Shown here one piece after another: positions 1 through 64,000 of a stretch of DNA of 64,000 bases (the first letter of the stretch is position 1; each line of letters starts with the position of its first letter). The notes under the pieces were generated by a model that worked only from the letters and a program-made list of their open reading frames with translations, ran no database searches and was not told the DNA's origin. The position numbers and the translations under genes are program-made. This DNA comes from an uncultured Cellvibrionales bacterium (GTDB lineage Bacteria > Pseudomonadota > Gammaproteobacteria > Pseudomonadales > GM7GCV1), in assembly GCA_913063225.1 (NCBI GenBank), contig CAJXYP010000018.1, forward strand, positions 501 to 64,500. The letters run 5' to 3'.

Positions 1-1170
1 AAAGAAGGTGCGGATCCAGAGCGCGTTAAAAACGAGCTTTCCGCAGTAGAAGTAATCCCTGAAGACTGGGGCGGCGACGTTCCTTTTGTTCCGGTATCTG
101 CCCATACAGGCGAAGGCATAGAAGCTTTGCTTGAAGCCGTGTCTTTGATCGCAGAAGTAGCAGAATTAACTGCGCCGACCACTGGTCCGGCTCAGGGCGT
201 TATCGTTGAATCCCGCGTTGAAAAAGGCCGTGGTGTGGTTTGTACCGCGCTGGTTCAACAAGGTAATCTGCAGCGTGGCGATATTCTTTTGGCCGGTAAT
301 ACCTATGGCCGAGTTCGTGCTATGACAGGCTATGACGGCACTCCGTTAGACCAGGCTGGTCCGTCGGTTCCCGTTGAAATTCTGGGTTTGGATGAAGCGC
401 CGCAAGCGGGTGACGATTTCATGGTGGTTAAAGATGATCGCACTGCGCGGGAAATTTCTGACGCCCGTCACGCCAAACATACAGAAGAAAAGCAAGCACG
501 CAAACGTACGCAAAACCTTGAGAGCATGTTCTCAAGCATGACCGATGAGATTGAGCAAAAGATTCTTACTATTGTTCTTAAAACGGATGTACGCGGTTCA
601 GCCGAGGCCATTATTGGCGCATTGGAAGATCTGGGTAACGAAGAGGTTGCGGTAAACGTTATCTCTTCAGGTGTTGGCGGTATAAGTGAGTCAGATATAA
701 ATTTGGCATTGACTACCGGCGCTATTGTGCTCGGATTTAACGTGCGTGCGGATTCTGGCGCTCGTAGTTTGGCGGAAAAAGAAAGCATCGAAATTCGCTA
801 CTACAGCATCATCTATCAGCTGATCGATGAAGTTAAGCAAGCGCTATCGGGCATGCTCGACCCGGAACAAAGGGAAGAGATTGTTGGTATCGCCGAAGTT
901 CGCGACGTATTCCGCTCGCCGAAGTTTGGCCAAATCGCTGGCTGTATGGTTACCGAAGGTGCAGTACACCGGAACAAACCTATCCGCGTATTGCGGGACA
1001 ATGTTGTGATCTATGAAGGGCAGCTGGAATCTTTGCGCCGCTTTAAAGAAGACGCAAACGAAGTTCGCAATGGTATGGAATGTGGTATCGGTGTTAAGAA
1101 TTACAACGATGTTCAAGCTGGTGATCAGATTGAAGTCTTTGAGATCAAACAGGTTGAACGCTCACTTTAG
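1..1170 (+). CDS. infB: Translation initiation factor IF-2, C-terminal part (5' end lies outside the window)
   Basis: The reading frame is open from base 1 ([40 protein letters not shown]...). It has the typical IF-2 C-terminal domains and sits in the infB-rbfA-truB-rpsO-pnp context. Confidence 0.95.
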
Positions 1171-1185
1171 TATTCGGAATAACTG

Positions 1186-1599
1186 ATGCCCCAGGATTTT
1201 AGTCGTGCTGACCGCGTTGGAGATACTCTCCAGCGGGAGTTGGCAACCCTGATTCTTCAAGAAGTCCGTGATCCACGTGTGGGCATGGTGAACATCAACG
1301 CAGTGCGCGTAAGCAAAGATTTGGGCAGGGCTCGGGTGTTTGTTACCTACGTTGAACAAACCGACAAAGAAGCCATCAAGCAAAGCATTGCGGTTCTCAA
1401 CAAAGCCGCTGGTTTCCTGCGCAGTCAATTACATGGCCGTATGACTATGCGCGTGATTCCCAAACTACACTTTGAATACGATGTATCTATTATGCGCGCG
1501 GCGCATCTAACCGGTTTGATTGATTCTGCGCTCAAGGCCGACAGCGACATGAAGGCTAGCAGCAACGATACCGACCCTGAATCCCATTCTGAAGACTAA
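1186..1599 (+). CDS. rbfA: Ribosome-binding factor A
   Basis: 137 aa starting MPQDFSRADRVGDTLQRELATLI, a typical RbfA N-terminus. It lies immediately downstream of infB. Confidence 0.9.
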   Translation: MPQDFSRADRVGDTLQRELATLILQEVRDPRVGMVNINAVRVSKDLGRARVFVTYVEQTDKEAIKQSIAVLNKAAGFLRSQLHGRMTMRVIPKLHFEYDVSIMRAAHLTGLIDSALKADSDMKASSNDTDPESHSED

Positions 1600-1601
1600 C
1601 G

Positions 1602-2564
1602 TTGGCGCGTCGAAAATCAGGCCGTAATATCAACGGCGTTCTCATCTTAGATAAATCTCCCGGCATGAGTTCCAATTCGGCTTTACAGCGAATCAGGCGC
1701 CTCTACAACGCCAACAAAGCAGGCCATACGGGTAGTCTTGATCCTCTAGCAACCGGTGTGCTGCCAATTTGTTTTGGCGAAGCCACCAAATTCTCCCAAT
1801 ACCTTCTGAATGCCGATAAGGCCTATAGAGTTAAAGCGCGCTTTGGCGTGTTAACCGATACCTGCGATACCGATGGTCAGGTCATTGAAAAGCGCGATGC
1901 CTCCAGTATTACCCAGGCCCAGATAGAAATCGCGATGAAGCCGTTAACCGGTGATATCGAACAGGTTCCCCCCATGTACTCCGCGCTAAAGCAGGACGGG
2001 CAGCGATTGTACAAACTAGCACGCCAGGGAATTGAAGTTGAACGTAAACCGCGCCCGGTAACTATCCAGAATTTTCGGCTGCTAGAATTTCAATCCGCAG
2101 AACAGGTCACTGCCGTATTTGAAGTGAAATGCACTAAGGGAACCTACATTAGGTCTCTAGTATTGGATTTGGGCGAAGCTCTGGGATGCGGTGCAACCGT
2201 GGCAGAGCTTCGGCGTATTAGCTCTGGAGATTTTGATGAGTCTCATATCGTGGGCGAGTCTGGTTTAGCGGCTGAAATGGGTGAGGGCGATGCCGCAATA
2301 TTGGACCATCATTTGATGCCTATGGACTGCCTTATGGAGGGCTTTAATCGGGTTGATTTGAATTCGGCTTCTACGGAATTTTTCATGCTAGGTCAAGCAG
2401 TTATGTTGCCTCAGGCCTATCGTTTCGGTGCAGAAGGAGATATAGTGCGCGTCTTTCGCGAAGAGGGTGATTTAGACAGTACTTTTCTCGGCGCGGGAGA
2501 GATAACAGGTGGGGCTACTAGTCAGCCAATGCTGCAACCAAAAAGACTGCGTTCAGACATCTGA
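1602..2564 (+). CDS. truB: tRNA pseudouridine(55) synthase TruB (TTG start 2 nt after the rbfA stop)
   Basis: Contains the catalytic motif GHTGSLDPLATGVLPICFGEATK and occupies the conserved operon position. Confidence 0.9.
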   Translation: MARRKSGRNINGVLILDKSPGMSSNSALQRIRRLYNANKAGHTGSLDPLATGVLPICFGEATKFSQYLLNADKAYRVKARFGVLTDTCDTDGQVIEKRDASSITQAQIEIAMKPLTGDIEQVPPMYSALKQDGQRLYKLARQGIEVERKPRPVTIQNFRLLEFQSAEQVTAVFEVKCTKGTYIRSLVLDLGEALGCGATVAELRRISSGDFDESHIVGESGLAAEMGEGDAAILDHHLMPMDCLMEGFNRVDLNSASTEFFMLGQAVMLPQAYRFGAEGDIVRVFREEGDLDSTFLGAGEITGGATSQPMLQPKRLRSDI

Positions 2565-2678
2565 AAAAATATATAAGCTTTTAAAACAATAACTTATATT
2601 AAAAACCCAAGAAAGTCACCTGTAAGTATGCACGGGTGTGCTCGATTCTTTTAACGCATATTTTATAGGAAATGAAGA

Positions 2679-2948
2679 ATGGCACTATCAGCCGAAGAAA
2701 AGAATGTAATCGTAACTACTTACGGTAAAGCAGAAGGTGATACCGGTTCAAGCGAAGTACAAGTTGCGCTTCTAACCGCCAATATCAATAAACTCCAAAA
2801 TCACTTCGGTGACCACAAAAAAGACCATCACTCACGTCGTGGGTTGATTCGTATGGTCAACCAGCGTCGCAAGCTGCTGGATTATCTCAAATCGAAAGAT
2901 GCACCCGCATACGTTGAATTAATTAAGGCATTGGGTCTTCGTCGATAA
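2679..2948 (+). CDS. rpsO: 30S ribosomal protein S15
   Basis: 89 aa starting [43 protein letters not shown], a canonical S15 sequence. Confidence 0.97.
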
Positions 2949-2961
2949 AATAACTTAAGCG

Positions 2962-2985
2962 ATCGGAATCCATGGGGATTCCGAT
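2962..2985 (+). promoter_or_regulatory. Perfect 10-bp hairpin between rpsO and pnp (rpsO attenuator / pnp leader stem)
   Basis: atcggaatcc (2962-2971) pairs with ggattccgat (2976-2985) around a 4-nt loop. The position matches the known rpsO-pnp intergenic processing/terminator hairpin of enterobacteria. Confidence 0.5.
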
Positions 2986-3008
2986 TCGTTATACAAACAG
3001 GTGAAAAT

Positions 3009-5336
3009 GTGAATCCTACAATTAAAACTTTTGAATACGGCAACCATACAGTCTCTCTAGAGACAGGCCGTGTAGCAAGACAAGCCACAGGTGCTGTTCT
3101 AGTAACTATGGATCAGACCACTATTCTTTGTACCGTTGTTGGTGCTAAGAAAGCCAAGCCGGGCCAAGACTTCTTCCCGCTGGCAGTACACTATCAAGAA
3201 AAAGCTTACGCAGCTGGTAGAATCCCCGGTGGATTTTTCAAGCGTGAAGGTCGTCCTTCTGAAAAAGAAACACTTACCTCACGACTGATTGACCGTCCTA
3301 TTCGTCCTTTGTTTCCCAAGGGATACATGAACGAAGTACAGGTTATCTGTACGGTCATGTCTGCTCAGAAAGATATCGATCCAGATATTCCAGCAATGAT
3401 CGGCGTATCAGCTGCTCTTGCTATCTCTGGCGTTCCTTTCAACGGACCTATCGGTGGAGCCCGCGTTGGTTTTACTGAATCTGATGGTTACTTGCTAAAC
3501 CCGACCTATTCCACGCTCGAGACTTCTGAGCTAAATATGGTTGTTGCCGGAACCAAAGACGCTGTATTGATGGTTGAATCCGAAGCGAACGAGCTTCCTG
3601 AAGACATCATGCTTGGCGCTGTTTTGTTTGCTCACCAAGAAATGCAAAGTGTAATCAGCGTAATTGCTGATCTGGTTGCCGAAGTTGGTAAGCCTCGCTG
3701 GGAATGGGAATCTGCTGCTGACAACGAAGAGCTTAAAGCCGCCGTCGAAGCTGCTGCCGCTGCTGATATCACTGCTGCATACCAAATTACTGACAAACCT
3801 GAGCGTTATGCTCGTACGGGTGAGATTAAGTCAGCCCTTATTGAGAAATTAACCGACGAAGAAGCTGGAATCAGCGCCGACGACGTATCTGGTCTTTTCT
3901 CAAAACTGGAAAAGAACATCGTTCGTACTCGCATTATTGATGGCGAGCCAAGAATTGATGGTCGTGATACTAAAACCGTTCGCGGCATTGCTGTTGAAGT
4001 TGGTGTTTTGGATAAAGCTCACGGTTCTTCGCTATTCACTCGCGGTGAAACCCAAGCAATCGTAGTCGCTACTCTTGGCGCACAGCGTGATGCAGCTATC
4101 ATCGATGCGCTTGAAGGTTCGCGTAAAGATCACTTCATGCTGCACTACAACTTCCCTCCGTACTCAGTCGGCGAAGCAGGTCGTGTTGGTTTTACCAGCC
4201 GTCGTGAAGTTGGACACGGTCGTTTAGCTCGTCGCGGTATTGCTGCAATGTTGCCTACCGTTGAAGATTTCCCATATACCATTCGTGTGGTTTCAGAAAT
4301 TACTGAATCTAACGGTTCAAGCTCAATGGCTTCAGTATGTGGCACAAGCTTGGCACTTATGGACGCAGGCGTACCGGTTAAAGCGCCAGTAGCTGGCGTT
4401 GCTATGGGACTAGTTAAAGAAGGCGATAAATTTGCTGTATTGACTGACATCCTTGGCGACGAAGATCACCTGGGTGACATGGACTTTAAAGTAGCGGGTT
4501 CTGCTAACGGTATTACTGCTCTGCAGATGGATATCAAAATAGAAGGCATTACCGAAGAGATTATGGAAATTGCTTTAGAGCAGGCAAACCATGCTCGTCT
4601 GCATATCCTTGCCGAAATGAACAAGGTAATTGATACATCACGAGCTGAAGTTAATCCTAACGCTCCACGTCTGCACAGTTTTAAAATCGATCAAGATAAA
4701 ATCCGTGACGTTATTGGTAAAGGCGGTGCAACTATCCGTGCACTTACCGAAGCGACTGGAACTACAATCGATATCGAAGACGATGGCACTATCAAGGTTT
4801 ACGCAGTTGACGACGACGCGCTACAAGATTGCTTGTCTCGCATCGAAGAAATTGTTGCTGAGCCAGAAGTTGGCATGATCTACGAAGGAAAAATCACTCG
4901 GATTGTTGATTTTGGTGCATTTGTTGAAATCTTCCCAGGTACAGAAGGCCTTCTCCACATCAGCCAGATCGCTGAAGAACGTGTAGAGAAAGTTACTGAC
5001 TTCCTAACCGAAGGCGAGATTATTCGCGTTAAGTGCATCGACTTTGATCAGCGCGGTCGTATCAAACTCTCTTTGAAAGAAGCGGCGAAAGACGAAGCAG
5101 CGGCAGCTGGCGGAGCCACTGCTGAAGCAGCTCCAGAAGTAGCGGCAGAAGCACCTGCAGTTGAAGAAGCACCTGCCGCCGAAGAAGCGCCAGCGGCTGA
5201 AGAAGAGCTAGCAGTAGAAGAAGCTCCTGCGGTTGAAGAAGAGCCACAAGAAGTACCTGTAGTTGAAGATGTTGCGGAAGTCGCACCGGAAAAAGCTGCA
5301 GATTCATCTGAAGAAGATAACCGCGGCAATACCTAA
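3009..5336 (+). CDS. pnp: Polyribonucleotide nucleotidyltransferase (PNPase) with an extended acidic C-terminal tail; GTG start
   Basis: 775 aa with two RNase PH domains, a KH domain and an S1 domain (…[29 protein letters not shown]…), followed by an Ala/Glu/Pro-rich tail. Confidence 0.97.
5148..5243 (+). repeat. Imperfect tandem 15-18-nt repeats (GAAGAAGCNCCNGCN) encoding (A/V)EEAPA units in the PNPase tail
   Basis: The DNA and peptide repeats [33 protein letters not shown] are directly visible. Confidence 0.7.
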
Positions 5337-5360
5337 GTTATCAGTTCTTTAGAATGTAAA

Positions 5361-5387
5361 AAACCCCGCTTTATGCGGGGTTTTTTG
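5361..5387. terminator. Bidirectional rho-independent terminator between the convergent pnp and yfcH-like genes
   Basis: aaaaaaCCCCGCtttatGCGGGGtttttt: a GC stem flanked by an A-run and a T-run. Confidence 0.8.
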
Positions 5388-5404
5388 TATCTACTGATCC
5401 GGTA

Positions 5405-6289
5405 TTAAGCTAAGTCTTCCAGCGCATCTTTTAGGATCTCATATTGAAATATATAGCCTGTGCCCAATACCTTTACAGGAACTATTTTCTTTCCAGATAA
5501 AAGCAACTCTTCGCCCATCTGACCCATTAATAGCCGGACAACTCGCGATGGCATAGGAAGCAAAGTAGGCCGCTTCAATACCTTACCTAAGCTTTCAGTA
5601 AATACCTTATTGGTTACGGGATTAGGTGCCGTGCCATTTACTGGGCCTTTCAATTCATCCGTTTCAATGCAGTGCAAAATAATGCCGACTAAATCATTGA
5701 TGTGGATCCATGACATCCACTGGCTGCCGGTTCCAATCTGACCGCCTAAGCCTAACTTAAAAGGCGGTACCATCTTGCTTAAGGCGCCACCTTTACCCAG
5801 CACGATACCGGTCCGCAGGAGGCAAGTGCGAACCCCCAGACTTTCTGCTTGCGTGGCTGTGGCTTCCCAGATCTTACATAGTTCACTGGAAAAACTGTCA
5901 TCGGAAAGCCCCATCTCATCGATAGCTTCATCAGTGGTTCCAACGCCGTAATAACCTATTGCGGAAGCGCTGATAAAGACTTTCGGCTTTGTGGTGGCAG
6001 CCTTCATATAGTCAACTAAAGCGTTGGTTGTATTGACCCGGCTGTCGAGAATTCGTTGCTTTTGTAGATTACCCCAGCGCCTATCAGCTATAGGCTCTCC
6101 GGTTAGGTTAATTATTGCGTCAAAAGTCTGTTCATTGTCCATGTCTTGCAATGAGCTGATTCCCTGCATAGGGGCTTTGATTTTTTCGGGTGATCTACTC
6201 ACCAGCGTGAGATTAGTGTTTGCATTCAATAGCTGTGTGCAAAGGGCTGAACCAACAAAGCCTGTACCGCCTGCGATTAGAATATTAAT
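5405..6289 (-). CDS. TIGR01777/YfcH-like NAD-dependent epimerase family protein (DUF1731 C-terminus); proposed ATT start
   Basis: The Rossmann motif INILIAGGTGFVGSAL lies in frame upstream of the first canonical start (TTG at 6229) and directly after an in-frame TGA (6298-6296). An AAGGGTGA Shine-Dalgarno sequence lies 6-9 nt upstream of the ATT at 6289. Confidence 0.7.
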   Translation of the reverse strand: MNILIAGGTGFVGSALCTQLLNANTNLTLVSRSPEKIKAPMQGISSLQDMDNEQTFDAIINLTGEPIADRRWGNLQKQRILDSRVNTTNALVDYMKAATTKPKVFISASAIGYYGVGTTDEAIDEMGLSDDSFSSELCKIWEATATQAESLGVRTCLLRTGIVLGKGGALSKMVPPFKLGLGGQIGTGSQWMSWIHINDLVGIILHCIETDELKGPVNGTAPNPVTNKVFTESLGKVLKRPTLLPMPSRVVRLLMGQMGEELLLSGKKIVPVKVLGTGYIFQYEILKDALEDLA

Positions 6290-6320
6290 GGTCGGTCACC
6301 CTTAGTTTTGTTCATTTCGT

Positions 6321-6770
6321 TTATTTTGGCGCACTTTCGCGCATCTCGGCCCGCCGCATGGGCATGCCATCTATAAGCGCAAATATTCTTGGTAGGTCTA
6401 ATAGATTGGATGCATCTTTCACTCCGCCGTCCTTTCCTATCAAGACCAGAGCGGTTCGTTCATCTCTAAAATACCGCTGTTGTATATTTTCGAGAAAAGG
6501 GTCAGCTAATACACCCGTATAATTGGTACTAATGTTTTGATTATCGAATGCAAACCACAGAATATCTCGATCAATAATTTCTGCATTCAGCTTCTCAAAT
6601 TCTTTAGCTGATAGGGTTGGATCGACACTGTCCCGAAACAAAATTATTCGGTGTGACCAACGAAGGTCATCTAAGCTGTCTAGTGAAGGCTGGGCAATAA
6701 CCATAGTTGAAGCCATAGGTGAGACGCCGAGAATAAGTAAAATAAATGATAATGAATGCCTAATGTGCAT
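6321..6770 (-). CDS. Secreted DUF4174-like protein (signal peptide); start uncertain (6770 or 6854)
   Basis: MHIRHSLSFILLILGVSPMASTMVIAQP looks like a signal peptide. WSHRIILFRD…LIGKDGGVK resembles the DUF4174 pattern. Confidence 0.5.
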   Translation of the reverse strand: MHIRHSLSFILLILGVSPMASTMVIAQPSLDSLDDLRWSHRIILFRDSVDPTLSAKEFEKLNAEIIDRDILWFAFDNQNISTNYTGVLADPFLENIQQRYFRDERTALVLIGKDGGVKDASNLLDLPRIFALIDGMPMRRAEMRESAPK

Positions 6771-6927
6771 CTTGGTGGCGAGCCCGCGGTTGCTAGTGGA
6801 GTAGAGTTTATCAGTCCTCGTGGACAAGCCAATTATCTCGTTCAAATTGAGCACAGGACGCCTATTAATCTTATAATGATATATGCGCCATGGGCGTTAT
6901 TTATAAAACTCTCGGAGAATTAATAGA

Positions 6928-7644
6928 ATGGGTAGAGCCTTTCAAAACCGTAAAGACTCAATGGCAAAAACTGCCGCTGCAAAAACCAAAATATATGGTA
7001 AATACGGTCGTGAGATCTATGTTATTGCCAAGAGTGGTGGTTCAGACCCAGATGGTAATTTGGCGCTTCGAGGACTGTTAGAGCGGGCTAGAAAAGACCA
7101 AGTTCCAGCCCACGTTATTGAAAAGGCCTTAGAGAAATCTCAAGGCGTTGGCGGCGAAGACTACAGCTTGGCCCGATATGAAGGCTTTGGGCCCGGCGGA
7201 ACCATGCTAATTGTAGATTGCCTTTCCGATAACCCAAACCGAACCTTTGGCGATGTTCGCCAGTGCTTTACCAAGACCAAAACTAAAATAGGTATGCCCG
7301 GTAACTGTGTCCACAGCTTTGACCACTTAGCCATTTTCAGCTTTACAGGAGAAGATGAAGAGGCGGTGCTAGACGCATTGGTTATGGGCGATGTAGATGT
7401 GACAGATATTGAATCTGAAGACGGCATGATTACCGTATTTGCTCCAGATTCTGAGTACTCAAAGGCCAAGCATGCCATTGCCGAAGCCGTTGATGGGGTT
7501 GAATATGAAGTGGACGAAATTCAGTTTATCCCCCAAAACCCGGTTCAGATCAGCGGCGAAGACGTTACAGTTTTTGAGCATCTAGTAGATCTTTTAGATG
7601 ACCTAGATGACGTACAGCGGATTTACCATAACGCCGAATTTTAG
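6928..7644 (+). CDS. YebC/PmpR (YeeN-type) family DNA-binding transcriptional regulator
   Basis: [38 protein letters not shown]…RYEGFGPGG are canonical family motifs. Confidence 0.9.
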
Positions 7645-8378
7645 TGGCTTTTCTGAGACGGCTCTTTGTTATAGATTACGGGCATCTGTCCTTTCCATGT
7701 CTGCCATAGATCATCCTTGGTCATAAGTTCGGCCATAAATTCGCCGACGTTTATGCGGCTGGTCTGGCCAGAATCAAATATTGCGCTTCGAATGGGTGAG
7801 GGATGTAATTCATAGTCCGAAATTTCTGCATCGTCTATTAGGTCGTCAGGCCGAACGGCTACCCACTCAATCAAGGAATTTTGCCCAATCTCGGTACGTA
7901 AATAGTCAGCTGCCTTTTCGTTGTCCACATGGGGCGGCAGCAATAGCCGTAGTAACCAGATAACAAGGGTCTGACCAAATGATATTTTCTCGGCAATATC
8001 TCTATTGGTATTGCCTGTTGTATTCATAAGCACATAGCGAACAGGTTGCTCTGGACAATTCGCTTTGATGGCATCACAAAGCTTTCGAGTGGCATCGGCC
8101 ACTAGCCACCGAGGCCTACCATATATACCTTTAAAGGTCATATTGTGGCCCAAACATGAGGCCACAGCGTTGCAGCCTTTAACCTGCTCTAAAAGCTCGG
8201 CATCAGTGACATCTAAAATCGCTGCTTGAATTATCTGTAAGTTAGGGTGATTTAAAATATGCGTAGGCAAGCTGTCGGTTGATCGCACAACCGCTTTAAC
8301 AATTCCGCCACGGCTTAATAATTGCTCAACAAGTTTCTGGCCTGTTGCACCACTGGCACCAACTACTAGGGTTGTCAT
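7641..8378 (-). CDS. NAD(P)-binding (atypical SDR / NmrA-like) domain protein
   Basis: N-terminal [21 protein letters not shown] is a Rossmann motif. Confidence 0.65.
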
Positions 8379-8417
8379 ATATTTCCTTTAAAGTCTTCGG
8401 GTCGCTATGTTAAAAAA

Positions 8418-9218
8418 CTAGCCCGGTGTGTGCGCATCATCCGGAAATGCTCCGGATTTAACCGCTTCTGCATAGGCTGTAAGTGCATTTTGTATGGATC
8501 CATGGCCTTCCAAGAAGTTATTCACAAAGCTTGGAATATAGCCGCTAAGGCCAAGCAAATCGTGAACTACCAATACTTGGGCATCGGTCTGATTACCAGC
8601 GCCTATACCAATAACCGGAATGTTGAGCACTTCGGTTATCTGCCCAGCTAAAGCTTTGGGAACCATCTCCAGCAACAAAATATCTGCGCCAGCTTCTTCC
8701 AGCAATATGGCATCCGCTAGAATCTGCGCTGCGTCATTTTCAGTTTTACCCTGTAATCTAAATCCGCCTGTCTTGTTGACAGATTGCGGTAGAAGCCCCA
8801 AGTGGGCGCATACCGGAATACCGCGTTCGGTCAAAAGCGAGATAGTCTCGGCCAACCAGGCACCGCCCTCCATCTTGACCATTTGTGCACCAGACCGCAT
8901 CAGCTCTGCCGCATTGACGAAGGCGTCTTCTGGAGTGGAGTAGGTCATAAAGGGCATATCAGCCATAACCATAGTTTTATCTACGCCATTGGCTACACAG
9001 CTAGTGTGGTAGCACATATCTTCGATAGTGACGGGCACTGTGGAGTCTTGCCCCTGGATTACATTACCCAGGGAATCACCTACCAGAAGACACTCAACGC
9101 CGGCTTCTTCTGAAAGACGGGCTAGGGTGGCATCGTAAGAGGTAAGTACAGCGAACTTTTCGCCTTTGGACTTGGCGATCTTTAAAGATCTGGCGGTTAT
9201 TTTCTTAGTAAAACTCAT
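8418..9218 (-). CDS. panB: 3-methyl-2-oxobutanoate hydroxymethyltransferase
   Basis: 266 aa with …LTSYDATLARL…LLVGDSLGNVIQG…; conserved folK-panB neighbourhood. Confidence 0.95.
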   Translation of the reverse strand: MSFTKKITARSLKIAKSKGEKFAVLTSYDATLARLSEEAGVECLLVGDSLGNVIQGQDSTVPVTIEDMCYHTSCVANGVDKTMVMADMPFMTYSTPEDAFVNAAELMRSGAQMVKMEGGAWLAETISLLTERGIPVCAHLGLLPQSVNKTGGFRLQGKTENDAAQILADAILLEEAGADILLLEMVPKALAGQITEVLNIPVIGIGAGNQTDAQVLVVHDLLGLSGYIPSFVNNFLEGHGSIQNALTAYAEAVKSGAFPDDAHTPG

Positions 9219-9266
9219 ATCTGTCCTAACCTGTCTTGGCTGCCATTTATTTGGCTAGTTGTTTAG

Positions 9267-9953
9267 CTACGTGTCAGCAAGCGGATTGTAATAGTGTGTG
9301 CCGGTTTTCAGGGTCAGTATGTAGCGAACCAGATCCGCATAGTGTTGCTGATTACTGGCTAGATTGACCTCTGTGGCGTTTACTATCAATAGCGGACTTT
9401 CCTGATAATGGTGAAAGTAAGAAGCGTAAGCGTCGTTTAATCTAGCCAGGTAGCTCGGTTCTATATGTTTCTCTGAACTCAGACCTCGCTTACGAATACG
9501 CTGCTGTAAAACTTCGGTAGGTGCCTGCAAATAAATCACCAGGTCCGGCTTTGGGGCTTCCAACGTGAGCTGTTCGTAGACCATCTGATAAAGCTCTAGC
9601 TCATCATCATCCAGAGTAACTTCGGCAAAAATAGGGTCTTTTTCTAATAAGAAGTCGGCAACTCGCACCGGGTGAAACATATCCCTTTGCTTGATTTCTT
9701 TTAGCTGTTGAGTGCGCTGAAATAGGAAGTAAAGCTGGGTCGGCAATGCGTTGGCTTTGGGCTCGGCATAGAATCGCTCCAAAAACGGATTCTCTTGCGG
9801 CATTTCGAGCAGAGTTTCGTACTCAAAAGTAGTAGCCAAGTTGCGAGCAAAAGTAGTTTTTCCCACGCCTATCGCGCCCTCTACGGCGATATAGTTAGGT
9901 AGCTGATTGTCTGCGGGTTTAACAATACCCAGAGATTCGTAATCGAGATCCAC
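9267..9953 (-). CDS. Deoxynucleoside kinase family protein
   Basis: P-loop IAVEGAIGVGKTTFARNL and dNK-like length. It lies between folK and panB, as in many gammaproteobacteria. Confidence 0.8.
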   Translation of the reverse strand: MDLDYESLGIVKPADNQLPNYIAVEGAIGVGKTTFARNLATTFEYETLLEMPQENPFLERFYAEPKANALPTQLYFLFQRTQQLKEIKQRDMFHPVRVADFLLEKDPIFAEVTLDDDELELYQMVYEQLTLEAPKPDLVIYLQAPTEVLQQRIRKRGLSSEKHIEPSYLARLNDAYASYFHHYQESPLLIVNATEVNLASNQQHYADLVRYILTLKTGTHYYNPLADT

Positions 9954-10024
9954 AGTGGTTTAGCTTGTTCCGAATTTGACGTTAGTTTAACTGCTTTGTG
10001 GGATTAAAGTGCAGCGACAGAAGA

Positions 10025-10504
10025 TTATAGCTGCCGAATATCCGACGTGCCGAGCGCCTCGATCATAGACGCGAGTGTGCCCATACCTGGAACCTCCAAC
10101 GCTTTATCCAAATCAGCTAAGGGATAAAGAACAAAGCTGCGATCACGCATTCCCGAATGGGGAATGTTCAGATTTTCCGTTTCCATAATCTGATCGCCGT
10201 ATAAGAGGATATCTATATCGATAAGGCGAGGCCCCCAGTGCGCTGCGGGCTGTCTTCCCATAATATTCTCTATCGATTTGCAGGTTTTCAATAAGGCTTC
10301 AGGAGAAATAGATGTATTTAGCTGCAGGGCTGCGTTAACAAAATCTGGCTGATCTTGTGGGCCCATTGGCGGACTAGCATAGAGAGGAGAAAGTACTAGG
10401 TCATCTAATTCAGCATGCGAGCGTAGGTGCTCAAATGCCGTTGTAATTTGGGCAACTGAATCATCGAGATTACTACCCAAGCCTAGGAAAATTCTCTCGA
10501 TCAC
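10025..10504 (-). CDS. folK: 2-amino-4-hydroxy-6-hydroxymethyldihydropteridine diphosphokinase
   Basis: 159 aa with IFLGLGSNL…GPRLIDIDILLYG…LNIPHSGMRDRSFVLYPL. Confidence 0.92.
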   Translation of the reverse strand: MIERIFLGLGSNLDDSVAQITTAFEHLRSHAELDDLVLSPLYASPPMGPQDQPDFVNAALQLNTSISPEALLKTCKSIENIMGRQPAAHWGPRLIDIDILLYGDQIMETENLNIPHSGMRDRSFVLYPLADLDKALEVPGMGTLASMIEALGTSDIRQL

Positions 10505-10507
10505 TAG

Positions 10508-11833
10508 TTAATTACTAGGCGAGTTATTGTTGTTCGTCCTTTTTCTGCGGCGAGGACGCCCTTTGTTTCTTGTGTGCGCCATCTCTTGGCGTACAACCGG
10601 GTTGGCTTTTTGATAATCAGTCCACCACTGGCCCAGATTATCAGTATTTTCGCCGGTCTCTTCGCGAAGTAATAGAAAATCATAGCCGGCTCTAAATCGA
10701 GTATGTTCAGCTGTTTTACTGGCTCTCTTGGGCGATATTCGCGGCAGCACAGTTTGTAATTTCCAAACTTCTGCAATGGGCACTGAGAAGCGCTTGGGAA
10801 TAGTTATTCGTACAGATTGTCGGTCAAGCGTCTTACGCGCCGCGGTTTCCATAGCTTCGGAGGGCGACATGCCGTTAGCGCAAAATTCATCAAACGACAA
10901 TTTAGTGGCCGGCCAGAGAAGCGCAGCGTAAAGGAAAAATGGCGCAACGCCTTTGTCCATTTTGATACGGTCGACGGTATTTTCCATGGCCAATTCAATT
11001 AACCTAATCAAGCCCGGGTCAGCGTCAAGCGCATCTGCCGTACCGGGAAAAAGCTGATCAAACAGACCGGTATCTATCAGTTTGCCAAAGGCAATGTCGG
11101 CCGAATCTGTCATCAATACTTTGATAACTTCATCAAACAGTCGTGCCGGAGAAACCTCGGCCATCATATGGCGGTTAACTTCCAGTGCGTCGCAACTGTC
11201 TTGGTCTAGTTGTAGGCCGAGTTTTGCCTCAAATCGAACTGCGCGAAGCATGCGCACAGGATCTTCACGAAAGCGTTCGTAGGGATCACCGATAGTGCGC
11301 AATATTCCATCGCGTAAATCTGCGAAGCCGCCACACATATCAAATAGTGTTTCAGAAGAGGGGTCGTAATAGAAACTATTACAGGTGAAATCTCGGCGGA
11401 TAGCGTCGTCTTCTAGACTACCGTAGACATTGTCCCTAACCAGGATTCCGGTATCACTCTGTTGGCCTTGTGCGCCCTTGCCCTGAGTGTGATGGGCGCG
11501 GAAGGTAGTTACTTCAATAAGTTCTCGGCCCTGCCTTACATGTACGATTTTGAAGCGTCGACCAATAATGCGCGCTCTGGGAAACAAGCGAACAACCTGT
11601 TCCGGTTTGGCGCTCGTGGCAACATCAAAATCTTTGGGTTTAATGCCTGACAGAATATCGCGTATACAACCGCCGACCATATAGGCTTCAAAACCCTTTT
11701 CTTGCAGGCGGAGGACTATGTCCCGCGCGGCTTTGGAGGTTTGATCTGCTTTTATTTTATGGTCGCGTTTGGAGATTTTGTGAGAATCGCCAGCGGGCTT
11801 TTTAAAAATCTTTCTAAGCACCATTTGTCTCAA
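10508..11833 (-). CDS. pcnB: Poly(A) polymerase I
   Basis: GFEAYMVGGCIRD nucleotidyltransferase motif, basic C-terminal tail, and the pcnB-folK arrangement. Confidence 0.92.
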   Translation of the reverse strand: MRQMVLRKIFKKPAGDSHKISKRDHKIKADQTSKAARDIVLRLQEKGFEAYMVGGCIRDILSGIKPKDFDVATSAKPEQVVRLFPRARIIGRRFKIVHVRQGRELIEVTTFRAHHTQGKGAQGQQSDTGILVRDNVYGSLEDDAIRRDFTCNSFYYDPSSETLFDMCGGFADLRDGILRTIGDPYERFREDPVRMLRAVRFEAKLGLQLDQDSCDALEVNRHMMAEVSPARLFDEVIKVLMTDSADIAFGKLIDTGLFDQLFPGTADALDADPGLIRLIELAMENTVDRIKMDKGVAPFFLYAALLWPATKLSFDEFCANGMSPSEAMETAARKTLDRQSVRITIPKRFSVPIAEVWKLQTVLPRISPKRASKTAEHTRFRAGYDFLLLREETGENTDNLGQWWTDYQKANPVVRQEMAHTRNKGRPRRRKRTNNNNSPSN

Positions 11834-11872
11834 AAATCTGTTTAATAGTGGTTGATTGGTTATTCACGGCGC

Positions 11873-12769
11873 TCAGCATACCCTAATAGATTGTTGCTCT
11901 GGCACTTTGTCTATATTCCAGTTTTGCACGGCAAAATCGAGAACCTCCGACGGGCCAGCATTTTCTAGATCCTCCGCTGTTTCTTGGCCGAGAAACTGCA
12001 AGGCTGCAACCAAATTTCTTGAAGCATTTTTGCCATCCAATGGCTCGGCCTGGTTTTGCTTACTTAGCTTATGTCCGTCACTGCCCAGCGCCATAGGAAC
12101 ATGTCCATACCGCGCCGTATTTATATCTAGAGCATTTAGCAGCATCAACTGGCGGGCCGTTGAATCAAATAAATCATAGCCACGGATTACATGAGTGATG
12201 TCCTGCTGCCAATCATCCACTGCAACCGCTAATTGGTAGCTGTAGACCTGATCTCTTCGAAATAAAACAAAATCACCCTGAACTCCTGCTTTACCTAATT
12301 CAGTGGGCCCCTGAATTAGGTCTTCCCAGCGAGCTGATTTATCTACCGCGAACCTAACCGAGTGCGGAATATCATCTGCCAGCGCAGCATTTTTGCAGCG
12401 GCCATCGTAGGTACCGCCCATGGCCGCAATATCGGCTCGGGTACAACGGCAATGGTAGGTTCTTGTCTGTGCCCCAAGTTGATCAAGCGCTTCCTTATAC
12501 AAGTCATGCCGCTGGCTTTGGTAACTAACGGGCTCATTCCACACAAAAGCGTGTGCTTCGAGGCTGTTTAATATGTACTTGTCCGATTCCGCCACTACAC
12601 GGGGAGGGTCTATATCTTCAATACGCACCAGCCACTCACCATTGTTTGCCCGCGCATCCAGCCAGCTGGCAAGAGCGGCAACAAGAGATCCGAAGTGAAG
12701 GGGCCCGGTAGGCGAAGGGGCAAAACGACCGCGATATGTTTGGGTCATATGTTCAAAAGCTACCGGCAT
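11873..12769 (-). CDS. gluQ: Glutamyl-Q tRNA(Asp) synthetase (start could be the internal ATG at 12748)
   Basis: YRGRFAPSPTGPLHFGSLVAAL is a class I HIGH-type motif. The truncated GluRS-like length and the position downstream of dksA fit. Confidence 0.88.
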   Translation of the reverse strand: MPVAFEHMTQTYRGRFAPSPTGPLHFGSLVAALASWLDARANNGEWLVRIEDIDPPRVVAESDKYILNSLEAHAFVWNEPVSYQSQRHDLYKEALDQLGAQTRTYHCRCTRADIAAMGGTYDGRCKNAALADDIPHSVRFAVDKSARWEDLIQGPTELGKAGVQGDFVLFRRDQVYSYQLAVAVDDWQQDITHVIRGYDLFDSTARQLMLLNALDINTARYGHVPMALGSDGHKLSKQNQAEPLDGKNASRNLVAALQFLGQETAEDLENAGPSEVLDFAVQNWNIDKVPEQQSIRVC

Positions 12770-12865
12770 TGTTTACTAGAAACAAATACCGGTCAGTTTG
12801 ATTGAGAGTCAGAATTAAGATTAGGAACCGAAAGTAGAAACCCAAAGCAGGAACCAAGGTGCCTA

Positions 12866-13318
12866 CTAAGCAGTGGTTTGCTTCTCGCGTATTTCATCGA
12901 GAGTTTTGCAATCAATGCAAAGCGTAGCGGTAGGCCGTGCCTCTAAACGTCGAACGCCAATTTCAACGCCACACTGGTCACACCAACCGTAGTCGTCATT
13001 CTTGATAAGTTCGAGAGTTTTATCGATCTTTTTAATTAGCTTACGCTCGCGGTCACGAGTTCTCAGCTCAAGGCTAAATTCTTCTTCTTGAGTAGCTCTA
13101 TCCGCTGGATCAGGAAAGTTAGCTGCCTCATCCTTCATGTGCATCATTGTGCGGTCGACTTCTTCCATCAACTCGGCTTTCCATGCGTTTAGAATAGCCG
13201 TGAAATGAGCGCGCTGCGCCTCAATCATATATTCTTCAGTCTTTTTGAGCTTGTAAGGTTCTATGCCGTGTACGGCTAGAGTTGGTCCGGCCTTCTTTGC
13301 CGCAGATTTTGTTGCCAT
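12866..13318 (-). CDS. dksA: RNA polymerase-binding transcription factor DksA
   Basis: 150 aa with a coiled coil bearing acidic tip residues and a C4 zinc finger [25 protein letters not shown]. Confidence 0.95.
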
Positions 13319-13447
13319 TCGCGTGTCTCTTGTATCTTGAAAGACGGATTAAAAACGAGGCGCGACGTTACCAGAAGAGTGCCAATACTTCCATATTTTT
13401 TGGCTAAAATTCGACGATTCAGCAGATAATAAGGTAGATCCAGTTAG

Positions 13448-14167
13448 ATGAAGTTTGACCCACCCCTAGAGCCCGCCAAATTTGTGCGCCGGTACAAAAG
13501 GTTTTTTGCGGATTTGCAGCTTTCAGATGGGACGATAGAGACTGCACACTGCCCTAATACCGGCTCTATGCGCAATTGCTTGGTCGAGGGCTCCCTCTGC
13601 TACTTCTCCCGCAGCGATAACCCCAAGCGCAAATTAAAGACCAGCCTAGAGTATGTAACCTGCACCACGGGAAGGCTCGCCTGCGTAAATACCCAGCGCG
13701 CAAATCAGATAGTCAAAGAGGCCTTACACCTAGGCAAAATCAGTGAACTGGCGGGATACCAGAAAATAGCTTCCGAAGTTAAGTACGGCGAAGAAAATAG
13801 CCGAATCGATTTCAAGTTGTTCAATGGGGAAAATATCGGTACAGAAGGCGGTGACTGTTTTGTTGAGGTGAAGAGTGTGACCTTGGCCGAGAACACGGCC
13901 GCAAGCTTTCCAGACTCGGTAACCACGAGAGGCCAAAAGCATATAAGAGAACTAATGGCTATGCGGGAAGAGGGCCATCGCGCCGTGCTCTTTTTTTGTG
14001 TGCAGCATCAGGGAATAGAAAAGGTTAGCGTAGCAGCGGATATCGATCCTGAGTATGCGGGGCTACTAGAGCTAGCTATGCAGAGGGGTGTTGAGGTCCT
14101 AGCCTACCAAAGCCGCGTATTGCCTGATGAACTAGCGGTTCATCAGGCAATACCCTTCGAGCTGTAA
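13448..14167 (+). CDS. sfsA: Sugar fermentation stimulation protein A (SfsA family nuclease-like DNA-binding protein)
   Basis: 239 aa with …KFVRRYKRFFADL…AHCPNTGSM…, typical of SfsA. Confidence 0.9.
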   Translation: MKFDPPLEPAKFVRRYKRFFADLQLSDGTIETAHCPNTGSMRNCLVEGSLCYFSRSDNPKRKLKTSLEYVTCTTGRLACVNTQRANQIVKEALHLGKISELAGYQKIASEVKYGEENSRIDFKLFNGENIGTEGGDCFVEVKSVTLAENTAASFPDSVTTRGQKHIRELMAMREEGHRAVLFFCVQHQGIEKVSVAADIDPEYAGLLELAMQRGVEVLAYQSRVLPDELAVHQAIPFEL

Positions 14168-14205
14168 TTTTCCAGCTATAACTTTTGATTGGTAAGTTTT
14201 GACCT

Positions 14206-15363
14206 TTAACGAGTATCCGGCGGCAATTCGCAGTTCAAATCAAAGGCGATATTTCTATAAGTTTTACCGTTTATCACTATATCCAACTGGTGCTGTCCGG
14301 AATAGTAAGCGCGCGTATTGATCTTGCGGATAGCGTGTTTCTTGCTAATGGCTAGACTTTGCCCCGGCTTTAAGTCCATTTCCTTCCACTTAAATACCTT
14401 AGGCGAGAGTGATCCATTCGCTTTGCGATGATGAATAACAAAATCGATGGCCAGGTGTTGAGTGCTTTTAGACTTTGAATGAATTTGGGTTTCAAAAGCC
14501 AAGGCTTCGCCCAGTTTTATCTTACTACTAGATAGTTTTACGTCACCTAATTCGAGCTTTGGATTAGCCGTAAAACCCAGCAACGGAAATACATCTGCGC
14601 GCCCACTTTTAATCAAGCTGCGCATAGCGTGCCGAACAATCCATTTAGTATCTGCTGAAACTTCATTGGTAGCTTGTGTGCCCCTTAGCCAATATTGGCA
14701 AACCTCAACGGCGATATCCGGATTGTCCTTAGATATATCGTTCAAACTATTGGCCACCGATCGACGCACGTAATCACTTGGGTCGTTATTTAGGCGCGTC
14801 AACAAAGGAATAAGCGGGGTAGGGTCATCGCAGTAGGGTGGCAGCCGCATACCCCAAGGCAATCGTGGTCGGCTGCCTTCAGATACCAAGCGGCGCACCT
14901 GGTGGTTCGAGTCGTCCACCCAGGTTTCAAACGCTGCTAAGCAAAGCTCGGGGTAGCGCAATATAAAGGGCCGAATGGCAAATTCAGCAGAGAACATATG
15001 TGTCAGATGTTTAAGTAGGTCTAAGGATACTTCCGGATGCTCAAGACCATAGGTAGCTGCATAATCGATAACCGGCCAGCTAGCAAAGCTTCTAATAGGG
15101 TCGGTGGGGTCACCGAAGTCCCAATTATTTGGTGCGCGGCGCAAGATATCCGCGGTTTTAACAAAATCATCGGGCAAGTGCTGGTTTAAAGCTGATACAA
15201 GATGGTTAACGCGCTGCTTTAGCCCGAGATCTCGGATACCGCGTAATGCGGTCTGCTCGAATCCCTTTACGTCAAATGCAGGCCAAGCGGCCTGCATACC
15301 TGAGGCAATACGTAGGACGGCTGTTTCGCCTAAGCCGTCTTTCATTAAGAATTGATCTGACAT
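14206..15363 (-). CDS. DNA alkylation repair protein family (COG4335-type HEAT-repeat protein)
   Basis: 385 aa; …RRLVSEGSRPRLPWGMRLP…DPSDYVRRSVANSLNDISKDNP… matches the family pattern as I recall it. Confidence 0.6.
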   Translation of the reverse strand: MSDQFLMKDGLGETAVLRIASGMQAAWPAFDVKGFEQTALRGIRDLGLKQRVNHLVSALNQHLPDDFVKTADILRRAPNNWDFGDPTDPIRSFASWPVIDYAATYGLEHPEVSLDLLKHLTHMFSAEFAIRPFILRYPELCLAAFETWVDDSNHQVRRLVSEGSRPRLPWGMRLPPYCDDPTPLIPLLTRLNNDPSDYVRRSVANSLNDISKDNPDIAVEVCQYWLRGTQATNEVSADTKWIVRHAMRSLIKSGRADVFPLLGFTANPKLELGDVKLSSSKIKLGEALAFETQIHSKSKSTQHLAIDFVIHHRKANGSLSPKVFKWKEMDLKPGQSLAISKKHAIRKINTRAYYSGQHQLDIVINGKTYRNIAFDLNCELPPDTR

Positions 15364-15410
15364 GCATCTAGCTTAGGTATTAGTTTAGGTTGTAGCAATA
15401 TCAGATATTG

Positions 15411-15465
15411 CTGATTTTAGTGGGCGACACGAGGATTGAAAATCCTCGTGTCGAGGTGTTGGGTA
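15411..15465 (+). repeat. tRNA-Phe 3'-half-like repeat, copy R1 (short form; anticodon arm extended into a perfect 11-bp hairpin)
   Basis: ctgattttagtgggCGACACGAGGAttgaaaaTCCTCGTGTCGaggtgttggg. GAGGA-TTGAAAA-TCCTC-GTGTC equals the tRNA-Phe(GAA) anticodon arm plus variable loop. Confidence 0.7.
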
Positions 15466-15521
15466 AGAGAGTATATTTTCGGCGCAGAAGCGCCCATTTG
15501 GCCCTGCCAGCAGTCCGCTCC

Positions 15522-16781
15522 CTAAATTGGCTCTTCCTCGTTGCGAGGGTCTAAATCTGCTGCACCAAGTGTCGTTTTTGGAAGCATCTGAAATGGCTCG
15601 TAGTAGGTTCTGTCAGATTTGTGCAGGGTCAGGCGGTAGGCCGTCCACGTGGCGCCGAAAAAGTAAATAACCCCAATGATCACAAAATAAACATCGACAA
15701 ATCCAACGACAGTGAACCCACCGTAAAGGAGGGGGCCAACGGTAGAGCCGATGCCATATGCCACTAGCATCGCGCTTGAGATTGTTAGAAACTTACCATC
15801 AGCGTTGTCATTTGCGTGGGCGATTGCGAGAGAATACATTGGCATTGCAGTGCCACCCAGGATGAATCCCAACGTATAGAGCGATACCCTGCTAGTGGGC
15901 AAGGATAAGAAAACTATGATGCCAGCGCAAGCGACCAAGCTCAGGCCTAGCAGTACCCATCGTCTATCAATCCAATCGGACAATCGCCCAACTGGAAGTT
16001 GGCAAACTACCCCACCGAGCAGAGTGGCTGCAATAAAGTTTGGGCCAGCACCAGGTTCCAACGAATTGGCATAAACGGCACCGTTGCTCCATACCAGTCC
16101 CATTACCACACCCGACACCGCCGCCAAAATCAGACCTACCTGTGACGCTTTGTAGGTTTGGGCGAAGCTCAGCGTTACTTCAGATGGAATCTCTGGCTGC
16201 GGACTGAGAGTAAGCGCGACAGGAAGTATGGCAAGGCCGAATATTATCGCAATAATAATTGCTCCTTCATTGATATTGGCATCGAATACCAATAGCTGGC
16301 CGAGTAACATCGCGACAAGAGAAAGAAAACCATAGAACGACAAGACCGCTCCCCTCGATTCACTCGGGGATCGCTCGTTCAGCCAGCTTTCCAAAACCAT
16401 GTATAGGCCCGCGAAAGCTGCACCCGTGATTGCACGTGCCGCGATCCAGACTGGAATGAACTGCCACTTCTGAATTATCAGAATCGATACAATGGCGAGA
16501 CCCGAACACACCGTGAATACCCGAATGTGCCCAACTCGCCGAACGAGCAGCGGAATGAAATAGCACCCTAGAATAAAGCCTAGAAAATAAGCAGAACCCG
16601 TTAGCCCTATTGTTGCGGATGACCAGCCCAAAGATTGCGCTGCGAGCGGCAACAACGTCTGTTGAAGACCGTGGCCTACAAGCAAAATGGATAGCGATAA
16701 AAATATGCTAAAAAGGGATAGCAGGATTATTGTCATTTCATATCTAAGAAAGTTTTGTTCTGTCCATTCATGAGAATACAT
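15522..16781 (-). CDS. MFS transporter (12-TM type); the true start may be the ATG at 16736, just outside repeat R2
   Basis: 419 aa and highly hydrophobic, with MFS-like loop motifs (…LLVRRVGHIRVF…). Confidence 0.8.
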   Translation of the reverse strand: MYSHEWTEQNFLRYEMTIILLSLFSIFLSLSILLVGHGLQQTLLPLAAQSLGWSSATIGLTGSAYFLGFILGCYFIPLLVRRVGHIRVFTVCSGLAIVSILIIQKWQFIPVWIAARAITGAAFAGLYMVLESWLNERSPSESRGAVLSFYGFLSLVAMLLGQLLVFDANINEGAIIIAIIFGLAILPVALTLSPQPEIPSEVTLSFAQTYKASQVGLILAAVSGVVMGLVWSNGAVYANSLEPGAGPNFIAATLLGGVVCQLPVGRLSDWIDRRWVLLGLSLVACAGIIVFLSLPTSRVSLYTLGFILGGTAMPMYSLAIAHANDNADGKFLTISSAMLVAYGIGSTVGPLLYGGFTVVGFVDVYFVIIGVIYFFGATWTAYRLTLHKSDRTYYEPFQMLPKTTLGAADLDPRNEEEPI

Positions 16782-16907
16782 GAGAACGTATGATAACTTA
16801 TACCGTGGAAATGTATATCACGTAAGTCTATGATTTAATTAATAAAGTTAAAAATCAGTCTAAATTAAAAATCCTCGAGTCTGTGGTTCGATTCCGCTAG
16901 GCCTATC
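16741..16907 (+). repeat. tRNA-Phe 3'-half-like repeat, copy R2 (long form with 5' arm and iterons; best preserved T-arm)
   Basis: …catgagaatacatgagaacgtatgataacttataccg…aaATTAAAAATCCTCGAGTCTGTGGTTCGATTCCGCtagg. It aligns along about 165 nt with R4 and R5. Confidence 0.8.
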
Positions 16908-16910
16908 TAG

Positions 16911-17897
16911 TCAGTCTTTGAGGTATCGAAAGAATTTTTTCTGGTAAACGGCGGGCGATAAGCCGGTCCCTTGCTTGAATATTCGTCGAAAGAAACTCAC
17001 GTTTTCATATCCAACATTAAATGAGATTTCATCGAATGAGCGTCTACCATTCTCTAGTTCTTTTTTTGCAGCCTCTATTCTGATCTGCTGTAGATATTTT
17101 ATGGCGGACTCTCCAGTCGCTGCTTTAAATCGTCTATTAAAATTGCGCGAACTCATTCCAGATCCTTTTGCCAAGTCTTCAACGGATAAGCTTTGGGGGT
17201 ATTCTGATTCAATCACCTTTTGAGCTTTTAAGATCTGACTGTCTTGGTGATTCTTCTTTGGAATAAAAACAGTAAATGGCAATTGCGACAAACTGTCCAT
17301 ATCAATCAAAGTGCATCGTGAACTTTGCAAGGCTACTTCTCTCCCGCAGTACTTGTTAATAAGATAAATAGACAAATTAAGATCTGCCGTTACTCCTCCA
17401 CCACAAAAGAGGCGTCCTTCGTCAGTAACCATTAAGTCAGTTCGCAAATCTATTTTAGGAAAAGATTTTTTGAATGCATGAGCCACTCCCCAATGAGTCG
17501 TCGCCTTCTTGCCATCCAATAGACCTGTAGCTGCCAAGGTGAAGGCACCTGTGCATATACTGGCTAAGTCAGAACCTTGGCTATAACACTTCTTTAGCCA
17601 ATCTACCTTTGTAAAAAAGGCTTCATCCTGAACTCCAAACTTGAATGCTTGAGAGGGAATTATTATCAAATCAGGTATTTCAATCTCATCGATGGAACAG
17701 TGAGGAGTAATGAGGACCTGGTTTGTCGCCATAACAGGCTTCCCAGTTAGAGTAGCAATTTTTACGTCAAAGAGTGGAGAGGGGGTTTTTCCTAAAATAC
17801 CATTCCACAAGACACCTGCTTGCATAAGAATATCCATAGGTCCACCGACACTTGAAAATAGACAATGTTCTGATGCGAGAATTACTACTTTTTTCAT
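16911..17897 (-). CDS. GlxA-family transcriptional regulator (DJ-1/PfpI-like domain + AraC-type HTH)
   Basis: MKKVVILASEHCLFSSVGGPMDIL… at the N-terminus and an AraC HTH at the C-terminus (…SVEDLAKGSGMSSRNFNRRFK…GYENVSFFRRIFK). An AAGGAT SD precedes the ATG at 17897. Confidence 0.8.
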   Translation of the reverse strand: MKKVVILASEHCLFSSVGGPMDILMQAGVLWNGILGKTPSPLFDVKIATLTGKPVMATNQVLITPHCSIDEIEIPDLIIIPSQAFKFGVQDEAFFTKVDWLKKCYSQGSDLASICTGAFTLAATGLLDGKKATTHWGVAHAFKKSFPKIDLRTDLMVTDEGRLFCGGGVTADLNLSIYLINKYCGREVALQSSRCTLIDMDSLSQLPFTVFIPKKNHQDSQILKAQKVIESEYPQSLSVEDLAKGSGMSSRNFNRRFKAATGESAIKYLQQIRIEAAKKELENGRRSFDEISFNVGYENVSFFRRIFKQGTGLSPAVYQKKFFRYLKD

Positions 17898-18107
17898 GCT
17901 TTTATCCTTTTCCAGACTTGGCCTAATCGGTCTTTTATTGTCCGTTATGAGGCTAACTTGAAAAATGAACAAAAGCTATATTGCATCTATGAGTTTTGGA
18001 CGAAACAAAACTTCTTCGAAAGCAAAGCTATTAACCTTTGCCGTAAGAGATATTGAACCAAGTTGTATACACAATATTTATAACTGAACCAACGAAAGGG
18101 AATATAA

Positions 18108-18404
18108 ATGCAAATCTTAGCTATAAGTAAATTTAAAGAGGGAACAACCATGGACAAAATGGGCCCCCATCTGGCTGATGAAGTAAAGCACACGCTAGAG
18201 GCTTATCTGGACGGAAATATTCGCAATTTCTGGTTCAAGGTGGGTAGCCCCGGCATAGTATTAATGCTGGAAAGTGCTGATGAAGATGAAGCCCTCGGCG
18301 TTTTAGAAGAGATGCCGCTGACGGCTGCCGGGTTTATCGAATTCGATATCATTCCGCTTCAACCACTTAAGCCACTGGGTACTTTGATTGGGCGTAAAAT
18401 GTGA
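18108..18404 (+). CDS. Small protein, possibly with a muconolactone-isomerase-like ferredoxin fold
   Basis: 98 aa with an AAAGGGA SD upstream. The pattern (…W….G.PG…..ES.DE…..L..MPL……E..PL.P) resembles the MIase family. The functional call is weak. Confidence 0.4.
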   Translation: MQILAISKFKEGTTMDKMGPHLADEVKHTLEAYLDGNIRNFWFKVGSPGIVLMLESADEDEALGVLEEMPLTAAGFIEFDIIPLQPLKPLGTLIGRKM

Positions 18405-18470
18405 CCCTGAGAACGCACGATTATTTTAATTTGAATGAAGGCAGCGCTGACAATTTAACCCGCGGTATCA

Positions 18471-18540
18471 GATGATTTTGTCAGTGCTGTTATTTCGAGT
18501 CTAGAATTGAAAATATTCGTGTCGGGGGTTGGATTTGATA
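18471..18540 (+). repeat. tRNA-Phe 3'-half-like repeat, copy R3 (short form)
   Basis: agatgattttgtcag…tctagaATTGAAAATATTCGTGTCGGGGGTTGGATTTGat. Confidence 0.65.
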
Positions 18541-18546
18541 GATTTG

Positions 18547-18987
18547 TTAGGTGTTTTGTTGGGATAAGACATTCAGAGCCAGGTCACGTATTTCGAACGG
18601 TAAAGCAGACGATGCGCTTTCGAAAACTCCCCTAATGTATTCAAAATCTGGTATCCCGCCTGGAACGTGTATAGGGGTCATTTTATACCCCATGACAAGG
18701 GGCTCTCCCGGATCCACAGAAACGTGATGCGTCTTCGCAGGTACTCGCCAAATCAGAGCCTTTTCTTCGGAATCCTTGTCATAGCAAAGCTCGAATCCGC
18801 TTACAGCGCCGTCAGCGCTGTACCAAAATATTAAATCCATTTCATTTGATGAAAACCATCTTCGACGATCTTCACCCTCGATTTGTCGAGTTTTTAAAAC
18901 TTCAGTTAGCATTCTCATGGTACCCAATAGTGAGTGAATAAGGCCTGAGACATCGGTTTTTAATTTAAGAATTGCTTGTTTGTCCAC
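18547..18987 (-). CDS. Hypothetical protein (146 aa, no recognisable domain); its GTG start lies inside repeat R4
   Basis: A long ORF filling the module between R3 and R4. I recognise no motif. Confidence 0.5.
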   Translation of the reverse strand: MDKQAILKLKTDVSGLIHSLLGTMRMLTEVLKTRQIEGEDRRRWFSSNEMDLIFWYSADGAVSGFELCYDKDSEEKALIWRVPAKTHHVSVDPGEPLVMGYKMTPIHVPGGIPDFEYIRGVFESASSALPFEIRDLALNVLSQQNT

Positions 18988-19125
18988 TCATGAGAATACA
19001 TGAGTGTGCATCAGAACCTATACCGGGAAAATGTCGATCGCGTAAGCAACTGATTTTATTGGTTTAGTCAAAATTCCGTCCAAATTGAAAATCATCGTGT
19101 CGGGATTCGATACCAATCTTCGCTA
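18961..19125 (+). repeat. tRNA-Phe 3'-half-like repeat, copy R4 (long form with 5' arm and iterons)
   Basis: …catgagaatacatgagtgtgcatcagaacctataccg…cgtaagcaactgattttattgg…caaATTGAAAATCATCGTGTCGGGATTCGATACCaatc. Confidence 0.8.
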
Positions 19126-19183
19126 TCATCAGTACCTTAATTCCCGTAATTGATTTAATCTGTCTATCTCATAGTTCGAAACT

Positions 19184-20239
19184 TTGTTTAAGGATCACTT
19201 GGAAAAATTGACTCGTCTTGACGGCTTGGATATCGCTCGGTTATTGGCGTTTCTGGGTATGGTTATAGTCAACTTCACAATTGTAATGGGTGCTGAAAGT
19301 GGTGAAGGCACGCTAGGCCTTTTAATCAGTGTACTTCAAGGTAAAGCTGCGGCATCTTTCGTGGTTTTAGCTGGTATTGGATTGGGCTTAGCCGCCCGAA
19401 GACCCATGCCAGGCTTGCGGAGTATCACCCTCAAGCGTGCAGCCTTTCTACTTATCATCGGGTTGTTAAATTCTCTAATATTCGATGCGGACATTCTTCA
19501 CTATTACGCGTTATATTTTTTAGTTGGAATTGTTTGCATAGGTTTATCCGGTCGATTGCTTCTATTTTCTGTCGGTCTGGTAAATCTTACATTTCTACTG
19601 ATGCTATTCCTTTTCAACTATGACTTAGGCTGGAACTGGGAAGCCTATCAGTACGTCGGTTTTTGGACGCCCGACGGCTTTATTCGTAATCTATTTTTTA
19701 ATGGCTGGCATCCAGTATTCCCTTGGAGTGGTTTTTTTCTATTTGGTATATGGCTGAGCAGATGTGACCTTGCAGAGCGATCTATCCAATCTAAATTGAT
19801 TTGGTACGGTTTGCTTGTTCTTGTCACTACGGAATTATTGTCTAATATTGTTGTTGCGCAACTTGCAGGACAGCCAGATCTTCTGGCGTTGTTCGGCACG
19901 ACCCCAATTCCACCGGTACCTCTCTACAGTATTGCGGGCATAGCTTTTGCTTCAGTTCTCATTGGTATGTGCCTACGTTGTTCCAATTGGTTAGCATCTC
20001 GAAAAATAGCGGCGTTTATACTGCCTGCTGGTCGACAGACTCTTACGCTTTATATTGCTCATATCTATCTAGGTATGGGGTGCCTCGAAGCTTTGGGATT
20101 ACTGGGAAATCAAACACTTGAATCAGCGTTAATAGCTTCAGCTATATTCTTCGTTGCATCAGTAATATGCGCTTGGTTATGGAGCAAAAAATTTAGACGT
20201 GGGCCCGTTGAAATGCTTATGCGGGGCTTAGCAGGTTAA
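19184..20239 (+). CDS. DUF418/DUF1624 (YeiB-like) integral membrane protein
   Basis: 351 aa; N-terminal LTRLDGLDIARLLAFLGMVIVNF is the typical family signature; multi-TM. Confidence 0.7.
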   Translation: MFKDHLEKLTRLDGLDIARLLAFLGMVIVNFTIVMGAESGEGTLGLLISVLQGKAAASFVVLAGIGLGLAARRPMPGLRSITLKRAAFLLIIGLLNSLIFDADILHYYALYFLVGIVCIGLSGRLLLFSVGLVNLTFLLMLFLFNYDLGWNWEAYQYVGFWTPDGFIRNLFFNGWHPVFPWSGFFLFGIWLSRCDLAERSIQSKLIWYGLLVLVTTELLSNIVVAQLAGQPDLLALFGTTPIPPVPLYSIAGIAFASVLIGMCLRCSNWLASRKIAAFILPAGRQTLTLYIAHIYLGMGCLEALGLLGNQTLESALIASAIFFVASVICAWLWSKKFRRGPVEMLMRGLAG

Positions 20240-20280
20240 AGCTCTTTTTAAGAAACAGCTTTAGTTTTAAACCATTAGTA

Positions 20281-20418
20281 TGTTTATTCACGAGAACACA
20301 TGAGAACGTATGAAAACTTATACCGAAGATTTGGCGATCACGTAAGCAACTCAATTACTTGATAAAGCCGAAGAAATAAGTCAGATTCAAAATCTTCTTG
20401 TCGGTGGGTAGTCCCTGG
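20281..20418 (+). repeat. tRNA-Phe 3'-half-like repeat, copy R5 (long form, more diverged)
   Basis: …cacgagaacacatgagaacgtatgaaaacttataccg…cacgtaagcaactcaattactt…cagATTCAAAATCTTCTTGTCGGTGGGTAGTCC. Confidence 0.72.
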
Positions 20419-20557
20419 GAATCCTTGCTACCCCAGCGCCACTAAGTATCAGAGCAATAAAAACGGCAAGAACAGCCCAGCCTTGCCACTTGAATGGAAA
20501 CCCCCATCCCCATCCATATCTCTTTTGCGGAAACCAAATATCCTTTTTAGGATTCAT
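20387..20557 (-). pseudogene. Short ORF (56 codons) for the N-terminal part of a small WGWG-motif membrane protein; its reading frame ends inside repeat R5
   Basis: My own translation, not in the ORF track: MNPKKDIWFPQKRYGWGWGFPFKWQGWAVLAVFIALILSGAGVARIPRDYPPTRRF*. An AGGAAAAAG SD lies upstream. The last codons and the stop are encoded by the tRNA-like part of R5. Confidence 0.35.
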
Positions 20558-20615
20558 ATGTCTTTTTCCTGTAAGCAGGCTTCAATGTTATGACGTTTTG
20601 TGCCGAATTACACAG

Positions 20616-21410
20616 CTAGTTAGTAATAGCATTCGCTATCAAACGACCATTCACCTCTTTAAGCTGAATGGGCATCTCGAACAAATCAGATATTTTTTCC
20701 TCGGTTAACAATTCGCTTCGCGTACCCTCGTCTACCAGTTGTCCATCTTTGAGAAAAACGAACCAGTCGATCTCAGGCAAAATTTCCTGCAGATGGTGGG
20801 TTACCAGAACAATTTTCTTGCCGGAAGCAATAAGCATGGACATGGTTTCCATATATTGATGGGTCGCTTTGATATCCAGGCCAGACGTCGGTTCGTCAAG
20901 GATCAGATATTCCGGATCGTGTATCAACGCGCGCGCCAGCAGACATCGTCGTTGTTCTCCAGTCGAAAGTGTCGCAAAGTGATTCTCCGATAAATGGCCC
21001 ATTCCCGCGGATTCGATAGCACTTCCTGCTGCTTCGACCTGCTCAGTGCTGTAGCTCTGGTGAGACCAGGTTGTCAGGCTGGTGTAGAACTGTGAAACAA
21101 CCACGTCAAACACCGAAGAGTTTTTGTGTATTTTCGATTGTAGCTCGTGGGAAACCAGGCCCATTCGCAGGCGCAGCCTGTCCATTTCCCGAGGAGATTG
21201 CCCCAAAACCTTGAAGCTCGAATGCTCATCCGCTGCGGGATAGAGATCTCTGAAAATCAGTTTGAGTAAGGTTGACTTACCCGAGCCGTTGGGCCCGATC
21301 ACCGCACAACTTTGATCTGGCGGCAGTGTCAATGTAAGCCCCGAAAAAACGGCCTTTTTGCCACACTTTACGGTGACATTCTTCATTTCAATCAGTGCGG
21401 TCTTTGCCAT
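20616..21410 (-). CDS. ABC transporter ATP-binding protein (ModF-like, orphan; no adjacent permease or binding protein)
   Basis: Walker A GPNGSGKSTLLKL, signature LSTGEQRRCLLARAL, Walker B YLILDEPTSGLD. Confidence 0.8.
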   Translation of the reverse strand: MAKTALIEMKNVTVKCGKKAVFSGLTLTLPPDQSCAVIGPNGSGKSTLLKLIFRDLYPAADEHSSFKVLGQSPREMDRLRLRMGLVSHELQSKIHKNSSVFDVVVSQFYTSLTTWSHQSYSTEQVEAAGSAIESAGMGHLSENHFATLSTGEQRRCLLARALIHDPEYLILDEPTSGLDIKATHQYMETMSMLIASGKKIVLVTHHLQEILPEIDWFVFLKDGQLVDEGTRSELLTEEKISDLFEMPIQLKEVNGRLIANAITN

Positions 21411-21504
21411 TTAAAACCACTGCTCGTGCGAAAACATATTTTCTCCTGCCTTAACGGCGTTAATAATGGGGGTCGCCATAGTTAGTACAAATTAACGGGA
21501 CCAG

Positions 21505-21560
21505 CGCCCATTTTGTATTGATCTGTGTAAATTGAAAACCCTAGGGTTGGTGGTTATGTT
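21505..21560 (+). repeat. tRNA-Phe 3'-half-like repeat, copy R6 (short form, decayed)
   Basis: ccattttgtattgatctgtgtaaATTGAAAACCCTAGGGTTGGTGGTTATGTT. Confidence 0.5.
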
Positions 21561-21579
21561 TTGGTCGCTGGGTAAATGG

Positions 21580-21774
21580 TCAGTGCCGATGAATACGTCG
21601 TTCTAGCGCTTGATTAATTTCTCGCAGCTCCTGCAGTTCCTCGATTAAGCTCAACGCCAGAGCAATGCCAGCCCAATCGATATCTAAATCAGTATGCAGC
21701 CTAACTGCCTTTCGCGCGGTGCAAACCATGGTCGCAGTGAAGTACCAGTTGCTTGGGTCATCGCCAGAGGGCAC
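21580..21774 (-). pseudogene. cbpM: C-terminal fragment of chaperone modulator CbpM; no cbpA upstream
   Basis: …SNWYFTATMVCTARKAVRLHTDLDIDWAGIALALSLIEELQELREINQALERRI parallels E. coli CbpM …[39 protein letters not shown]…. About 35 N-terminal residues (the HTH part) are missing. Confidence 0.6.
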
Positions 21775-21944
21775 AACGCTAGAGAATTAACGTTGTTCCT
21801 ACCTATACAACGACTATGGTATGCCTGTGTGATATTCGGTCATTGATATGAGTCAAAAATATCTTTGACGAGAGTTCTACTTGCTTCATCGGGCAGTTTT
21901 ATATCACACAAGCAGCTGAAAGCATTAGCAGCGTTAGAATCGGC

Positions 21945-21982
21945 CGGAATTAAAAATCTTCCCGGCATAGTTCGATGTATAT
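21945..21982 (+). repeat. tRNA-Phe 3'-half-like repeat, copy R7 (decayed)
   Basis: ggaATTAAAAATCTTCCCGGCATAGTTCGATGTAT. Both anchor blocks (ATTGAAAATC and GTTCGAT) are present at the right spacing. Confidence 0.45.
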
Positions 21983-22100
21983 CAGGGCTCTGACCTGTTC
22001 ATTCGTTTTATGCAGAGTAATTTTTTGTTAAGCCGCGTTCTGGAATATCGCCATTCCCTATTTCAAGGTTAGAATAAACAAACGTCTTTTGGGGGTTCTT

Positions 22101-22643
22101 ATGCGCTTAATTCAAAATTTTTCTTCGCTGTTGGTGGGGACTATATTTTTACCTTTCTTCGCTTTTGCTGCGAATGTTGAGGTAACACTTATTGATGAAT
22201 TGGATGGCGATCTAAATAGCTACTGCTTAGATATTGTGGGCGGCAAATTGAACGCCAACCCAGAGGGCGGACTGCAAGCGCACACATGCTATAGCTATCA
22301 AGGAGAGCTAGGCGTCGATCAGGCGATGGATTCAGACCTGATAAGTCAGGGCATATTTAAAGTAGTGGGCTTTGATGTCTGTATGACCCAAACAGGCTAT
22401 GTGGACGGTTCGAAGCTGGCTCTTAGCAGCTGTACTGACGCCAGAACTCAACGTTTTCGTTTGAACGGAGATGGCACTATAACGCCATCAGGGTCTCCAG
22501 GGCAGTGTCTAACTGCCGGCGAGGAAACCCTACTGGGCAATAATGGGCAGTCTCGTCATCAAATCAAAAGTTTGACTATCGAATCTTGTGGGGCAGTGGA
22601 TAAAGCATATCAACAATGGCGTACGCGAGAAACTGACGACTGA
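22101..22643 (+). CDS. Secreted ricin-B-type lectin-like protein
   Basis: Signal peptide MRLIQNFSSLLVGTIFLPFFAFAANV. Repeated Cys-containing …CLD…/…QCLTAG… units and a terminal QQW motif fit a beta-trefoil lectin. A GGGGG SD precedes the ATG at 22101. Confidence 0.5.
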   Translation: MRLIQNFSSLLVGTIFLPFFAFAANVEVTLIDELDGDLNSYCLDIVGGKLNANPEGGLQAHTCYSYQGELGVDQAMDSDLISQGIFKVVGFDVCMTQTGYVDGSKLALSSCTDARTQRFRLNGDGTITPSGSPGQCLTAGEETLLGNNGQSRHQIKSLTIESCGAVDKAYQQWRTRETDD

Positions 22644-22664
22644 TCTAATATTGCTTTCGCCATG

Positions 22665-22705
22665 AAGAAAGAAAAACTCGTGGCGCGAGTTCCATTCGAC
22701 GCCAA
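22665..22705 (+). repeat. tRNA-Phe 3'-half-like repeat, copy R8 (decayed; right end of the array)
   Basis: aagaaaGAAAAACTCGTGGCGCGAGTTCCATTCGACGCC compared with tRNA-Phe GAAAATCCCCGTGTCCTTGGTTCGATTCCGAG. Confidence 0.45.
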
Positions 22706-22754
22706 GCTTCTATATTTGCTTAATCGTTCCATATTTCCGATCTCGAGACTAGAA

Positions 22755-22786
22755 AAAGCCCCCTATACAGAAGTATAGAGGGCTTT
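22755..22786. terminator. Hairpin terminator between the convergent lectin-like gene and membrane protein gene
   Basis: aaagccccctatac-agaa-gtatagagggcttt: a 14-bp stem with one mismatch, flanked by an A-run and T-rich sequence. Confidence 0.65.
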
Positions 22787-22829
22787 GTCACAAGCTACAG
22801 GAGGGACTAGCCCTTCCAAATTATTCTAA

Positions 22830-23462
22830 TTAAAGTACGTTAAGCAGAACAACCAATACGGCCGTCAGTCCCAAGCTACAACCGATTACCCCGTTAACGC
22901 TGGTCATTGGTCCTTGCTTGCCAACCAAGCCATTTACTTCCAACGCGATAATGATTGCCAGTACTGCCATTAGTCCGGTTCCGCCAAATCCAGTACCGTA
23001 GCCATGACCCGCATAGTGAGGGCCAGCTAGCATGCCGAATAACATAGGCGCCGAGAATAGTGTGTTAGTCCGAGAAGCCAGCAACGCCTTTGCACCAGCG
23101 GCTGCTTTGTCGCCGCCTTCAACAAGACCTAAGGCGATTTTTTGAGCAGGCCAGATAACCATCCATACATTGGCGGCCATCAAGGTACCCATTGCCGCTC
23201 CCATAAGAATGTAGTCGTTCAGCACAATAGTGATTGTGTACAACAGATACAGGCCAGTGATAAAGGTGAACATTGCGCCCCATCGGAACCACCAGAGCGC
23301 GCTGGGTGCGAGCTTGGCTTTAGCATCCGCTAAGCCCTCTGCGCTTGCTAGCTTAAAGTAGCCGCCTTGCACAAAGTTAAAGTAATAAAGCATACCTATC
23401 CAAACAATCCCAAACAGCACGTGGGTCCAACGGGCTATAAAATTAAGTAGTTCGACGGTCAT
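22830..23462 (-). CDS. Integral membrane protein with a PuuD N-terminal-like signature (function unknown)
   Basis: MTVELLNFIARWTHVLFGIVWIGMLYYFNFVQ…, several TM segments, and an AGGGGA SD before the ATG at 23462. Confidence 0.5.
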   Translation of the reverse strand: MTVELLNFIARWTHVLFGIVWIGMLYYFNFVQGGYFKLASAEGLADAKAKLAPSALWWFRWGAMFTFITGLYLLYTITIVLNDYILMGAAMGTLMAANVWMVIWPAQKIALGLVEGGDKAAAGAKALLASRTNTLFSAPMLFGMLAGPHYAGHGYGTGFGGTGLMAVLAIIIALEVNGLVGKQGPMTSVNGVIGCSLGLTAVLVVLLNVL

Positions 23463-23639
23463 TAGTAAATCCCCTAAATTAAAAAACCTTAGATGATACA
23501 AGTTTATGCAGGTGTAATTGTTGGCGAATCCCAAGGAAATAGCAATTTACAATAGTTTAAGCCCTCTGAGCAGCCGCACAGAAGGCTTAAACGAGAACTC
23601 AAAAACAGGTCTAGCTAATTAATTACCGGCATTGGCTGG

Positions 23640-24056
23640 CTATGGTGCTGGTGTAGTAACGCCGGCACTGAAAACCTCCAGAGTTAATGAGTCTTCCAGA
23701 GCTGTGTAATAGTGATGAACATAGGCAGGAGCCATAAACATCTGGCCAGGGCCGAGTATGTATTCTTTTTCACCGCTAAACGCTTTGATACTGCCTTCAA
23801 GAACAATCACCATTTGCTCAAAAGCGTGGTTATGACTAGGGGTCGAAGTGCCTTCAGCAATGGTCAATTGGCCTACACGTATGCTTGACAAACCGGCTGT
23901 TCTCATTTGTAGACCTTCGCGAAGGTTGCGGGCTTCCATACCGGACAGATCAACTATTTCCATCTTTGGTTCTATCAGTAGCTGTCCCTGTGCAAAACTG
24001 AACTGCGAGCAGGCTAGAAGAATAATGGTAAAAGCTAAGTTGGCTGTGTTTTTCAT
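23640..24056 (-). CDS. Secreted cupin-domain protein
   Basis: Signal peptide MKNTANLAFTIILLACSQFSFAQ. Cupin motifs …PSHNHAFEQMVIVLEG… and …PAYVHHYY…. Confidence 0.7.
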   Translation of the reverse strand: MKNTANLAFTIILLACSQFSFAQGQLLIEPKMEIVDLSGMEARNLREGLQMRTAGLSSIRVGQLTIAEGTSTPSHNHAFEQMVIVLEGSIKAFSGEKEYILGPGQMFMAPAYVHHYYTALEDSLTLEVFSAGVTTPAP

Positions 24057-24199
24057 CGGTATTAAACCCTTATTGATTTGTCACAATGGTAGCGCCATAG
24101 CACTCAAAAAATCGCTTAATCATGGTAAAGATTAATTAATTGGCGATTAGCAGTAAATGAGGGGTTTTTTTTCTAAAAGACTGCTCGAGCAGTAACTTA

Positions 24200-27100
24200 C
24201 TAATCCAATACTGGTCTTAACCAGCGCTCTAAGTCATCCACAGCAATACCTTTGCGGGTAGCCAAGCTGGCAAGCTGGTCTCTACCTATTTTGCCGGTAC
24301 CAAAATAGCGGGACTCCGGGTGAGAGAAGTACCAGCCGCTAACAGCAGCTGCTGGATGCATAGCGTAGTTTTCGGTGAGTTTGCAGCAAAGCGCCGCTTC
24401 GGCATCTAATAGCTGAAATAACGTTCCCTTTTCCGTGTGGTCTGGGCAGGCCGGGTAGCCTGGCGCAGGGCGGATGCCCTGATACTTCTCTGCGATTAGG
24501 TCTTCGTTACTCAGAGATTCATCACTCTGATAGCCCCAGAACTCTCTGCGAACTAGTTTGTGTAGATGTTCTGCGAGTGACTCGGCAAAGCGATCCGCGA
24601 TAGCTTTAATCATTATTGATCTGTAGTCGTCGTGCTCTGCTTCGTATTTGGCTGACAGTTCGTCGGCGCCTTCAATACAAACTACAAAGCCACCAAGGTG
24701 ATCAGCTAGGCCAGATTCTTTCGGCGCAACAAAGTCCGCCAAGCTCTGGAATTTCTTATCGGCATTGCGGTTTTGCTGCTGACGAATATGGTGGAGCAGG
24801 GCGACTTGTTCTGACCGAGAGTCGTCTGCGTAGACCTGAAGGTCATCGTCATCAACTTGGTTTGCAGGCCAAATTCCAAATATGGCTTTTGGTCTAAGCA
24901 GATTTTTCTCTACCACTTCGGTAAGCATTTCTTGCGCATCGGCAAAGAGTGAAGTGGCGGCTTCGCCCACTACTTTATCTTTCAGAATACGCGGGTATTT
25001 TCCTGCTAGCTCCCAAGTAATAAAGAAGGGAGTCCAATCTATGGTGCCAACCAAATCGGTAAGCTCAATGTTATCTATTTTATGCACACCCAATTGCTTA
25101 GGCACCGGCGGCTGGTAGTTAGTCCAGTCGATAACGGGCTTTTTCTTTACGGCTTCTTCGTAGGCCAGCAATGGAACCTTGCGTCTATTGGCTACGCGCT
25201 CGCGCACCTTGACGTACTCATTTTGAATTTCCAGAACATAGGCATCGCGATGCTCTTTGCTAAGTAGCTTAGAGGCGGTTCCCACCGCGCGCGAAGCATC
25301 GGGCACGTAAACCACCTGATTCTTCTTATATTCAGGAGCAATTTTCACCGCCGTGTGTGCTTTTGAAGTGGTAGCGCCACCGATTAAAAGCGGCACCTGA
25401 TAGCCTTGTCGTTCCATCTCGTTCGAAATAGTTACCATCTCGTCCAGAGAGGGAGTTATGAGTCCGCTTAGGCCAATAATGTCGCACTGGGTCGCCTTGG
25501 CTTCTGCCAATATACGCTCGGCCGGAACCATTACGCCGAGGTCGATAACCTCGTAGTTATTGCACTGCAGCACAACGCCCACAATATTTTTACCAATATC
25601 GTGCACGTCGCCTTTAACCGTAGCTAAAAGAATCTTACCGTTGGTTTCGCCGGGCTGTTTAAGCGCCTCGATATAGGGCTCCAAATGGGCCACAGCCTGC
25701 TTCATTACCCGAGCGGATTTCACCACTTGCGGGAGAAACATCTTGCCCTCACCAAACAGGTCACCAACGACATTCATGCCATCCATTAGCGGCCCTTCGA
25801 TTACATCAATGGGTTTTTTCGCTAGTAGGCGCGCTTCTTCGGTATCTTCAACAATAAATGCTGCATTGCCTTTTACCAGTGCATGAGAGAGCCGCTCGGA
25901 TACTGGCAATTCACGCCAGGTTAGATCTTCAACTACTACTTGGCCTTTGCCGTCGCCACGAAATTTAGTGGCGATATCGACCATATGGTCGGTGCCGAGC
26001 TTGCCTTTATTCAGGATTACATCTTCAACCGCTTCTTTGAGTTCGGCAGGCACTTCGTCATAAACCGCGAGTTGTGAGGCATTTACAATGCCCATATTCA
26101 AACCGGCTTTAATCGCGTAGTACAAAAACACCGAGTGAATCGCTTCACGAACCGGATTATTACCGCGGAAGGAAAAGGATACATTTGAAATGCCACCAGA
26201 TATTCCGACGCCGGGCAGGTTGTCGCGTATCCAGCGAGCGCCTTCGATGAAATCCGTGCCGTATGCATTGTGTTCTTCAATACCGGTGGCGACCGCAAAT
26301 ACATTGGGATCAAAAATGATATCCCGCGGATCGTAATCAAGCTCTTTGATTAACAAATTATAGGCCCGCTCACATATTTGCTTACGGCGTTCGAGATTGT
26401 CAGCTTGGCCATCTTCATCAAAAGCCATGACCACAATTGCTGCACCGTAGCGTTGGCAAAGTTTTGCCTGATACAGGAAGATTTCTTCGCCTTCTTTTAA
26501 AGAAATAGAATTAACAATGGGTTTGCCCTGAATGCACTTGAGCCCCGCCTCAATAATCGACCACTTGGAGGAATCGACCATAAAAGGTACTTTGGCAATA
26601 TCTGGCTCAGCAGCGATAAGGTTTAAGAATCGCACCATAGCCGCTTGGCTATCCAACATCGCTTCGTCCATGTTGATATCAATTATCTGAGCTCCGTTCT
26701 CTACCTGTTGTAGAGCAACAGAGATAGCTTTGTCGTAATCCTCGTCGACAATCAGACGCTTAAAGACTGCTGAACCAGTGACATTGCAGCGCTCGCCAAC
26801 ATTCACGAACAAAGAATCTGAGGAAATATTAAAGGGTTCATTACCCGCTAGCCGACAAGCGGGAAGCGGATCGATTGGAGTCCGCGGCTCGTATTCTGCA
26901 ACCGCCTCAGCAATAGCCTTGATATGTTCCGGGGTGGTACCACAGCAACCGCCAATAATATTCAGGAAGCCAGAACCAGCAAACTCCTTGATGATTTCTG
27001 CCATCTCAGCTGGAGTCTGATCGTATTCGCCAAATTCATTTGGCAAACCGGCATTCGGATGCGCGCTAACTGCAGTCTCTGCAATCCGGGATAGTTCTTG

Positions 27101-27874
27101 AACGTAGGGGCGCAGTTGTTCTGCACCCAAAGCACAGTTCAAACCAATAGAAATAGGTTTTGCGTGGCGTACAGAGTTCCAGAATGCTTCGGTAGTTTGA
27201 CCGGTTAGCGTACGGCCACTGGCGTCGGTGATAGTACCGGAGATGGCAACTGGCAGGCGTATTCCTGTGGAGTCAAAGGCCTCTTCACAAGCGAAGATAG
27301 CGGCTTTTGCATTTAGCGTGTCGAAGACCGTCTCGATCATGAGTAGATCTACGTCGCCTTCTATTAAAGCTTCGGCCGCTTCCCGATAATCGACAACCAA
27401 TTCATCGAAGGTGATTTTCCGTGCACCGGGATCGTTTACGTCGGGCGAAATAGAGGCGGTAACGTTTGTAGGCCCTAGAACCCCAGCAACAAAGCGTGGC
27501 TTGTCCGGTGTTTTTGCTGTGTATTCATCGGCTGCTTCGCGGGCGAGTTTGGCTCCGGCCAAATTAAGATCGCGTACCGCATGCTGCAAACTGTAGTCAG
27601 CCTGAGCTATGGCTGTACAGCTAAAGGTGTTTGTCTCAAGAATATCTGCGCCGGCTTCTAGATAAGCAGCGTGAATCTCCCGAATTACATCGGGTCGAGT
27701 AATGGAGAGAAGATCGCTATTGCCCTTTAGGCTACTAGGGTGATCGGCAAATGGTCCGGCACGATAGTCTTCTTCTTGCAGTCCGTAGCGCTGGATCATA
27801 GTACCCATGGCGCCATCCAATATTAGAATGCGTTGGGAGAGTTGATCCGAGATAGAAGCTTTGCGACTTTTCAT
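24200..27874 (-). CDS. metH: Cobalamin-dependent methionine synthase
   Basis: 1224 aa with Hcy-binding, pterin-binding, B12-binding ([11 protein letters not shown]) and AdoMet activation domains. Confidence 0.97.
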
Positions 27875-28051
27875 AAAACAATATCAAAATATTTCAATAT
27901 AGATTTTTAATTCTAACAGACTGATTCACAAAAGGCCTAGCTCAGATTCGCAAAGAGTATGAATTTATTGAGGAAATGAGACAGAATTTTAGAACTTTTA
28001 GTATTTTTAGTGTCAATATTGGTTCCTTCAAACTTTTGGTATATTTACGGA

Positions 28052-29977
28052 ATGGTCCGACCACTTTTGCTTATCTTTTTGACTAGCGCTTTGGTTGCCT
28101 GCAGAGGTGGAGGTGAATCTGGTGGTGGAACCTTGCCGCCTATGGATTCGACGGCACCTAGTGGTTACAGTATTTCTGCACTAACAAACCCTTTGGACGG
28201 CAATAATCAAACTGCCGCAAGTTTCAATTTGGATGGCGCCGAAGTTGGCAGTACCTATCGTTTTACCTTTACTGATGCGCAAAACGCACAGATATCTCAA
28301 AACGGTGCAGTGGAAACCAGCGCCCAGACTTTTAGCGATATCGATCTGAGCAGCTTGGCCGATGGTGATATAGATTTACAGCTAACCCTAACGGATACAG
28401 CAGGCAATTTTGGCGCTGCAGCGCAAATCAACACGGTCAAAGAAACCACTCCACTAATTGCTACGATCCAATTGTCAGGCCAAATAACTTTTGACCGAAT
28501 TTCCCATAATAGTAATGGCAGAGGTCTAAATTACGACTCTATCTCAGCTGACCCTGTGCGCGAAGCCACTTTGCGTGTGGTCGACTCCAGTGACCAAACC
28601 ATACTGACAACTAAAACTGACGAGGACGGACGCTATCAGGTGACCGTTGAGGCGGGCATTTCGGTTCGCGTCGAAGTGCCCGCGGAACTCTCTGAAGCCG
28701 ACCCCACTTTGAACTGGCTTGTGCGTGTTGTCGACAATAGGAATAGCAATAGTTTGTATGTTCTGCGCGGATCGCTATCGGATACCGGAAGTAGCAATCA
28801 GGTTAGAAATCTACATGCAGGATCAGGATGGAATGGCATTCAATACAGCGAAGAGCGGGCAGCAGCACCTTTTGCTATCTTGGACAGCATTAATCAAATT
28901 AACAGCCGACTTCGGTCCGAGGGTGTGGCGTTGTCTTTGCCTGAACTCGAAATTCGGTGGAGCCCAAACAATACAGATGGATCCTTCTATCAATCAGGTG
29001 GAACCTCTCCCCATATTGAAATTGCCGGGGCCGCAGATATTGATACAGACGAATACGATCAGCACGTAATAGTGCATGAGTGGCGGCATTACTTTGAATC
29101 TATGGTTTCTCGCGGGGATACCCTTGGGGGTTCCCATAGTACTAATAGTCTTCTTGAACCGAGAACGGCATATTCTGAAGGTACCGGGAACGCTTGGTCG
29201 GGCATTATCTTGGATGACCCGATATATAAAGATGCATTAGGCGATGATCAAGACCGCGGTTTTCAATTCAATATGGAAAGTAGCGCGATTGTTGCGGAGG
29301 GTTGGTACATCGAGAAATCGGTGCAGGAGATTGTCTACGACATCGTGGACACAGATATTGATGGCGCAGACACGCTGAGCCTGTCTGTTGCGGATCTAGT
29401 CAATGCCTGGCAGTCGTCTGAATATCTGCATCAGGCGAGTTTGACCACTATCTTTTCGCTGCGCGCCGCCCTGGAACAAACTTCGCCGCTGTCAGCGGCT
29501 TCTATTGATGCCCTTATGCTAGGAGAAGATATCCATGGCACCGGCTATTTTGGGGATGGCGAAACCAATGGAGACGGACGTACATACAGTTTGCCGGTTT
29601 ACCATCAACTTACGACCAATGGTATTCCTATTGAAATATGCAGTAACAATCAGGCAGATGGCGAATATAACCGGATGGAGAACCGTCAGTTAGTGCGCTT
29701 TAGTATTAGTCTTGAAGGTTCTTATGTGATTTTGATGGAGCGGAATGCAGCAAATACCAACTGGGACCCTTTGGTAGATGTAGATCCGGATTTTGCCGTA
29801 TATAGACGCGGAGAGCTTGTGGCAGAAGCAGAATCAGAGCCAGCGAACTCGGAATCATGGACAGGTAATTTAGTAGTTGATAGCTATGTTATTGACGCTT
29901 TCGACTGGTTCAATGTAGATGAAGATTCCGGCACAGGTGGTTTGACCTGTTTTGATATTTCAGTATTAGCTAATTAA
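28052..29977 (+). CDS. Predicted lipoprotein zinc metalloprotease: Ig-like and CarboxypepD_reg-like domains, HEXXH, C-terminal PPC-like domain
   Basis: Lipobox LTSALVAC. HEWRH is encoded at 29075-29089. TKTDEDGRYQVTV is a carboxypeptidase-regulatory-like strand. The C-terminal …YVILMERNAA…DPDFAVYRRGE… resembles a pre-peptidase C-terminal domain. Confidence 0.6.
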   Translation: MVRPLLLIFLTSALVACRGGGESGGGTLPPMDSTAPSGYSISALTNPLDGNNQTAASFNLDGAEVGSTYRFTFTDAQNAQISQNGAVETSAQTFSDIDLSSLADGDIDLQLTLTDTAGNFGAAAQINTVKETTPLIATIQLSGQITFDRISHNSNGRGLNYDSISADPVREATLRVVDSSDQTILTTKTDEDGRYQVTVEAGISVRVEVPAELSEADPTLNWLVRVVDNRNSNSLYVLRGSLSDTGSSNQVRNLHAGSGWNGIQYSEERAAAPFAILDSINQINSRLRSEGVALSLPELEIRWSPNNTDGSFYQSGGTSPHIEIAGAADIDTDEYDQHVIVHEWRHYFESMVSRGDTLGGSHSTNSLLEPRTAYSEGTGNAWSGIILDDPIYKDALGDDQDRGFQFNMESSAIVAEGWYIEKSVQEIVYDIVDTDIDGADTLSLSVADLVNAWQSSEYLHQASLTTIFSLRAALEQTSPLSAASIDALMLGEDIHGTGYFGDGETNGDGRTYSLPVYHQLTTNGIPIEICSNNQADGEYNRMENRQLVRFSISLEGSYVILMERNAANTNWDPLVDVDPDFAVYRRGELVAEAESEPANSESWTGNLVVDSYVIDAFDWFNVDEDSGTGGLTCFDISVLAN

Positions 29978-29991
29978 CTAGAGGCATTTCC

Positions 29992-30591
29992 ATGCGATAT
30001 TTGATGCTTATTATTATGATTTTTGCCTTTGTTGCTTGTGGCAGAATTGAATCAGGAGCCGAACAAAGAGCAGAGCAAAGTGAAGTAGTTGCCACCTCTG
30101 AGCCAAGCAAAGAGGTACTAGCCTCCCTTGAGTCTGGGGTCGTGCTAAAACCCGGCGCCGCCATCATTTTTACATCGAATTACGCAGGCTCATTGGAAGT
30201 AGGTGAAATTGCCCCCTTGATTCTGCAAATTCAGCCGCAGTACGCAGCGGGGCAGTTAGAAGTTTCCTTGTCTGTACCAACGGGGCTTTCAGTGGTTGGG
30301 CAAACCCAGTATTTAGAGAGCTTTGTGGAGCCTCAGGAATTTAGCTATGAGGTAATGATTAGTGCCGACATGCCGGGTGAATACTACCTTGGAATCATCG
30401 TTTCGGTTGTGACAGATTCCGGTCTTGAAGAGGCTCGCGCCTTTGCAGAGGTTATCAGGGTTACTGACTCTGAAGCCGTTCTGGCCCTCAAGCAAGTTAG
30501 CGTTGAAGAGGGTGCCGAAGCTGTATCTGATAGTGGAGAACAGGTTGAGCACTTTATGCAGGCCGAAGAAGAGATTATGTCCGGACCCTGA
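29992..30591 (+). CDS. Hypothetical lipoprotein, probably co-transcribed with the metalloprotease gene
   Basis: Lipobox MIFAFVAC. It starts 15 nt after the upstream stop. No domain recognised. Confidence 0.5.
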   Translation: MRYLMLIIMIFAFVACGRIESGAEQRAEQSEVVATSEPSKEVLASLESGVVLKPGAAIIFTSNYAGSLEVGEIAPLILQIQPQYAAGQLEVSLSVPTGLSVVGQTQYLESFVEPQEFSYEVMISADMPGEYYLGIIVSVVTDSGLEEARAFAEVIRVTDSEAVLALKQVSVEEGAEAVSDSGEQVEHFMQAEEEIMSGP

Positions 30592-30688
30592 TCTGTGGGC
30601 CGAAACAAGCAATTAAATAGAACCCAAAGCTCTTGAGCACCTCGCACCGATCCATTAACATATCCGACTGAATTACTCGGGTATTTAC

Positions 30689-31276
30689 ATGTCTATAGTT
30701 TCCGTTACCGAATCAGCCAGAGAATATCTCGGCGGACTGCTTGTCAAGCAAGACGCAGAAGGTATGTCTGTGCGCATGTTCATTCTTAACCCTGGTACTC
30801 CTGAAGCGGAAACCTGTCTTTCATATTGCCGACCCGGCGAAGAAAAGGAAGACGACGAGTTCGAAGAACTGCCTGAATTCCGTCTTTACTATGAAAAACG
30901 CAGTGTTACCTTTCTAGAAGACGCAACTGTCGATTATTCTGCCGATAAAATGGGTGGTCAGTTAACTATCAGAGCGCCTAATTCGCGAACGCCAAGTATT
31001 GCTGAAGATAGTCCTCTAGAAGACAAAGTTAACTATATTCTTTGGAATGAAATCAATCCCGGGCTAGCAGCGCACGGTGGGCAGGTGTCTTTGATAGAAG
31101 TTGATGATGACGGCATCGCCGTTTTGAAGTTTGGTGGTGGTTGTCAGGGTTGCAGTATGTTGGATGTGACTCTGCGTGATGGTGTTCAAAAAACCTTGAT
31201 GGAAAAACTACCAGAGCTAAAAGACGTGCGCGATATCACCGATCACACTGATAGCTCAAACGCTTATTATTCTTAA
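30689..31276 (+). CDS. nfuA: Fe-S cluster biogenesis protein NfuA
   Basis: A degenerate IscA-like N-domain plus an Nfu domain with GGGCQGCSM. Confidence 0.9.
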   Translation: MSIVSVTESAREYLGGLLVKQDAEGMSVRMFILNPGTPEAETCLSYCRPGEEKEDDEFEELPEFRLYYEKRSVTFLEDATVDYSADKMGGQLTIRAPNSRTPSIAEDSPLEDKVNYILWNEINPGLAAHGGQVSLIEVDDDGIAVLKFGGGCQGCSMLDVTLRDGVQKTLMEKLPELKDVRDITDHTDSSNAYYS

Positions 31277-31289
31277 GTCGGATATCTGT

Positions 31290-31604
31290 TTAACCGTAAG
31301 GGTCTGAGCCTTCGAAGAGTTCTGATTCAATGGTAGTAAGCGGATCATTTTCATTTTCACCCGCTATTTCACTAATGGGATTGTCTTCGCGACTAACCTC
31401 GTATGACGCACTCCAATCTTCCGGAGCAGCGGCTGACTGTACCGACATTTGACGCCATCCTTCAATATCAACTTCGCTCACTTCTCCATCCACATATTGA
31501 ATTTCAATAGTTCGTTCGTGATCATCAAAAGCAATTACTTCAAATGTCTGACCCAGTTCCCGGTCAACATACCATTCGCCCATTTCCGGAACTTTAAATG
31601 CCAT
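31290..31604 (-). CDS. Small acidic hypothetical protein
   Basis: A strong AAGGAGAG SD precedes the ATG at 31604. MAFKVPEMGEWYVDRELGQTFEVIAFDD…; no known motif. Confidence 0.5.
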   Translation of the reverse strand: MAFKVPEMGEWYVDRELGQTFEVIAFDDHERTIEIQYVDGEVSEVDIEGWRQMSVQSAAAPEDWSASYEVSREDNPISEIAGENENDPLTTIESELFEGSDPYG

Positions 31605-31833
31605 GGGTGACTCTCCTTGATTAGTTGCTTTCATCATCAAACCATATCAATCTGTGGTCAATGATGATCAACCAATGGGTTGTTTCAGGTCAAAATATTG
31701 GTTGTAAATGCAATTCTTAAGATTGCCCGAGCAATAGGTCAAGTTCTTGATTGGCTTTGGAGCCGCTTAGCTCCACAAAGGATAAGAAATTTCCTTTAAT
31801 ATAAAAATTATCTAACCAGAACGAACAGGAACC

Positions 31834-32871
31834 ATGACAACTACGAATACCGGGCGACTAATTATAGATTTTGCCGGATTGCGACTCGATTCGAGCGATC
31901 TAGCGCTACTTTCAAAACCACAGGTCGGTGGTGCAATACTATTTTCCCGCAATTTCGAGAATCGCCGGCAAATTAGAGAGCTGGTGGGAGAGATTCGCGC
32001 AGTTAAACCAGATGCGCTTATATGTGTTGATCAGGAAGGTGGACGAGTTCAAAGATTCACCGAGGGTTTTGTCAAACTGCCGGCATTGCAGAACATTCGA
32101 AAGCTGGCGGAAAAAGAACCAGAAAATACCCAAGAAATACTCCATAGCCTGGCTTGGTTAATGGCGGCAGAAGTTTTGAGTACTGGTGTTGATCTCAGTT
32201 TTGCTCCGGTTCTGGATTTGGATGAATCTAGCTCATTGGTTATCGGAGATCGATCTTTAAGTTCGAATCCGGCTCAGGCGGCCCAATTGGGGCGAATGTA
32301 TCTGCAGGCGATGCATGATGCTGGCATGGCAACTACCGGCAAACATTTCCCCGGTCACGGTGGCGTAAAGGGCGATAGCCACACTGAACAGCCATCGGAC
32401 AACCGCAGTTATGACGAAATTCAAAATCACGACCTTGTGCCCTTTACAGAGCTTATGCCATTGCTTGATGCTCTAATGCCCGCGCATGTTATATATCGAC
32501 AAGTAGATGCAAAGCCAGCGGGTTTTTCTAAGAAGTGGATAAAACAAATTCTGCGCGGCGATCTCGAATTCTACGGTGTGGTTTTTAGTGACGATCTGAG
32601 TATGGAAGGCGCAGCTTCTGCAGGCAATGGTGCACAAAGGGCGCGGGCAGCGATAGATGCAGGCTGTGATTTACTCTTAGTTTGCAATGACCGACCTATG
32701 GCGGAGCAAGTCCTGCAGTGGATGATTGATGATGAGATTCCGGGGTCTGATGCGGCATTATCAATGTTGGCTCGCAAAAGTTGGACGGATTCTGAAATAA
32801 TAGAGCATGAAAACTACGCCCTTGCGGCGCAATTTATTAAAAGAATAGAGGAGACATCGACGCGTGTTTGA
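31834..32871 (+). CDS. nagZ: Beta-N-acetylhexosaminidase (peptidoglycan recycling)
   Basis: GH3 motifs …ICVDQEGGRVQRF…, KHFPGHGGVKGDSH, …VFSDDLSMEGA. Confidence 0.9.
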   Translation: MTTTNTGRLIIDFAGLRLDSSDLALLSKPQVGGAILFSRNFENRRQIRELVGEIRAVKPDALICVDQEGGRVQRFTEGFVKLPALQNIRKLAEKEPENTQEILHSLAWLMAAEVLSTGVDLSFAPVLDLDESSSLVIGDRSLSSNPAQAAQLGRMYLQAMHDAGMATTGKHFPGHGGVKGDSHTEQPSDNRSYDEIQNHDLVPFTELMPLLDALMPAHVIYRQVDAKPAGFSKKWIKQILRGDLEFYGVVFSDDLSMEGAASAGNGAQRARAAIDAGCDLLLVCNDRPMAEQVLQWMIDDEIPGSDAALSMLARKSWTDSEIIEHENYALAAQFIKRIEETSTRV

Positions 32872-33979
32872 TCAACTTGAAGGCTACTTACAAGAATATT
32901 GGGTGTTTTGGGTATTTGGGATTGTATTTGCAGTAGCCATTTTGAATTTTATTGTCGGCCGTGCGCTCAAGCTACTATTAAAAAGGGCTGAAGCCACAAA
33001 AAACCTATGGGATGACGCGCTGATCCTGGCGCTGAACAAACCTTTAGAGTGGGCTGTCTGGTTGTTTGGCATCAACTTCGCTGCGGTGGCTACCGCTCAG
33101 CTAACCGATACGGATTGGCTGGGTGTACTGGGCAAAATAAATCAGGTTGCTTTGATCATACTTATCGCTTGGACCTTACTACGCTTCTTAAAGCGTGCCG
33201 AGCGGAATGTCACTTCACCGGATCATCTGCGCAAACCGATGGATCTCACTACGGCCCTTGCTATCGGGAAGTTGCTACAAGCCTCAATAATACTCACCGC
33301 TACTTTGGTGATATTACAAACACTTGGATACAGTGTTTCCGGTGTGCTGGCCTTTGGTGGAATCGGTGGCATTGCCATTGGCTTTGCGGCCCGGGATATT
33401 CTGGCCAATTTCTTTGGCGCCATGATGATCTACATGGACAAGCCCTTTTCAGTTGGTGATTGGGTCCGATCTCCTGATCAGGAGATCGAAGGAACCATTG
33501 AAGATATCGGTTGGCGACGCACGGTTATTAGAACCTTTGATAAGCGTCCACTGTACGTACCTAATTCGGTGTTCAATACCATTTCTGTAGAAAATCCTTC
33601 ACGCATGGCCAATCGCAGGATCTATGAAACCATAGGAGTTCGCTACGATGATGTGGATATGGTTCCGGCAATTATTGATGCCGTTAAAAAGATGTTGCAA
33701 GAACACGACGAAATCGATAACAACCAAACCATGATTGTGAATTTCAACGCCTTTGGCCCCAGTTCGCTAGACTTCTTTATCTATACCTTTACCAAAACGA
33801 CGGACTGGATCTACTTCCACGAAGTTAAGCAGGATGTGCTGCTGCTGGTGTCGAAAATTATTGCTGATGCAGGCGCTGAAATTGCCTTCCCAACGCAGAC
33901 ACTGCATCTGGCAGATAATGGATTGCCACAGTCACCGATTGATTCGGTAAATATGGCTTCTGCCGAATCTAAAAATTAG
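32864..33979 (+). CDS. Mechanosensitive ion channel (MscS family)
   Basis: N-terminal TM helices plus the MscS beta-domain motif …MIYMDKPFSVGDWV…GTIEDIGWRRTVIRTFD. Confidence 0.85.
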   Translation: MFDQLEGYLQEYWVFWVFGIVFAVAILNFIVGRALKLLLKRAEATKNLWDDALILALNKPLEWAVWLFGINFAAVATAQLTDTDWLGVLGKINQVALIILIAWTLLRFLKRAERNVTSPDHLRKPMDLTTALAIGKLLQASIILTATLVILQTLGYSVSGVLAFGGIGGIAIGFAARDILANFFGAMMIYMDKPFSVGDWVRSPDQEIEGTIEDIGWRRTVIRTFDKRPLYVPNSVFNTISVENPSRMANRRIYETIGVRYDDVDMVPAIIDAVKKMLQEHDEIDNNQTMIVNFNAFGPSSLDFFIYTFTKTTDWIYFHEVKQDVLLLVSKIIADAGAEIAFPTQTLHLADNGLPQSPIDSVNMASAESKN

Positions 33980-34713
33980 TGAAAGCAGTAATTACAGGCT
34001 CGGGGTTTGAAGCAGTAGGGCTCGGTAATATGGCTGCCGAGCATCAACCTAGTTCTTCTTTGGGTAATGCCTCAGACAAAATACTTGAGCTAGAGATTGG
34101 CGGAAATAACTTCCTTTGGTTGCGACGACACGGTGCCGATAGCGCGATTGCGCCGCACCGTATTAACTACCGGGCAAATATCCAGGCCTTGTCTGAATTG
34201 GGCGCAACGGAAATTATTGCCGTCAATACCGTAGGTGGAATATCGGGAGGCTGCCAGTCAGGGTGTTTTGTTGTCGCGGACCAAATAATGGATTTGTCCT
34301 GGGGCAGGGACTCTTCTTTCTTTGACGGCGAGTATCTACCGCTTCAGCATATAGATTTTACCCACCCCTTCGATCAAGAGTTGCGCAGTAATTTGCTTAG
34401 CTGCGCTGGTCTATTATCTATGAACGCAATAGATGGCGGTACCTATGCCTGTACTCAGGGGCCTCGTTTGGAAACTGCTGCTGAGATCAAAGCTTTAGAG
34501 TCCTTGGGTGCTGATATCGTAGGTATGACCGTAATGCCCGAGGCTGCTTTGGCAAGAGAACTAGATATCGCGTATGCGTCTATTTGCCCGGTCATAAACC
34601 GTGCGGCTGGGTTGAGCGATAGGCTATTGGTTGAGGCTGAAATACGGGCTCAGGCGGGGCATATGATGGGCTCAGTGGTAGAACTGATTAGACGGCTCGT
34701 TGAGACTGGTTAA
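33979..34713 (+). CDS. S-methyl-5'-thioinosine/adenosine phosphorylase family (PNP family 2); GTG start
   Basis: …RHGADSAIAPHRINYRANI…VNTVGG…GPRLETAAE…GADIVGMT. It holds the same position relative to nagZ and mfd as the Pseudomonas MTI phosphorylase. Confidence 0.8.
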   Translation: MKAVITGSGFEAVGLGNMAAEHQPSSSLGNASDKILELEIGGNNFLWLRRHGADSAIAPHRINYRANIQALSELGATEIIAVNTVGGISGGCQSGCFVVADQIMDLSWGRDSSFFDGEYLPLQHIDFTHPFDQELRSNLLSCAGLLSMNAIDGGTYACTQGPRLETAAEIKALESLGADIVGMTVMPEAALARELDIAYASICPVINRAAGLSDRLLVEAEIRAQAGHMMGSVVELIRRLVETG

Positions 34714-34763
34714 TCACTGAGACAGATTCGCCATAGCCCATCCGGTTCGGCTTCCAATTAAGC

Positions 34764-35822
34764 CTATGGCTCAGGTTCTGGTTCGACTTCCGGTATAACA
34801 ATAGGCGCTTCTACTTCCAATATACGAATCAGCATACCGAGTTTAGGGTGATCTACAAAATGAAACTCTTGTGAACGCATACGACGATTCATATCTATTT
34901 TGGTGATTTGTTGTACCGCCCTATCTTTCATAATTAGCGTTATTTCCGGAACGGGCAGATACAGCGCTTCAGGTTTGGCGACGCTGACAGTGGGCATCGG
35001 TAATTCAATAAGAATGGGCTCTTCCGTCAACTCAGTCATATAGCTAATTTGCTGCATATCTGGCGGCGTAATCGGCGACATAGGCGCGTACATGGGTTTA
35101 CCGTCGAGCATATCTGATCGGGCGGGTTCGCAGCCGTAGGGTGGTTCCCACCAAGATTCAAATTCCGGTGGTATTGCCAAGATATCAGCGTTCTCATCAA
35201 ACAAGTCCTCGGGCGCTGGCTCTTGGTATCTAAAGTGTTTACAGGCGCTGTAGATGTCTGGTATTTCTGGCAGCTGGCTTAGATAAAATACGTCGTCTAA
35301 TCCTGCCTCTCGTTCGGGGAAACCGGGGTCACCGAAATCCGTAAGCCAAAGATCAGCGGTTACATGTAAAAAGCGGGATAGATGCACTCGAAGTGAGCCT
35401 TCTAGCTCAAAGTGCCCATCGACTTCTTCACCGCCGGCAATATGTATCCAAGGAGCATCTGGCTCGTCAACTAAAGGTTGCTGCCAAGCCTGATGCCATA
35501 ACAGTTGGTAGCCTTCAGTGACTCTAAAGGCATAGGCATCGCCATTCATATTGCGGCCGTTTATGGCTAGTTTACGCAGAGCAGGAGTGACCTCCGATTC
35601 GGATTCAAACATCGCTAGCAGTGGTTCATTTAGAGACAGCTGGACCTCATCAGGCCAGGTTTCTTCCGTTGTGCCCTGAACAATCAGGTCTGGAAAATCT
35701 TGGCGGAATAATAGAAGTTCAACTAGGTACCAGGGCTGGGCAAATACCGCCTCGCAAACCAATAGCAGTGACAATCCCAAAAAAGCGGGTCGGAACAATT
35801 TAGTGGGGAAGCGAGCAGCCAT
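34764..35822 (-). CDS. Conserved secreted protein encoded immediately downstream of mfd (CsiV-like family, tentative)
   Basis: Signal peptide MAARFPTKLFRPAFLGLSLLLVCEAVFAQP. Its start overlaps the mfd stop (TAATG). The family name is recalled from synteny only. Confidence 0.45.
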   Translation of the reverse strand: MAARFPTKLFRPAFLGLSLLLVCEAVFAQPWYLVELLLFRQDFPDLIVQGTTEETWPDEVQLSLNEPLLAMFESESEVTPALRKLAINGRNMNGDAYAFRVTEGYQLLWHQAWQQPLVDEPDAPWIHIAGGEEVDGHFELEGSLRVHLSRFLHVTADLWLTDFGDPGFPEREAGLDDVFYLSQLPEIPDIYSACKHFRYQEPAPEDLFDENADILAIPPEFESWWEPPYGCEPARSDMLDGKPMYAPMSPITPPDMQQISYMTELTEEPILIELPMPTVSVAKPEALYLPVPEITLIMKDRAVQQITKIDMNRRMRSQEFHFVDHPKLGMLIRILEVEAPIVIPEVEPEPEP

Positions 35823-38800
35823 TAGGTGACGGCCTCGGTGCTTAATCCCAATAAAAACCCCTGAAGAAAACTCAATCTGCTCTCCGCCGAATTGAAGTTG
35901 CCAAAAAATTGCAAACGATTTGAACCGCCCAACTTATATTGATCCGGGTATTTTTGCACCAGTTCAATCAACTTCATAGGATCTAGGGGTGGGTTTTCAA
36001 TAAAAGTCACGCTACCAGAGCTTTCGCCAATATCAATTTTGATAATTCCTAGAGGGGTGGCGTCCAGCTTTAGTTTGGTCAAAGCGAAGAGCGTTTTGAT
36101 CGGATCGGATAGCAATCCAAAGCGGTCGATCATCTCTATTTGAAGCTGCCGCAAAGCCTCTTCGCTTTTGGCGCCAGCAATACGTTTATAGAGCTGTAAT
36201 CGAGTATTAACATCTGGCAGGTAATCTTCGGGAATCAGCGCCGGCACCCCCAGCTTGATTTCCAGCTGTTTGCGATCTTCGTCAAGGCTGACGGTTTTCC
36301 CGGCCTGAATATCCTTAACGGCTCGCTCCAACATTTCTTGGTAAAGCTCAAAGCCTATGGCTTGTATCTGTCCGCTCTGACTATCGCCTAGTAGTTCACC
36401 CGCACCGCGAATTTCCAAATCATGAGTGGCCAATGCAAAGCCACTGCCTAAATGATCCGCTTCTTCAATAGCGATTAGGCGTTTCTCGGCATCCGTCGTA
36501 ATGCTGCGCTTGTCGGGAGTCAACATAAAGGCATAGGCCTGATGATGAGATCGACCCACACGGCCTCTAAGCTGATGCAGTTGAGCCAGGCCAAACTTAT
36601 CCGCACGATCAATAATCATGGTATTGGCGGTAGGGATATCGATACCGGTTTCAATGATAGTGGTGCAAAGCAGAATATCGAATCGCTGATGATAGAAATC
36701 CGTGATGATACGTTCCAGCTCTTGTTCGCGCATTTGACCGTGGGCAACAGCGATGCGGGCCGTAGGCACAAGCTCGGCTATTTCCTGAGCACGCCTCTCA
36801 ATAGATCGAATTTCGTTATGTACAAAATAGACCTGTCCACCGCGCATAAGCTCGCGTTGAATAGCTTCTTGAACTACCCGGTTCTCCTGGGGCTGAACAA
36901 AGGTCTTAATGGCTAGTCTTCGTGCTGGTGGGGTAGCAATAATTGATAAGTCGCGTATGGACGCCATGGCCATATTTAGGGTTCGCGGAATAGGTGTGGC
37001 AGTTAGCGTCAGCAGATCTACTTCCGCTTTAAGGGATTTCAAAACTTCTTTCTGGCGCACGCCAAACCGATGTTCCTCATCGACTATAAGCAGGCCCAAA
37101 TCTTTGGTTTCTAGATCTTGGTGCAGCAACTTATGTGTGCCAATCAAGATATCCAGCTTGCCTTCATCGAAGGTCTTAATAGTGGCGTCTTGTTCTGAAG
37201 CGGTTTTAAGTCGAGATACGGCATCAACTTTTACCGACCAGTTAGCAAAACGGTCTCTAAAGGTTTCCAGATGCTGGCGAGCCAGCAGGGTGGTAGGTAC
37301 CAAAATTATTACCTGCGTACCGGCACTGGCAGCAATAAAAGCGGCGCGCATGGCTATTTCAGTTTTGCCAAAACCTACATCGCCACAAATCAGGCGATCC
37401 ATAGGCCGTGCTGACGCCATGTCTGTCTCAACGGCAGCAATGCTGGTTAGCTGATCTTCGGTTTCTTCAAAGGGGAATTCGTTACAAAAGCGCTGGTAGT
37501 CCGAGGCGTCGACTTTTAGCGCGGTGCCTTGGCGTGCTTGTCGCTGGGCGTAGACCTCTAATAGTTCGGCGGCCGTATCCCGAATTTGCTCCCTCGCTTT
37601 ACGTTTGGCTTTTTCCCACTGCTCATTGCCCAAGCGGTGTAATGGCGCTGTATCAGCGTCTGCACCGGAATACCGGGATATAAGGTCGAGGGAATCCACC
37701 GGAACATAGAGTTTATTGTCGTTGGCATATACCAGAGCCAAGAACTCTTGATCTGCGCCATTAACCTTAAGAGTTTCTAGTCCGATAAAGCGGCCAATAC
37801 CGTGCTCTATATGCACAACGGGAGCACCTGGACGAAGCTCTGTAAGGTTGCGGATAATTTCTTCAGAGTTGGCCCAGTTACTTTGGGTTTTACGTTTTTC
37901 CTGTTTCTGCTGTTTGACGCGCTCATTTAGCAGGTCATTTTCTGCTACCAAGGCTACTGAATAGTCAGAAGCAATCCAACCTGACGGAATTTCACCTACA
38001 CAGATCCCAAGTGCATCATTCGAATCACTAAAGGCCTGCCAGCTGTCAAAGTTAGTGGGTCGAATATTGAGTTCGCCAAAGCCCTTAGCTGAACTAAGAG
38101 TCTCCAACATAAGCTCGCGTCGGCCAGTAGATTCAGCGCATATCAATACGCGGTCCAGCTGGCTGCAAAGGGATTTGAAACCTGCGAAAGGGTTTTCCTT
38201 TTTATAGTGAAAGGCTACATCTGGGAGGCTTTTTGGCGCTGGGCCGCCTTGCTTCCTACCCAGTCGTACTCGGGCAAAATAATTTTGCGCCGCAAAGCAA
38301 TCCGCCACGGAAAAGTACAGCTGTGCCGGTTCCAAAAGAGGGCGTTCGATATTCCCGGAGTATTGTTCTTTGCGATGCAGTAGTTGAGTCCAAAACTCCT
38401 CAGTCGCAGAGGTTAAATCGGATAGCTGAACCAGCTGGGTTTGTTTTGGTAAGTAGTCGAGCAAACTTGCAGTTTGTTCGAAGAACAAAGGTAAATAACT
38501 TTCAATTCCCTGCGGCGAGTAACCCTTGGTGATGGCTTGATATACAGAGGAACTGCGAGGGTCGGCTTCAAACTCTTGGTGCCAACGGGTGCGGAAGTCT
38601 TGGATCGATTGATGGTCGAGGGGAAATTCTCGCCCCGGCAATACATTAACTTCCGTTATCTTCTCGCGAGTTAACTGGGTTTCGGGATCGAAGGTACGGA
38701 TAGACTCAATTTCTGTATCAAAAAGATCGATACGGCAGGGCGACTTCATACCCATGGCGAATATATCTATTAACGATCCGCGAATGGCGATCTCACCGTG

Positions 38801-39283
38801 CGTATTTACGGTTTCCGTGACCCGGTAGCCGTGTTCAACCAAGGTACTACGAAACTTATTCGGCTGTATCTCGTCGCCCACCTTCAAAGCAAGGGAGCGA
38901 CTGGTTACATAATTCACTGGTGGTAACCGATGCAGCATATTGGCAATGCTGGTAACCAGAATTAGGTTGTCTCCGCGCGCTGCTCGGTGCAACACCTTCA
39001 GCCGTTCGGATATTAGGTCTTCCGCAGGTGAAAACACATCGTAGGGCAGTGTTTCATAATCGCTAAAGAGCGCAAGCCGTGTAGTTTCACTTTTATCCAG
39101 AAAAAAGCGCAGGGCCGAGACCATTTCCTGTGCTTCGTTTGCGGTTCGTGTAATAACCAGAACAGGATTGGCATCAAGGTTTTCTCGAATAGCCAAAGCT
39201 GCGGCACTAAGAGGTAACTCTGGCCAATAGGTAGCTTGTTTAGAATCTTCAGAAAAACTGAGGTGAGAGAACAGCTGTGCCAA
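35822..39283 (-). CDS. mfd: Transcription-repair coupling factor
   Basis: 1153 aa with a UvrB-homology region, CarD-like RID, superfamily-2 helicase motifs (GDVGFGKTE, DEEHRFG) and a TRCF C-terminal domain. Confidence 0.97.
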   Translation of the reverse strand: MAQLFSHLSFSEDSKQATYWPELPLSAAALAIRENLDANPVLVITRTANEAQEMVSALRFFLDKSETTRLALFSDYETLPYDVFSPAEDLISERLKVLHRAARGDNLILVTSIANMLHRLPPVNYVTSRSLALKVGDEIQPNKFRSTLVEHGYRVTETVNTHGEIAIRGSLIDIFAMGMKSPCRIDLFDTEIESIRTFDPETQLTREKITEVNVLPGREFPLDHQSIQDFRTRWHQEFEADPRSSSVYQAITKGYSPQGIESYLPLFFEQTASLLDYLPKQTQLVQLSDLTSATEEFWTQLLHRKEQYSGNIERPLLEPAQLYFSVADCFAAQNYFARVRLGRKQGGPAPKSLPDVAFHYKKENPFAGFKSLCSQLDRVLICAESTGRRELMLETLSSAKGFGELNIRPTNFDSWQAFSDSNDALGICVGEIPSGWIASDYSVALVAENDLLNERVKQQKQEKRKTQSNWANSEEIIRNLTELRPGAPVVHIEHGIGRFIGLETLKVNGADQEFLALVYANDNKLYVPVDSLDLISRYSGADADTAPLHRLGNEQWEKAKRKAREQIRDTAAELLEVYAQRQARQGTALKVDASDYQRFCNEFPFEETEDQLTSIAAVETDMASARPMDRLICGDVGFGKTEIAMRAAFIAASAGTQVIILVPTTLLARQHLETFRDRFANWSVKVDAVSRLKTASEQDATIKTFDEGKLDILIGTHKLLHQDLETKDLGLLIVDEEHRFGVRQKEVLKSLKAEVDLLTLTATPIPRTLNMAMASIRDLSIIATPPARRLAIKTFVQPQENRVVQEAIQRELMRGGQVYFVHNEIRSIERRAQEIAELVPTARIAVAHGQMREQELERIITDFYHQRFDILLCTTIIETGIDIPTANTMIIDRADKFGLAQLHQLRGRVGRSHHQAYAFMLTPDKRSITTDAEKRLIAIEEADHLGSGFALATHDLEIRGAGELLGDSQSGQIQAIGFELYQEMLERAVKDIQAGKTVSLDEDRKQLEIKLGVPALIPEDYLPDVNTRLQLYKRIAGAKSEEALRQLQIEMIDRFGLLSDPIKTLFALTKLKLDATPLGIIKIDIGESSGSVTFIENPPLDPMKLIELVQKYPDQYKLGGSNRLQFFGNFNSAESRLSFLQGFLLGLSTEAVT

Positions 39284-39370
39284 GGTAATTAGGTGTGCAG
39301 TTAGGAGGACACTATTCTAGCGCTTATGGAATTGTCTTTGGTAAATTGGCGACCCCTTTTTTTGTATTTT

Positions 39371-39793
39371 CTATAGCGTTAGGATGGAAATCAAAGTTAC
39401 CACCCAGATAACTATCAATACACAGATGCTTGCAGCGTAGCTGCGGTATCTGTTGCGCACATTGTTTGCGCCCAAGTGTACGTAGCTATGAATAAAACGT
39501 GTTAGCACAAATAACCATGCGCAAATCACGAGGGTTAATGAATTTATACCCGTAATGTAAATTAGTATGCAGCTGATATAGAAAAGCGGTGGAATTTCAA
39601 GCAGGTTGTTTAGGTGGCGAGAATTTTTGAGGCAGGCTGCTGGCTCTTCGCCTTCATTATAAAGTCGATAATACTTGTAGGATATTTCGCCGGATTTAAC
39701 TGCGGCTAGACGCATAAAGAAAGTACGAAACAATACATAGACGGTTAGGGCCAGCATTGGGAAAATCGGGTACAAAATTAGGGTGTTTTGCAT
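39371..39793 (-). CDS. MAPEG-family membrane protein
   Basis: 140 aa with four TM segments and an …RHLNNLLEIPPLFY… MAPEG-like motif. Confidence 0.55.
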   Translation of the reverse strand: MQNTLILYPIFPMLALTVYVLFRTFFMRLAAVKSGEISYKYYRLYNEGEEPAACLKNSRHLNNLLEIPPLFYISCILIYITGINSLTLVICAWLFVLTRFIHSYVHLGANNVRNRYRSYAASICVLIVIWVVTLISILTL

Positions 39794-39947
39794 TGCATAC
39801 TGCTCAATTTAGTATCTGTTTGATCGAATGGTAACGCTATTAGGCCCTGAGCCGTATTAGTTTTGGTAGGTAGTTAAATCGATTTGGCTAACGCGGTTTC
39901 TGTCTCTATAATGCCGCGCTCAAATAGTCCCTTTTCGGAAGCTTAAA

Positions 39948-41417
39948 TTGACCACAATTAATCGACCCGTCCCAGACGATTTTTTCAAAGATTGGAAAGA
40001 TCGCGAAGCGCTAGCTGAATCCATGATCCCTATGATCGGCAAGCTACACCGTGATAACAATGTAGCCTGTTATATCTATGGTCGTAATCTGATGAATCGA
40101 TCGGTTATCGATATTATGAAATCGCATCGATTTGTGCGTCAGGTTGAGCGCAATGAGCTGTCTGAGTTTGAAACTTTCCCGGTATTGGAAGAGCTCGCCA
40201 AGCTAAATCTGGGCCCAGCCCACATTGATGTTGGTCGAATTGCTTCCCAATACATGAATGATGATCATGGTCTTTCGCTTGCTGACTATGTTCGGCAAGA
40301 AGTTGGCGATGCGGCAGATAATCCATCCGCTCCACTTCCCAAGCCGCAGCATGTGGTTCTTTACGGATTTGGCCGTATTGGCCGGTTGATGTGTCGCTTA
40401 ATGGCGGAAAAATCCGGCGGTGGTCAGGCGTTACGATTGCGCGCCGTAGTGGTTCGCAGCAGTAAAGACCCCGTTAAAGATTTGATTAAGCGCGCCAGCT
40501 TACTGCGCCGTGATTCTATTCATGGTGGTTTTAAGGGCACTATTAGAGTGCTTGAAGCAGAAAGCCAGCTGGTGGTTAACGGCAATGTGATTCAGTTTAT
40601 CTATGCCAAATCACCCCGTGATATTGATTACACCGAATACGGTATTCATGACGCTATTGTTGTAGATAACACAGGTGCATGGAGAGATGAAGCGGGCCTT
40701 AGTCAGCATCTTGAAGCTAAGGGTGTTTCCAAGGTATTGCTTACGGCTCCGGGTAAAGGCGGCATTAAAAATATCGTATCGGGTATTAATCACGAGCTGA
40801 TTGATTCGGACAACGACAAAATTATTTCTGCGGCTTCCTGTACCACTAACGCCATTGTTCCAGCGCTGAAACTGATCAATGACGAATATGGTGTTGAACG
40901 GGGTCACGTTGAAACCGTTCACGCTTATACGAATGACCAAAATCTGACGGATAACTTCCACAGCGCCGAGCGGCGTGGACGAAGTGCTGCCATGAATATG
41001 GTATTAACTGAAACCGGTGCGGCCAAAGCAGTAGCGGTAGCTCTTCCTGAGTTGGCGGGCAAGCTGACTGGGAATGCGATTCGTGTGCCTACTCCGAACG
41101 TTTCGATGGCTATTCTCAATCTGACGCTTACTAATGCGGTAGAGCGTGATGCGTTGAACGAGTTTATGCGTAACGCCGCGTTGCGTTCACCACTGCTAAA
41201 GCAAATCGAATATACCGATTCACCTGAAGTGGTTTCGTCAGATTTTATTGGATCTCGCACTGCTTGTATCTACGATGCCAAGGCGACCATCACTAACGGT
41301 AACTCCGCGATAATTTATCTTTGGTATGACAACGAGTTTGGTTATACCTGCCAGGTTCACCGTGTGCTGGAGAAATTCGCTGGTGTGGATTATGCGACCT
41401 ATCCTAAGAAGGCCTAG
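39948..41417 (+). CDS. Glyceraldehyde-3-phosphate dehydrogenase, long form with N-terminal extension; TTG start
   Basis: 489 aa; …LYGFGRIGR…, the catalytic SCTTN appears as AASCTTNAIVP, and the GAPDH C-terminal domain includes WYDNEFGY. Confidence 0.85.
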   Translation: MTTINRPVPDDFFKDWKDREALAESMIPMIGKLHRDNNVACYIYGRNLMNRSVIDIMKSHRFVRQVERNELSEFETFPVLEELAKLNLGPAHIDVGRIASQYMNDDHGLSLADYVRQEVGDAADNPSAPLPKPQHVVLYGFGRIGRLMCRLMAEKSGGGQALRLRAVVVRSSKDPVKDLIKRASLLRRDSIHGGFKGTIRVLEAESQLVVNGNVIQFIYAKSPRDIDYTEYGIHDAIVVDNTGAWRDEAGLSQHLEAKGVSKVLLTAPGKGGIKNIVSGINHELIDSDNDKIISAASCTTNAIVPALKLINDEYGVERGHVETVHAYTNDQNLTDNFHSAERRGRSAAMNMVLTETGAAKAVAVALPELAGKLTGNAIRVPTPNVSMAILNLTLTNAVERDALNEFMRNAALRSPLLKQIEYTDSPEVVSSDFIGSRTACIYDAKATITNGNSAIIYLWYDNEFGYTCQVHRVLEKFAGVDYATYPKKA

Positions 41418-41508
41418 TGCTGAAAAGCAGAGCGCAATAAAGTATAGACGCGTGCCTAGGGCCTGATAGCTCTAGATTCTTGATCTAAGACTTCTTAATC
41501 TTAAATAG

Positions 41509-41542
41509 GGGCCGGAAAGATTCATTTCCCCGGCCTTTTTTA
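41509..41542 (+). terminator. Rho-independent terminator downstream of the GAPDH gene
   Basis: GGCCGG (41510-41515) pairs with CCGGCC (41530-41535) and is followed by TTTTTT. Confidence 0.55.
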
Positions 41543-41791
41543 TTTCAATACCTAATAAAAAAGTCATTAACATACAGTAAGTTGAGCAATGCGCCGATCT
41601 GGGTATTTGGGTAGGTAAAAGGGTATTTGTCTCTAGATTTTTTGGCGCTGAATCTCTATAATCCTGCGCTGCCGTTGACGACCAAATTCAGCATCTTTCC
41701 AAGATCTGATTAATTGCCTTTTTTAAGGCAATGCGCATAGGAATAGGCGTTTCAAAAGATTTCCATTCGATCAAACAAGTGGTTTGAGTTT

Positions 41792-43138
41792 ATGATCTCG
41801 ATTAAGCGAGGCCTTAATGTGCCTCTCTCTGGTTCTCCTCGTCAGGAAGTTGGCGATCGGAAGCCGATTACGCAAGTAGCTTTGCTAGGACAGGACTACG
41901 TCGGCATGAAGCCGACCATGTTGGTTCAAGAGGGCGATACGGTTGCCCTGGGCCAGAAGCTATTTGAAGATAAAAAGAACCCAGGCGTTTTTTATACCGC
42001 TCCAGCAGCGGGTAAAGTTGCGGCTATTAACCGCGGCGAACGTCGAATTTTTCGTTCCTTAGTTATTGATGTAGATGACAGCGGCGAAAAGCGCAGCTTT
42101 CAGACCTTTACGGAATCGCAGCTGATTAAGCTCGATGCAAATACCGTTGCAGCTCAGCTAATCGACAGCGGCCTCTGGACTGCTTTACGCACCCGCCCTT
42201 ACAGCAAGGTACCCGCAGCTGATTCACGACCCGCAGCAATCTTTGTCTCCGCCATGGATACGAATCCTCTCGCCGGTGACCCCGCCTTAATGATTAGTCA
42301 CCATCAGTCTGATTTTGCCGCAGGCTTAGCGGCTCTATCTACACTGACCAATGGTTCGGTCTTTGTGGGCAAGGCAAAAGGAAGTTCAATTCCTGAAGCC
42401 GCCAACGAAAAAATCAAAGTTGAAGAGTTTTCTGGTCCGCATCCTGCGGGACTGGTCGGAACTCATATCCACAAACTCTATCCAGCTGCCGCATCGCGCG
42501 TAGTCTGGACCATCGGTTATCAAGACGTTGTAGCTGTTGGAGCGCTGTTTTTGACGGGAGAACTTTGGGTAGACCGTTTGGTGTCTCTAGCGGGGCCGCA
42601 GGTCGAAAACCCTCGTCTAATAAAATCTAGACTGGGTGCCAGTATTGAAGAAATAATCAAAGACGAATTGAAAGAAGGCGAAAATAGACTGATTTCCGGA
42701 TCTGTCTTAAGTGGCACAGCCGCTGCTCCGGGCACGGCCTTCCTGGGCCGATATCACGTTCAGCTAAGTGTATTGGAAGAAGGCCGTGACCGCCCAATGC
42801 TGCACTACGTGCAGGCTGGCAGAGAACGCTATTCATCCTTGCCAATTTATATTTCAAGTTTAGATAAGAAGCGCCAGTGGAATTTGACCACCACAACCAA
42901 TGGTAGTGACCGAGCGATGGTACCCATAGGTGCTTACGAGGCAATAATGCCACTAGACATATTACCGACTCAGTTACTTAGGGCATTGATCGTTGGTGAT
43001 ACCGAGACCGCCCAAAATCTGGGTGCTCTTGAGTTAGATGAAGAGGATTTGGCTTTGTGTACTTTTGTCTGTCCTGGCAAATACGAATATGGGCCCATAT
43101 TGCGGGATAACCTTACTCGTATCGAGCAGGAGGGATAG
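41792..43138 (+). CDS. nqrA: Na+-translocating NADH:quinone oxidoreductase subunit A
   Basis: MISIKRGLNVPLSGSP… is a canonical NqrA start. First gene of the nqrA-F set. Confidence 0.95.
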   Translation: MISIKRGLNVPLSGSPRQEVGDRKPITQVALLGQDYVGMKPTMLVQEGDTVALGQKLFEDKKNPGVFYTAPAAGKVAAINRGERRIFRSLVIDVDDSGEKRSFQTFTESQLIKLDANTVAAQLIDSGLWTALRTRPYSKVPAADSRPAAIFVSAMDTNPLAGDPALMISHHQSDFAAGLAALSTLTNGSVFVGKAKGSSIPEAANEKIKVEEFSGPHPAGLVGTHIHKLYPAAASRVVWTIGYQDVVAVGALFLTGELWVDRLVSLAGPQVENPRLIKSRLGASIEEIIKDELKEGENRLISGSVLSGTAAAPGTAFLGRYHVQLSVLEEGRDRPMLHYVQAGRERYSSLPIYISSLDKKRQWNLTTTTNGSDRAMVPIGAYEAIMPLDILPTQLLRALIVGDTETAQNLGALELDEEDLALCTFVCPGKYEYGPILRDNLTRIEQEG

Positions 43139-43284
43139 ATGGACACCTCTAAAAATGCACTTTTCACGCTCTGTCAGGCTTGGAACCCTACTCTCTCAGT
43201 CACATATTCCTGTATCTACTCCATTCGCTGTGCGCGGCTCCGCCTTACCAGAACGCGAAAATCACTATTTGTAAAGGTGTCCAA

Positions 43285-44487
43285 ATGAGTCTGCGCAATT
43301 ACATTGAGGGGTTAGCGCCGCATTTCCAGAAGGGCGCTAAACACGAAAAATGGTACCCGTTATACGAAGCGGTAGACACTATCTTCTATATGCCAAGCCG
43401 GGTTACCTACACTGGGTCCCATATTCGCGATGGCATAGATCTTAAGCGCATTATGATCACGGTTTGGGCCTGTACTTTTCCAGCCATGTTCTATGGTATG
43501 TGGAATCTGGGTTTTCAGGCAAATACTTATATTGAACTGAACGGTTTGGCTGGTAGTGGTACTTGGCGCGATATGTTTATAGGCTTGCTGTCTAGCTATA
43601 ACCCAGACTCCTGGTGGGATAATTTCTGGTATGGCGCCTGTTTTTTCCTACCCATTTATATAACAGTATTTGCGGTTGGCGCTTTTTGGGAAGTATTGTT
43701 TGCCACTATCCGCAAGCACGAAATCAACGAAGGTTTCTTTGTTACCTCGGTGCTATTTGCCCTGACTTGCCCTCCCGATCTGCCTTTATGGATGGCCGCG
43801 CTAGGTATTAGCTTCGGTATCGTGATCGGTAAAGAGGTATTTGGCGGAACCGGCAAAAACTTCCTTAACCCTGCGCTTTCTGGCCGGGCTTTCCTATACT
43901 TTGCCTATCCAGCCTCTATGAGTGGAGACGGGGTATGGACTGCTGTTGATGGCTTTACGGGTGCGACCATGCTGAGTGTTGGTGCGCAGGACGGTATGGC
44001 GGCCATATATGAGCAAATGACCTGGCTAGATGCCTTTATGGGCAATATGCAGGGCTCCATTGGTGAGACCTCTACGATGATGCTGTTAATCGGCGGCGCG
44101 GTTCTGATGATTATGCGCATCGCCAGCTGGCGTATTGTGCTTGGAACATTTGTGGGAATGATTGCGACGGCTTTATTGTTTAATTCAATCGGCAGTGAAG
44201 ACAACCTCATGTTCGCCATGCCGCCGCACTGGCATTTTGTTCTTGGTGGCTTCGCCTTTGGCATGATATTTATGACCACAGACCCGGTTTCGGCAGCGAT
44301 GACTAATGTCGGTCGTTTCTGGTACGGCGGCCTGATTGGATTTATGTGCGTACTTATTCGAGTGGTTAATCCGGCTTTCCCCGAAGGCATAATGTTGGCC
44401 ATTCTATTTGCAAACCTGTTCGCGCCACTTATTGACCACTTTGTGGTTAAGGCAAATATCAAAAGGAGGATGAAACGTGTCAAATGA
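43285..44487 (+). CDS. nqrB: Na+-NQR subunit B (start taken at the ATG at 43285, not the longer ORF starting at 43180)
   Basis: [29 protein letters not shown]… is a canonical NqrB N-terminus. The FMN attachment region reads …[12 protein letters not shown]…DGFTGATML. Confidence 0.93.
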
Positions 44488-45253
44488 TACGGTAGGTAAA
44501 ACCCTGCTAGTCGCCTTCAGCGTCTGTTTGGTTTGTGCAGTTGTGGTATCCACCGCAGCCGTTGCACTAAAGCCACTACAAGACGCCAACATCGAGCGCG
44601 ATAGGCAGCAAAATATATTGGCCGCAGCGGGCCTGTTAGATGAATCAATGACGGTGGAAGAGCAGTTTTCCTCGGTTCAGGTGCGAGCGGTAGATTTATC
44701 TACGGGCCTTTACACTAATGAAATTGATCCAGCTACCTACAATCATTTGAAAGCGGCTAAAAACGCTGATCTGTCCTCTTCATTCCAAGAGTTGGATACA
44801 AGAGACATTGCCAAGATTGGCCGTCGCGAAAACTACGCGGTGGTTTATCTGGTTGAAGATGAGCGTGGTCAGTTGGATAAGGTTATTTTGCCAATCCGCG
44901 GATATGGTCTCTGGTCTACCATGCAGGGCTTTCTTGCTCTCGAGGAAGATTTAAATACCGTTGCAGGCATCGGCTTTTTTGCCGATGGAGAAACTCCTGG
45001 GCTAGGTGGCGAAATCAATAATCCCGACTGGAAAGCCCAGTGGATTAATAAGGCAGCCTTTAATAACGGTGAGCTAGCGCTAGGGGTTCTTAAAGGTTTG
45101 GTAGTAGAGGGAACGCCAGGTGCTGAGTCGGCAGTAGATGGGTTGTCTGGTGCGACACTGACTAGTAAAGGCGTGGATAACCTAATCAAATTTTGGCTGG
45201 GCGAAAATGGCTTTAGGCCGTTTTTGGACAACCTGAAAGTAGGGGAGGCCTAA
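44477..45253 (+). CDS. nqrC: Na+-NQR subunit C
   Basis: 258 aa with a single N-terminal TM segment and the FMN-binding SGATLTS motif. Confidence 0.93.
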
Positions 45254-45254
45254 G

Positions 45255-45905
45255 ATGTTAAAGGCAGCTAAAGAAGCCCTGCTAGATCCGATTTTTAATA
45301 ACAATCCGATCGCACTACAAATTCTTGGTATCTGTTCTGCACTAGCCGTTACGTCGAGCCTGTCAGTTACTGTGGTGATGTGTATTGCCCTAACGCTGGT
45401 AACTGGATTTTCTAACTTTTTTATATCTTTGGTACGAAAGCAGATTCCGAACAGCATTCGCATTATTGTTCAAATGACTATTATCGCGTCTTTGGTTATT
45501 GTGGTTGATCAGTGCCTTAAGGCCTACGCTTACGAAATTAGTAAGCAGCTCTCAGTATTTGTTGGTTTGATTATCACCAACTGCATCGTTATGGGGCGTG
45601 CTGAAGCCTTTGCTATGAAAAACCCGCCGGTTGTGAGTTTTATCGATGGTATTGGCAACGGATTGGGCTACAGCATAATGCTTATAGCTCTGGCCTTTGT
45701 GCGTGAACTGTTTGGCTCCGGAAGCCTGTTTGGATTTGACGTTATGCCAGCTTGGTATGTACCGAATGGGCTGCTTCTCTTACCACCTAGCGCGTTCTTC
45801 CTTATCGGCCTGTTCATCTGGGCTCTGCGCAGTTGGAAAACTGATCAGGTGGAGGCTCCAGATTTTAAAATTTGCGCTCATTCAGAAGCTTCGGAGGCCC
45901 ACTAA
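45255..45905 (+). CDS. nqrD: Na+-NQR subunit D
   Basis: 216 aa; …[24 protein letters not shown]… is typical of NqrD/RnfE. Confidence 0.93.
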
Positions 45906-46522
45906 TGTTTGAACAACTATTAGGCCTATTTGTGCGCTCGATCTTTATCGAGAACATGGCCCTGGCCTTCTTCTTGGGTATGTGTACTTTCTTGGCTATT
46001 TCCAAAAAAGTCGACGCAGCTATTGGTCTTGGTATTGCCGTAATTGTGGTTCTTTCGATAACGGTTCCGGTCAACAACCTGCTTCTTACCTATCTGCTGA
46101 ATGAAGGCGCTTTGGTTTGGATTAGCGAAAGCTTAGGTGGCGTTGATTTACGCTTCTTGGGGCTGCTTAGCTATATCGGTGTAATTGCTGCCATTGTTCA
46201 AATCATGGAAATGTTTTTGGATAAATATGTTCCAGCGTTATATGCGGCTCTTGGTGTGTTTTTGCCGCTTATAACCGTGAATTGCGCCATTTTGGGAGCC
46301 TCTCTCTTTATGGTTGAGCGGGACTATAACTTTGCGGAATCAGCCGTATTCGGATTGGGGTCTGGCGTGGGTTGGGCGTTGGCTATTACCGCGTTGGCCG
46401 GTATCCGTGAAAAACTGAAATACAGCGATGTGCCCCCTGGCTTGCAAGGCTTGGGCATTACTTTTATCACTGTTGGCTTGATGTCTCTTGGCTTCATGTC
46501 CTTCGGTGGTATTGATATTTAG
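45905..46522 (+). CDS. nqrE: Na+-NQR subunit E (the ATG overlaps the nqrD stop, TAATG)
   Basis: [31 protein letters not shown] is a canonical NqrE start. Confidence 0.93.
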
Positions 46523-46541
46523 TACCTGAATTAGAGAGATT

Positions 46542-47777
46542 TTGATGGATTTAGTAACCCTGACGATCATCGTTGGTGTAGCCATGTTTACCGTTATCGT
46601 ACTGGCGCTGGTGGCGATTATTTTGATTGCGCGCAAGCAAATGGTCAGCACGGGCAGTGTGTCCATTGTGGTCAATGACGAAAAGACTTTGTCAGTTCCA
46701 GCCGGTGGAAAACTACTGAATACTTTAGCTGACGGCGAGCTATTTCTGGCTTCGGCTTGTGGCGGCGGTGGTACCTGCGCCCAGTGCAAATGCATAGTGC
46801 AAGAAGGCGGCGGTTCTATATTGCCCACTGAGTTATCTCACTTCACTCCACGTGAAGTTCGCGAAGGCTGGCGTTTGTCCTGCCAGGTTCCTGTTAAGCA
46901 GGATATGAAGGTAGTGGTTCCCGAAGAGGTTTTTGGCGTTAAACAATGGGAATGTGAGGTTGTTAGCAACGACAATGTGGCCACCTTTATCAAGGAGCTG
47001 CATTTGAAACTGCCTGAAGGCGAGAATGTTGATTTTATGGCTGGTGGCTATGTTCAACTAGAGCGGCCTGCTTGCCATATTAAATACGAAGATTTTGATA
47101 TTGGTGAAGAATACCGAGGCGATTGGGAGCACTTTGGCTTTTTTAAGATTGAGTCGGTAACTAGTGAGCCGGTTATTCGCGCTTATTCCATGGCCAACTA
47201 TCCTGAAGAGAAGGGTATTCTTAAGTTCAATATTCGAATTGCGACTCCGCCGCCTAGAACACAAGGATTACCGCCCGGAATAATGTCATCTTGGGTATTC
47301 AGCTTAAAAGCTGGTGACAAAGTAAATGTCTTTGGTCCCTTTGGCGATTTTTTCGCCCGTGATACCGAAGCAGAGATGGTATTTATCGGCGGTGGTGCTG
47401 GCATGGCTCCCATGCGTTCACATATCTTCGATCAGTTAGATCGACTTAATGCCACGCGCAAAATCAGCTTCTGGTATGGCGCTCGCAGCATGCGTGAGGC
47501 TTTTTATACAGAGGAATACAACAAGCTTCAGGACGATAATGAGAATTTCGAGTGGCACCTAGCACTTTCTGATCCTCAGCCTGAAGACAACTGGGAAGGT
47601 GATACCGGCTTTATCCACAATGTGTTGCTGGAAAACTACCTTAAAGATCATCCGGCTCCAGAAGACTGTGAATACTATATGTGTGGGCCACCGATGATGA
47701 ACGCCGCCTGTATCGATATGCTGGTTAATATGGGTGTTGAGCGAGAAAACATACTACTAGACGACTTTGGCGGATAA
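46542..47777 (+). CDS. nqrF: Na+-NQR subunit F
   Basis: N-terminal TM segment, 2Fe-2S ferredoxin motif [12 protein letters not shown], and an FAD/NADH-binding domain ([15 protein letters not shown]). Confidence 0.95.
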
Positions 47778-48006
47778 ATCCCCACTCTTTATTAGTACTT
47801 TCGGCGTTGATGTGGTGCGTATGGAGAGGAGTCCCGTATGCCGGATTTCCAGCAGCATAAAACCGGCCGAACTCTCGTGTATTATATATATACTTCGGTT
47901 TCTGCACGCGCCGTCGTCTTGAAATCATCTAAAAATAGCAAAAATCGCCTTTCGTTCTAAATCCCAGTCTTCTGAAACCAATCGCTTGTCTTTGAGTCCA
48001 ACGGAT

Positions 48007-48246
48007 ATGCAAACATTCTTTATATCTTTATTCGCCTTCCTAATCGTCATGACCATCATGGCAGTTGGCGTAATAATGGGTCGCAAACCTATTTTGGGTT
48101 CTTGCGGTGGAGTTGGCGTTGCTTTGGGTGAGGTGGATTACGAATGTAATTTGTGCGGTGGAGACGAAGCAAAGTGTGAGTCTATAAATGTCGCTAAATC
48201 TGATAGTGGGCAGGAATCAAAAGGCAGCTTCTACACTCCCGAATAA
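48007..48246 (+). CDS. nqrM: (Na+)-NQR maturation protein NqrM
   Basis: Small one-TM protein with the GSCGG…C..CGG cysteine motif (ILGSCGGVGVALGEVDYECNLCGGDEAKCE), located downstream of nqrF. Confidence 0.75.
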   Translation: MQTFFISLFAFLIVMTIMAVGVIMGRKPILGSCGGVGVALGEVDYECNLCGGDEAKCESINVAKSDSGQESKGSFYTPE

Positions 48247-48365
48247 AGGGCTAGCTAGTAAGCCTGAATCGTCGAGTGCGTTCTGGAAAGAACTAAGGCG
48301 CTGCTTGGCATAATATGTACCGAATGCAAAACCCTATCCTTCTCAAAATAGACCGAAAAATCGTT

Positions 48366-48587
48366 TTAGTGCCAAATAGCTATTGGCGGTTCGCCAACGG
48401 CTTCACTGATACTAGCTGGCTGACCAAATATTTCAGAAACATCTGACGCAGACATCCCTCTCAGCGGCGTTTCTAGATTGGACGTTTTTTGTGACCCCAC
48501 GGGAATTCGAGCTTGTTGAGCAATAGCCGTGTCAGCAATTAGATCGGCGATTAAGAAAACCGTTGTAAGAAGTATAATTAACCTCAT
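48366..48587 (-). CDS. Small secreted hypothetical protein
   Basis: A strong GGAGG SD lies 5 nt before the ATG at 48587. Signal peptide MRLIILLTTVFLIADLIADTAIAQ. Confidence 0.5.
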   Translation of the reverse strand: MRLIILLTTVFLIADLIADTAIAQQARIPVGSQKTSNLETPLRGMSASDVSEIFGQPASISEAVGEPPIAIWH

Positions 48588-48777
48588 GACAACCTCCGTG
48601 GAATCCATTGAGACTCTTGATGCGACAAAGCCTATCCTATTTCGTACTATGTCAGGCACTGTTAGGGGCGGCCTTATTGGTGTTAAAAGTCAAAACCGCC
48701 AACGCATAGATACTTTTATTGAGAACAGGTACTAAGATTGAATCCACAAGCGCAGATTAGGAACAAGTAATAGATCT

Positions 48778-50019
48778 ATGAATGCCGTTCTTCCATTTAT
48801 CGCTAAGCGTTATTTACGGGGCCAAAGACGCCACCGATTTGGCGGGTTGGTTGGCTTGTTCTCGTTCTTTGCCCTGTTAATTGGCGTTGCTTCCCTGATT
48901 TTGGTCTTATCAATAATGAACGGTTTCAATACCGAGTTAACCGGTCGGTTTTTGCAGGTATTGCCCCATGCGACCGTTTTTACTGAGCAAGGAGTTGATG
49001 CTGATGAGGATGGCGATGTTACTAGGCTATTAAGAGAAAACTCTGAAGTGATAGCCCTGTCTCCAACTATGGAAGATTTTGTCCTACTGACCTATGGAGA
49101 TAGGCAGTTGGCGATTGGGTTAACTGCTATTGATCCGGTTCTGGATGCAGCGATAGTGGATATGGAGCCGACGGTGGTTCTTGGAGATTGGCAGGATTTT
49201 GTTGATCAGGAATATGGCATCGCTATCGGCATGCAAGCTGCGAACTCTCTGGGCTTGGATATTGGCGATACCGTCCGGGTTAATTTTGCTCGAATTCGAG
49301 TACTTCCGACAGGCCTTTACCCACTCTCAAGAGGTTTTGTTGTGAGCAGCATATTCGCAACTAATTCCCAGGTGGATTCGGAGTTGGCCTTGGTTCGTTT
49401 AGAAGATGCAGAGCCCCTGCTGCGTAACTCCAGCGCTGAATCCGGCTGGCGCTTAAAGCTAGAAAGACCCTTATCAGTCGAGTCCTCTCTGACGGAGATC
49501 GCTCAAAATGATCAATATCGCGTAGTGCCATGGCAGAGTCGCCTTCACGGCCTCTATGAAGCTATGAAGATGGAAAAGTTGGTGGTGGGCGCCATGCTGG
49601 TATTGGTTGTTCTAGTAGCCTCATTTTCCCTTGTAGCAAGCCTTGTAATGACCGTAGCGGAAAAGCGGACCGATATCGCCGTACTAAAAACCATGGGTGC
49701 TGATAGCGCAACTATTGTAGGTATATTTGTCTATCAAGCATTGGCATTCGGCTTTATAGGAATTATTTTCGGAGCGTTGCTGGGAACCACTTTGGCCCTG
49801 AACTTTAGCGAGTTAATTCGGTTTTTTGAGTCGCTCTTCGGCTTTAGAGTTTTTGATCCGAATGTATTTTATGTAAGTCAGTTGCCTACAGATTGGCGAC
49901 TATCTGATTTGCTAATTGTCTGTGGCATTTCTGGTTGTATTGCGTTGCTGGCCTCAATTGTTCCGGCGATTCAGGCGGCGCGTATTGCGCCTGCTGAAGC
50001 AATTCACTACAACGGCTAA
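48778..50019 (+). CDS. lolC: Lipoprotein-releasing ABC transporter permease LolC
   Basis: 413 aa with MacB-like/FtsX topology and a lolC-lolD-lolE arrangement. Confidence 0.88.
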   Translation: MNAVLPFIAKRYLRGQRRHRFGGLVGLFSFFALLIGVASLILVLSIMNGFNTELTGRFLQVLPHATVFTEQGVDADEDGDVTRLLRENSEVIALSPTMEDFVLLTYGDRQLAIGLTAIDPVLDAAIVDMEPTVVLGDWQDFVDQEYGIAIGMQAANSLGLDIGDTVRVNFARIRVLPTGLYPLSRGFVVSSIFATNSQVDSELALVRLEDAEPLLRNSSAESGWRLKLERPLSVESSLTEIAQNDQYRVVPWQSRLHGLYEAMKMEKLVVGAMLVLVVLVASFSLVASLVMTVAEKRTDIAVLKTMGADSATIVGIFVYQALAFGFIGIIFGALLGTTLALNFSELIRFFESLFGFRVFDPNVFYVSQLPTDWRLSDLLIVCGISGCIALLASIVPAIQAARIAPAEAIHYNG

Positions 50020-50055
50020 TTGATATTTGTATGAAATTCTCGAGAGAAAGTATTA

Positions 50056-50748
50056 ATGGATAGCCAAGAAAAACTGGTATTGGCCTGCTCTGAAGTGGTA
50101 AAAAGCTATCGAAGTGGCTCGGAGGTTCTGACCATCCTCGATAACCTCGACTTAGCGGTTAAAGCTGGAGAAATGCTGGCTATTACCGGTGCTTCGGGCT
50201 CTGGTAAATCTACACTACTGAACCTGATAGGTGGCCTGGATGGCGCAGATTCAGGCTCGGTGTCTGTGTGCGGTGAGAAGATTGAAGCGCTGAATGAAAA
50301 CCAGCGGGCCAGACTGCGCAATAAATACCTTGGTTTTGTCTATCAATTTCACCACCTTCTGCCGGAATTTACCGCTTTGGAAAACGTAGCGATGCCAAGA
50401 ATGTTGGCCGGAGAGAGTCTGAAGGCAGCCAAGCAAGCCGCGTTGCCACTACTCGAATCTGTAGGCATGGCTGCGCGATCAGATCACCGGCCGTCGCAGC
50501 TATCCGGAGGCGAACGTCAGCGCGTTGCAATAGCTCGATCTCTTGTCACTGAGCCTGCCTGTGTACTTATGGATGAGCCCACGGGAAATCTGGATCAGGG
50601 CAATGCTGAGTTAGTAATGGACCTGATATCCGGCATCAATACGAGAACCGGTACCGCGATTATTCTGGTAACTCACGACTCTGGAATTGCCGGGCGCATG
50701 CAGCGAAGACTTAATTTGGTAGAAGGTCGTCTGCAGGAATCCTCTTGA
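50056..50748 (+). CDS. lolD: Lipoprotein-releasing system ATP-binding protein LolD
   Basis: Walker A GASGSGKSTLLN, signature LSGGERQRVAIARSL, Walker B VLMDEPTGNLD. Confidence 0.92.
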   Translation: MDSQEKLVLACSEVVKSYRSGSEVLTILDNLDLAVKAGEMLAITGASGSGKSTLLNLIGGLDGADSGSVSVCGEKIEALNENQRARLRNKYLGFVYQFHHLLPEFTALENVAMPRMLAGESLKAAKQAALPLLESVGMAARSDHRPSQLSGGERQRVAIARSLVTEPACVLMDEPTGNLDQGNAELVMDLISGINTRTGTAIILVTHDSGIAGRMQRRLNLVEGRLQESS

Positions 50749-51956
50749 GCGCACTTTTTATCGCCAGGCGCTATGTATTCGGTGTTCGATTGCATCGCAT
50801 GGGCAGCACTGTAAGTTTACTTTCGGTAGTTGGCCTTGCCCTCGGATGTAGCGTGCTTATCGCCGTTTTGTCGGTAATGAATGGATTTGATCGGGAGCTT
50901 CGCGAAAAAATACTAACTATGGTTCCTCATATTAAATTGCTTCCACCGGGGGAATTGGAGGAATGGGCGCAAGATTCTGCCTTTTTGAGTGAAGACGCAG
51001 ACATAATTTCTGCTACTCCTTATGCCGAACTAACCGGTTTGGTTCGGTATCGTGGCGAAGCAGCGCCTTTGTTGCTTTGGGCTGTGGATCCTATGCAAGA
51101 GTTTCAGAGCGGCCAGCTTAAAAACCAGCTAGGTGATGAAGTCTTCCAGCAACTGGATCAACAGCAGGGCTTAATTCTAGGAAGTGAATTGGCGAGTTCT
51201 TTAGGGGTGGCTATCGGGGAAAGTGTAACTCTGATTACTCCTGACGGTAGCGCAGCGCAATTTGCCGGTTTCGAAGTGCTAGATATATTTTCAACCGGGA
51301 CAGAGCTCGATCGACGCATGGCAATAACCTCTTTGTCGACGTTGCGTGCAAAAGCCTTGTATGACGGTGCGAATAAGGGTATTAGCCTGTACACAACCCG
51401 CGTTTTTGATGCCTATACTCACGCATACCAGATCTTAGAGCAGCTGCCGCGCGGATACCGTGCTTCGACTTGGACATCGAGCCACGGCAACTTATTTGAA
51501 GCTATTCAGATGTCTCGTTACTTGGTCGCGCTTATAGTGTTTTTACTGCTCGGCATTGCCGCCTTCAATGTAATTGCTTCATTGATGATTACCTCCGCAG
51601 ATCGTCAATCAGATATCGCCATTCTTAAAACATTGGGAGCCGAAAGTAAGTTTTTGGTACAGCTGTTTAGCCTTCAGGGTTTTCTCATTGGGGTAATCGG
51701 CGCCTTTTTCGGCGCGCTTTTAGGAATCGCCTTAAGCCTTTCTCTTACGGATATTGTCGGAGTCTTGGAAGTGTTGTTGGATCGTCAGTTTCTGCAGTCA
51801 AATATTTACCCGCTTAACTACCTTCCTGCACAGCTGATTTGGTCTCAGGTGTTTTTGGTGAGCCTTGTGGCGATACTGCTATCCACTGCTGGATCGCTCT
51901 ATCCCGCATTGCGGGTGCTTTCAGTGCAACCTGCAGAAACGCTTCGTTATGAGTAA
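50745..51956 (+). CDS. lolE: Lipoprotein-releasing ABC transporter permease LolE
   Basis: A paralogue of the upstream LolC. Its start overlaps the lolD stop. Confidence 0.88.
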   Translation: MSALFIARRYVFGVRLHRMGSTVSLLSVVGLALGCSVLIAVLSVMNGFDRELREKILTMVPHIKLLPPGELEEWAQDSAFLSEDADIISATPYAELTGLVRYRGEAAPLLLWAVDPMQEFQSGQLKNQLGDEVFQQLDQQQGLILGSELASSLGVAIGESVTLITPDGSAAQFAGFEVLDIFSTGTELDRRMAITSLSTLRAKALYDGANKGISLYTTRVFDAYTHAYQILEQLPRGYRASTWTSSHGNLFEAIQMSRYLVALIVFLLLGIAAFNVIASLMITSADRQSDIAILKTLGAESKFLVQLFSLQGFLIGVIGAFFGALLGIALSLSLTDIVGVLEVLLDRQFLQSNIYPLNYLPAQLIWSQVFLVSLVAILLSTAGSLYPALRVLSVQPAETLRYE

Positions 51957-52038
51957 TTGCGGGGCTTTATCTGAAGGGGGAATAGCTCCTAAAGCAGTGA
52001 TAGACTAGTGGTAATAAACATATAAATGAGATTCAAGG

Positions 52039-54347
52039 ATGAAGCTCAATTTCTCTGCCGTTCTCTTCGGCTTTGGCGTCTACCTGATTTGGTTTTTGCC
52101 GGTATTACCTGGCTTGGTCAGCCTCTGCCTTACACTTCCTATATCTTTATTAGCGTTGAAATATACGCGCCTGCTTCCCTTGGGGGTTTTTATTTTGGGG
52201 CTGAGCTGGGGCATATATCAATGTCATAAGATACACCTTTCTCAAGTTGTTGACGCTCCCCAGGGTGTTGATTTCCAGATTATCGGAGTGGTATCTGATT
52301 TACCCCAAGATCGCGGAATCTCGCAACGCTTTGCGTTTCGGGTTGAGTCCTATCGAGGGGAATCGGATGAGCTAAACATAAATAGGCCTCAAAAAATTCT
52401 GATTAGCTGGTACCGCTATGATGATCAAATACAGGTAGGTGACAGGTTAAGTTTGACTGTCCGGCTGTGCAGACCTCGTGGACTCAGCAACTTCGCTCAG
52501 TTTGATTATCAGCGTTGGTTGTTGGGAAATGGGTTTGATGCCACAGGCTACATACGCTCGGGATCGAAAATCGGCATCAGTAACTTATGGGTAGATCGAA
52601 TAAACCGGTATCGATCTTTGGTCTCATTAAGTATTCAGGAACTTGGACTAAAAAACTTTGGGTTGATTTCGGCCCTAGGCTTGGGCCTGAAATCTGATAT
52701 CGAGCAAAACCGGTGGGACCTGTTTACTAGTACCGGCGTAATTCATCTGATGGTTATCTCTGGCCTTCATATTGGTTTTGCCGGGCTAATCGGTTTTTAT
52801 TTTGGTGGGGTAATAAGCAAACCACTTCTATGGCTGGGGCTATTAAAAAGTGATGTGCCGCTGCGGATGGTGGCTACGATAGTGTTTGCAAGTTTCTATG
52901 CGGTATTAGCCGGGTTGTCTCTGCCCGTCCTTCGTGCGTTGATTATGTTGTTAGTCTGGCTTCTTTCTAGGGCGTTCAAGCTGCAATGGTCTGGCTGGAC
53001 TGCGCTCAGTCTGGCGTTTGCTGTAATCGCCTTTCTGCAGCCCACCGCCGTGCTACAAAATAGCTTCTGGATGTCTTTTGGGGCGGTTTTAGTTTTGGTT
53101 GTTTCTATGTCCGGTCGTCCAAGCCAGGGTGGGTTGACTGGTTTGGTCCGCGCCCAGGCCATGTTGCTCTGTGGCTTTGGCGGTTTGCTTTTGTGCTTGG
53201 GAAACTCCGTTTACCTGGCCAGCCTATTCGCAAATTTGCTTGCAGTTCCCTATACGGGACTAGTGTTGGTACCAATAATTTTGATTGCCATGCTTTCGAT
53301 GCCTCTAGCGCCGGGATTTTCTGAGCTGTTGTTGCAATTGGCGGATATGGGGCTCAGTTTATTATTGAGCTTTTTGGAGTTGCTCTCATCCCTTTCACTG
53401 CCTGTGATCTTGCCAGTAAATACCGGCTTCGGAACCGGAGTGTTGGTTTGTATTTCCGGATTGCTTCTAGTTGGAATTCCATCTGTGTACCTGCGGATAG
53501 CTCTTGCATCGATTTTGCTTCCCCTGACGCTGGGAGTTAAAACTGAAAGCCCCCAATTCTCGCTTTTGGTTTTCGATGTTGGTCAAGGTACGGCTGTACT
53601 TATAGAGCAGCCTGGATATAGATTGTTATATGACACTGGCCCGGCCTTTAGTGCTCAGTTCAATGCCGGCGCAGATATCCTGCTTCCGCATCTGACGGCA
53701 ACTTCTAACCATTTGCATACTTTGGTGGTAAGTCACGATGACGCTGACCACTCCGGAGGCCTCGATCCCATATTAAGTAATTTGGATATTGATGAGGTTT
53801 ATGTGGGCGGTTCTGACATGTTTAGTGAGCGTAAGAATATTGGGCCAACTTATTGCGCAGTAGGTAAGTCATGGCGGGAAGGGCAAGTCGAGTATAAGTT
53901 CCCATACCCCCCCCGGAGCGCGAGCGGCAAGCATATAATCTTAACGCTAGGGATAATAATCAGTCCTGCGTATTGCTGATTGAATTCGCGGAGATAAGAA
54001 TATTGCTTGCTGGAGATATCGAAAAAGATGTCGAAGCGGATATTATCGAAACTTATCCAGAGTTTGCTGAAGTAGATCTTTTACTGGTGCCTCACCACGG
54101 TAGTAAGACGTCGTCGAGCCCTAACTTTGTAGCACAACTAAGCCCGGAAATTGCACTGGTATCCGCCGGATATGGCAATTCTTTTGGACATCCTGCTATA
54201 GAGGTCAGTGAGCGATACGAGAGAATCGGGGCTGAAATATATTCAACGGCTGAGTCGGGAGCTTTGCGTTTTGAATGGCAGGAAATAGAGGGTGACATGA
54301 AAGTTAGTACTAATAGGCAATCATTCCTATATTGGTGGCAGGAATAA
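52039..54347 (+). pseudogene. comEC: DNA internalization competence protein ComEC/Rec2, interrupted by a frameshift at a C8 tract (ORFs 52039-53979 and 53973-54347)
   Basis: The first ORF carries the ComEC TM domain and the start of the metallo-beta-lactamase domain (…VSHDDADHSGG…). The second frame is open from 53898 and reads …NARDNNQSCVLLIEFAEIRILLAGDIE…LLVPHHGSKTSS…, which continues the MBL domain. Confidence 0.85.
53907..53914 (+). repeat. Homopolymeric C8 tract at the comEC frame-switch point
   Basis: ccataCCCCCCCCggag. One additional C would fuse the two ORFs (…FPYPPPERERQAYNLNARDNNQSCVLL…). Confidence 0.9.
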
Positions 54348-54419
54348 GGATCTTGGGGCTTTTGCGACAAACTGCATTAAACTTCACTGGAAGCCCGACA
54401 TTAGATACAGAGTAACTAG

Positions 54420-55124
54420 ATGACAGACACCAGTTCCAATCGTTTCTCGCTGATCGATTCACTTCGGGGCTTGGCTGTTGTGCTAATGATCATATTCCAC
54501 TTCTGTTTTGATCTGCGCTATTTCGGATTTGTGGATTGGGATGTACCAAACGGGCCCGGATGGTGGCAGTTTCGGTATCTAATTCTTAGCCTATTTATTG
54601 GCACTGTTGGAATTAGCCTTTCCCTGGCACGGGGAGCGGGATTTAACCGGAAGGCCTTTTTTATAAGACAGGGCAAGCTTCTAATTGCTGCCGCGCTTAT
54701 CAGTCTGATGTCGATATTTATGTTTCCTCAAAGCTGGATTTATTTTGGAATCCTTCACTTTATCTTAGTGGCTAGTTTTATTTGCCTGCTTTTAGTCTCT
54801 CGACCCCGACTGGCGTTGGCGATTGGCTGCATAATAATATTGAGTAATCTGATGGGTTATTTTCACCCATATTGGCCCTTCCTTTACGTTCGGGAAATAC
54901 TTCCAGCCTATACGGAAGACTTTGTGCCCTTTTTCCCCTGGCTTGGAGTCAGTTTTATCGGTATTTTTGTCGGTGATCTTATTCGCCGGCAGCAACCGGA
55001 TTTTTGTAAGGTTTCAGAGCCTAGTACGGCATATATGGGGCGACATGCGTTGATTATTTACCTAGTCCATCAGCCGTTGTTATTTGCTGCTTTTTCGGCC
55101 TATATTTGGGTGCTTCCTCGCTGA
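54420..55124 (+). CDS. DUF1624 (heparan-alpha-glucosaminide N-acetyltransferase-like) membrane protein
   Basis: N-terminal RFSLIDSLRGLAVVLMIIFHF signature; multi-TM. Confidence 0.7.
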   Translation: MTDTSSNRFSLIDSLRGLAVVLMIIFHFCFDLRYFGFVDWDVPNGPGWWQFRYLILSLFIGTVGISLSLARGAGFNRKAFFIRQGKLLIAAALISLMSIFMFPQSWIYFGILHFILVASFICLLLVSRPRLALAIGCIIILSNLMGYFHPYWPFLYVREILPAYTEDFVPFFPWLGVSFIGIFVGDLIRRQQPDFCKVSEPSTAYMGRHALIIYLVHQPLLFAAFSAYIWVLPR

Positions 55125-55334
55125 CTCCGCTGAGCGGAGATAAAAGTCGCTAATTGCGCGCAAATTCTTGAAAAAACTGTTAAAATTCGAGCCCAAATTG
55201 GGGGCAGAAAAGGGTAGTCATATCATTAACGGAATTGATGATAATTTGACGAATTTTTATACACCCGATCCCGCTAAAAATGACGAATGCCTTAGCAAAG
55301 GCACATACGATCAACTACGAGGAAGATCCTCTCC

Positions 55335-57986
55335 ATGGGTGAGCTAGCCAAAGAAATATTCTCGATAAATATCGAGGAAGAGTTACAGCAGTCTTATCTC
55401 GATTACGCGATGAGCGTAATTGTAGGCAGGGCACTTCCGGACGTTCGCGACGGACTTAAACCAGTACATAGACGCATCATGCACGCTATGAACGAACTGG
55501 GTAACTACTACAACAAACCATATAAAAAATCTGCCCGCGTAGTTGGCGACGTTATTGGTAAATATCACCCCCACGGCGATTCCGCTGTATATGAAGCTAT
55601 TGTGCGCATGGCACAGCCTTTTTCTTTGCGTTACATGATGGTAGATGGTCAGGGTAACTTTGGTTCTGTTGATGGTGACCGCGCTGCAGCAATGCGATAT
55701 ACCGAAATTAGAATGGCTCGCATCGCTCAAGATATGCTGGCGGATCTGGATAAGAATACGGTTGATTTTGTAGAGAACTACGACGGCACAGAGCATATTC
55801 CTGAAGTTATGCCGACTCGCGTTCCCACTTTGTTGGTCAATGGCTCCTCAGGTATTGCTGTGGGCATGGCGACCAATATTCCACCGCATAATCTGACGGA
55901 AATTATTAACGGTAGTTTGGCGTTGCTGGATAACGAAGAAATTGGCATTGACGAGTTAATGGAGCATATTCCCGGCCCTGATTTCCCTACTGCCGCGATA
56001 ATTAACGGTCGTGCCGGTATTCATTCTGCATACCACACTGGACGTGGACGTATTTACGTGCGCTCTAGAGCCGAAGTGCTTGTCGATGAGAAAACTGGCC
56101 GTGAAACTATTTTGGTTCACGAGCTTCCCTACCAAGTAAACAAAGCACGCTTGATTGAAAAAATTGCCGAGTTGGTAAAAGAGAAAAAAATAGAAGGTAT
56201 TTCTGAGCTTCGTGATGAGTCAGATAAAGACGGATTGCGCGTTGTTATCGAGATGAAGCGAGGCGAGTCAGGCGAGGTGATCTTAAATAACCTATACGCC
56301 CAGACTCAAATGGAAACGGTATTTGGTATCAATATCGTTGCCCTTGCTGATGGGCAGCCGCAGACCCTGAATCTGAAGCAGTTGCTTGAGCACTTTCTTA
56401 AGCATCGCCGTGAGGTGGTTACTCGCCGGACTTTATTCCTGCTTAAGAAAGCGCGTGAGCGTGCACATGTATTGGAAGGGCTAACCCTTGCCATCTCAAA
56501 TATTGACCCGGTAATTGAACTGGTTAAAAAGTCTCCCACTCCAGCAGAGGCTAAGCTTGCGCTTATTACGAAAGGCTGGAATCCAGAAGCCGTGATTGGC
56601 ATGCTCGGACGCGCAGGTGCTGATGCATCGCGCCCTGAAGGCTTGGAAAAAGAATTCGGAATGCGCGGTGAGGAGTATTTCTTATCTCCAGACCAAGCTC
56701 AGGCAATTTTGGACTTACGCCTGCACCGACTTACTGGTCTTGAACACAATAAACTTATTGAAGAATACAAGCTAAAACTTGAAGAGATTGGAGAATATCT
56801 CGGCATTTTAGGTGATAGCGATAAATTGATTGCGGTTATACGTGAAGAGTTAGAGGCTGTTCGTGATTCCTATGGTGATGAACGTAGAACAGAAATCGTA
56901 GAAAGCCGTTTAGATTTAACGCATGAAGATTTGATTCCTGAAGAAGATAGGGTGGTTACTCTTTCTCATGGTGGTTACGCTAAGAGCCAACCGCTGGCGG
57001 ATTATCGTGCACAGCGCCGTGGCGGCACGGGTCGATCAGCGACAGCGGTCAAAGAAGAAGATTTTGTTGAGAAGTTACTGATTGCGAATACTCACGACAC
57101 CATTCTTTGCTTTAGTGATATGGGTAAAGTTTATTGGCTTAAGGTTTATCAAATTCCAGTGGCCAGCCGTCAATCTCGTGGTCGACCTATGGTGAATTTG
57201 CTGCCATTGGATGCGGAAGAAAACATCACTTCTATCCTCCCGGTAAGCGAATACTCGGATGACAAATATATTCTTATGGCTACTGCCATGGGTACCATTA
57301 AAAAGACTGTGCTGTCCGCTTATGCGCGGCAACGAAGTGTCGGTCTAAAAGCTGTCGAGCTGGATGATGGCGATCATCTGATTGGCACAGCCATTACTGA
57401 TGGTGAATCCGATGTGATGTTGTTTGTTGACTCCGGCAAGGCTATTCGCTTCAACGAGCAGGATATTCGTACCACTGGGCGTGTTTCACGTGGTGTTCGT
57501 GGTATTCGGGTCAAAAATGATCAGCAGGTTATTTCGCTGATGGTTCCGGGTCCTGAAAGCAAGGTATTGACCGTTACCGAGAATGGCTACGGTAAGCAGA
57601 CTCAAGTGTCGGACTTTTCTACTCAGGGTCGAGGTGGACAGGGCGTAATCGCTATGCAGTGTTCAGAGCGAAACGGTTCTCTGGTTAGTGCCTTGGAAAT
57701 CATTCCTGGCGATGAAGTAATGTTGATTTCTGACGGAGGTACCGTCGTACGTACTGCCACAGATGAGATCTCAACTTTGGGACGCAATACCCAGGGTGTG
57801 CGGGTTATCCGTCTGAAGAAAGAAGAAAAACTGATTGCAGCTGAACGAATAGCTGAGTCGGAAGAAGACGAGTTTGAGGAAGAGGGGTCTGAAGAGCAAT
57901 CTGTAGACTCCTCATCTCTAGAGACGCAGCCTGTAGAGACTGAAGCTGAAGAGCCTGAATCAGAAGAGCCCAAAGACGATGAGTAG
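55335..57986 (+). CDS. gyrA: DNA gyrase subunit A with an acidic C-terminal tail
   Basis: …[28 protein letters not shown]…AAMRYTE (catalytic Tyr region) and C-terminal beta-pinwheel repeats. Confidence 0.97.
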
Positions 57987-57991
57987 CTCAG

Positions 57992-59080
57992 ATGACTAGT
58001 AAGAACGATCTCGCCGGATTACGGGAGAGCATCGATAGCATCGACGACCAGCTTGTTAAATTAATTAGCGAGCGCGCTGCTTGTGCCTCTGAAGTCGCTA
58101 GCATCAAAAAGAAATCAGAATCGGATGCCGTGTTCTATCGACCAGAACGTGAAGCTCAGATTCTGCGACGCATCATGGAACAGAATAATGGCCCCCTCGA
58201 TGATGAGGAAATGGCCAGATTGTTTCGTGAAGTAATGTCAGCTTGTCTGGCTCTTGAAGAGCCTACTAAAGTTGCTTATCTGGGTCCTGAGGGAACTTTT
58301 ACTCAGGCCGCTGCGCTAAAGCATTTCGGGCACAGTTCAGTTTCTCAGCCTCAATCGACCATCGAGCAAGTATTTCGTGAAGTTGAGGCAGGAGCATGCC
58401 ATTACGGTGTGGTTCCGGTTGAAAATTCCACTGAAGGCATCGTTACCCATACTCTAGATAGCTTTATTAATTCTGGGTTGAAGATTTGCGGTGAAGTTGA
58501 GTTACGTATTCACCACAATCTAATGATTGGTGAAAAGACGGATGAGTCTGGAATCACTCGAGTTTATTCTCATGCCCAATCTTTGGCCCAATGTCGCCGA
58601 TGGTTAGATGCGAATTACCCTTCTATCGAAAAGATCGCGGTTAGTAGTAATGCCGAAGCGGCTCGTCGTGTAAAAACCGAGTGGAGCAGTGCTGCCATTG
58701 CTGGAAATATAGCTTCTGAATTGTATGAGCTGCAAATCATCGCCGAGAACATTGAGGACCACCCGGACAATACCACTCGTTTTCTGGTAATCGGTGGTGT
58801 GGACATCGGTGCCAGCGGAAACGACAAAACATCAGTAATGTTGTCTGTGAAAAACAAACCCGGTGCTTTATTTGCGCTGCTTGAACCCTTTGAGCGTGCG
58901 GGCGTTGATCTGACTCGATTGGAGTCTCGTCCATCACTCTCTGAGAATTGGAACTATGTCTTCTTTATCGACTTTAAAGGGCATATCTCTAACGATAACG
59001 TTGCCGCAGTGCTCGCTGAGCTAGAAAACATAGGCTGTGCGGTGAAAATCTTGGGTTCTTATCCGGTAGCTGTGCTTTAA
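57992..59080 (+). CDS. pheA: Bifunctional chorismate mutase / prephenate dehydratase (P-protein)
   Basis: CM domain (LRESIDSIDDQLVKLISERA), PDT domain (…VAYLGPEGTFT…) and an ACT domain with ESRP (LTRLESRPS). Confidence 0.92.
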   Translation: MTSKNDLAGLRESIDSIDDQLVKLISERAACASEVASIKKKSESDAVFYRPEREAQILRRIMEQNNGPLDDEEMARLFREVMSACLALEEPTKVAYLGPEGTFTQAAALKHFGHSSVSQPQSTIEQVFREVEAGACHYGVVPVENSTEGIVTHTLDSFINSGLKICGEVELRIHHNLMIGEKTDESGITRVYSHAQSLAQCRRWLDANYPSIEKIAVSSNAEAARRVKTEWSSAAIAGNIASELYELQIIAENIEDHPDNTTRFLVIGGVDIGASGNDKTSVMLSVKNKPGALFALLEPFERAGVDLTRLESRPSLSENWNYVFFIDFKGHISNDNVAAVLAELENIGCAVKILGSYPVAVL

Positions 59081-59094
59081 AGCACATATCTTTT

Positions 59095-59991
59095 ATGTCT
59101 GATCCTCTCGCAAGGCGCCTAGTAGTTATTGGCCTCGGTCTTATCGGCGGTAGCTTGGCCAAGGCGGCTAAGCAACGCGGTTTGGTTAGTCAGGTTATAG
59201 GTATGAACCGCAATGCGAATTCCCTTGAATATGCGCTCAAGGCTAATGTAATTGATCAGGCTTTCCAGTCCGTAGAAGAAGCTATAGCAGGCTGCACAGA
59301 CGAAGATGTTATTTTACTTGGCGTGCCGGTCTTGTCTATGGGGCCGGTTCTTCAGAAAATCCACGACCATTTAAAAGTCGATGCAACCATTACTGATGTT
59401 GGCAGCGCCAAGTCTATTGTGGTTGAACAGGCGCAAAATATTTGGTCTCAGATGCCAAGTAATTTGATACCAGCGCACCCCATAGCGGGATCTGAAAAGT
59501 TTGGGGTGCAGGCTGCTGATGCGTCTTTATTTGAAGATCACCGAGTGATTTTGACTCCTACAGGATCGCAATCTGACCGGCACCTTCAGCGAGTTCGGGA
59601 TCTTTGGACGGGAGTTGGCGCCGAAGTAGACGAAATGTCTGCTGAACACCACGATAAAATTTTAGCGGCCACCAGTCACCTTCCGCATATATTGGCTTTT
59701 ACGCTGGTAGACCAGTTGGCAAGTATGGAAGAGCAAACGGAAGTTTTGCGCTATGCCGCTGGCGGGTTCCGTGATTTTAGTCGCATAGCTGGTTCAGACC
59801 CAGTTATGTGGCGCGATATATTGATAGCCAATCGCGAATCAATCATCAGTCGTATAGATGAGTTTGAGACGCATTTGGAAAAACTAAAAGCCGCTTTGGG
59901 GGATTCTTCTCCGGAGCAAATACAAGAAATATTTGAGAGAGCTCAAAAAACCCGTAACGGGTTTCTGCATAAGTCGGACGAAAATTTGTGA
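59095..59991 (+). CDS. tyrA: Prephenate/arogenate dehydrogenase
   Basis: Rossmann motif VIGLGLIGGSLA plus the …HPIAGSEK…SHLPH… TyrA motifs. Confidence 0.88.
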   Translation: MSDPLARRLVVIGLGLIGGSLAKAAKQRGLVSQVIGMNRNANSLEYALKANVIDQAFQSVEEAIAGCTDEDVILLGVPVLSMGPVLQKIHDHLKVDATITDVGSAKSIVVEQAQNIWSQMPSNLIPAHPIAGSEKFGVQAADASLFEDHRVILTPTGSQSDRHLQRVRDLWTGVGAEVDEMSAEHHDKILAATSHLPHILAFTLVDQLASMEEQTEVLRYAAGGFRDFSRIAGSDPVMWRDILIANRESIISRIDEFETHLEKLKAALGDSSPEQIQEIFERAQKTRNGFLHKSDENL

Positions 59992-61304
59992 CCAAAGCCC
60001 CAAATAGAAAATTCCGGGTTCAGCCTGGTGGTTCCCTGTCGGGAAATTTTGATATTCCTGGTGATAAATCTATATCGCACAGATCCATTATGCTTGGCAG
60101 CTTGGCTGAGGGTAAAACTGAGGTTAGCGGATTTCTAGAAGGCGCTGATAGTTTGGCGACCTTGGCGGCGTTTAGGGATATGGGGGTTCAAATAACCGAC
60201 CCAGTTAACGGAGCGCTAACCATTGAAGGCGTTGGTTTGCATGGCCTCAAGCCTGCTCAGAAAGCTTTAGACGTTGGTAACTCAGGAACTTCTATGCGCT
60301 TGTTGGCCGGTATTTTATCCGGTCAATCTTTCGACTCAGTCCTTACTGGAGACCATTCGCTTTCTAAAAGACCGATGTCTCGCGTTGCTGCGCCCCTGTC
60401 GCTAATGGGCGCTCGGGTTGATACCGATGCGGGCGGCACTCCTCCGTTAAAAATTCAAGGCGGGAAAAACCTTGTTGGTATTGAATACCCGATGCCGATG
60501 GCCAGTGCTCAGGTTAAATCCTGCTTACTTTTGGCCGGCTTATATGCCCAAGGAGAAACGGCGGTTATTGAGCCCGGAGTGACTCGAGATCATACGGAAC
60601 GCATGCTGCGAGCTTTTGGTGTGGATGTGATTACTGAGGATTCTCGCGCTAGCCTAAAAAGTGGCCAAAGCCTTAAAGCGACCAAGATACAGGTCCCTGC
60701 GGATATATCCTCAGCTACCTTTTTTATGGTTGCTGCTGCCATCGCTAAGGATTCGGAGGTTTGCCTTCGTCGTGTGGGAATAAATCCGACCAGAGACGGA
60801 GTTATTCATATTTTGCGCCTTATGGGTGCCGATATTCAGTTGCAAAATCAAAGGCTACTTGGGGATGAACCGGTTGCAGATATTGTTGTCCGCTCCAGTC
60901 CTTTGCAGGGTATAGATATTCCTAAAGAGCTAGTACCTCTGGCGATTGATGAATTCCCTGCAGTATTTATTGCGGCTGCCTGTGCATCTGGAACTACTAG
61001 ATTGACTGGAGCCGAAGAGTTGCGAGTGAAGGAGACAGACCGTATTCAGGTAATGGCCAATGGGCTAAAGGTATTTGGTATCAAAACCAAGGTTTTGAAT
61101 GACGGTATTGAAATTACTGGCGGCCTAATCAAGGGCGGCAAAGTAGATTCCTGCGGGGATCACCGCACGGCCATGTCTTTTGCTATTGCTGGTTTACGCT
61201 CACAAAAACCGATTGAAATTTTAGACTGTGACAATGTGGCCACCTCTTTCCCCAACTTTGTCGAGCTGGCAGTAAAAGCCGGTTTGTCGGTCGAGGAAGT
61301 ATAG
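59988..61304 (+). CDS. aroA: 3-phosphoshikimate 1-carboxyvinyltransferase (EPSP synthase); its GTG start overlaps the tyrA stop (GTGA)
   Basis: …PGDKSISHRSIMLG…LDVGNSGTSMRLL…ELRVKETDRI…. Confidence 0.93.
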   Translation: MTKAPNRKFRVQPGGSLSGNFDIPGDKSISHRSIMLGSLAEGKTEVSGFLEGADSLATLAAFRDMGVQITDPVNGALTIEGVGLHGLKPAQKALDVGNSGTSMRLLAGILSGQSFDSVLTGDHSLSKRPMSRVAAPLSLMGARVDTDAGGTPPLKIQGGKNLVGIEYPMPMASAQVKSCLLLAGLYAQGETAVIEPGVTRDHTERMLRAFGVDVITEDSRASLKSGQSLKATKIQVPADISSATFFMVAAAIAKDSEVCLRRVGINPTRDGVIHILRLMGADIQLQNQRLLGDEPVADIVVRSSPLQGIDIPKELVPLAIDEFPAVFIAAACASGTTRLTGAEELRVKETDRIQVMANGLKVFGIKTKVLNDGIEITGGLIKGGKVDSCGDHRTAMSFAIAGLRSQKPIEILDCDNVATSFPNFVELAVKAGLSVEEV

Positions 61305-61305
61305 A

Positions 61306-61959
61306 ATGTCCGCAATTATCACCATTGATGGACCCGGTGGTTCGGGTAAGGGAACCGTTACCTGTTTAGTGGCAAAGCAGCTAGGTTTTCGATGTTTGGA
61401 TAGCGGTGCTCTGTATCGAATTTTGGCGCTGGATAGCATCAAGAATGGTATTGCGCTCGATAACGCTGACTTAATTTCCAAGAGTGCATCTTCTTTAGAC
61501 GTTGAGTTTTTTAACGGAAAGGTTTTGTTAAAAGGCGAAGATGTTACCGACGCAATTCGCGGAGAAGATATAGGCGAAGCCGCGTCAAAAATTGCCATAT
61601 ATTCGCTAGTTCGAGACGAGTTACTGCATTTTCAGAAGTCATTCGCAGTTGCTCCAGGCCTGGTCGCCGATGGCCGAGATATGGGAACTCAGGTTTTTCC
61701 TCAGGCTGAGCTAAAAATCTACCTAACCGCTAGCGCTGAAGAGCGCGCCAAAAGGCGCCATAAGCAGTTGATAGCCGCAGGACAAGGTGGTAGTCTGCGC
61801 GCCCTCGTGAAAGACATACAGGCTCGAGATCAGAGAGATATTGGTCGAGAAACTGCTCCACTTCGCCCAGCCGAAGATAGCATCCTTATAGATTCCACAG
61901 GAATGACCATTGAAGAAGTGGTCCAGAAGATTGTAAATTTATGGCACAAGGCTCCCTGA
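61306..61959 (+). CDS. cmk: Cytidylate kinase
   Basis: ITIDGPGGSGKGTV P-loop and the cmk-rpsA-ihfB arrangement. Confidence 0.93.
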   Translation: MSAIITIDGPGGSGKGTVTCLVAKQLGFRCLDSGALYRILALDSIKNGIALDNADLISKSASSLDVEFFNGKVLLKGEDVTDAIRGEDIGEAASKIAIYSLVRDELLHFQKSFAVAPGLVADGRDMGTQVFPQAELKIYLTASAEERAKRRHKQLIAAGQGGSLRALVKDIQARDQRDIGRETAPLRPAEDSILIDSTGMTIEEVVQKIVNLWHKAP

Positions 61960-62106
61960 TTAGTCTGAACCATATAGATGAAGACTGTACATTATTTTGC
62001 GCTCTGAATTAGCAGCCCAAACTGGCTAGTTTTTGAGCTTTTTTAACTAGACTATCCGTGGGCCGGATGGATGAGCAGGTAACTGCTCTTATATATAGGT
62101 AATCTA

Positions 62107-63789
62107 ATGAGCGAAAGCTTTGCTGAACTCTTTGAAGAGAGTTTAAAGTCCATAGACATGGCAACCGGTTCAATCGTAACCGGCGTAATAATCGACATCG
62201 ACAAAGATTGGGTAACTGTTCACGCAGGCCTTAAATCTGAAGGTGTTATCCCTAGAATTGAATTCCTCGACGATAGTGGAGAATTCAAAGCCGAAATTGG
62301 TGACGAGGTTCAGGTAGCCCTGGAATCTGTTGAAGATGGCTTTGGTGTGACTCGACTATCTCGTGAGAAAGCCCAACGTATTGAAACTTGGACTGCTCTT
62401 GAGAAATCTCAAGAAAATGACGAGATCGTTAGTGGCTTGATAACCGGTAAGGTCAAAGGTGGCTTTACGGTTGATATCAAAGGTGTTCGTGCATTCTTGC
62501 CCGGCTCTTTGGTTGATGTGCGCCCAACTCGTGAGACTACTCACCTGGAAGGCAAGCAAATCGAATTTAAACTCATCAAGCTTGACCAAAAACGCAACAA
62601 CGTTGTTGTTTCTCGTCGTGCAGTTCTTGAATCTGTTAACAGTGAAGAACGTGATGCGCTACTGGAATCTTTGGAAGAAGGTGCAGTGGTTAAAGGCGTA
62701 GTTAAAAATCTTACAGATTACGGCGCATTTGTTGACCTCGGCGGTATCGATGGTCTTTTGCATATTACTGATATGGCTTGGAGACGCATCAAACATCCTT
62801 CTGAGATGGTTGAAGTTGGTCAAGAAATGGATGTTCGCATTCTTAAGTTTGATAAAGAACGCAGCCGTGTATCTCTTGGGCTTAAGCAGCTTGGTGATGA
62901 TCCTTGGGTTAACGTTGTTGATCGTTATCCTGAAGGCGCTAAAACCAAGGCTAAGGTTACTAACCTTACAGATTACGGTTGTTTCGCTGAATTGGAAGAT
63001 GGTATTGAAGGTTTGGTTCACGTTTCTGAAATGGACTGGACTAACAAAAATGTACATCCGTCAAAAATCGTTCAATTGGGCGATGAAATAGAAGTGATGA
63101 TTCTGGATATAGATTCAGAGCGTCGCCGTGTATCTCTAGGTATCAAGCAGTGCACCATGAATCCTTGGGAATCTTTTGCAGTAGAGAACGTAAAAGGCGA
63201 CAAGATCACTGGCGCTATCAAGTCTATTACCGACTTCGGTATCTTCATTGGTCTGCCTGGCGGTATTGATGGATTGGTTCATCTTTCTGATCTTTCTTGG
63301 AGTGAATCCGGTGAAGATGCAGTTCGTTCCTTTACTAAAGGTGACGAAGTTGAAGCCATTATCTTGGCGATTGACGGTGAGCGTGAACGTATTTCTCTCG
63401 GTATCAAGCAAATGTCTGAAGATCCATATTCTGACTTCGTTGCTGCCAACGAGAAAGGTTCTATCGTTAAAGGTGTAGTTACTGAAGTTGATGCCAAAGG
63501 CGCAACTATCAACCTTGGTGACGATATCGAAGGTTACATCCGAGTTTCTGAATTGTCGCGAGATAAAGTTGAAGATGCATCTACTGTACTTAAAGTAGGT
63601 GACGAGTTAGAAGCTAAGGTAATCAACGTTGATCGTAAGAGCCGTCAATTGAGTCTATCTGTTCGCGCACGCGAAATGGATGATGAGAAAACAGCACTAC
63701 GTGAAATGCGTGAGCAGGAAGCTGCTCAAGCAGGTCCTTCTACCATTGGTGACCTGATCAAGGCCCAAATGGAAAGTAAAGAGAAGTAA
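62107..63789 (+). CDS. rpsA: 30S ribosomal protein S1
   Basis: 560 aa with six S1 repeats; starts [18 protein letters not shown]…. Confidence 0.97.
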
Positions 63790-63798
63790 GGGAATAAT

Positions 63799-63828
63799 CC
63801 CGAAGCGATAGTAAACTGTCGCTTCGGG
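63799..63828 (+). terminator. 10-bp perfect hairpin after rpsA (attenuator/terminator; no T-run)
   Basis: cccgaagcga (63799-63808) pairs with tcgcttcggg (63819-63828). Confidence 0.45.
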
Positions 63829-63852
63829 AATCTCTCTGATAGAGTATTGATA

Positions 63853-64000
63853 ATGACCAAATCTGAACTGATTGACCGTATTTCCTCTAGCCAAGATCAC
63901 TTGCCGCCTAAGGATGTTGAAGCGGCGATTAAACTGATTCTTGAACATATGTCTGAGCACCTGGCAGTGAATAACCGCATTGAGATACGGGGATTTGGAA
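63853..64000 (+). CDS. ihfB: Integration host factor subunit beta (3' end lies outside the window)
   Basis: [49 protein letters not shown] is a canonical IHF-beta N-terminus downstream of rpsA. Confidence 0.93.

Follow-up and report, generated by a model that had tools for sequence, protein, structure and literature searches.

Between alkC and metH, the window (the whole 64-kb stretch of DNA that was analyzed, from a marine gammaproteobacterium) contains a 7-kb accessory stretch that is divided by short repeats into modules of one or two genes, each 0.4–1.6 kb in length. The left flank is alkC (14206–15363, − strand), a DNA alkylation repair gene that keeps its synteny with sfsA in every relative, and the right flank consists of p234, a cupin gene and metH (22830–27874, − strand). 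The initial annotation had called these flanks core genes, and their synteny in relatives bears this out; an 84% homologue of p234 lies immediately after metH in L116 and L117. Its gene assignments within the interval were also correct. Module 1 (15522–16736, −) encodes an MFS transporter, and module 2 (16911–18404) encodes a GlxA/FtrA-like DJ-1 plus AraC regulator (−) and a divergent 98-aa protein (+). Module 3 (18547–18987, −) contains a 146-aa (or 124-aa) orphan without a family match, while module 4 (19184–20239, +) encodes a DUF418/YeiB-like membrane protein. Module 5 (20387–21410, −) comprises a 56-aa membrane ORF running into repeat R5 and an orphan ABC ATPase, module 6 (21580–21774, −) is an N-terminally truncated cbpM fragment that matches residues 35–96 of 101, and module 7 (22089–22643, +) encodes a secreted ricin-B-type lectin. 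The module genes face both directions and are separated from the repeats by 0–60 nt on both sides. The DUF418 gene was the single module gene traced outside the array. Its closest homologue is 76% identical, the rest being at most 61% identical and from various classes, and this closest homologue sits in a different context without the repeats.

ARAGORN identified no intact tRNA gene in the window, and there was no Rfam match in the window even at E 10. Similarly, no integrase, excisionase or integrase remnant was found in the island or in the window ORFs scanned for integrase domains; the scan covered the island ORFs and, elsewhere, those of ≥180 aa except for ~20, which, like the shorter ORFs outside the island, were taken as housekeeping on the basis of synteny with relatives or operon context. 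Both absences had been noted previously.

A blind scan of the whole 64-kb window was carried out with the canonical 3′ part of tRNA-Phe as query. The top six + strand matches were R2 (30/34), R3 (25), R1, R5 and R6 (23 each) and R4 (21), with a background maximum of 20–21; the R4 score rose to 28/31 when a 1-nt gap was permitted. By gapped local alignment to tRNA-Phe, R1–R6 scored 28–51, compared to a maximum of 24 among 3418 control tiles, and a 21-nt core pattern occurred five times, all at 15.4–20.4 kb, against a chance expectation of 0.02. The similarity of R1–R6 to tRNA-Phe is far over background and is restricted to 7 kb of the window. An unbiased BLAST search of R2 against plasmids recovered genuine tRNA-Phe genes, as well as a fragment of tRNA-Phe on a Ruegeria megaplasmid, beginning in the anticodon loop and adjoining a gene annotated DUF6538, a domain that heads some tyrosine integrases. 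The megaplasmid fragment would be a scar of like kind to the array copies. At the level of sequence, these comparisons show that the repeats are real and of tRNA-Phe origin.

R1 (15411–15465, +) is the leftmost site, in which 18/19 positions match tRNA-Phe as far as the variable loop, where the similarity ends abruptly. It retains the exact 5-bp stem and 7-nt loop described previously (GAGGA / TTGAAAA / TCCTC), and the stem extends to a perfect 11-bp inverted repeat (CGACACGAGGA / TCCTCGTGTCG, 15425–15453) flanking the loop, with a DNA fold z of −8.3 for this palindrome. A short proximal-arm piece, CTGATTTTAGTGG, is present to its left. R1 sits in the upstream region of alkC. R2 (16755–16907, +) is the best-preserved copy, a long form consisting of a ~108-nt arm and the tRNA-Phe 3′ part; its loop is TTAAAAA, its T arm is intact (TGTGG-TTCGATT-CCGCT), and GTGGTTCGATTCCGC is retained as stated in the initial annotation. 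R3, annotated initially at 18471–18540, probably represents a long form in decay (18406–18540, +); it has a tRNA-like core (25/34) and a heavily decayed arm, in which the piece CCTGAGAACGCACGAT is similar to CATGAGAACGTATGAT of R2. R4 (18975–19125, +) and R5 (20275–20425, +) are also long forms with an arm and a tRNA-like part. The tRNA-Phe 3′ part of R4 matches at 28/31, while R5 has the loop TTCAAAA, a damaged T loop and a stretch, CCCTGGGAA, similar to the 3′ acceptor strand. R6 (21522–21568, +), a short form (23/34) with no detectable arm, is separated by 12 nt from the cbpM fragment's stop codon.

Eight same-orientation copies had been claimed; R1–R6 hold on tRNA similarity, R7 is retained through its arm, and R8 is marginal. 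R7 (21888–21982, +) has a proximal arm (ATCACACAAGCAGCTGAA, similar to ATCACGTAAGCAACTCAA) and a weak core, TTAAAAATCTTC. Its tRNA match spans only 12 nt (p 0.15), and it was the top non-training match of a profile built from R1–R6 (E 0.25). The arm match upstream of R7 is in register (E 0.0045), and none of 600 control segments attained that score; this flanking similarity supports its membership in the array. R8 (22668–22703, +) is a possible last and most decayed copy. Its gapped match is marginal (tile p 0.004), it was not recovered by the R1–R6 profile, and its membership is uncertain. On the − strand, the R8 sequence also resembles a terminator hairpin.

The ~108-nt arm precedes the tRNA part in R2, R4 and R5, and weakly in R3 and R7, and contains three phased CATGAGAA motifs. 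Mean column identity of the arm (A1) in R2, R4 and R5 was 78%, and the nhmmer values of E 1e-28 to 1e-31 for these copies are those of the profile's own training sequences. Weak arm similarity was also detected upstream of alkC, both in the window and in L003 (p 0.02–0.04; E 0.01). No copy resembles the 5′ half of a tRNA, as noted previously, so the shared block starts at the anticodon loop. Across the array, the sites are 60–88% identical to the tRNA part, the long forms are pairwise 64–76% identical, and loop position 3 is G, A or C. All copies are on the same strand (7/7, p 0.016), and tRNA-likeness declines rightward along the array (Spearman −0.81, p 0.015). The arm, the 11-bp inverted repeat of R1 and the left-to-right decay are new observations relative to the initial annotation. 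Terminal inverted repeats were not found at the repeats. The sites had neither an attC-like fold (z −0.1 to −1.0) nor RYYYAAC/GTTRRRY boundary motifs, and the best dif similarity was 18/28 anywhere in the window, with none within the array. Searches of 185,579 species-representative genomes, JGI metagenomes, IMG/VR, phages and plasmids recovered no sequence matching the arm, and no related repeat was found in the public collections searched.

We compared the sfsA–metH interval among Porticoccaceae relatives, as had been suggested. What lies between metH and alkC varies, and the slot is empty in two species (L003/L110/L111 and L090/L091) in which metH and alkC are adjacent. A single arm-plus-core copy is present at the orthologous position in the L003/L110/L111 species, and 8/8 contigs of this sister species show the same empty site. 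Unrelated genes fill the slot in L002, L004-6 and L115, and relatives with such different slot genes have no tRNA-like relic. The L088 junction also differs, although the neighboring block seems inverted rather than replaced. Gene order in these contigs shows the interval to be a presence/absence hotspot, whereas evidence that single modules move was not found, nor were modules flanked by these repeats seen elsewhere.

The repeats are most likely scars left by foreign DNA that inserted site-specifically, and repeatedly, at a single spot. Genomic islands are known to be built in this way, although the usual tRNA gene and integrase are missing here. With a probability of about 0.68, we interpret the alkC–metH interval as a fossil accretion array (an additive genomic island) formed by repeated site-specific recombination at one tRNA-Phe-derived attachment site. 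The start of the tRNA-Phe similarity in the anticodon loop is a signature of anticodon-loop-class tyrosine integrases, as was already recognized together with the position of the copies between unrelated accessory genes, and a recombinase of this class presumably built the array. Crossover would occur within the 7-nt anticodon loop TTGAAAA, and the flanking anticodon-stem arms would serve as inverted core-binding sites; the geometry of R1 (11-bp perfect inverted repeats, 7-nt spacer) is that of a tyrosine-recombinase core site. Each insertion would add one cargo segment and one extra site copy in constant orientation, the copy consisting of the element-side arm, the loop and the tRNA-Phe 3′ part, with the CATGAGAA motifs as putative binding sites for the recombinase (arm-type) or for accessory proteins. 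New DNA would enter at the alkC-proximal site R1, shifting older modules toward metH. One-strand orientation and left-to-right decay are expected of an array growing at one end, and suggest this direction of growth. The modules may have arrived as full elements that were trimmed later or as small integrase-less units. The recombinase would not be encoded in the window; its gene may have been lost or may sit at another locus, such as an element at the genuine tRNA-Phe gene. The array today looks largely inert and decaying.

Anticodon-centered attP sites occur commonly (2083 islands in Islander; PMC4383910), and additive islands with recurring partial-tRNA repeats (PMC4898812; PMC10872708), as well as tandem elements divided by partial tRNAs with scattered remnants (bioRxiv 10.1101/2020.12.28.424599), are known. 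For integration by the ICEAfe1 integrase, a 19-bp segment around the anticodon loop has been reported to suffice (cited in bioRxiv 10.1101/2020.11.02.365908), so that a bare stem-loop could act as an attachment site. Counting against the fossil island are the missing integrase, excisionase, integrase remnant and intact tRNA-Phe, the lack of modules with these repeats elsewhere or of a public match to the arm, and the relatives whose different slot genes have no tRNA-like relic. Moreover, genes within 0–60 nt of the repeats leave no space for decayed element backbones, and seven clean integrase-gene losses would be awkward for the full-element version. A weak further point is that R1 and the L003 solo site apparently include some of the arm, unlike a classical tRNA-side junction.

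Some of these observations would suit an integron-like process, in which modules entered as small integrase-less circles (cargo plus one arm-core-tRNA-half site) and a recombinase encoded elsewhere joined like sites, as in attC × attI/attC recombination. The small modules lie tight against their sites without integrase remnants, the apparent arm on the leftmost copy and the L003 solo site fits like-site pairing rather than attP against a tRNA gene, and eight sites occur in 7 kb, whereas Islander contains very few tandem arrays of at least three islands that each encode an integrase (4 of 3919 islands; PMC4383910). Nevertheless, we consider this process unlikely, and the integrase-less mini-elements or new cassette-capture system proposed in the initial annotation are conjectural. 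The sites are decayed, the differences at loop position 3 should block recombination between copies through overlap mismatch, gene orientation is mixed, attC-type folding and boundary motifs are absent, the DUF418 homologue lacks such flanks, the sister-species site is empty in 8/8 contigs, and related sites were not found in the public collections searched.

Two further explanations are each very improbable. A tRNA-derived dispersed repeat (MITE/REP-like) could have piled up in a dispensable variable region, unrelated to gene arrival; the units are short, non-coding and intergenic, and since the slot varies in repeat-free relatives, gene turnover there needs no repeats. However, the check for a generic scattered repeat recovered no copy in the 57 kb of flanking sequence, all copies share one orientation, terminal inverted repeats are absent, the arm pattern is unmatched in large public collections, and decay is graded along the array. 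Alternatively, a single ancestral spacer, comprising the region upstream of alkC and a remnant tRNA-Phe pseudogene, could have been multiplied by local tandem duplication or unequal crossing-over, with unrelated genes inserted later by other routes. Although consistent with the weak arm similarity upstream of alkC, this leaves unexplained the different foreign gene between each copy pair and why the T arm of R2 is better than that of R1, the supposed ancestral copy.

The fossil additive island has close counterparts, and its novelty had been overstated, as additive islands with partial-tRNA repeats, often of tRNA-Phe and often with small cassettes, are described in marine bacteria; the missing tRNA gene and one-gene module size are genuinely unusual. 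Like this array, the Alteromonas tRNA-Phe island and the ‘Ca. Methylopumilus’ tRNA-Lys fGI-2 have cassettes down to one gene, often without an integrase (PMC4898812; PMC10872708). Those islands adjoin an intact tRNA gene and have short 3′-end repeats (e.g. 20 nt), whereas the repeat here starts at the anticodon loop and bears a 108-nt non-tRNA arm; unlike in those islands, no strain-level cassette polymorphism has been demonstrated. Prochlorococcus tycheposon-shaped islands likewise show integration at the island-proximal tRNA and partial tRNA copies between tandem elements. However, tycheposons are several kb or larger, and their defining genes are those of a tyrosine (or large serine) recombinase of their own and, in most cases, a replication module, none of which is found in the array, and tRNA-Phe is not among their seven targets. 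Tandem integrative elements, cis-mobilizable elements (CIMEs) and Dehalococcoides ssrA-specific arrays also reuse one att site, giving head-to-tail arrays with internal att copies, and members that have lost their integrase can still be moved by a neighbor's recombinase (PMC5704250; PMC3146451). In such arrays, one or more members bear an integrase and the target gene is functional, and their members are far larger than the present modules. Integron arrays and CALINs (attC clusters without an integrase) share the many small modules, one site each in the same orientation and no integrase in the array, but the sites here are tRNA-derived rather than imperfect attC hairpins, and the genes face both ways. 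Xer-dependent modules (IMEX elements and Acinetobacter plasmid pdif modules) are small and recombinase-less and are moved by a host-encoded tyrosine recombinase at sites with 11-bp arms and a 6–8-nt spacer, which alternate in orientation in the case of pdif. Although the array has no dif sequence similarity and its orientation is uniform, unlike that of pdif, R1 shares this Xer-site geometry.

The accessory region lies at 15.4-22.7 kb, between alkC (14206-15363, − strand) and the p234/cupin/metH block (22830-27874, − strand). We searched both strands of the window, ungapped, with a canonical proteobacterial tRNA-Phe 34-mer that spans anticodon loop through T loop and that we assembled from genuine tRNA-Phe sequences obtained during the analysis. 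The top six + strand matches in the 64 kb were exactly R1 to R6, the first six of the same-strand repeats that the initial annotation had described as tRNA-Phe relics. R2 was the closest (30/34), followed by R3 (25/34), R1, R5 and R6 (23/34 each) and R4 (21/34, or 28/31 with a 1-nt gap), while background matches across the whole window did not exceed 20-21. In gapped local alignments R1 to R6 scored 28-51 versus a maximum of 24 among 3418 control tiles, such that the proposed likeness to tRNA-Phe is clearly above controls. Similarly, a 21-nt core pattern occurred five times, always within 15.4-20.4 kb, when 0.02 occurrences were expected. The count of eight copies stood only in part. The tRNA match of R7 is confined to the loop and stem (p 0.15), and this copy was the top non-training match of a profile built from R1 to R6 (E 0.25). 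R8 reached p ~0.004 in gapped alignment and was missed by the same profile; it is only a possible member of the array. The arrangement of the copies between unrelated genes in a single orientation was also confirmed, with R1 to R6 all on the + strand and 7/7 copies on one strand (p 0.016).

A BLAST search of plasmid records with R2, which was independent of the tRNA hypothesis, gave matches solely through the tRNA-like part. The targets included a bona fide tRNA-Phe recognized by ARAGORN (plasmid locus L087), as well as a tRNA-Phe fragment on a Ruegeria pomeroyi megaplasmid that starts in the anticodon loop and adjoins a gene annotated as DUF6538. This domain heads some tyrosine integrases, which would make the Ruegeria fragment a textbook attachment-site scar. 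None of the copies in the array has similarity to the tRNA 5′ half. In R2, R4, R5 and R6 a common sequence unlike tRNA (GTCYAAA and close variants) lies to the left of the loop, so the block of tRNA identity begins at the loop.

The initial annotation had also reported that the region contains neither an intact tRNA nor an integrase, and both absences were upheld. ARAGORN predicted no tRNA gene in the 64-kb window, and Rfam gave no match at the gathering score and none in the region even at E 10. With no match by either method and no 5′ half, the repeats do not qualify as functional, cloverleaf-forming tRNA-Phe genes. A decayed full-length tRNA was rejected as well, since D-arm similarity within the sequence left of the loop was no better than in shuffles. 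At the orthologous locus of related genomes, no tRNA gene was found in L002-L006, L088, L089 or L115-L117, in a scan that left out L090, L091, L110 and L111. No Phage_integrase or other recombinase domain was detected in the ORFs scanned, which comprised every ORF of the island and twenty flanking ORFs of at least 180 aa and have accessory or housekeeping functions; some twenty other long ORFs are assumed to be housekeeping from synteny with relatives or operon context.

The long forms R2, R4 and R5 have about 108 nt in common to the left of the tRNA part, which we call the arm. Within this repeat family (D1), identity to R2 was 76% for R4 and 64% for R5, and the alignment of the long forms (A1) had a mean column identity of 78%; an arm profile recovered its own three training sequences at nhmmer E values of 1e-28 to 1e-31. 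The arm carries three CATGAGAA-like motifs with a spacing of 11 nt, followed by the conserved blocks CTTATACCG and ATCNCGTAAGCAACT. A proximal arm piece was found in register upstream of R7 (E 0.0045, a score reached by 0 of 600 control segments), and traces of the arm are present upstream of R3. The exact arm pattern TCAYGAGAAYACATGAGNNNGNAT had no match in 185,579 species-representative genomes or in IMG/VR, and its single match in JGI metagenomes, inside a phage primase/helicase gene, was attributed to chance. Three more patterns searched in IMG/VR (arm plus loop, mid-arm, and left core arm plus loop) identified no related site, their matches being chance or one conserved phage coding region, and neither profile extended past the search pattern itself in the IMG/VR matches. 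BLAST comparison of the long forms with phages returned nothing, and plasmids matched them in the tRNA part alone. Six viral contigs from IMG/VR (L118-L123) have a common conserved coding stretch containing GTCCAAATTGAAAATCGTCG, which was rejected as a related site and considered a chance likeness to the repeat core.

Several other identities were considered for the repeats. A structured RNA or an attC-like hairpin was rejected because there was no Rfam match and the long forms, folded as DNA, were no better than shuffled sequence on either strand (z −0.07 to −1.05); only one compensatory pair was present among the three long-form sequences. A terminator or promoter role was rejected because the number of consensus sites equaled that of shuffled sequence and R1 is without a T tract. 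The repeats do not resemble a MITE or REP-type element, as terminal inverted repeats are absent (score 4-5 of 40), the copies have one orientation, and none occur in the other 57 kb. Xer/dif modules (IMEX, pdif), which have a 28-bp dif-like site with arms for XerC and XerD, were likewise rejected, because the best match in the window to the E. coli dif consensus was 18/28 and none was located at the repeats. In integrons, an IntI integrase with attI and Pc lies beside an array of mostly co-oriented cassettes, and the attC sites are imperfect palindromes, folded in single-stranded form, with RYYYAAC and GTTRRRY at their borders. Here there is no IntI integrase, module genes lie on both strands, the attC fold is absent, and R2, R4 and R5 contain neither boundary motif; the array is not an integron or CALIN. 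Tycheposons carry their own tyrosine or large serine recombinase, usually with a primase, helicase or polymerase; the island contains neither such a recombinase nor a replication module.

R1, the copy nearest alkC, differs in build. Its two 11-bp halves (CGACACGAGGA / TCCTCGTGTCG) form a perfect inverted repeat that encloses the 7-nt loop, with a DNA fold z of −8.3, and it agrees with tRNA-Phe at 18/19 positions up to the variable loop, where the match ends abruptly. Going from alkC towards metH, the copies become less similar to the tRNA (Spearman −0.81, p 0.015). The first base of the anticodon, at loop position 3, is G in four copies (R1, R3, R4 and R6), A in two (R2 and R7) and C in R5.

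The segments between successive repeats contain one or two genes each. Module 1 encodes an MFS transporter, module 2 a GlxA/FtrA-type regulator with a divergent 98-aa gene, module 3 a 146-aa orphan, module 4 a DUF418 protein, module 5 a 56-aa membrane ORF running into R5 together with an orphan ABC ATPase, module 6 an N-terminally truncated cbpM (residues 35-96 of 101) and module 7 a ricin-type lectin. Genes lie 0-60 nt from the repeats on both sides, leaving no room for decayed integrase genes. Composition is only mildly unusual (island GC 0.444 versus 0.472 for the rest), and low GC3 in GlxA and DUF418 alone is a weak signal. The Trp/Gly-rich 56-aa ORF (20387-20557, − strand) has its C-terminal codons within the tRNA-like part of R5, and the R5 junction apparently cut or lengthened its reading frame. 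The stop codon of the cbpM remnant (21580-21774, − strand) is 12 nt from R6, and cbpA is absent; the remnant may come from a donor chromosome, where it would have lain next to a tRNA-Phe before arriving with an element. A 76% homologue of the DUF418 protein occurs in short contigs without arm or core, so mobility of this module is unsupported. In these contigs the homologue (L112 150-800, also L113) adjoins a 69-aa rve (IS3-type transposase) fragment and a 100-aa ORF, and the neighborhood is bracketed by inverted copies of GGGCTTCGACCCCTTAAATT.

The host lineage is Porticoccaceae-like and poorly sampled: no entry of the protein collection exceeds 80% identity to its AlkC or 90% to its MetH, and the species-representative set includes only one related genome; the nearest relative compared has ~90% MetH identity, making this an interspecies rather than a strain-level comparison. 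The conserved order is metH, a variable slot, alkC, sfsA and dksA. The slot is empty in one sister species (L003/L110/L111, eight contigs, all alike) and in L090/L091, and is occupied by one 1246-aa gene in L002, by two large genes in L004-L006 and by PhoX, SDR and beta-lactamase genes in L115; in L116/L117 the p234 homologue immediately follows metH. What the slot contains thus differs among relatives. L088 (89% MetH identity) has an apparent inversion, with metH followed at 10138-11458 by two opposite-strand genes, one of 265 aa and the other DUF6152, as though the alkC to DUF6152 block of the L003 arrangement had been inverted, with one breakpoint in the metH-alkC gap.

Of the two species with an empty slot, compared at no more than 90% MetH identity, one has a solo site. 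In L003 one copy (GCGAGGA-ATTAAAA-TCCTCGT) remains at the empty site. It lies between the stop codon of metH and the sequence upstream of alkC, at the position orthologous to R1 (profile E 0.036), and the left island boundary thus coincides with R1. An arm piece lies in register upstream of this copy, where CGCAAGTAACTGAATTAGTG resembles CGTAAGCAACTGATTTTATTGG (E 0.01, p 0.03-0.04). Neither a tRNA-like copy nor an arm was found in L002, L004-L006, L088, L089 or L115-L117. The variable content of the slot, together with the solo copy, indicates that the interval is a long-standing hotspot. From these sequences, the tRNA-derived site appears older than the split of the window and L003 lineages, with the array found in the window lineage only.

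The best-supported mechanism is serial site-specific recombination at one att site by a tyrosine recombinase of the anticodon-loop class, in which the 7-nt loop serves as the overlap region and the symmetric stem as the core-binding inverted repeats. This class is common, accounting for 2083 islands in Islander (PMC4383910). For one such integrase, 19 bp around the loop are reported to be enough for integration (discussed in bioRxiv 10.1101/2020.11.02.365908), so a bare stem-loop like R1 could be a target outside a tRNA gene. Each event would add cargo and one junction of arm, loop and tRNA half in constant orientation, and growth at the R1 end would be consistent with the decay gradient. The phased repeats of the arm may resemble the arm-type or accessory-protein sites of an attP, a likeness that we infer from their pattern. 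The modules may have been captured as small integrase-less units, or they may be full elements that were later trimmed. Small units are favored by the tight packing of genes and sites, by the lack of an integrase remnant and by arm sequence that seems to be present at both the leftmost and the solo site. An inert fossil is favored by the decay of the sites, by overlap bases that differ between copies, by the gene fragments, by the uniformly empty site of the sister species and by the absence of repeats around the DUF418 homologue elsewhere.

The initial annotation had raised the possibility of an undescribed cassette-capture system. That claim of novelty is overstated, since additive flexible genomic islands are defined by just such partial-tRNA direct repeats, which delimit small accessory "cassettes" (PMC4898812; PMC10872708). 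In one reading, the locus is a relic, or even a working instance, of a cassette-capture system with an integron-like function and a different build. Small integrase-less modules, each with a tRNA-Phe-derived site (108-nt arm, anticodon-loop crossover and tRNA 3′ half), would have been inserted serially by a recombinase encoded elsewhere at R1, a bare anticodon-stem-loop mimic outside any tRNA gene. We consider this reading unlikely, at a probability of roughly one in five; under it, the single arm-plus-core copy of the sister species would be an empty landing site.

Known accretion systems share part of this organization. tRNA-Phe is among the most used targets of the Alteromonas additive islands (PMC4898812), in Methylophilaceae islands between 330 bp and 42 kb long are bounded by tRNA-Lys repeats that recur (PMC10872708), partial tRNAs separate tandem tycheposons and leave remnants scattered in the island (bioRxiv 10.1101/2020.12.28.424599), and CIMEs and ssrA islands are accretion arrays in which some members lack an integrase (PMC5704250, PMC3146451). 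As in additive islands and tandem accretion, direct same-orientation partial-tRNA repeats lie between the segments here. In contrast, an intact target tRNA and a recombinase are defining features of additive islands, tycheposons, CIMEs and ssrA islands; the window contains no tRNA gene, and its scanned ORFs no recombinase domain. What sets this locus apart is an orphan array of the anticodon-loop type, in which eight sites delimit one-gene modules, the arm is conserved and a tRNA-mimic hairpin forms the anchor. Island finders of the Islander type need a tRNA gene and an integrase and would miss such a locus. Read only as a fossil, the array cleanly records how single accessory genes were gained by a streamlined marine genome at one hotspot, and it shows that scars of tRNA fragments can persist after tRNA gene and integrase are both gone. 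Integrase-less capture at a tRNA mimic would be considerably more interesting if true. It would extend the integron idea, a trans-acting recombinase capturing single genes in order, to a second, unrelated site type, and would point to bare anticodon-stem-loop mimics as possible landing pads outside tRNA genes.

Inspection of the island edges revealed a near-perfect palindrome, AGCAATATC-A-GATATTGCT, at 15396-15414, ~35 nt upstream of the alkC start. Comparison of the region upstream of alkC in L003, L090/L091, L002 and L004 revealed that the AGCAATAYC half is kept in all of these relatives, including those without a tRNA-like copy. The palindrome is probably an operator or promoter element of alkC. 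The right-hand edge is marked by the hairpin AGCCCCCTATAC…GTATAGAGGGCT (22752-22790), which has a T tract on the − strand and resembles an intrinsic terminator, that of p234. AlkC itself (14206-15363, − strand) has a patchy distribution, with a small Porticoccaceae group at 62-80% identity. The next matches in the protein search, at ~50%, were from Verrucomicrobiota/Kiritimatiellota (Pontiella, Oceaniferula), Colwellia and Mariprofundus, and the genome scan found Methylophaga at 44-48%. The alkC gene may itself have been acquired long ago, perhaps as the first module of the array.
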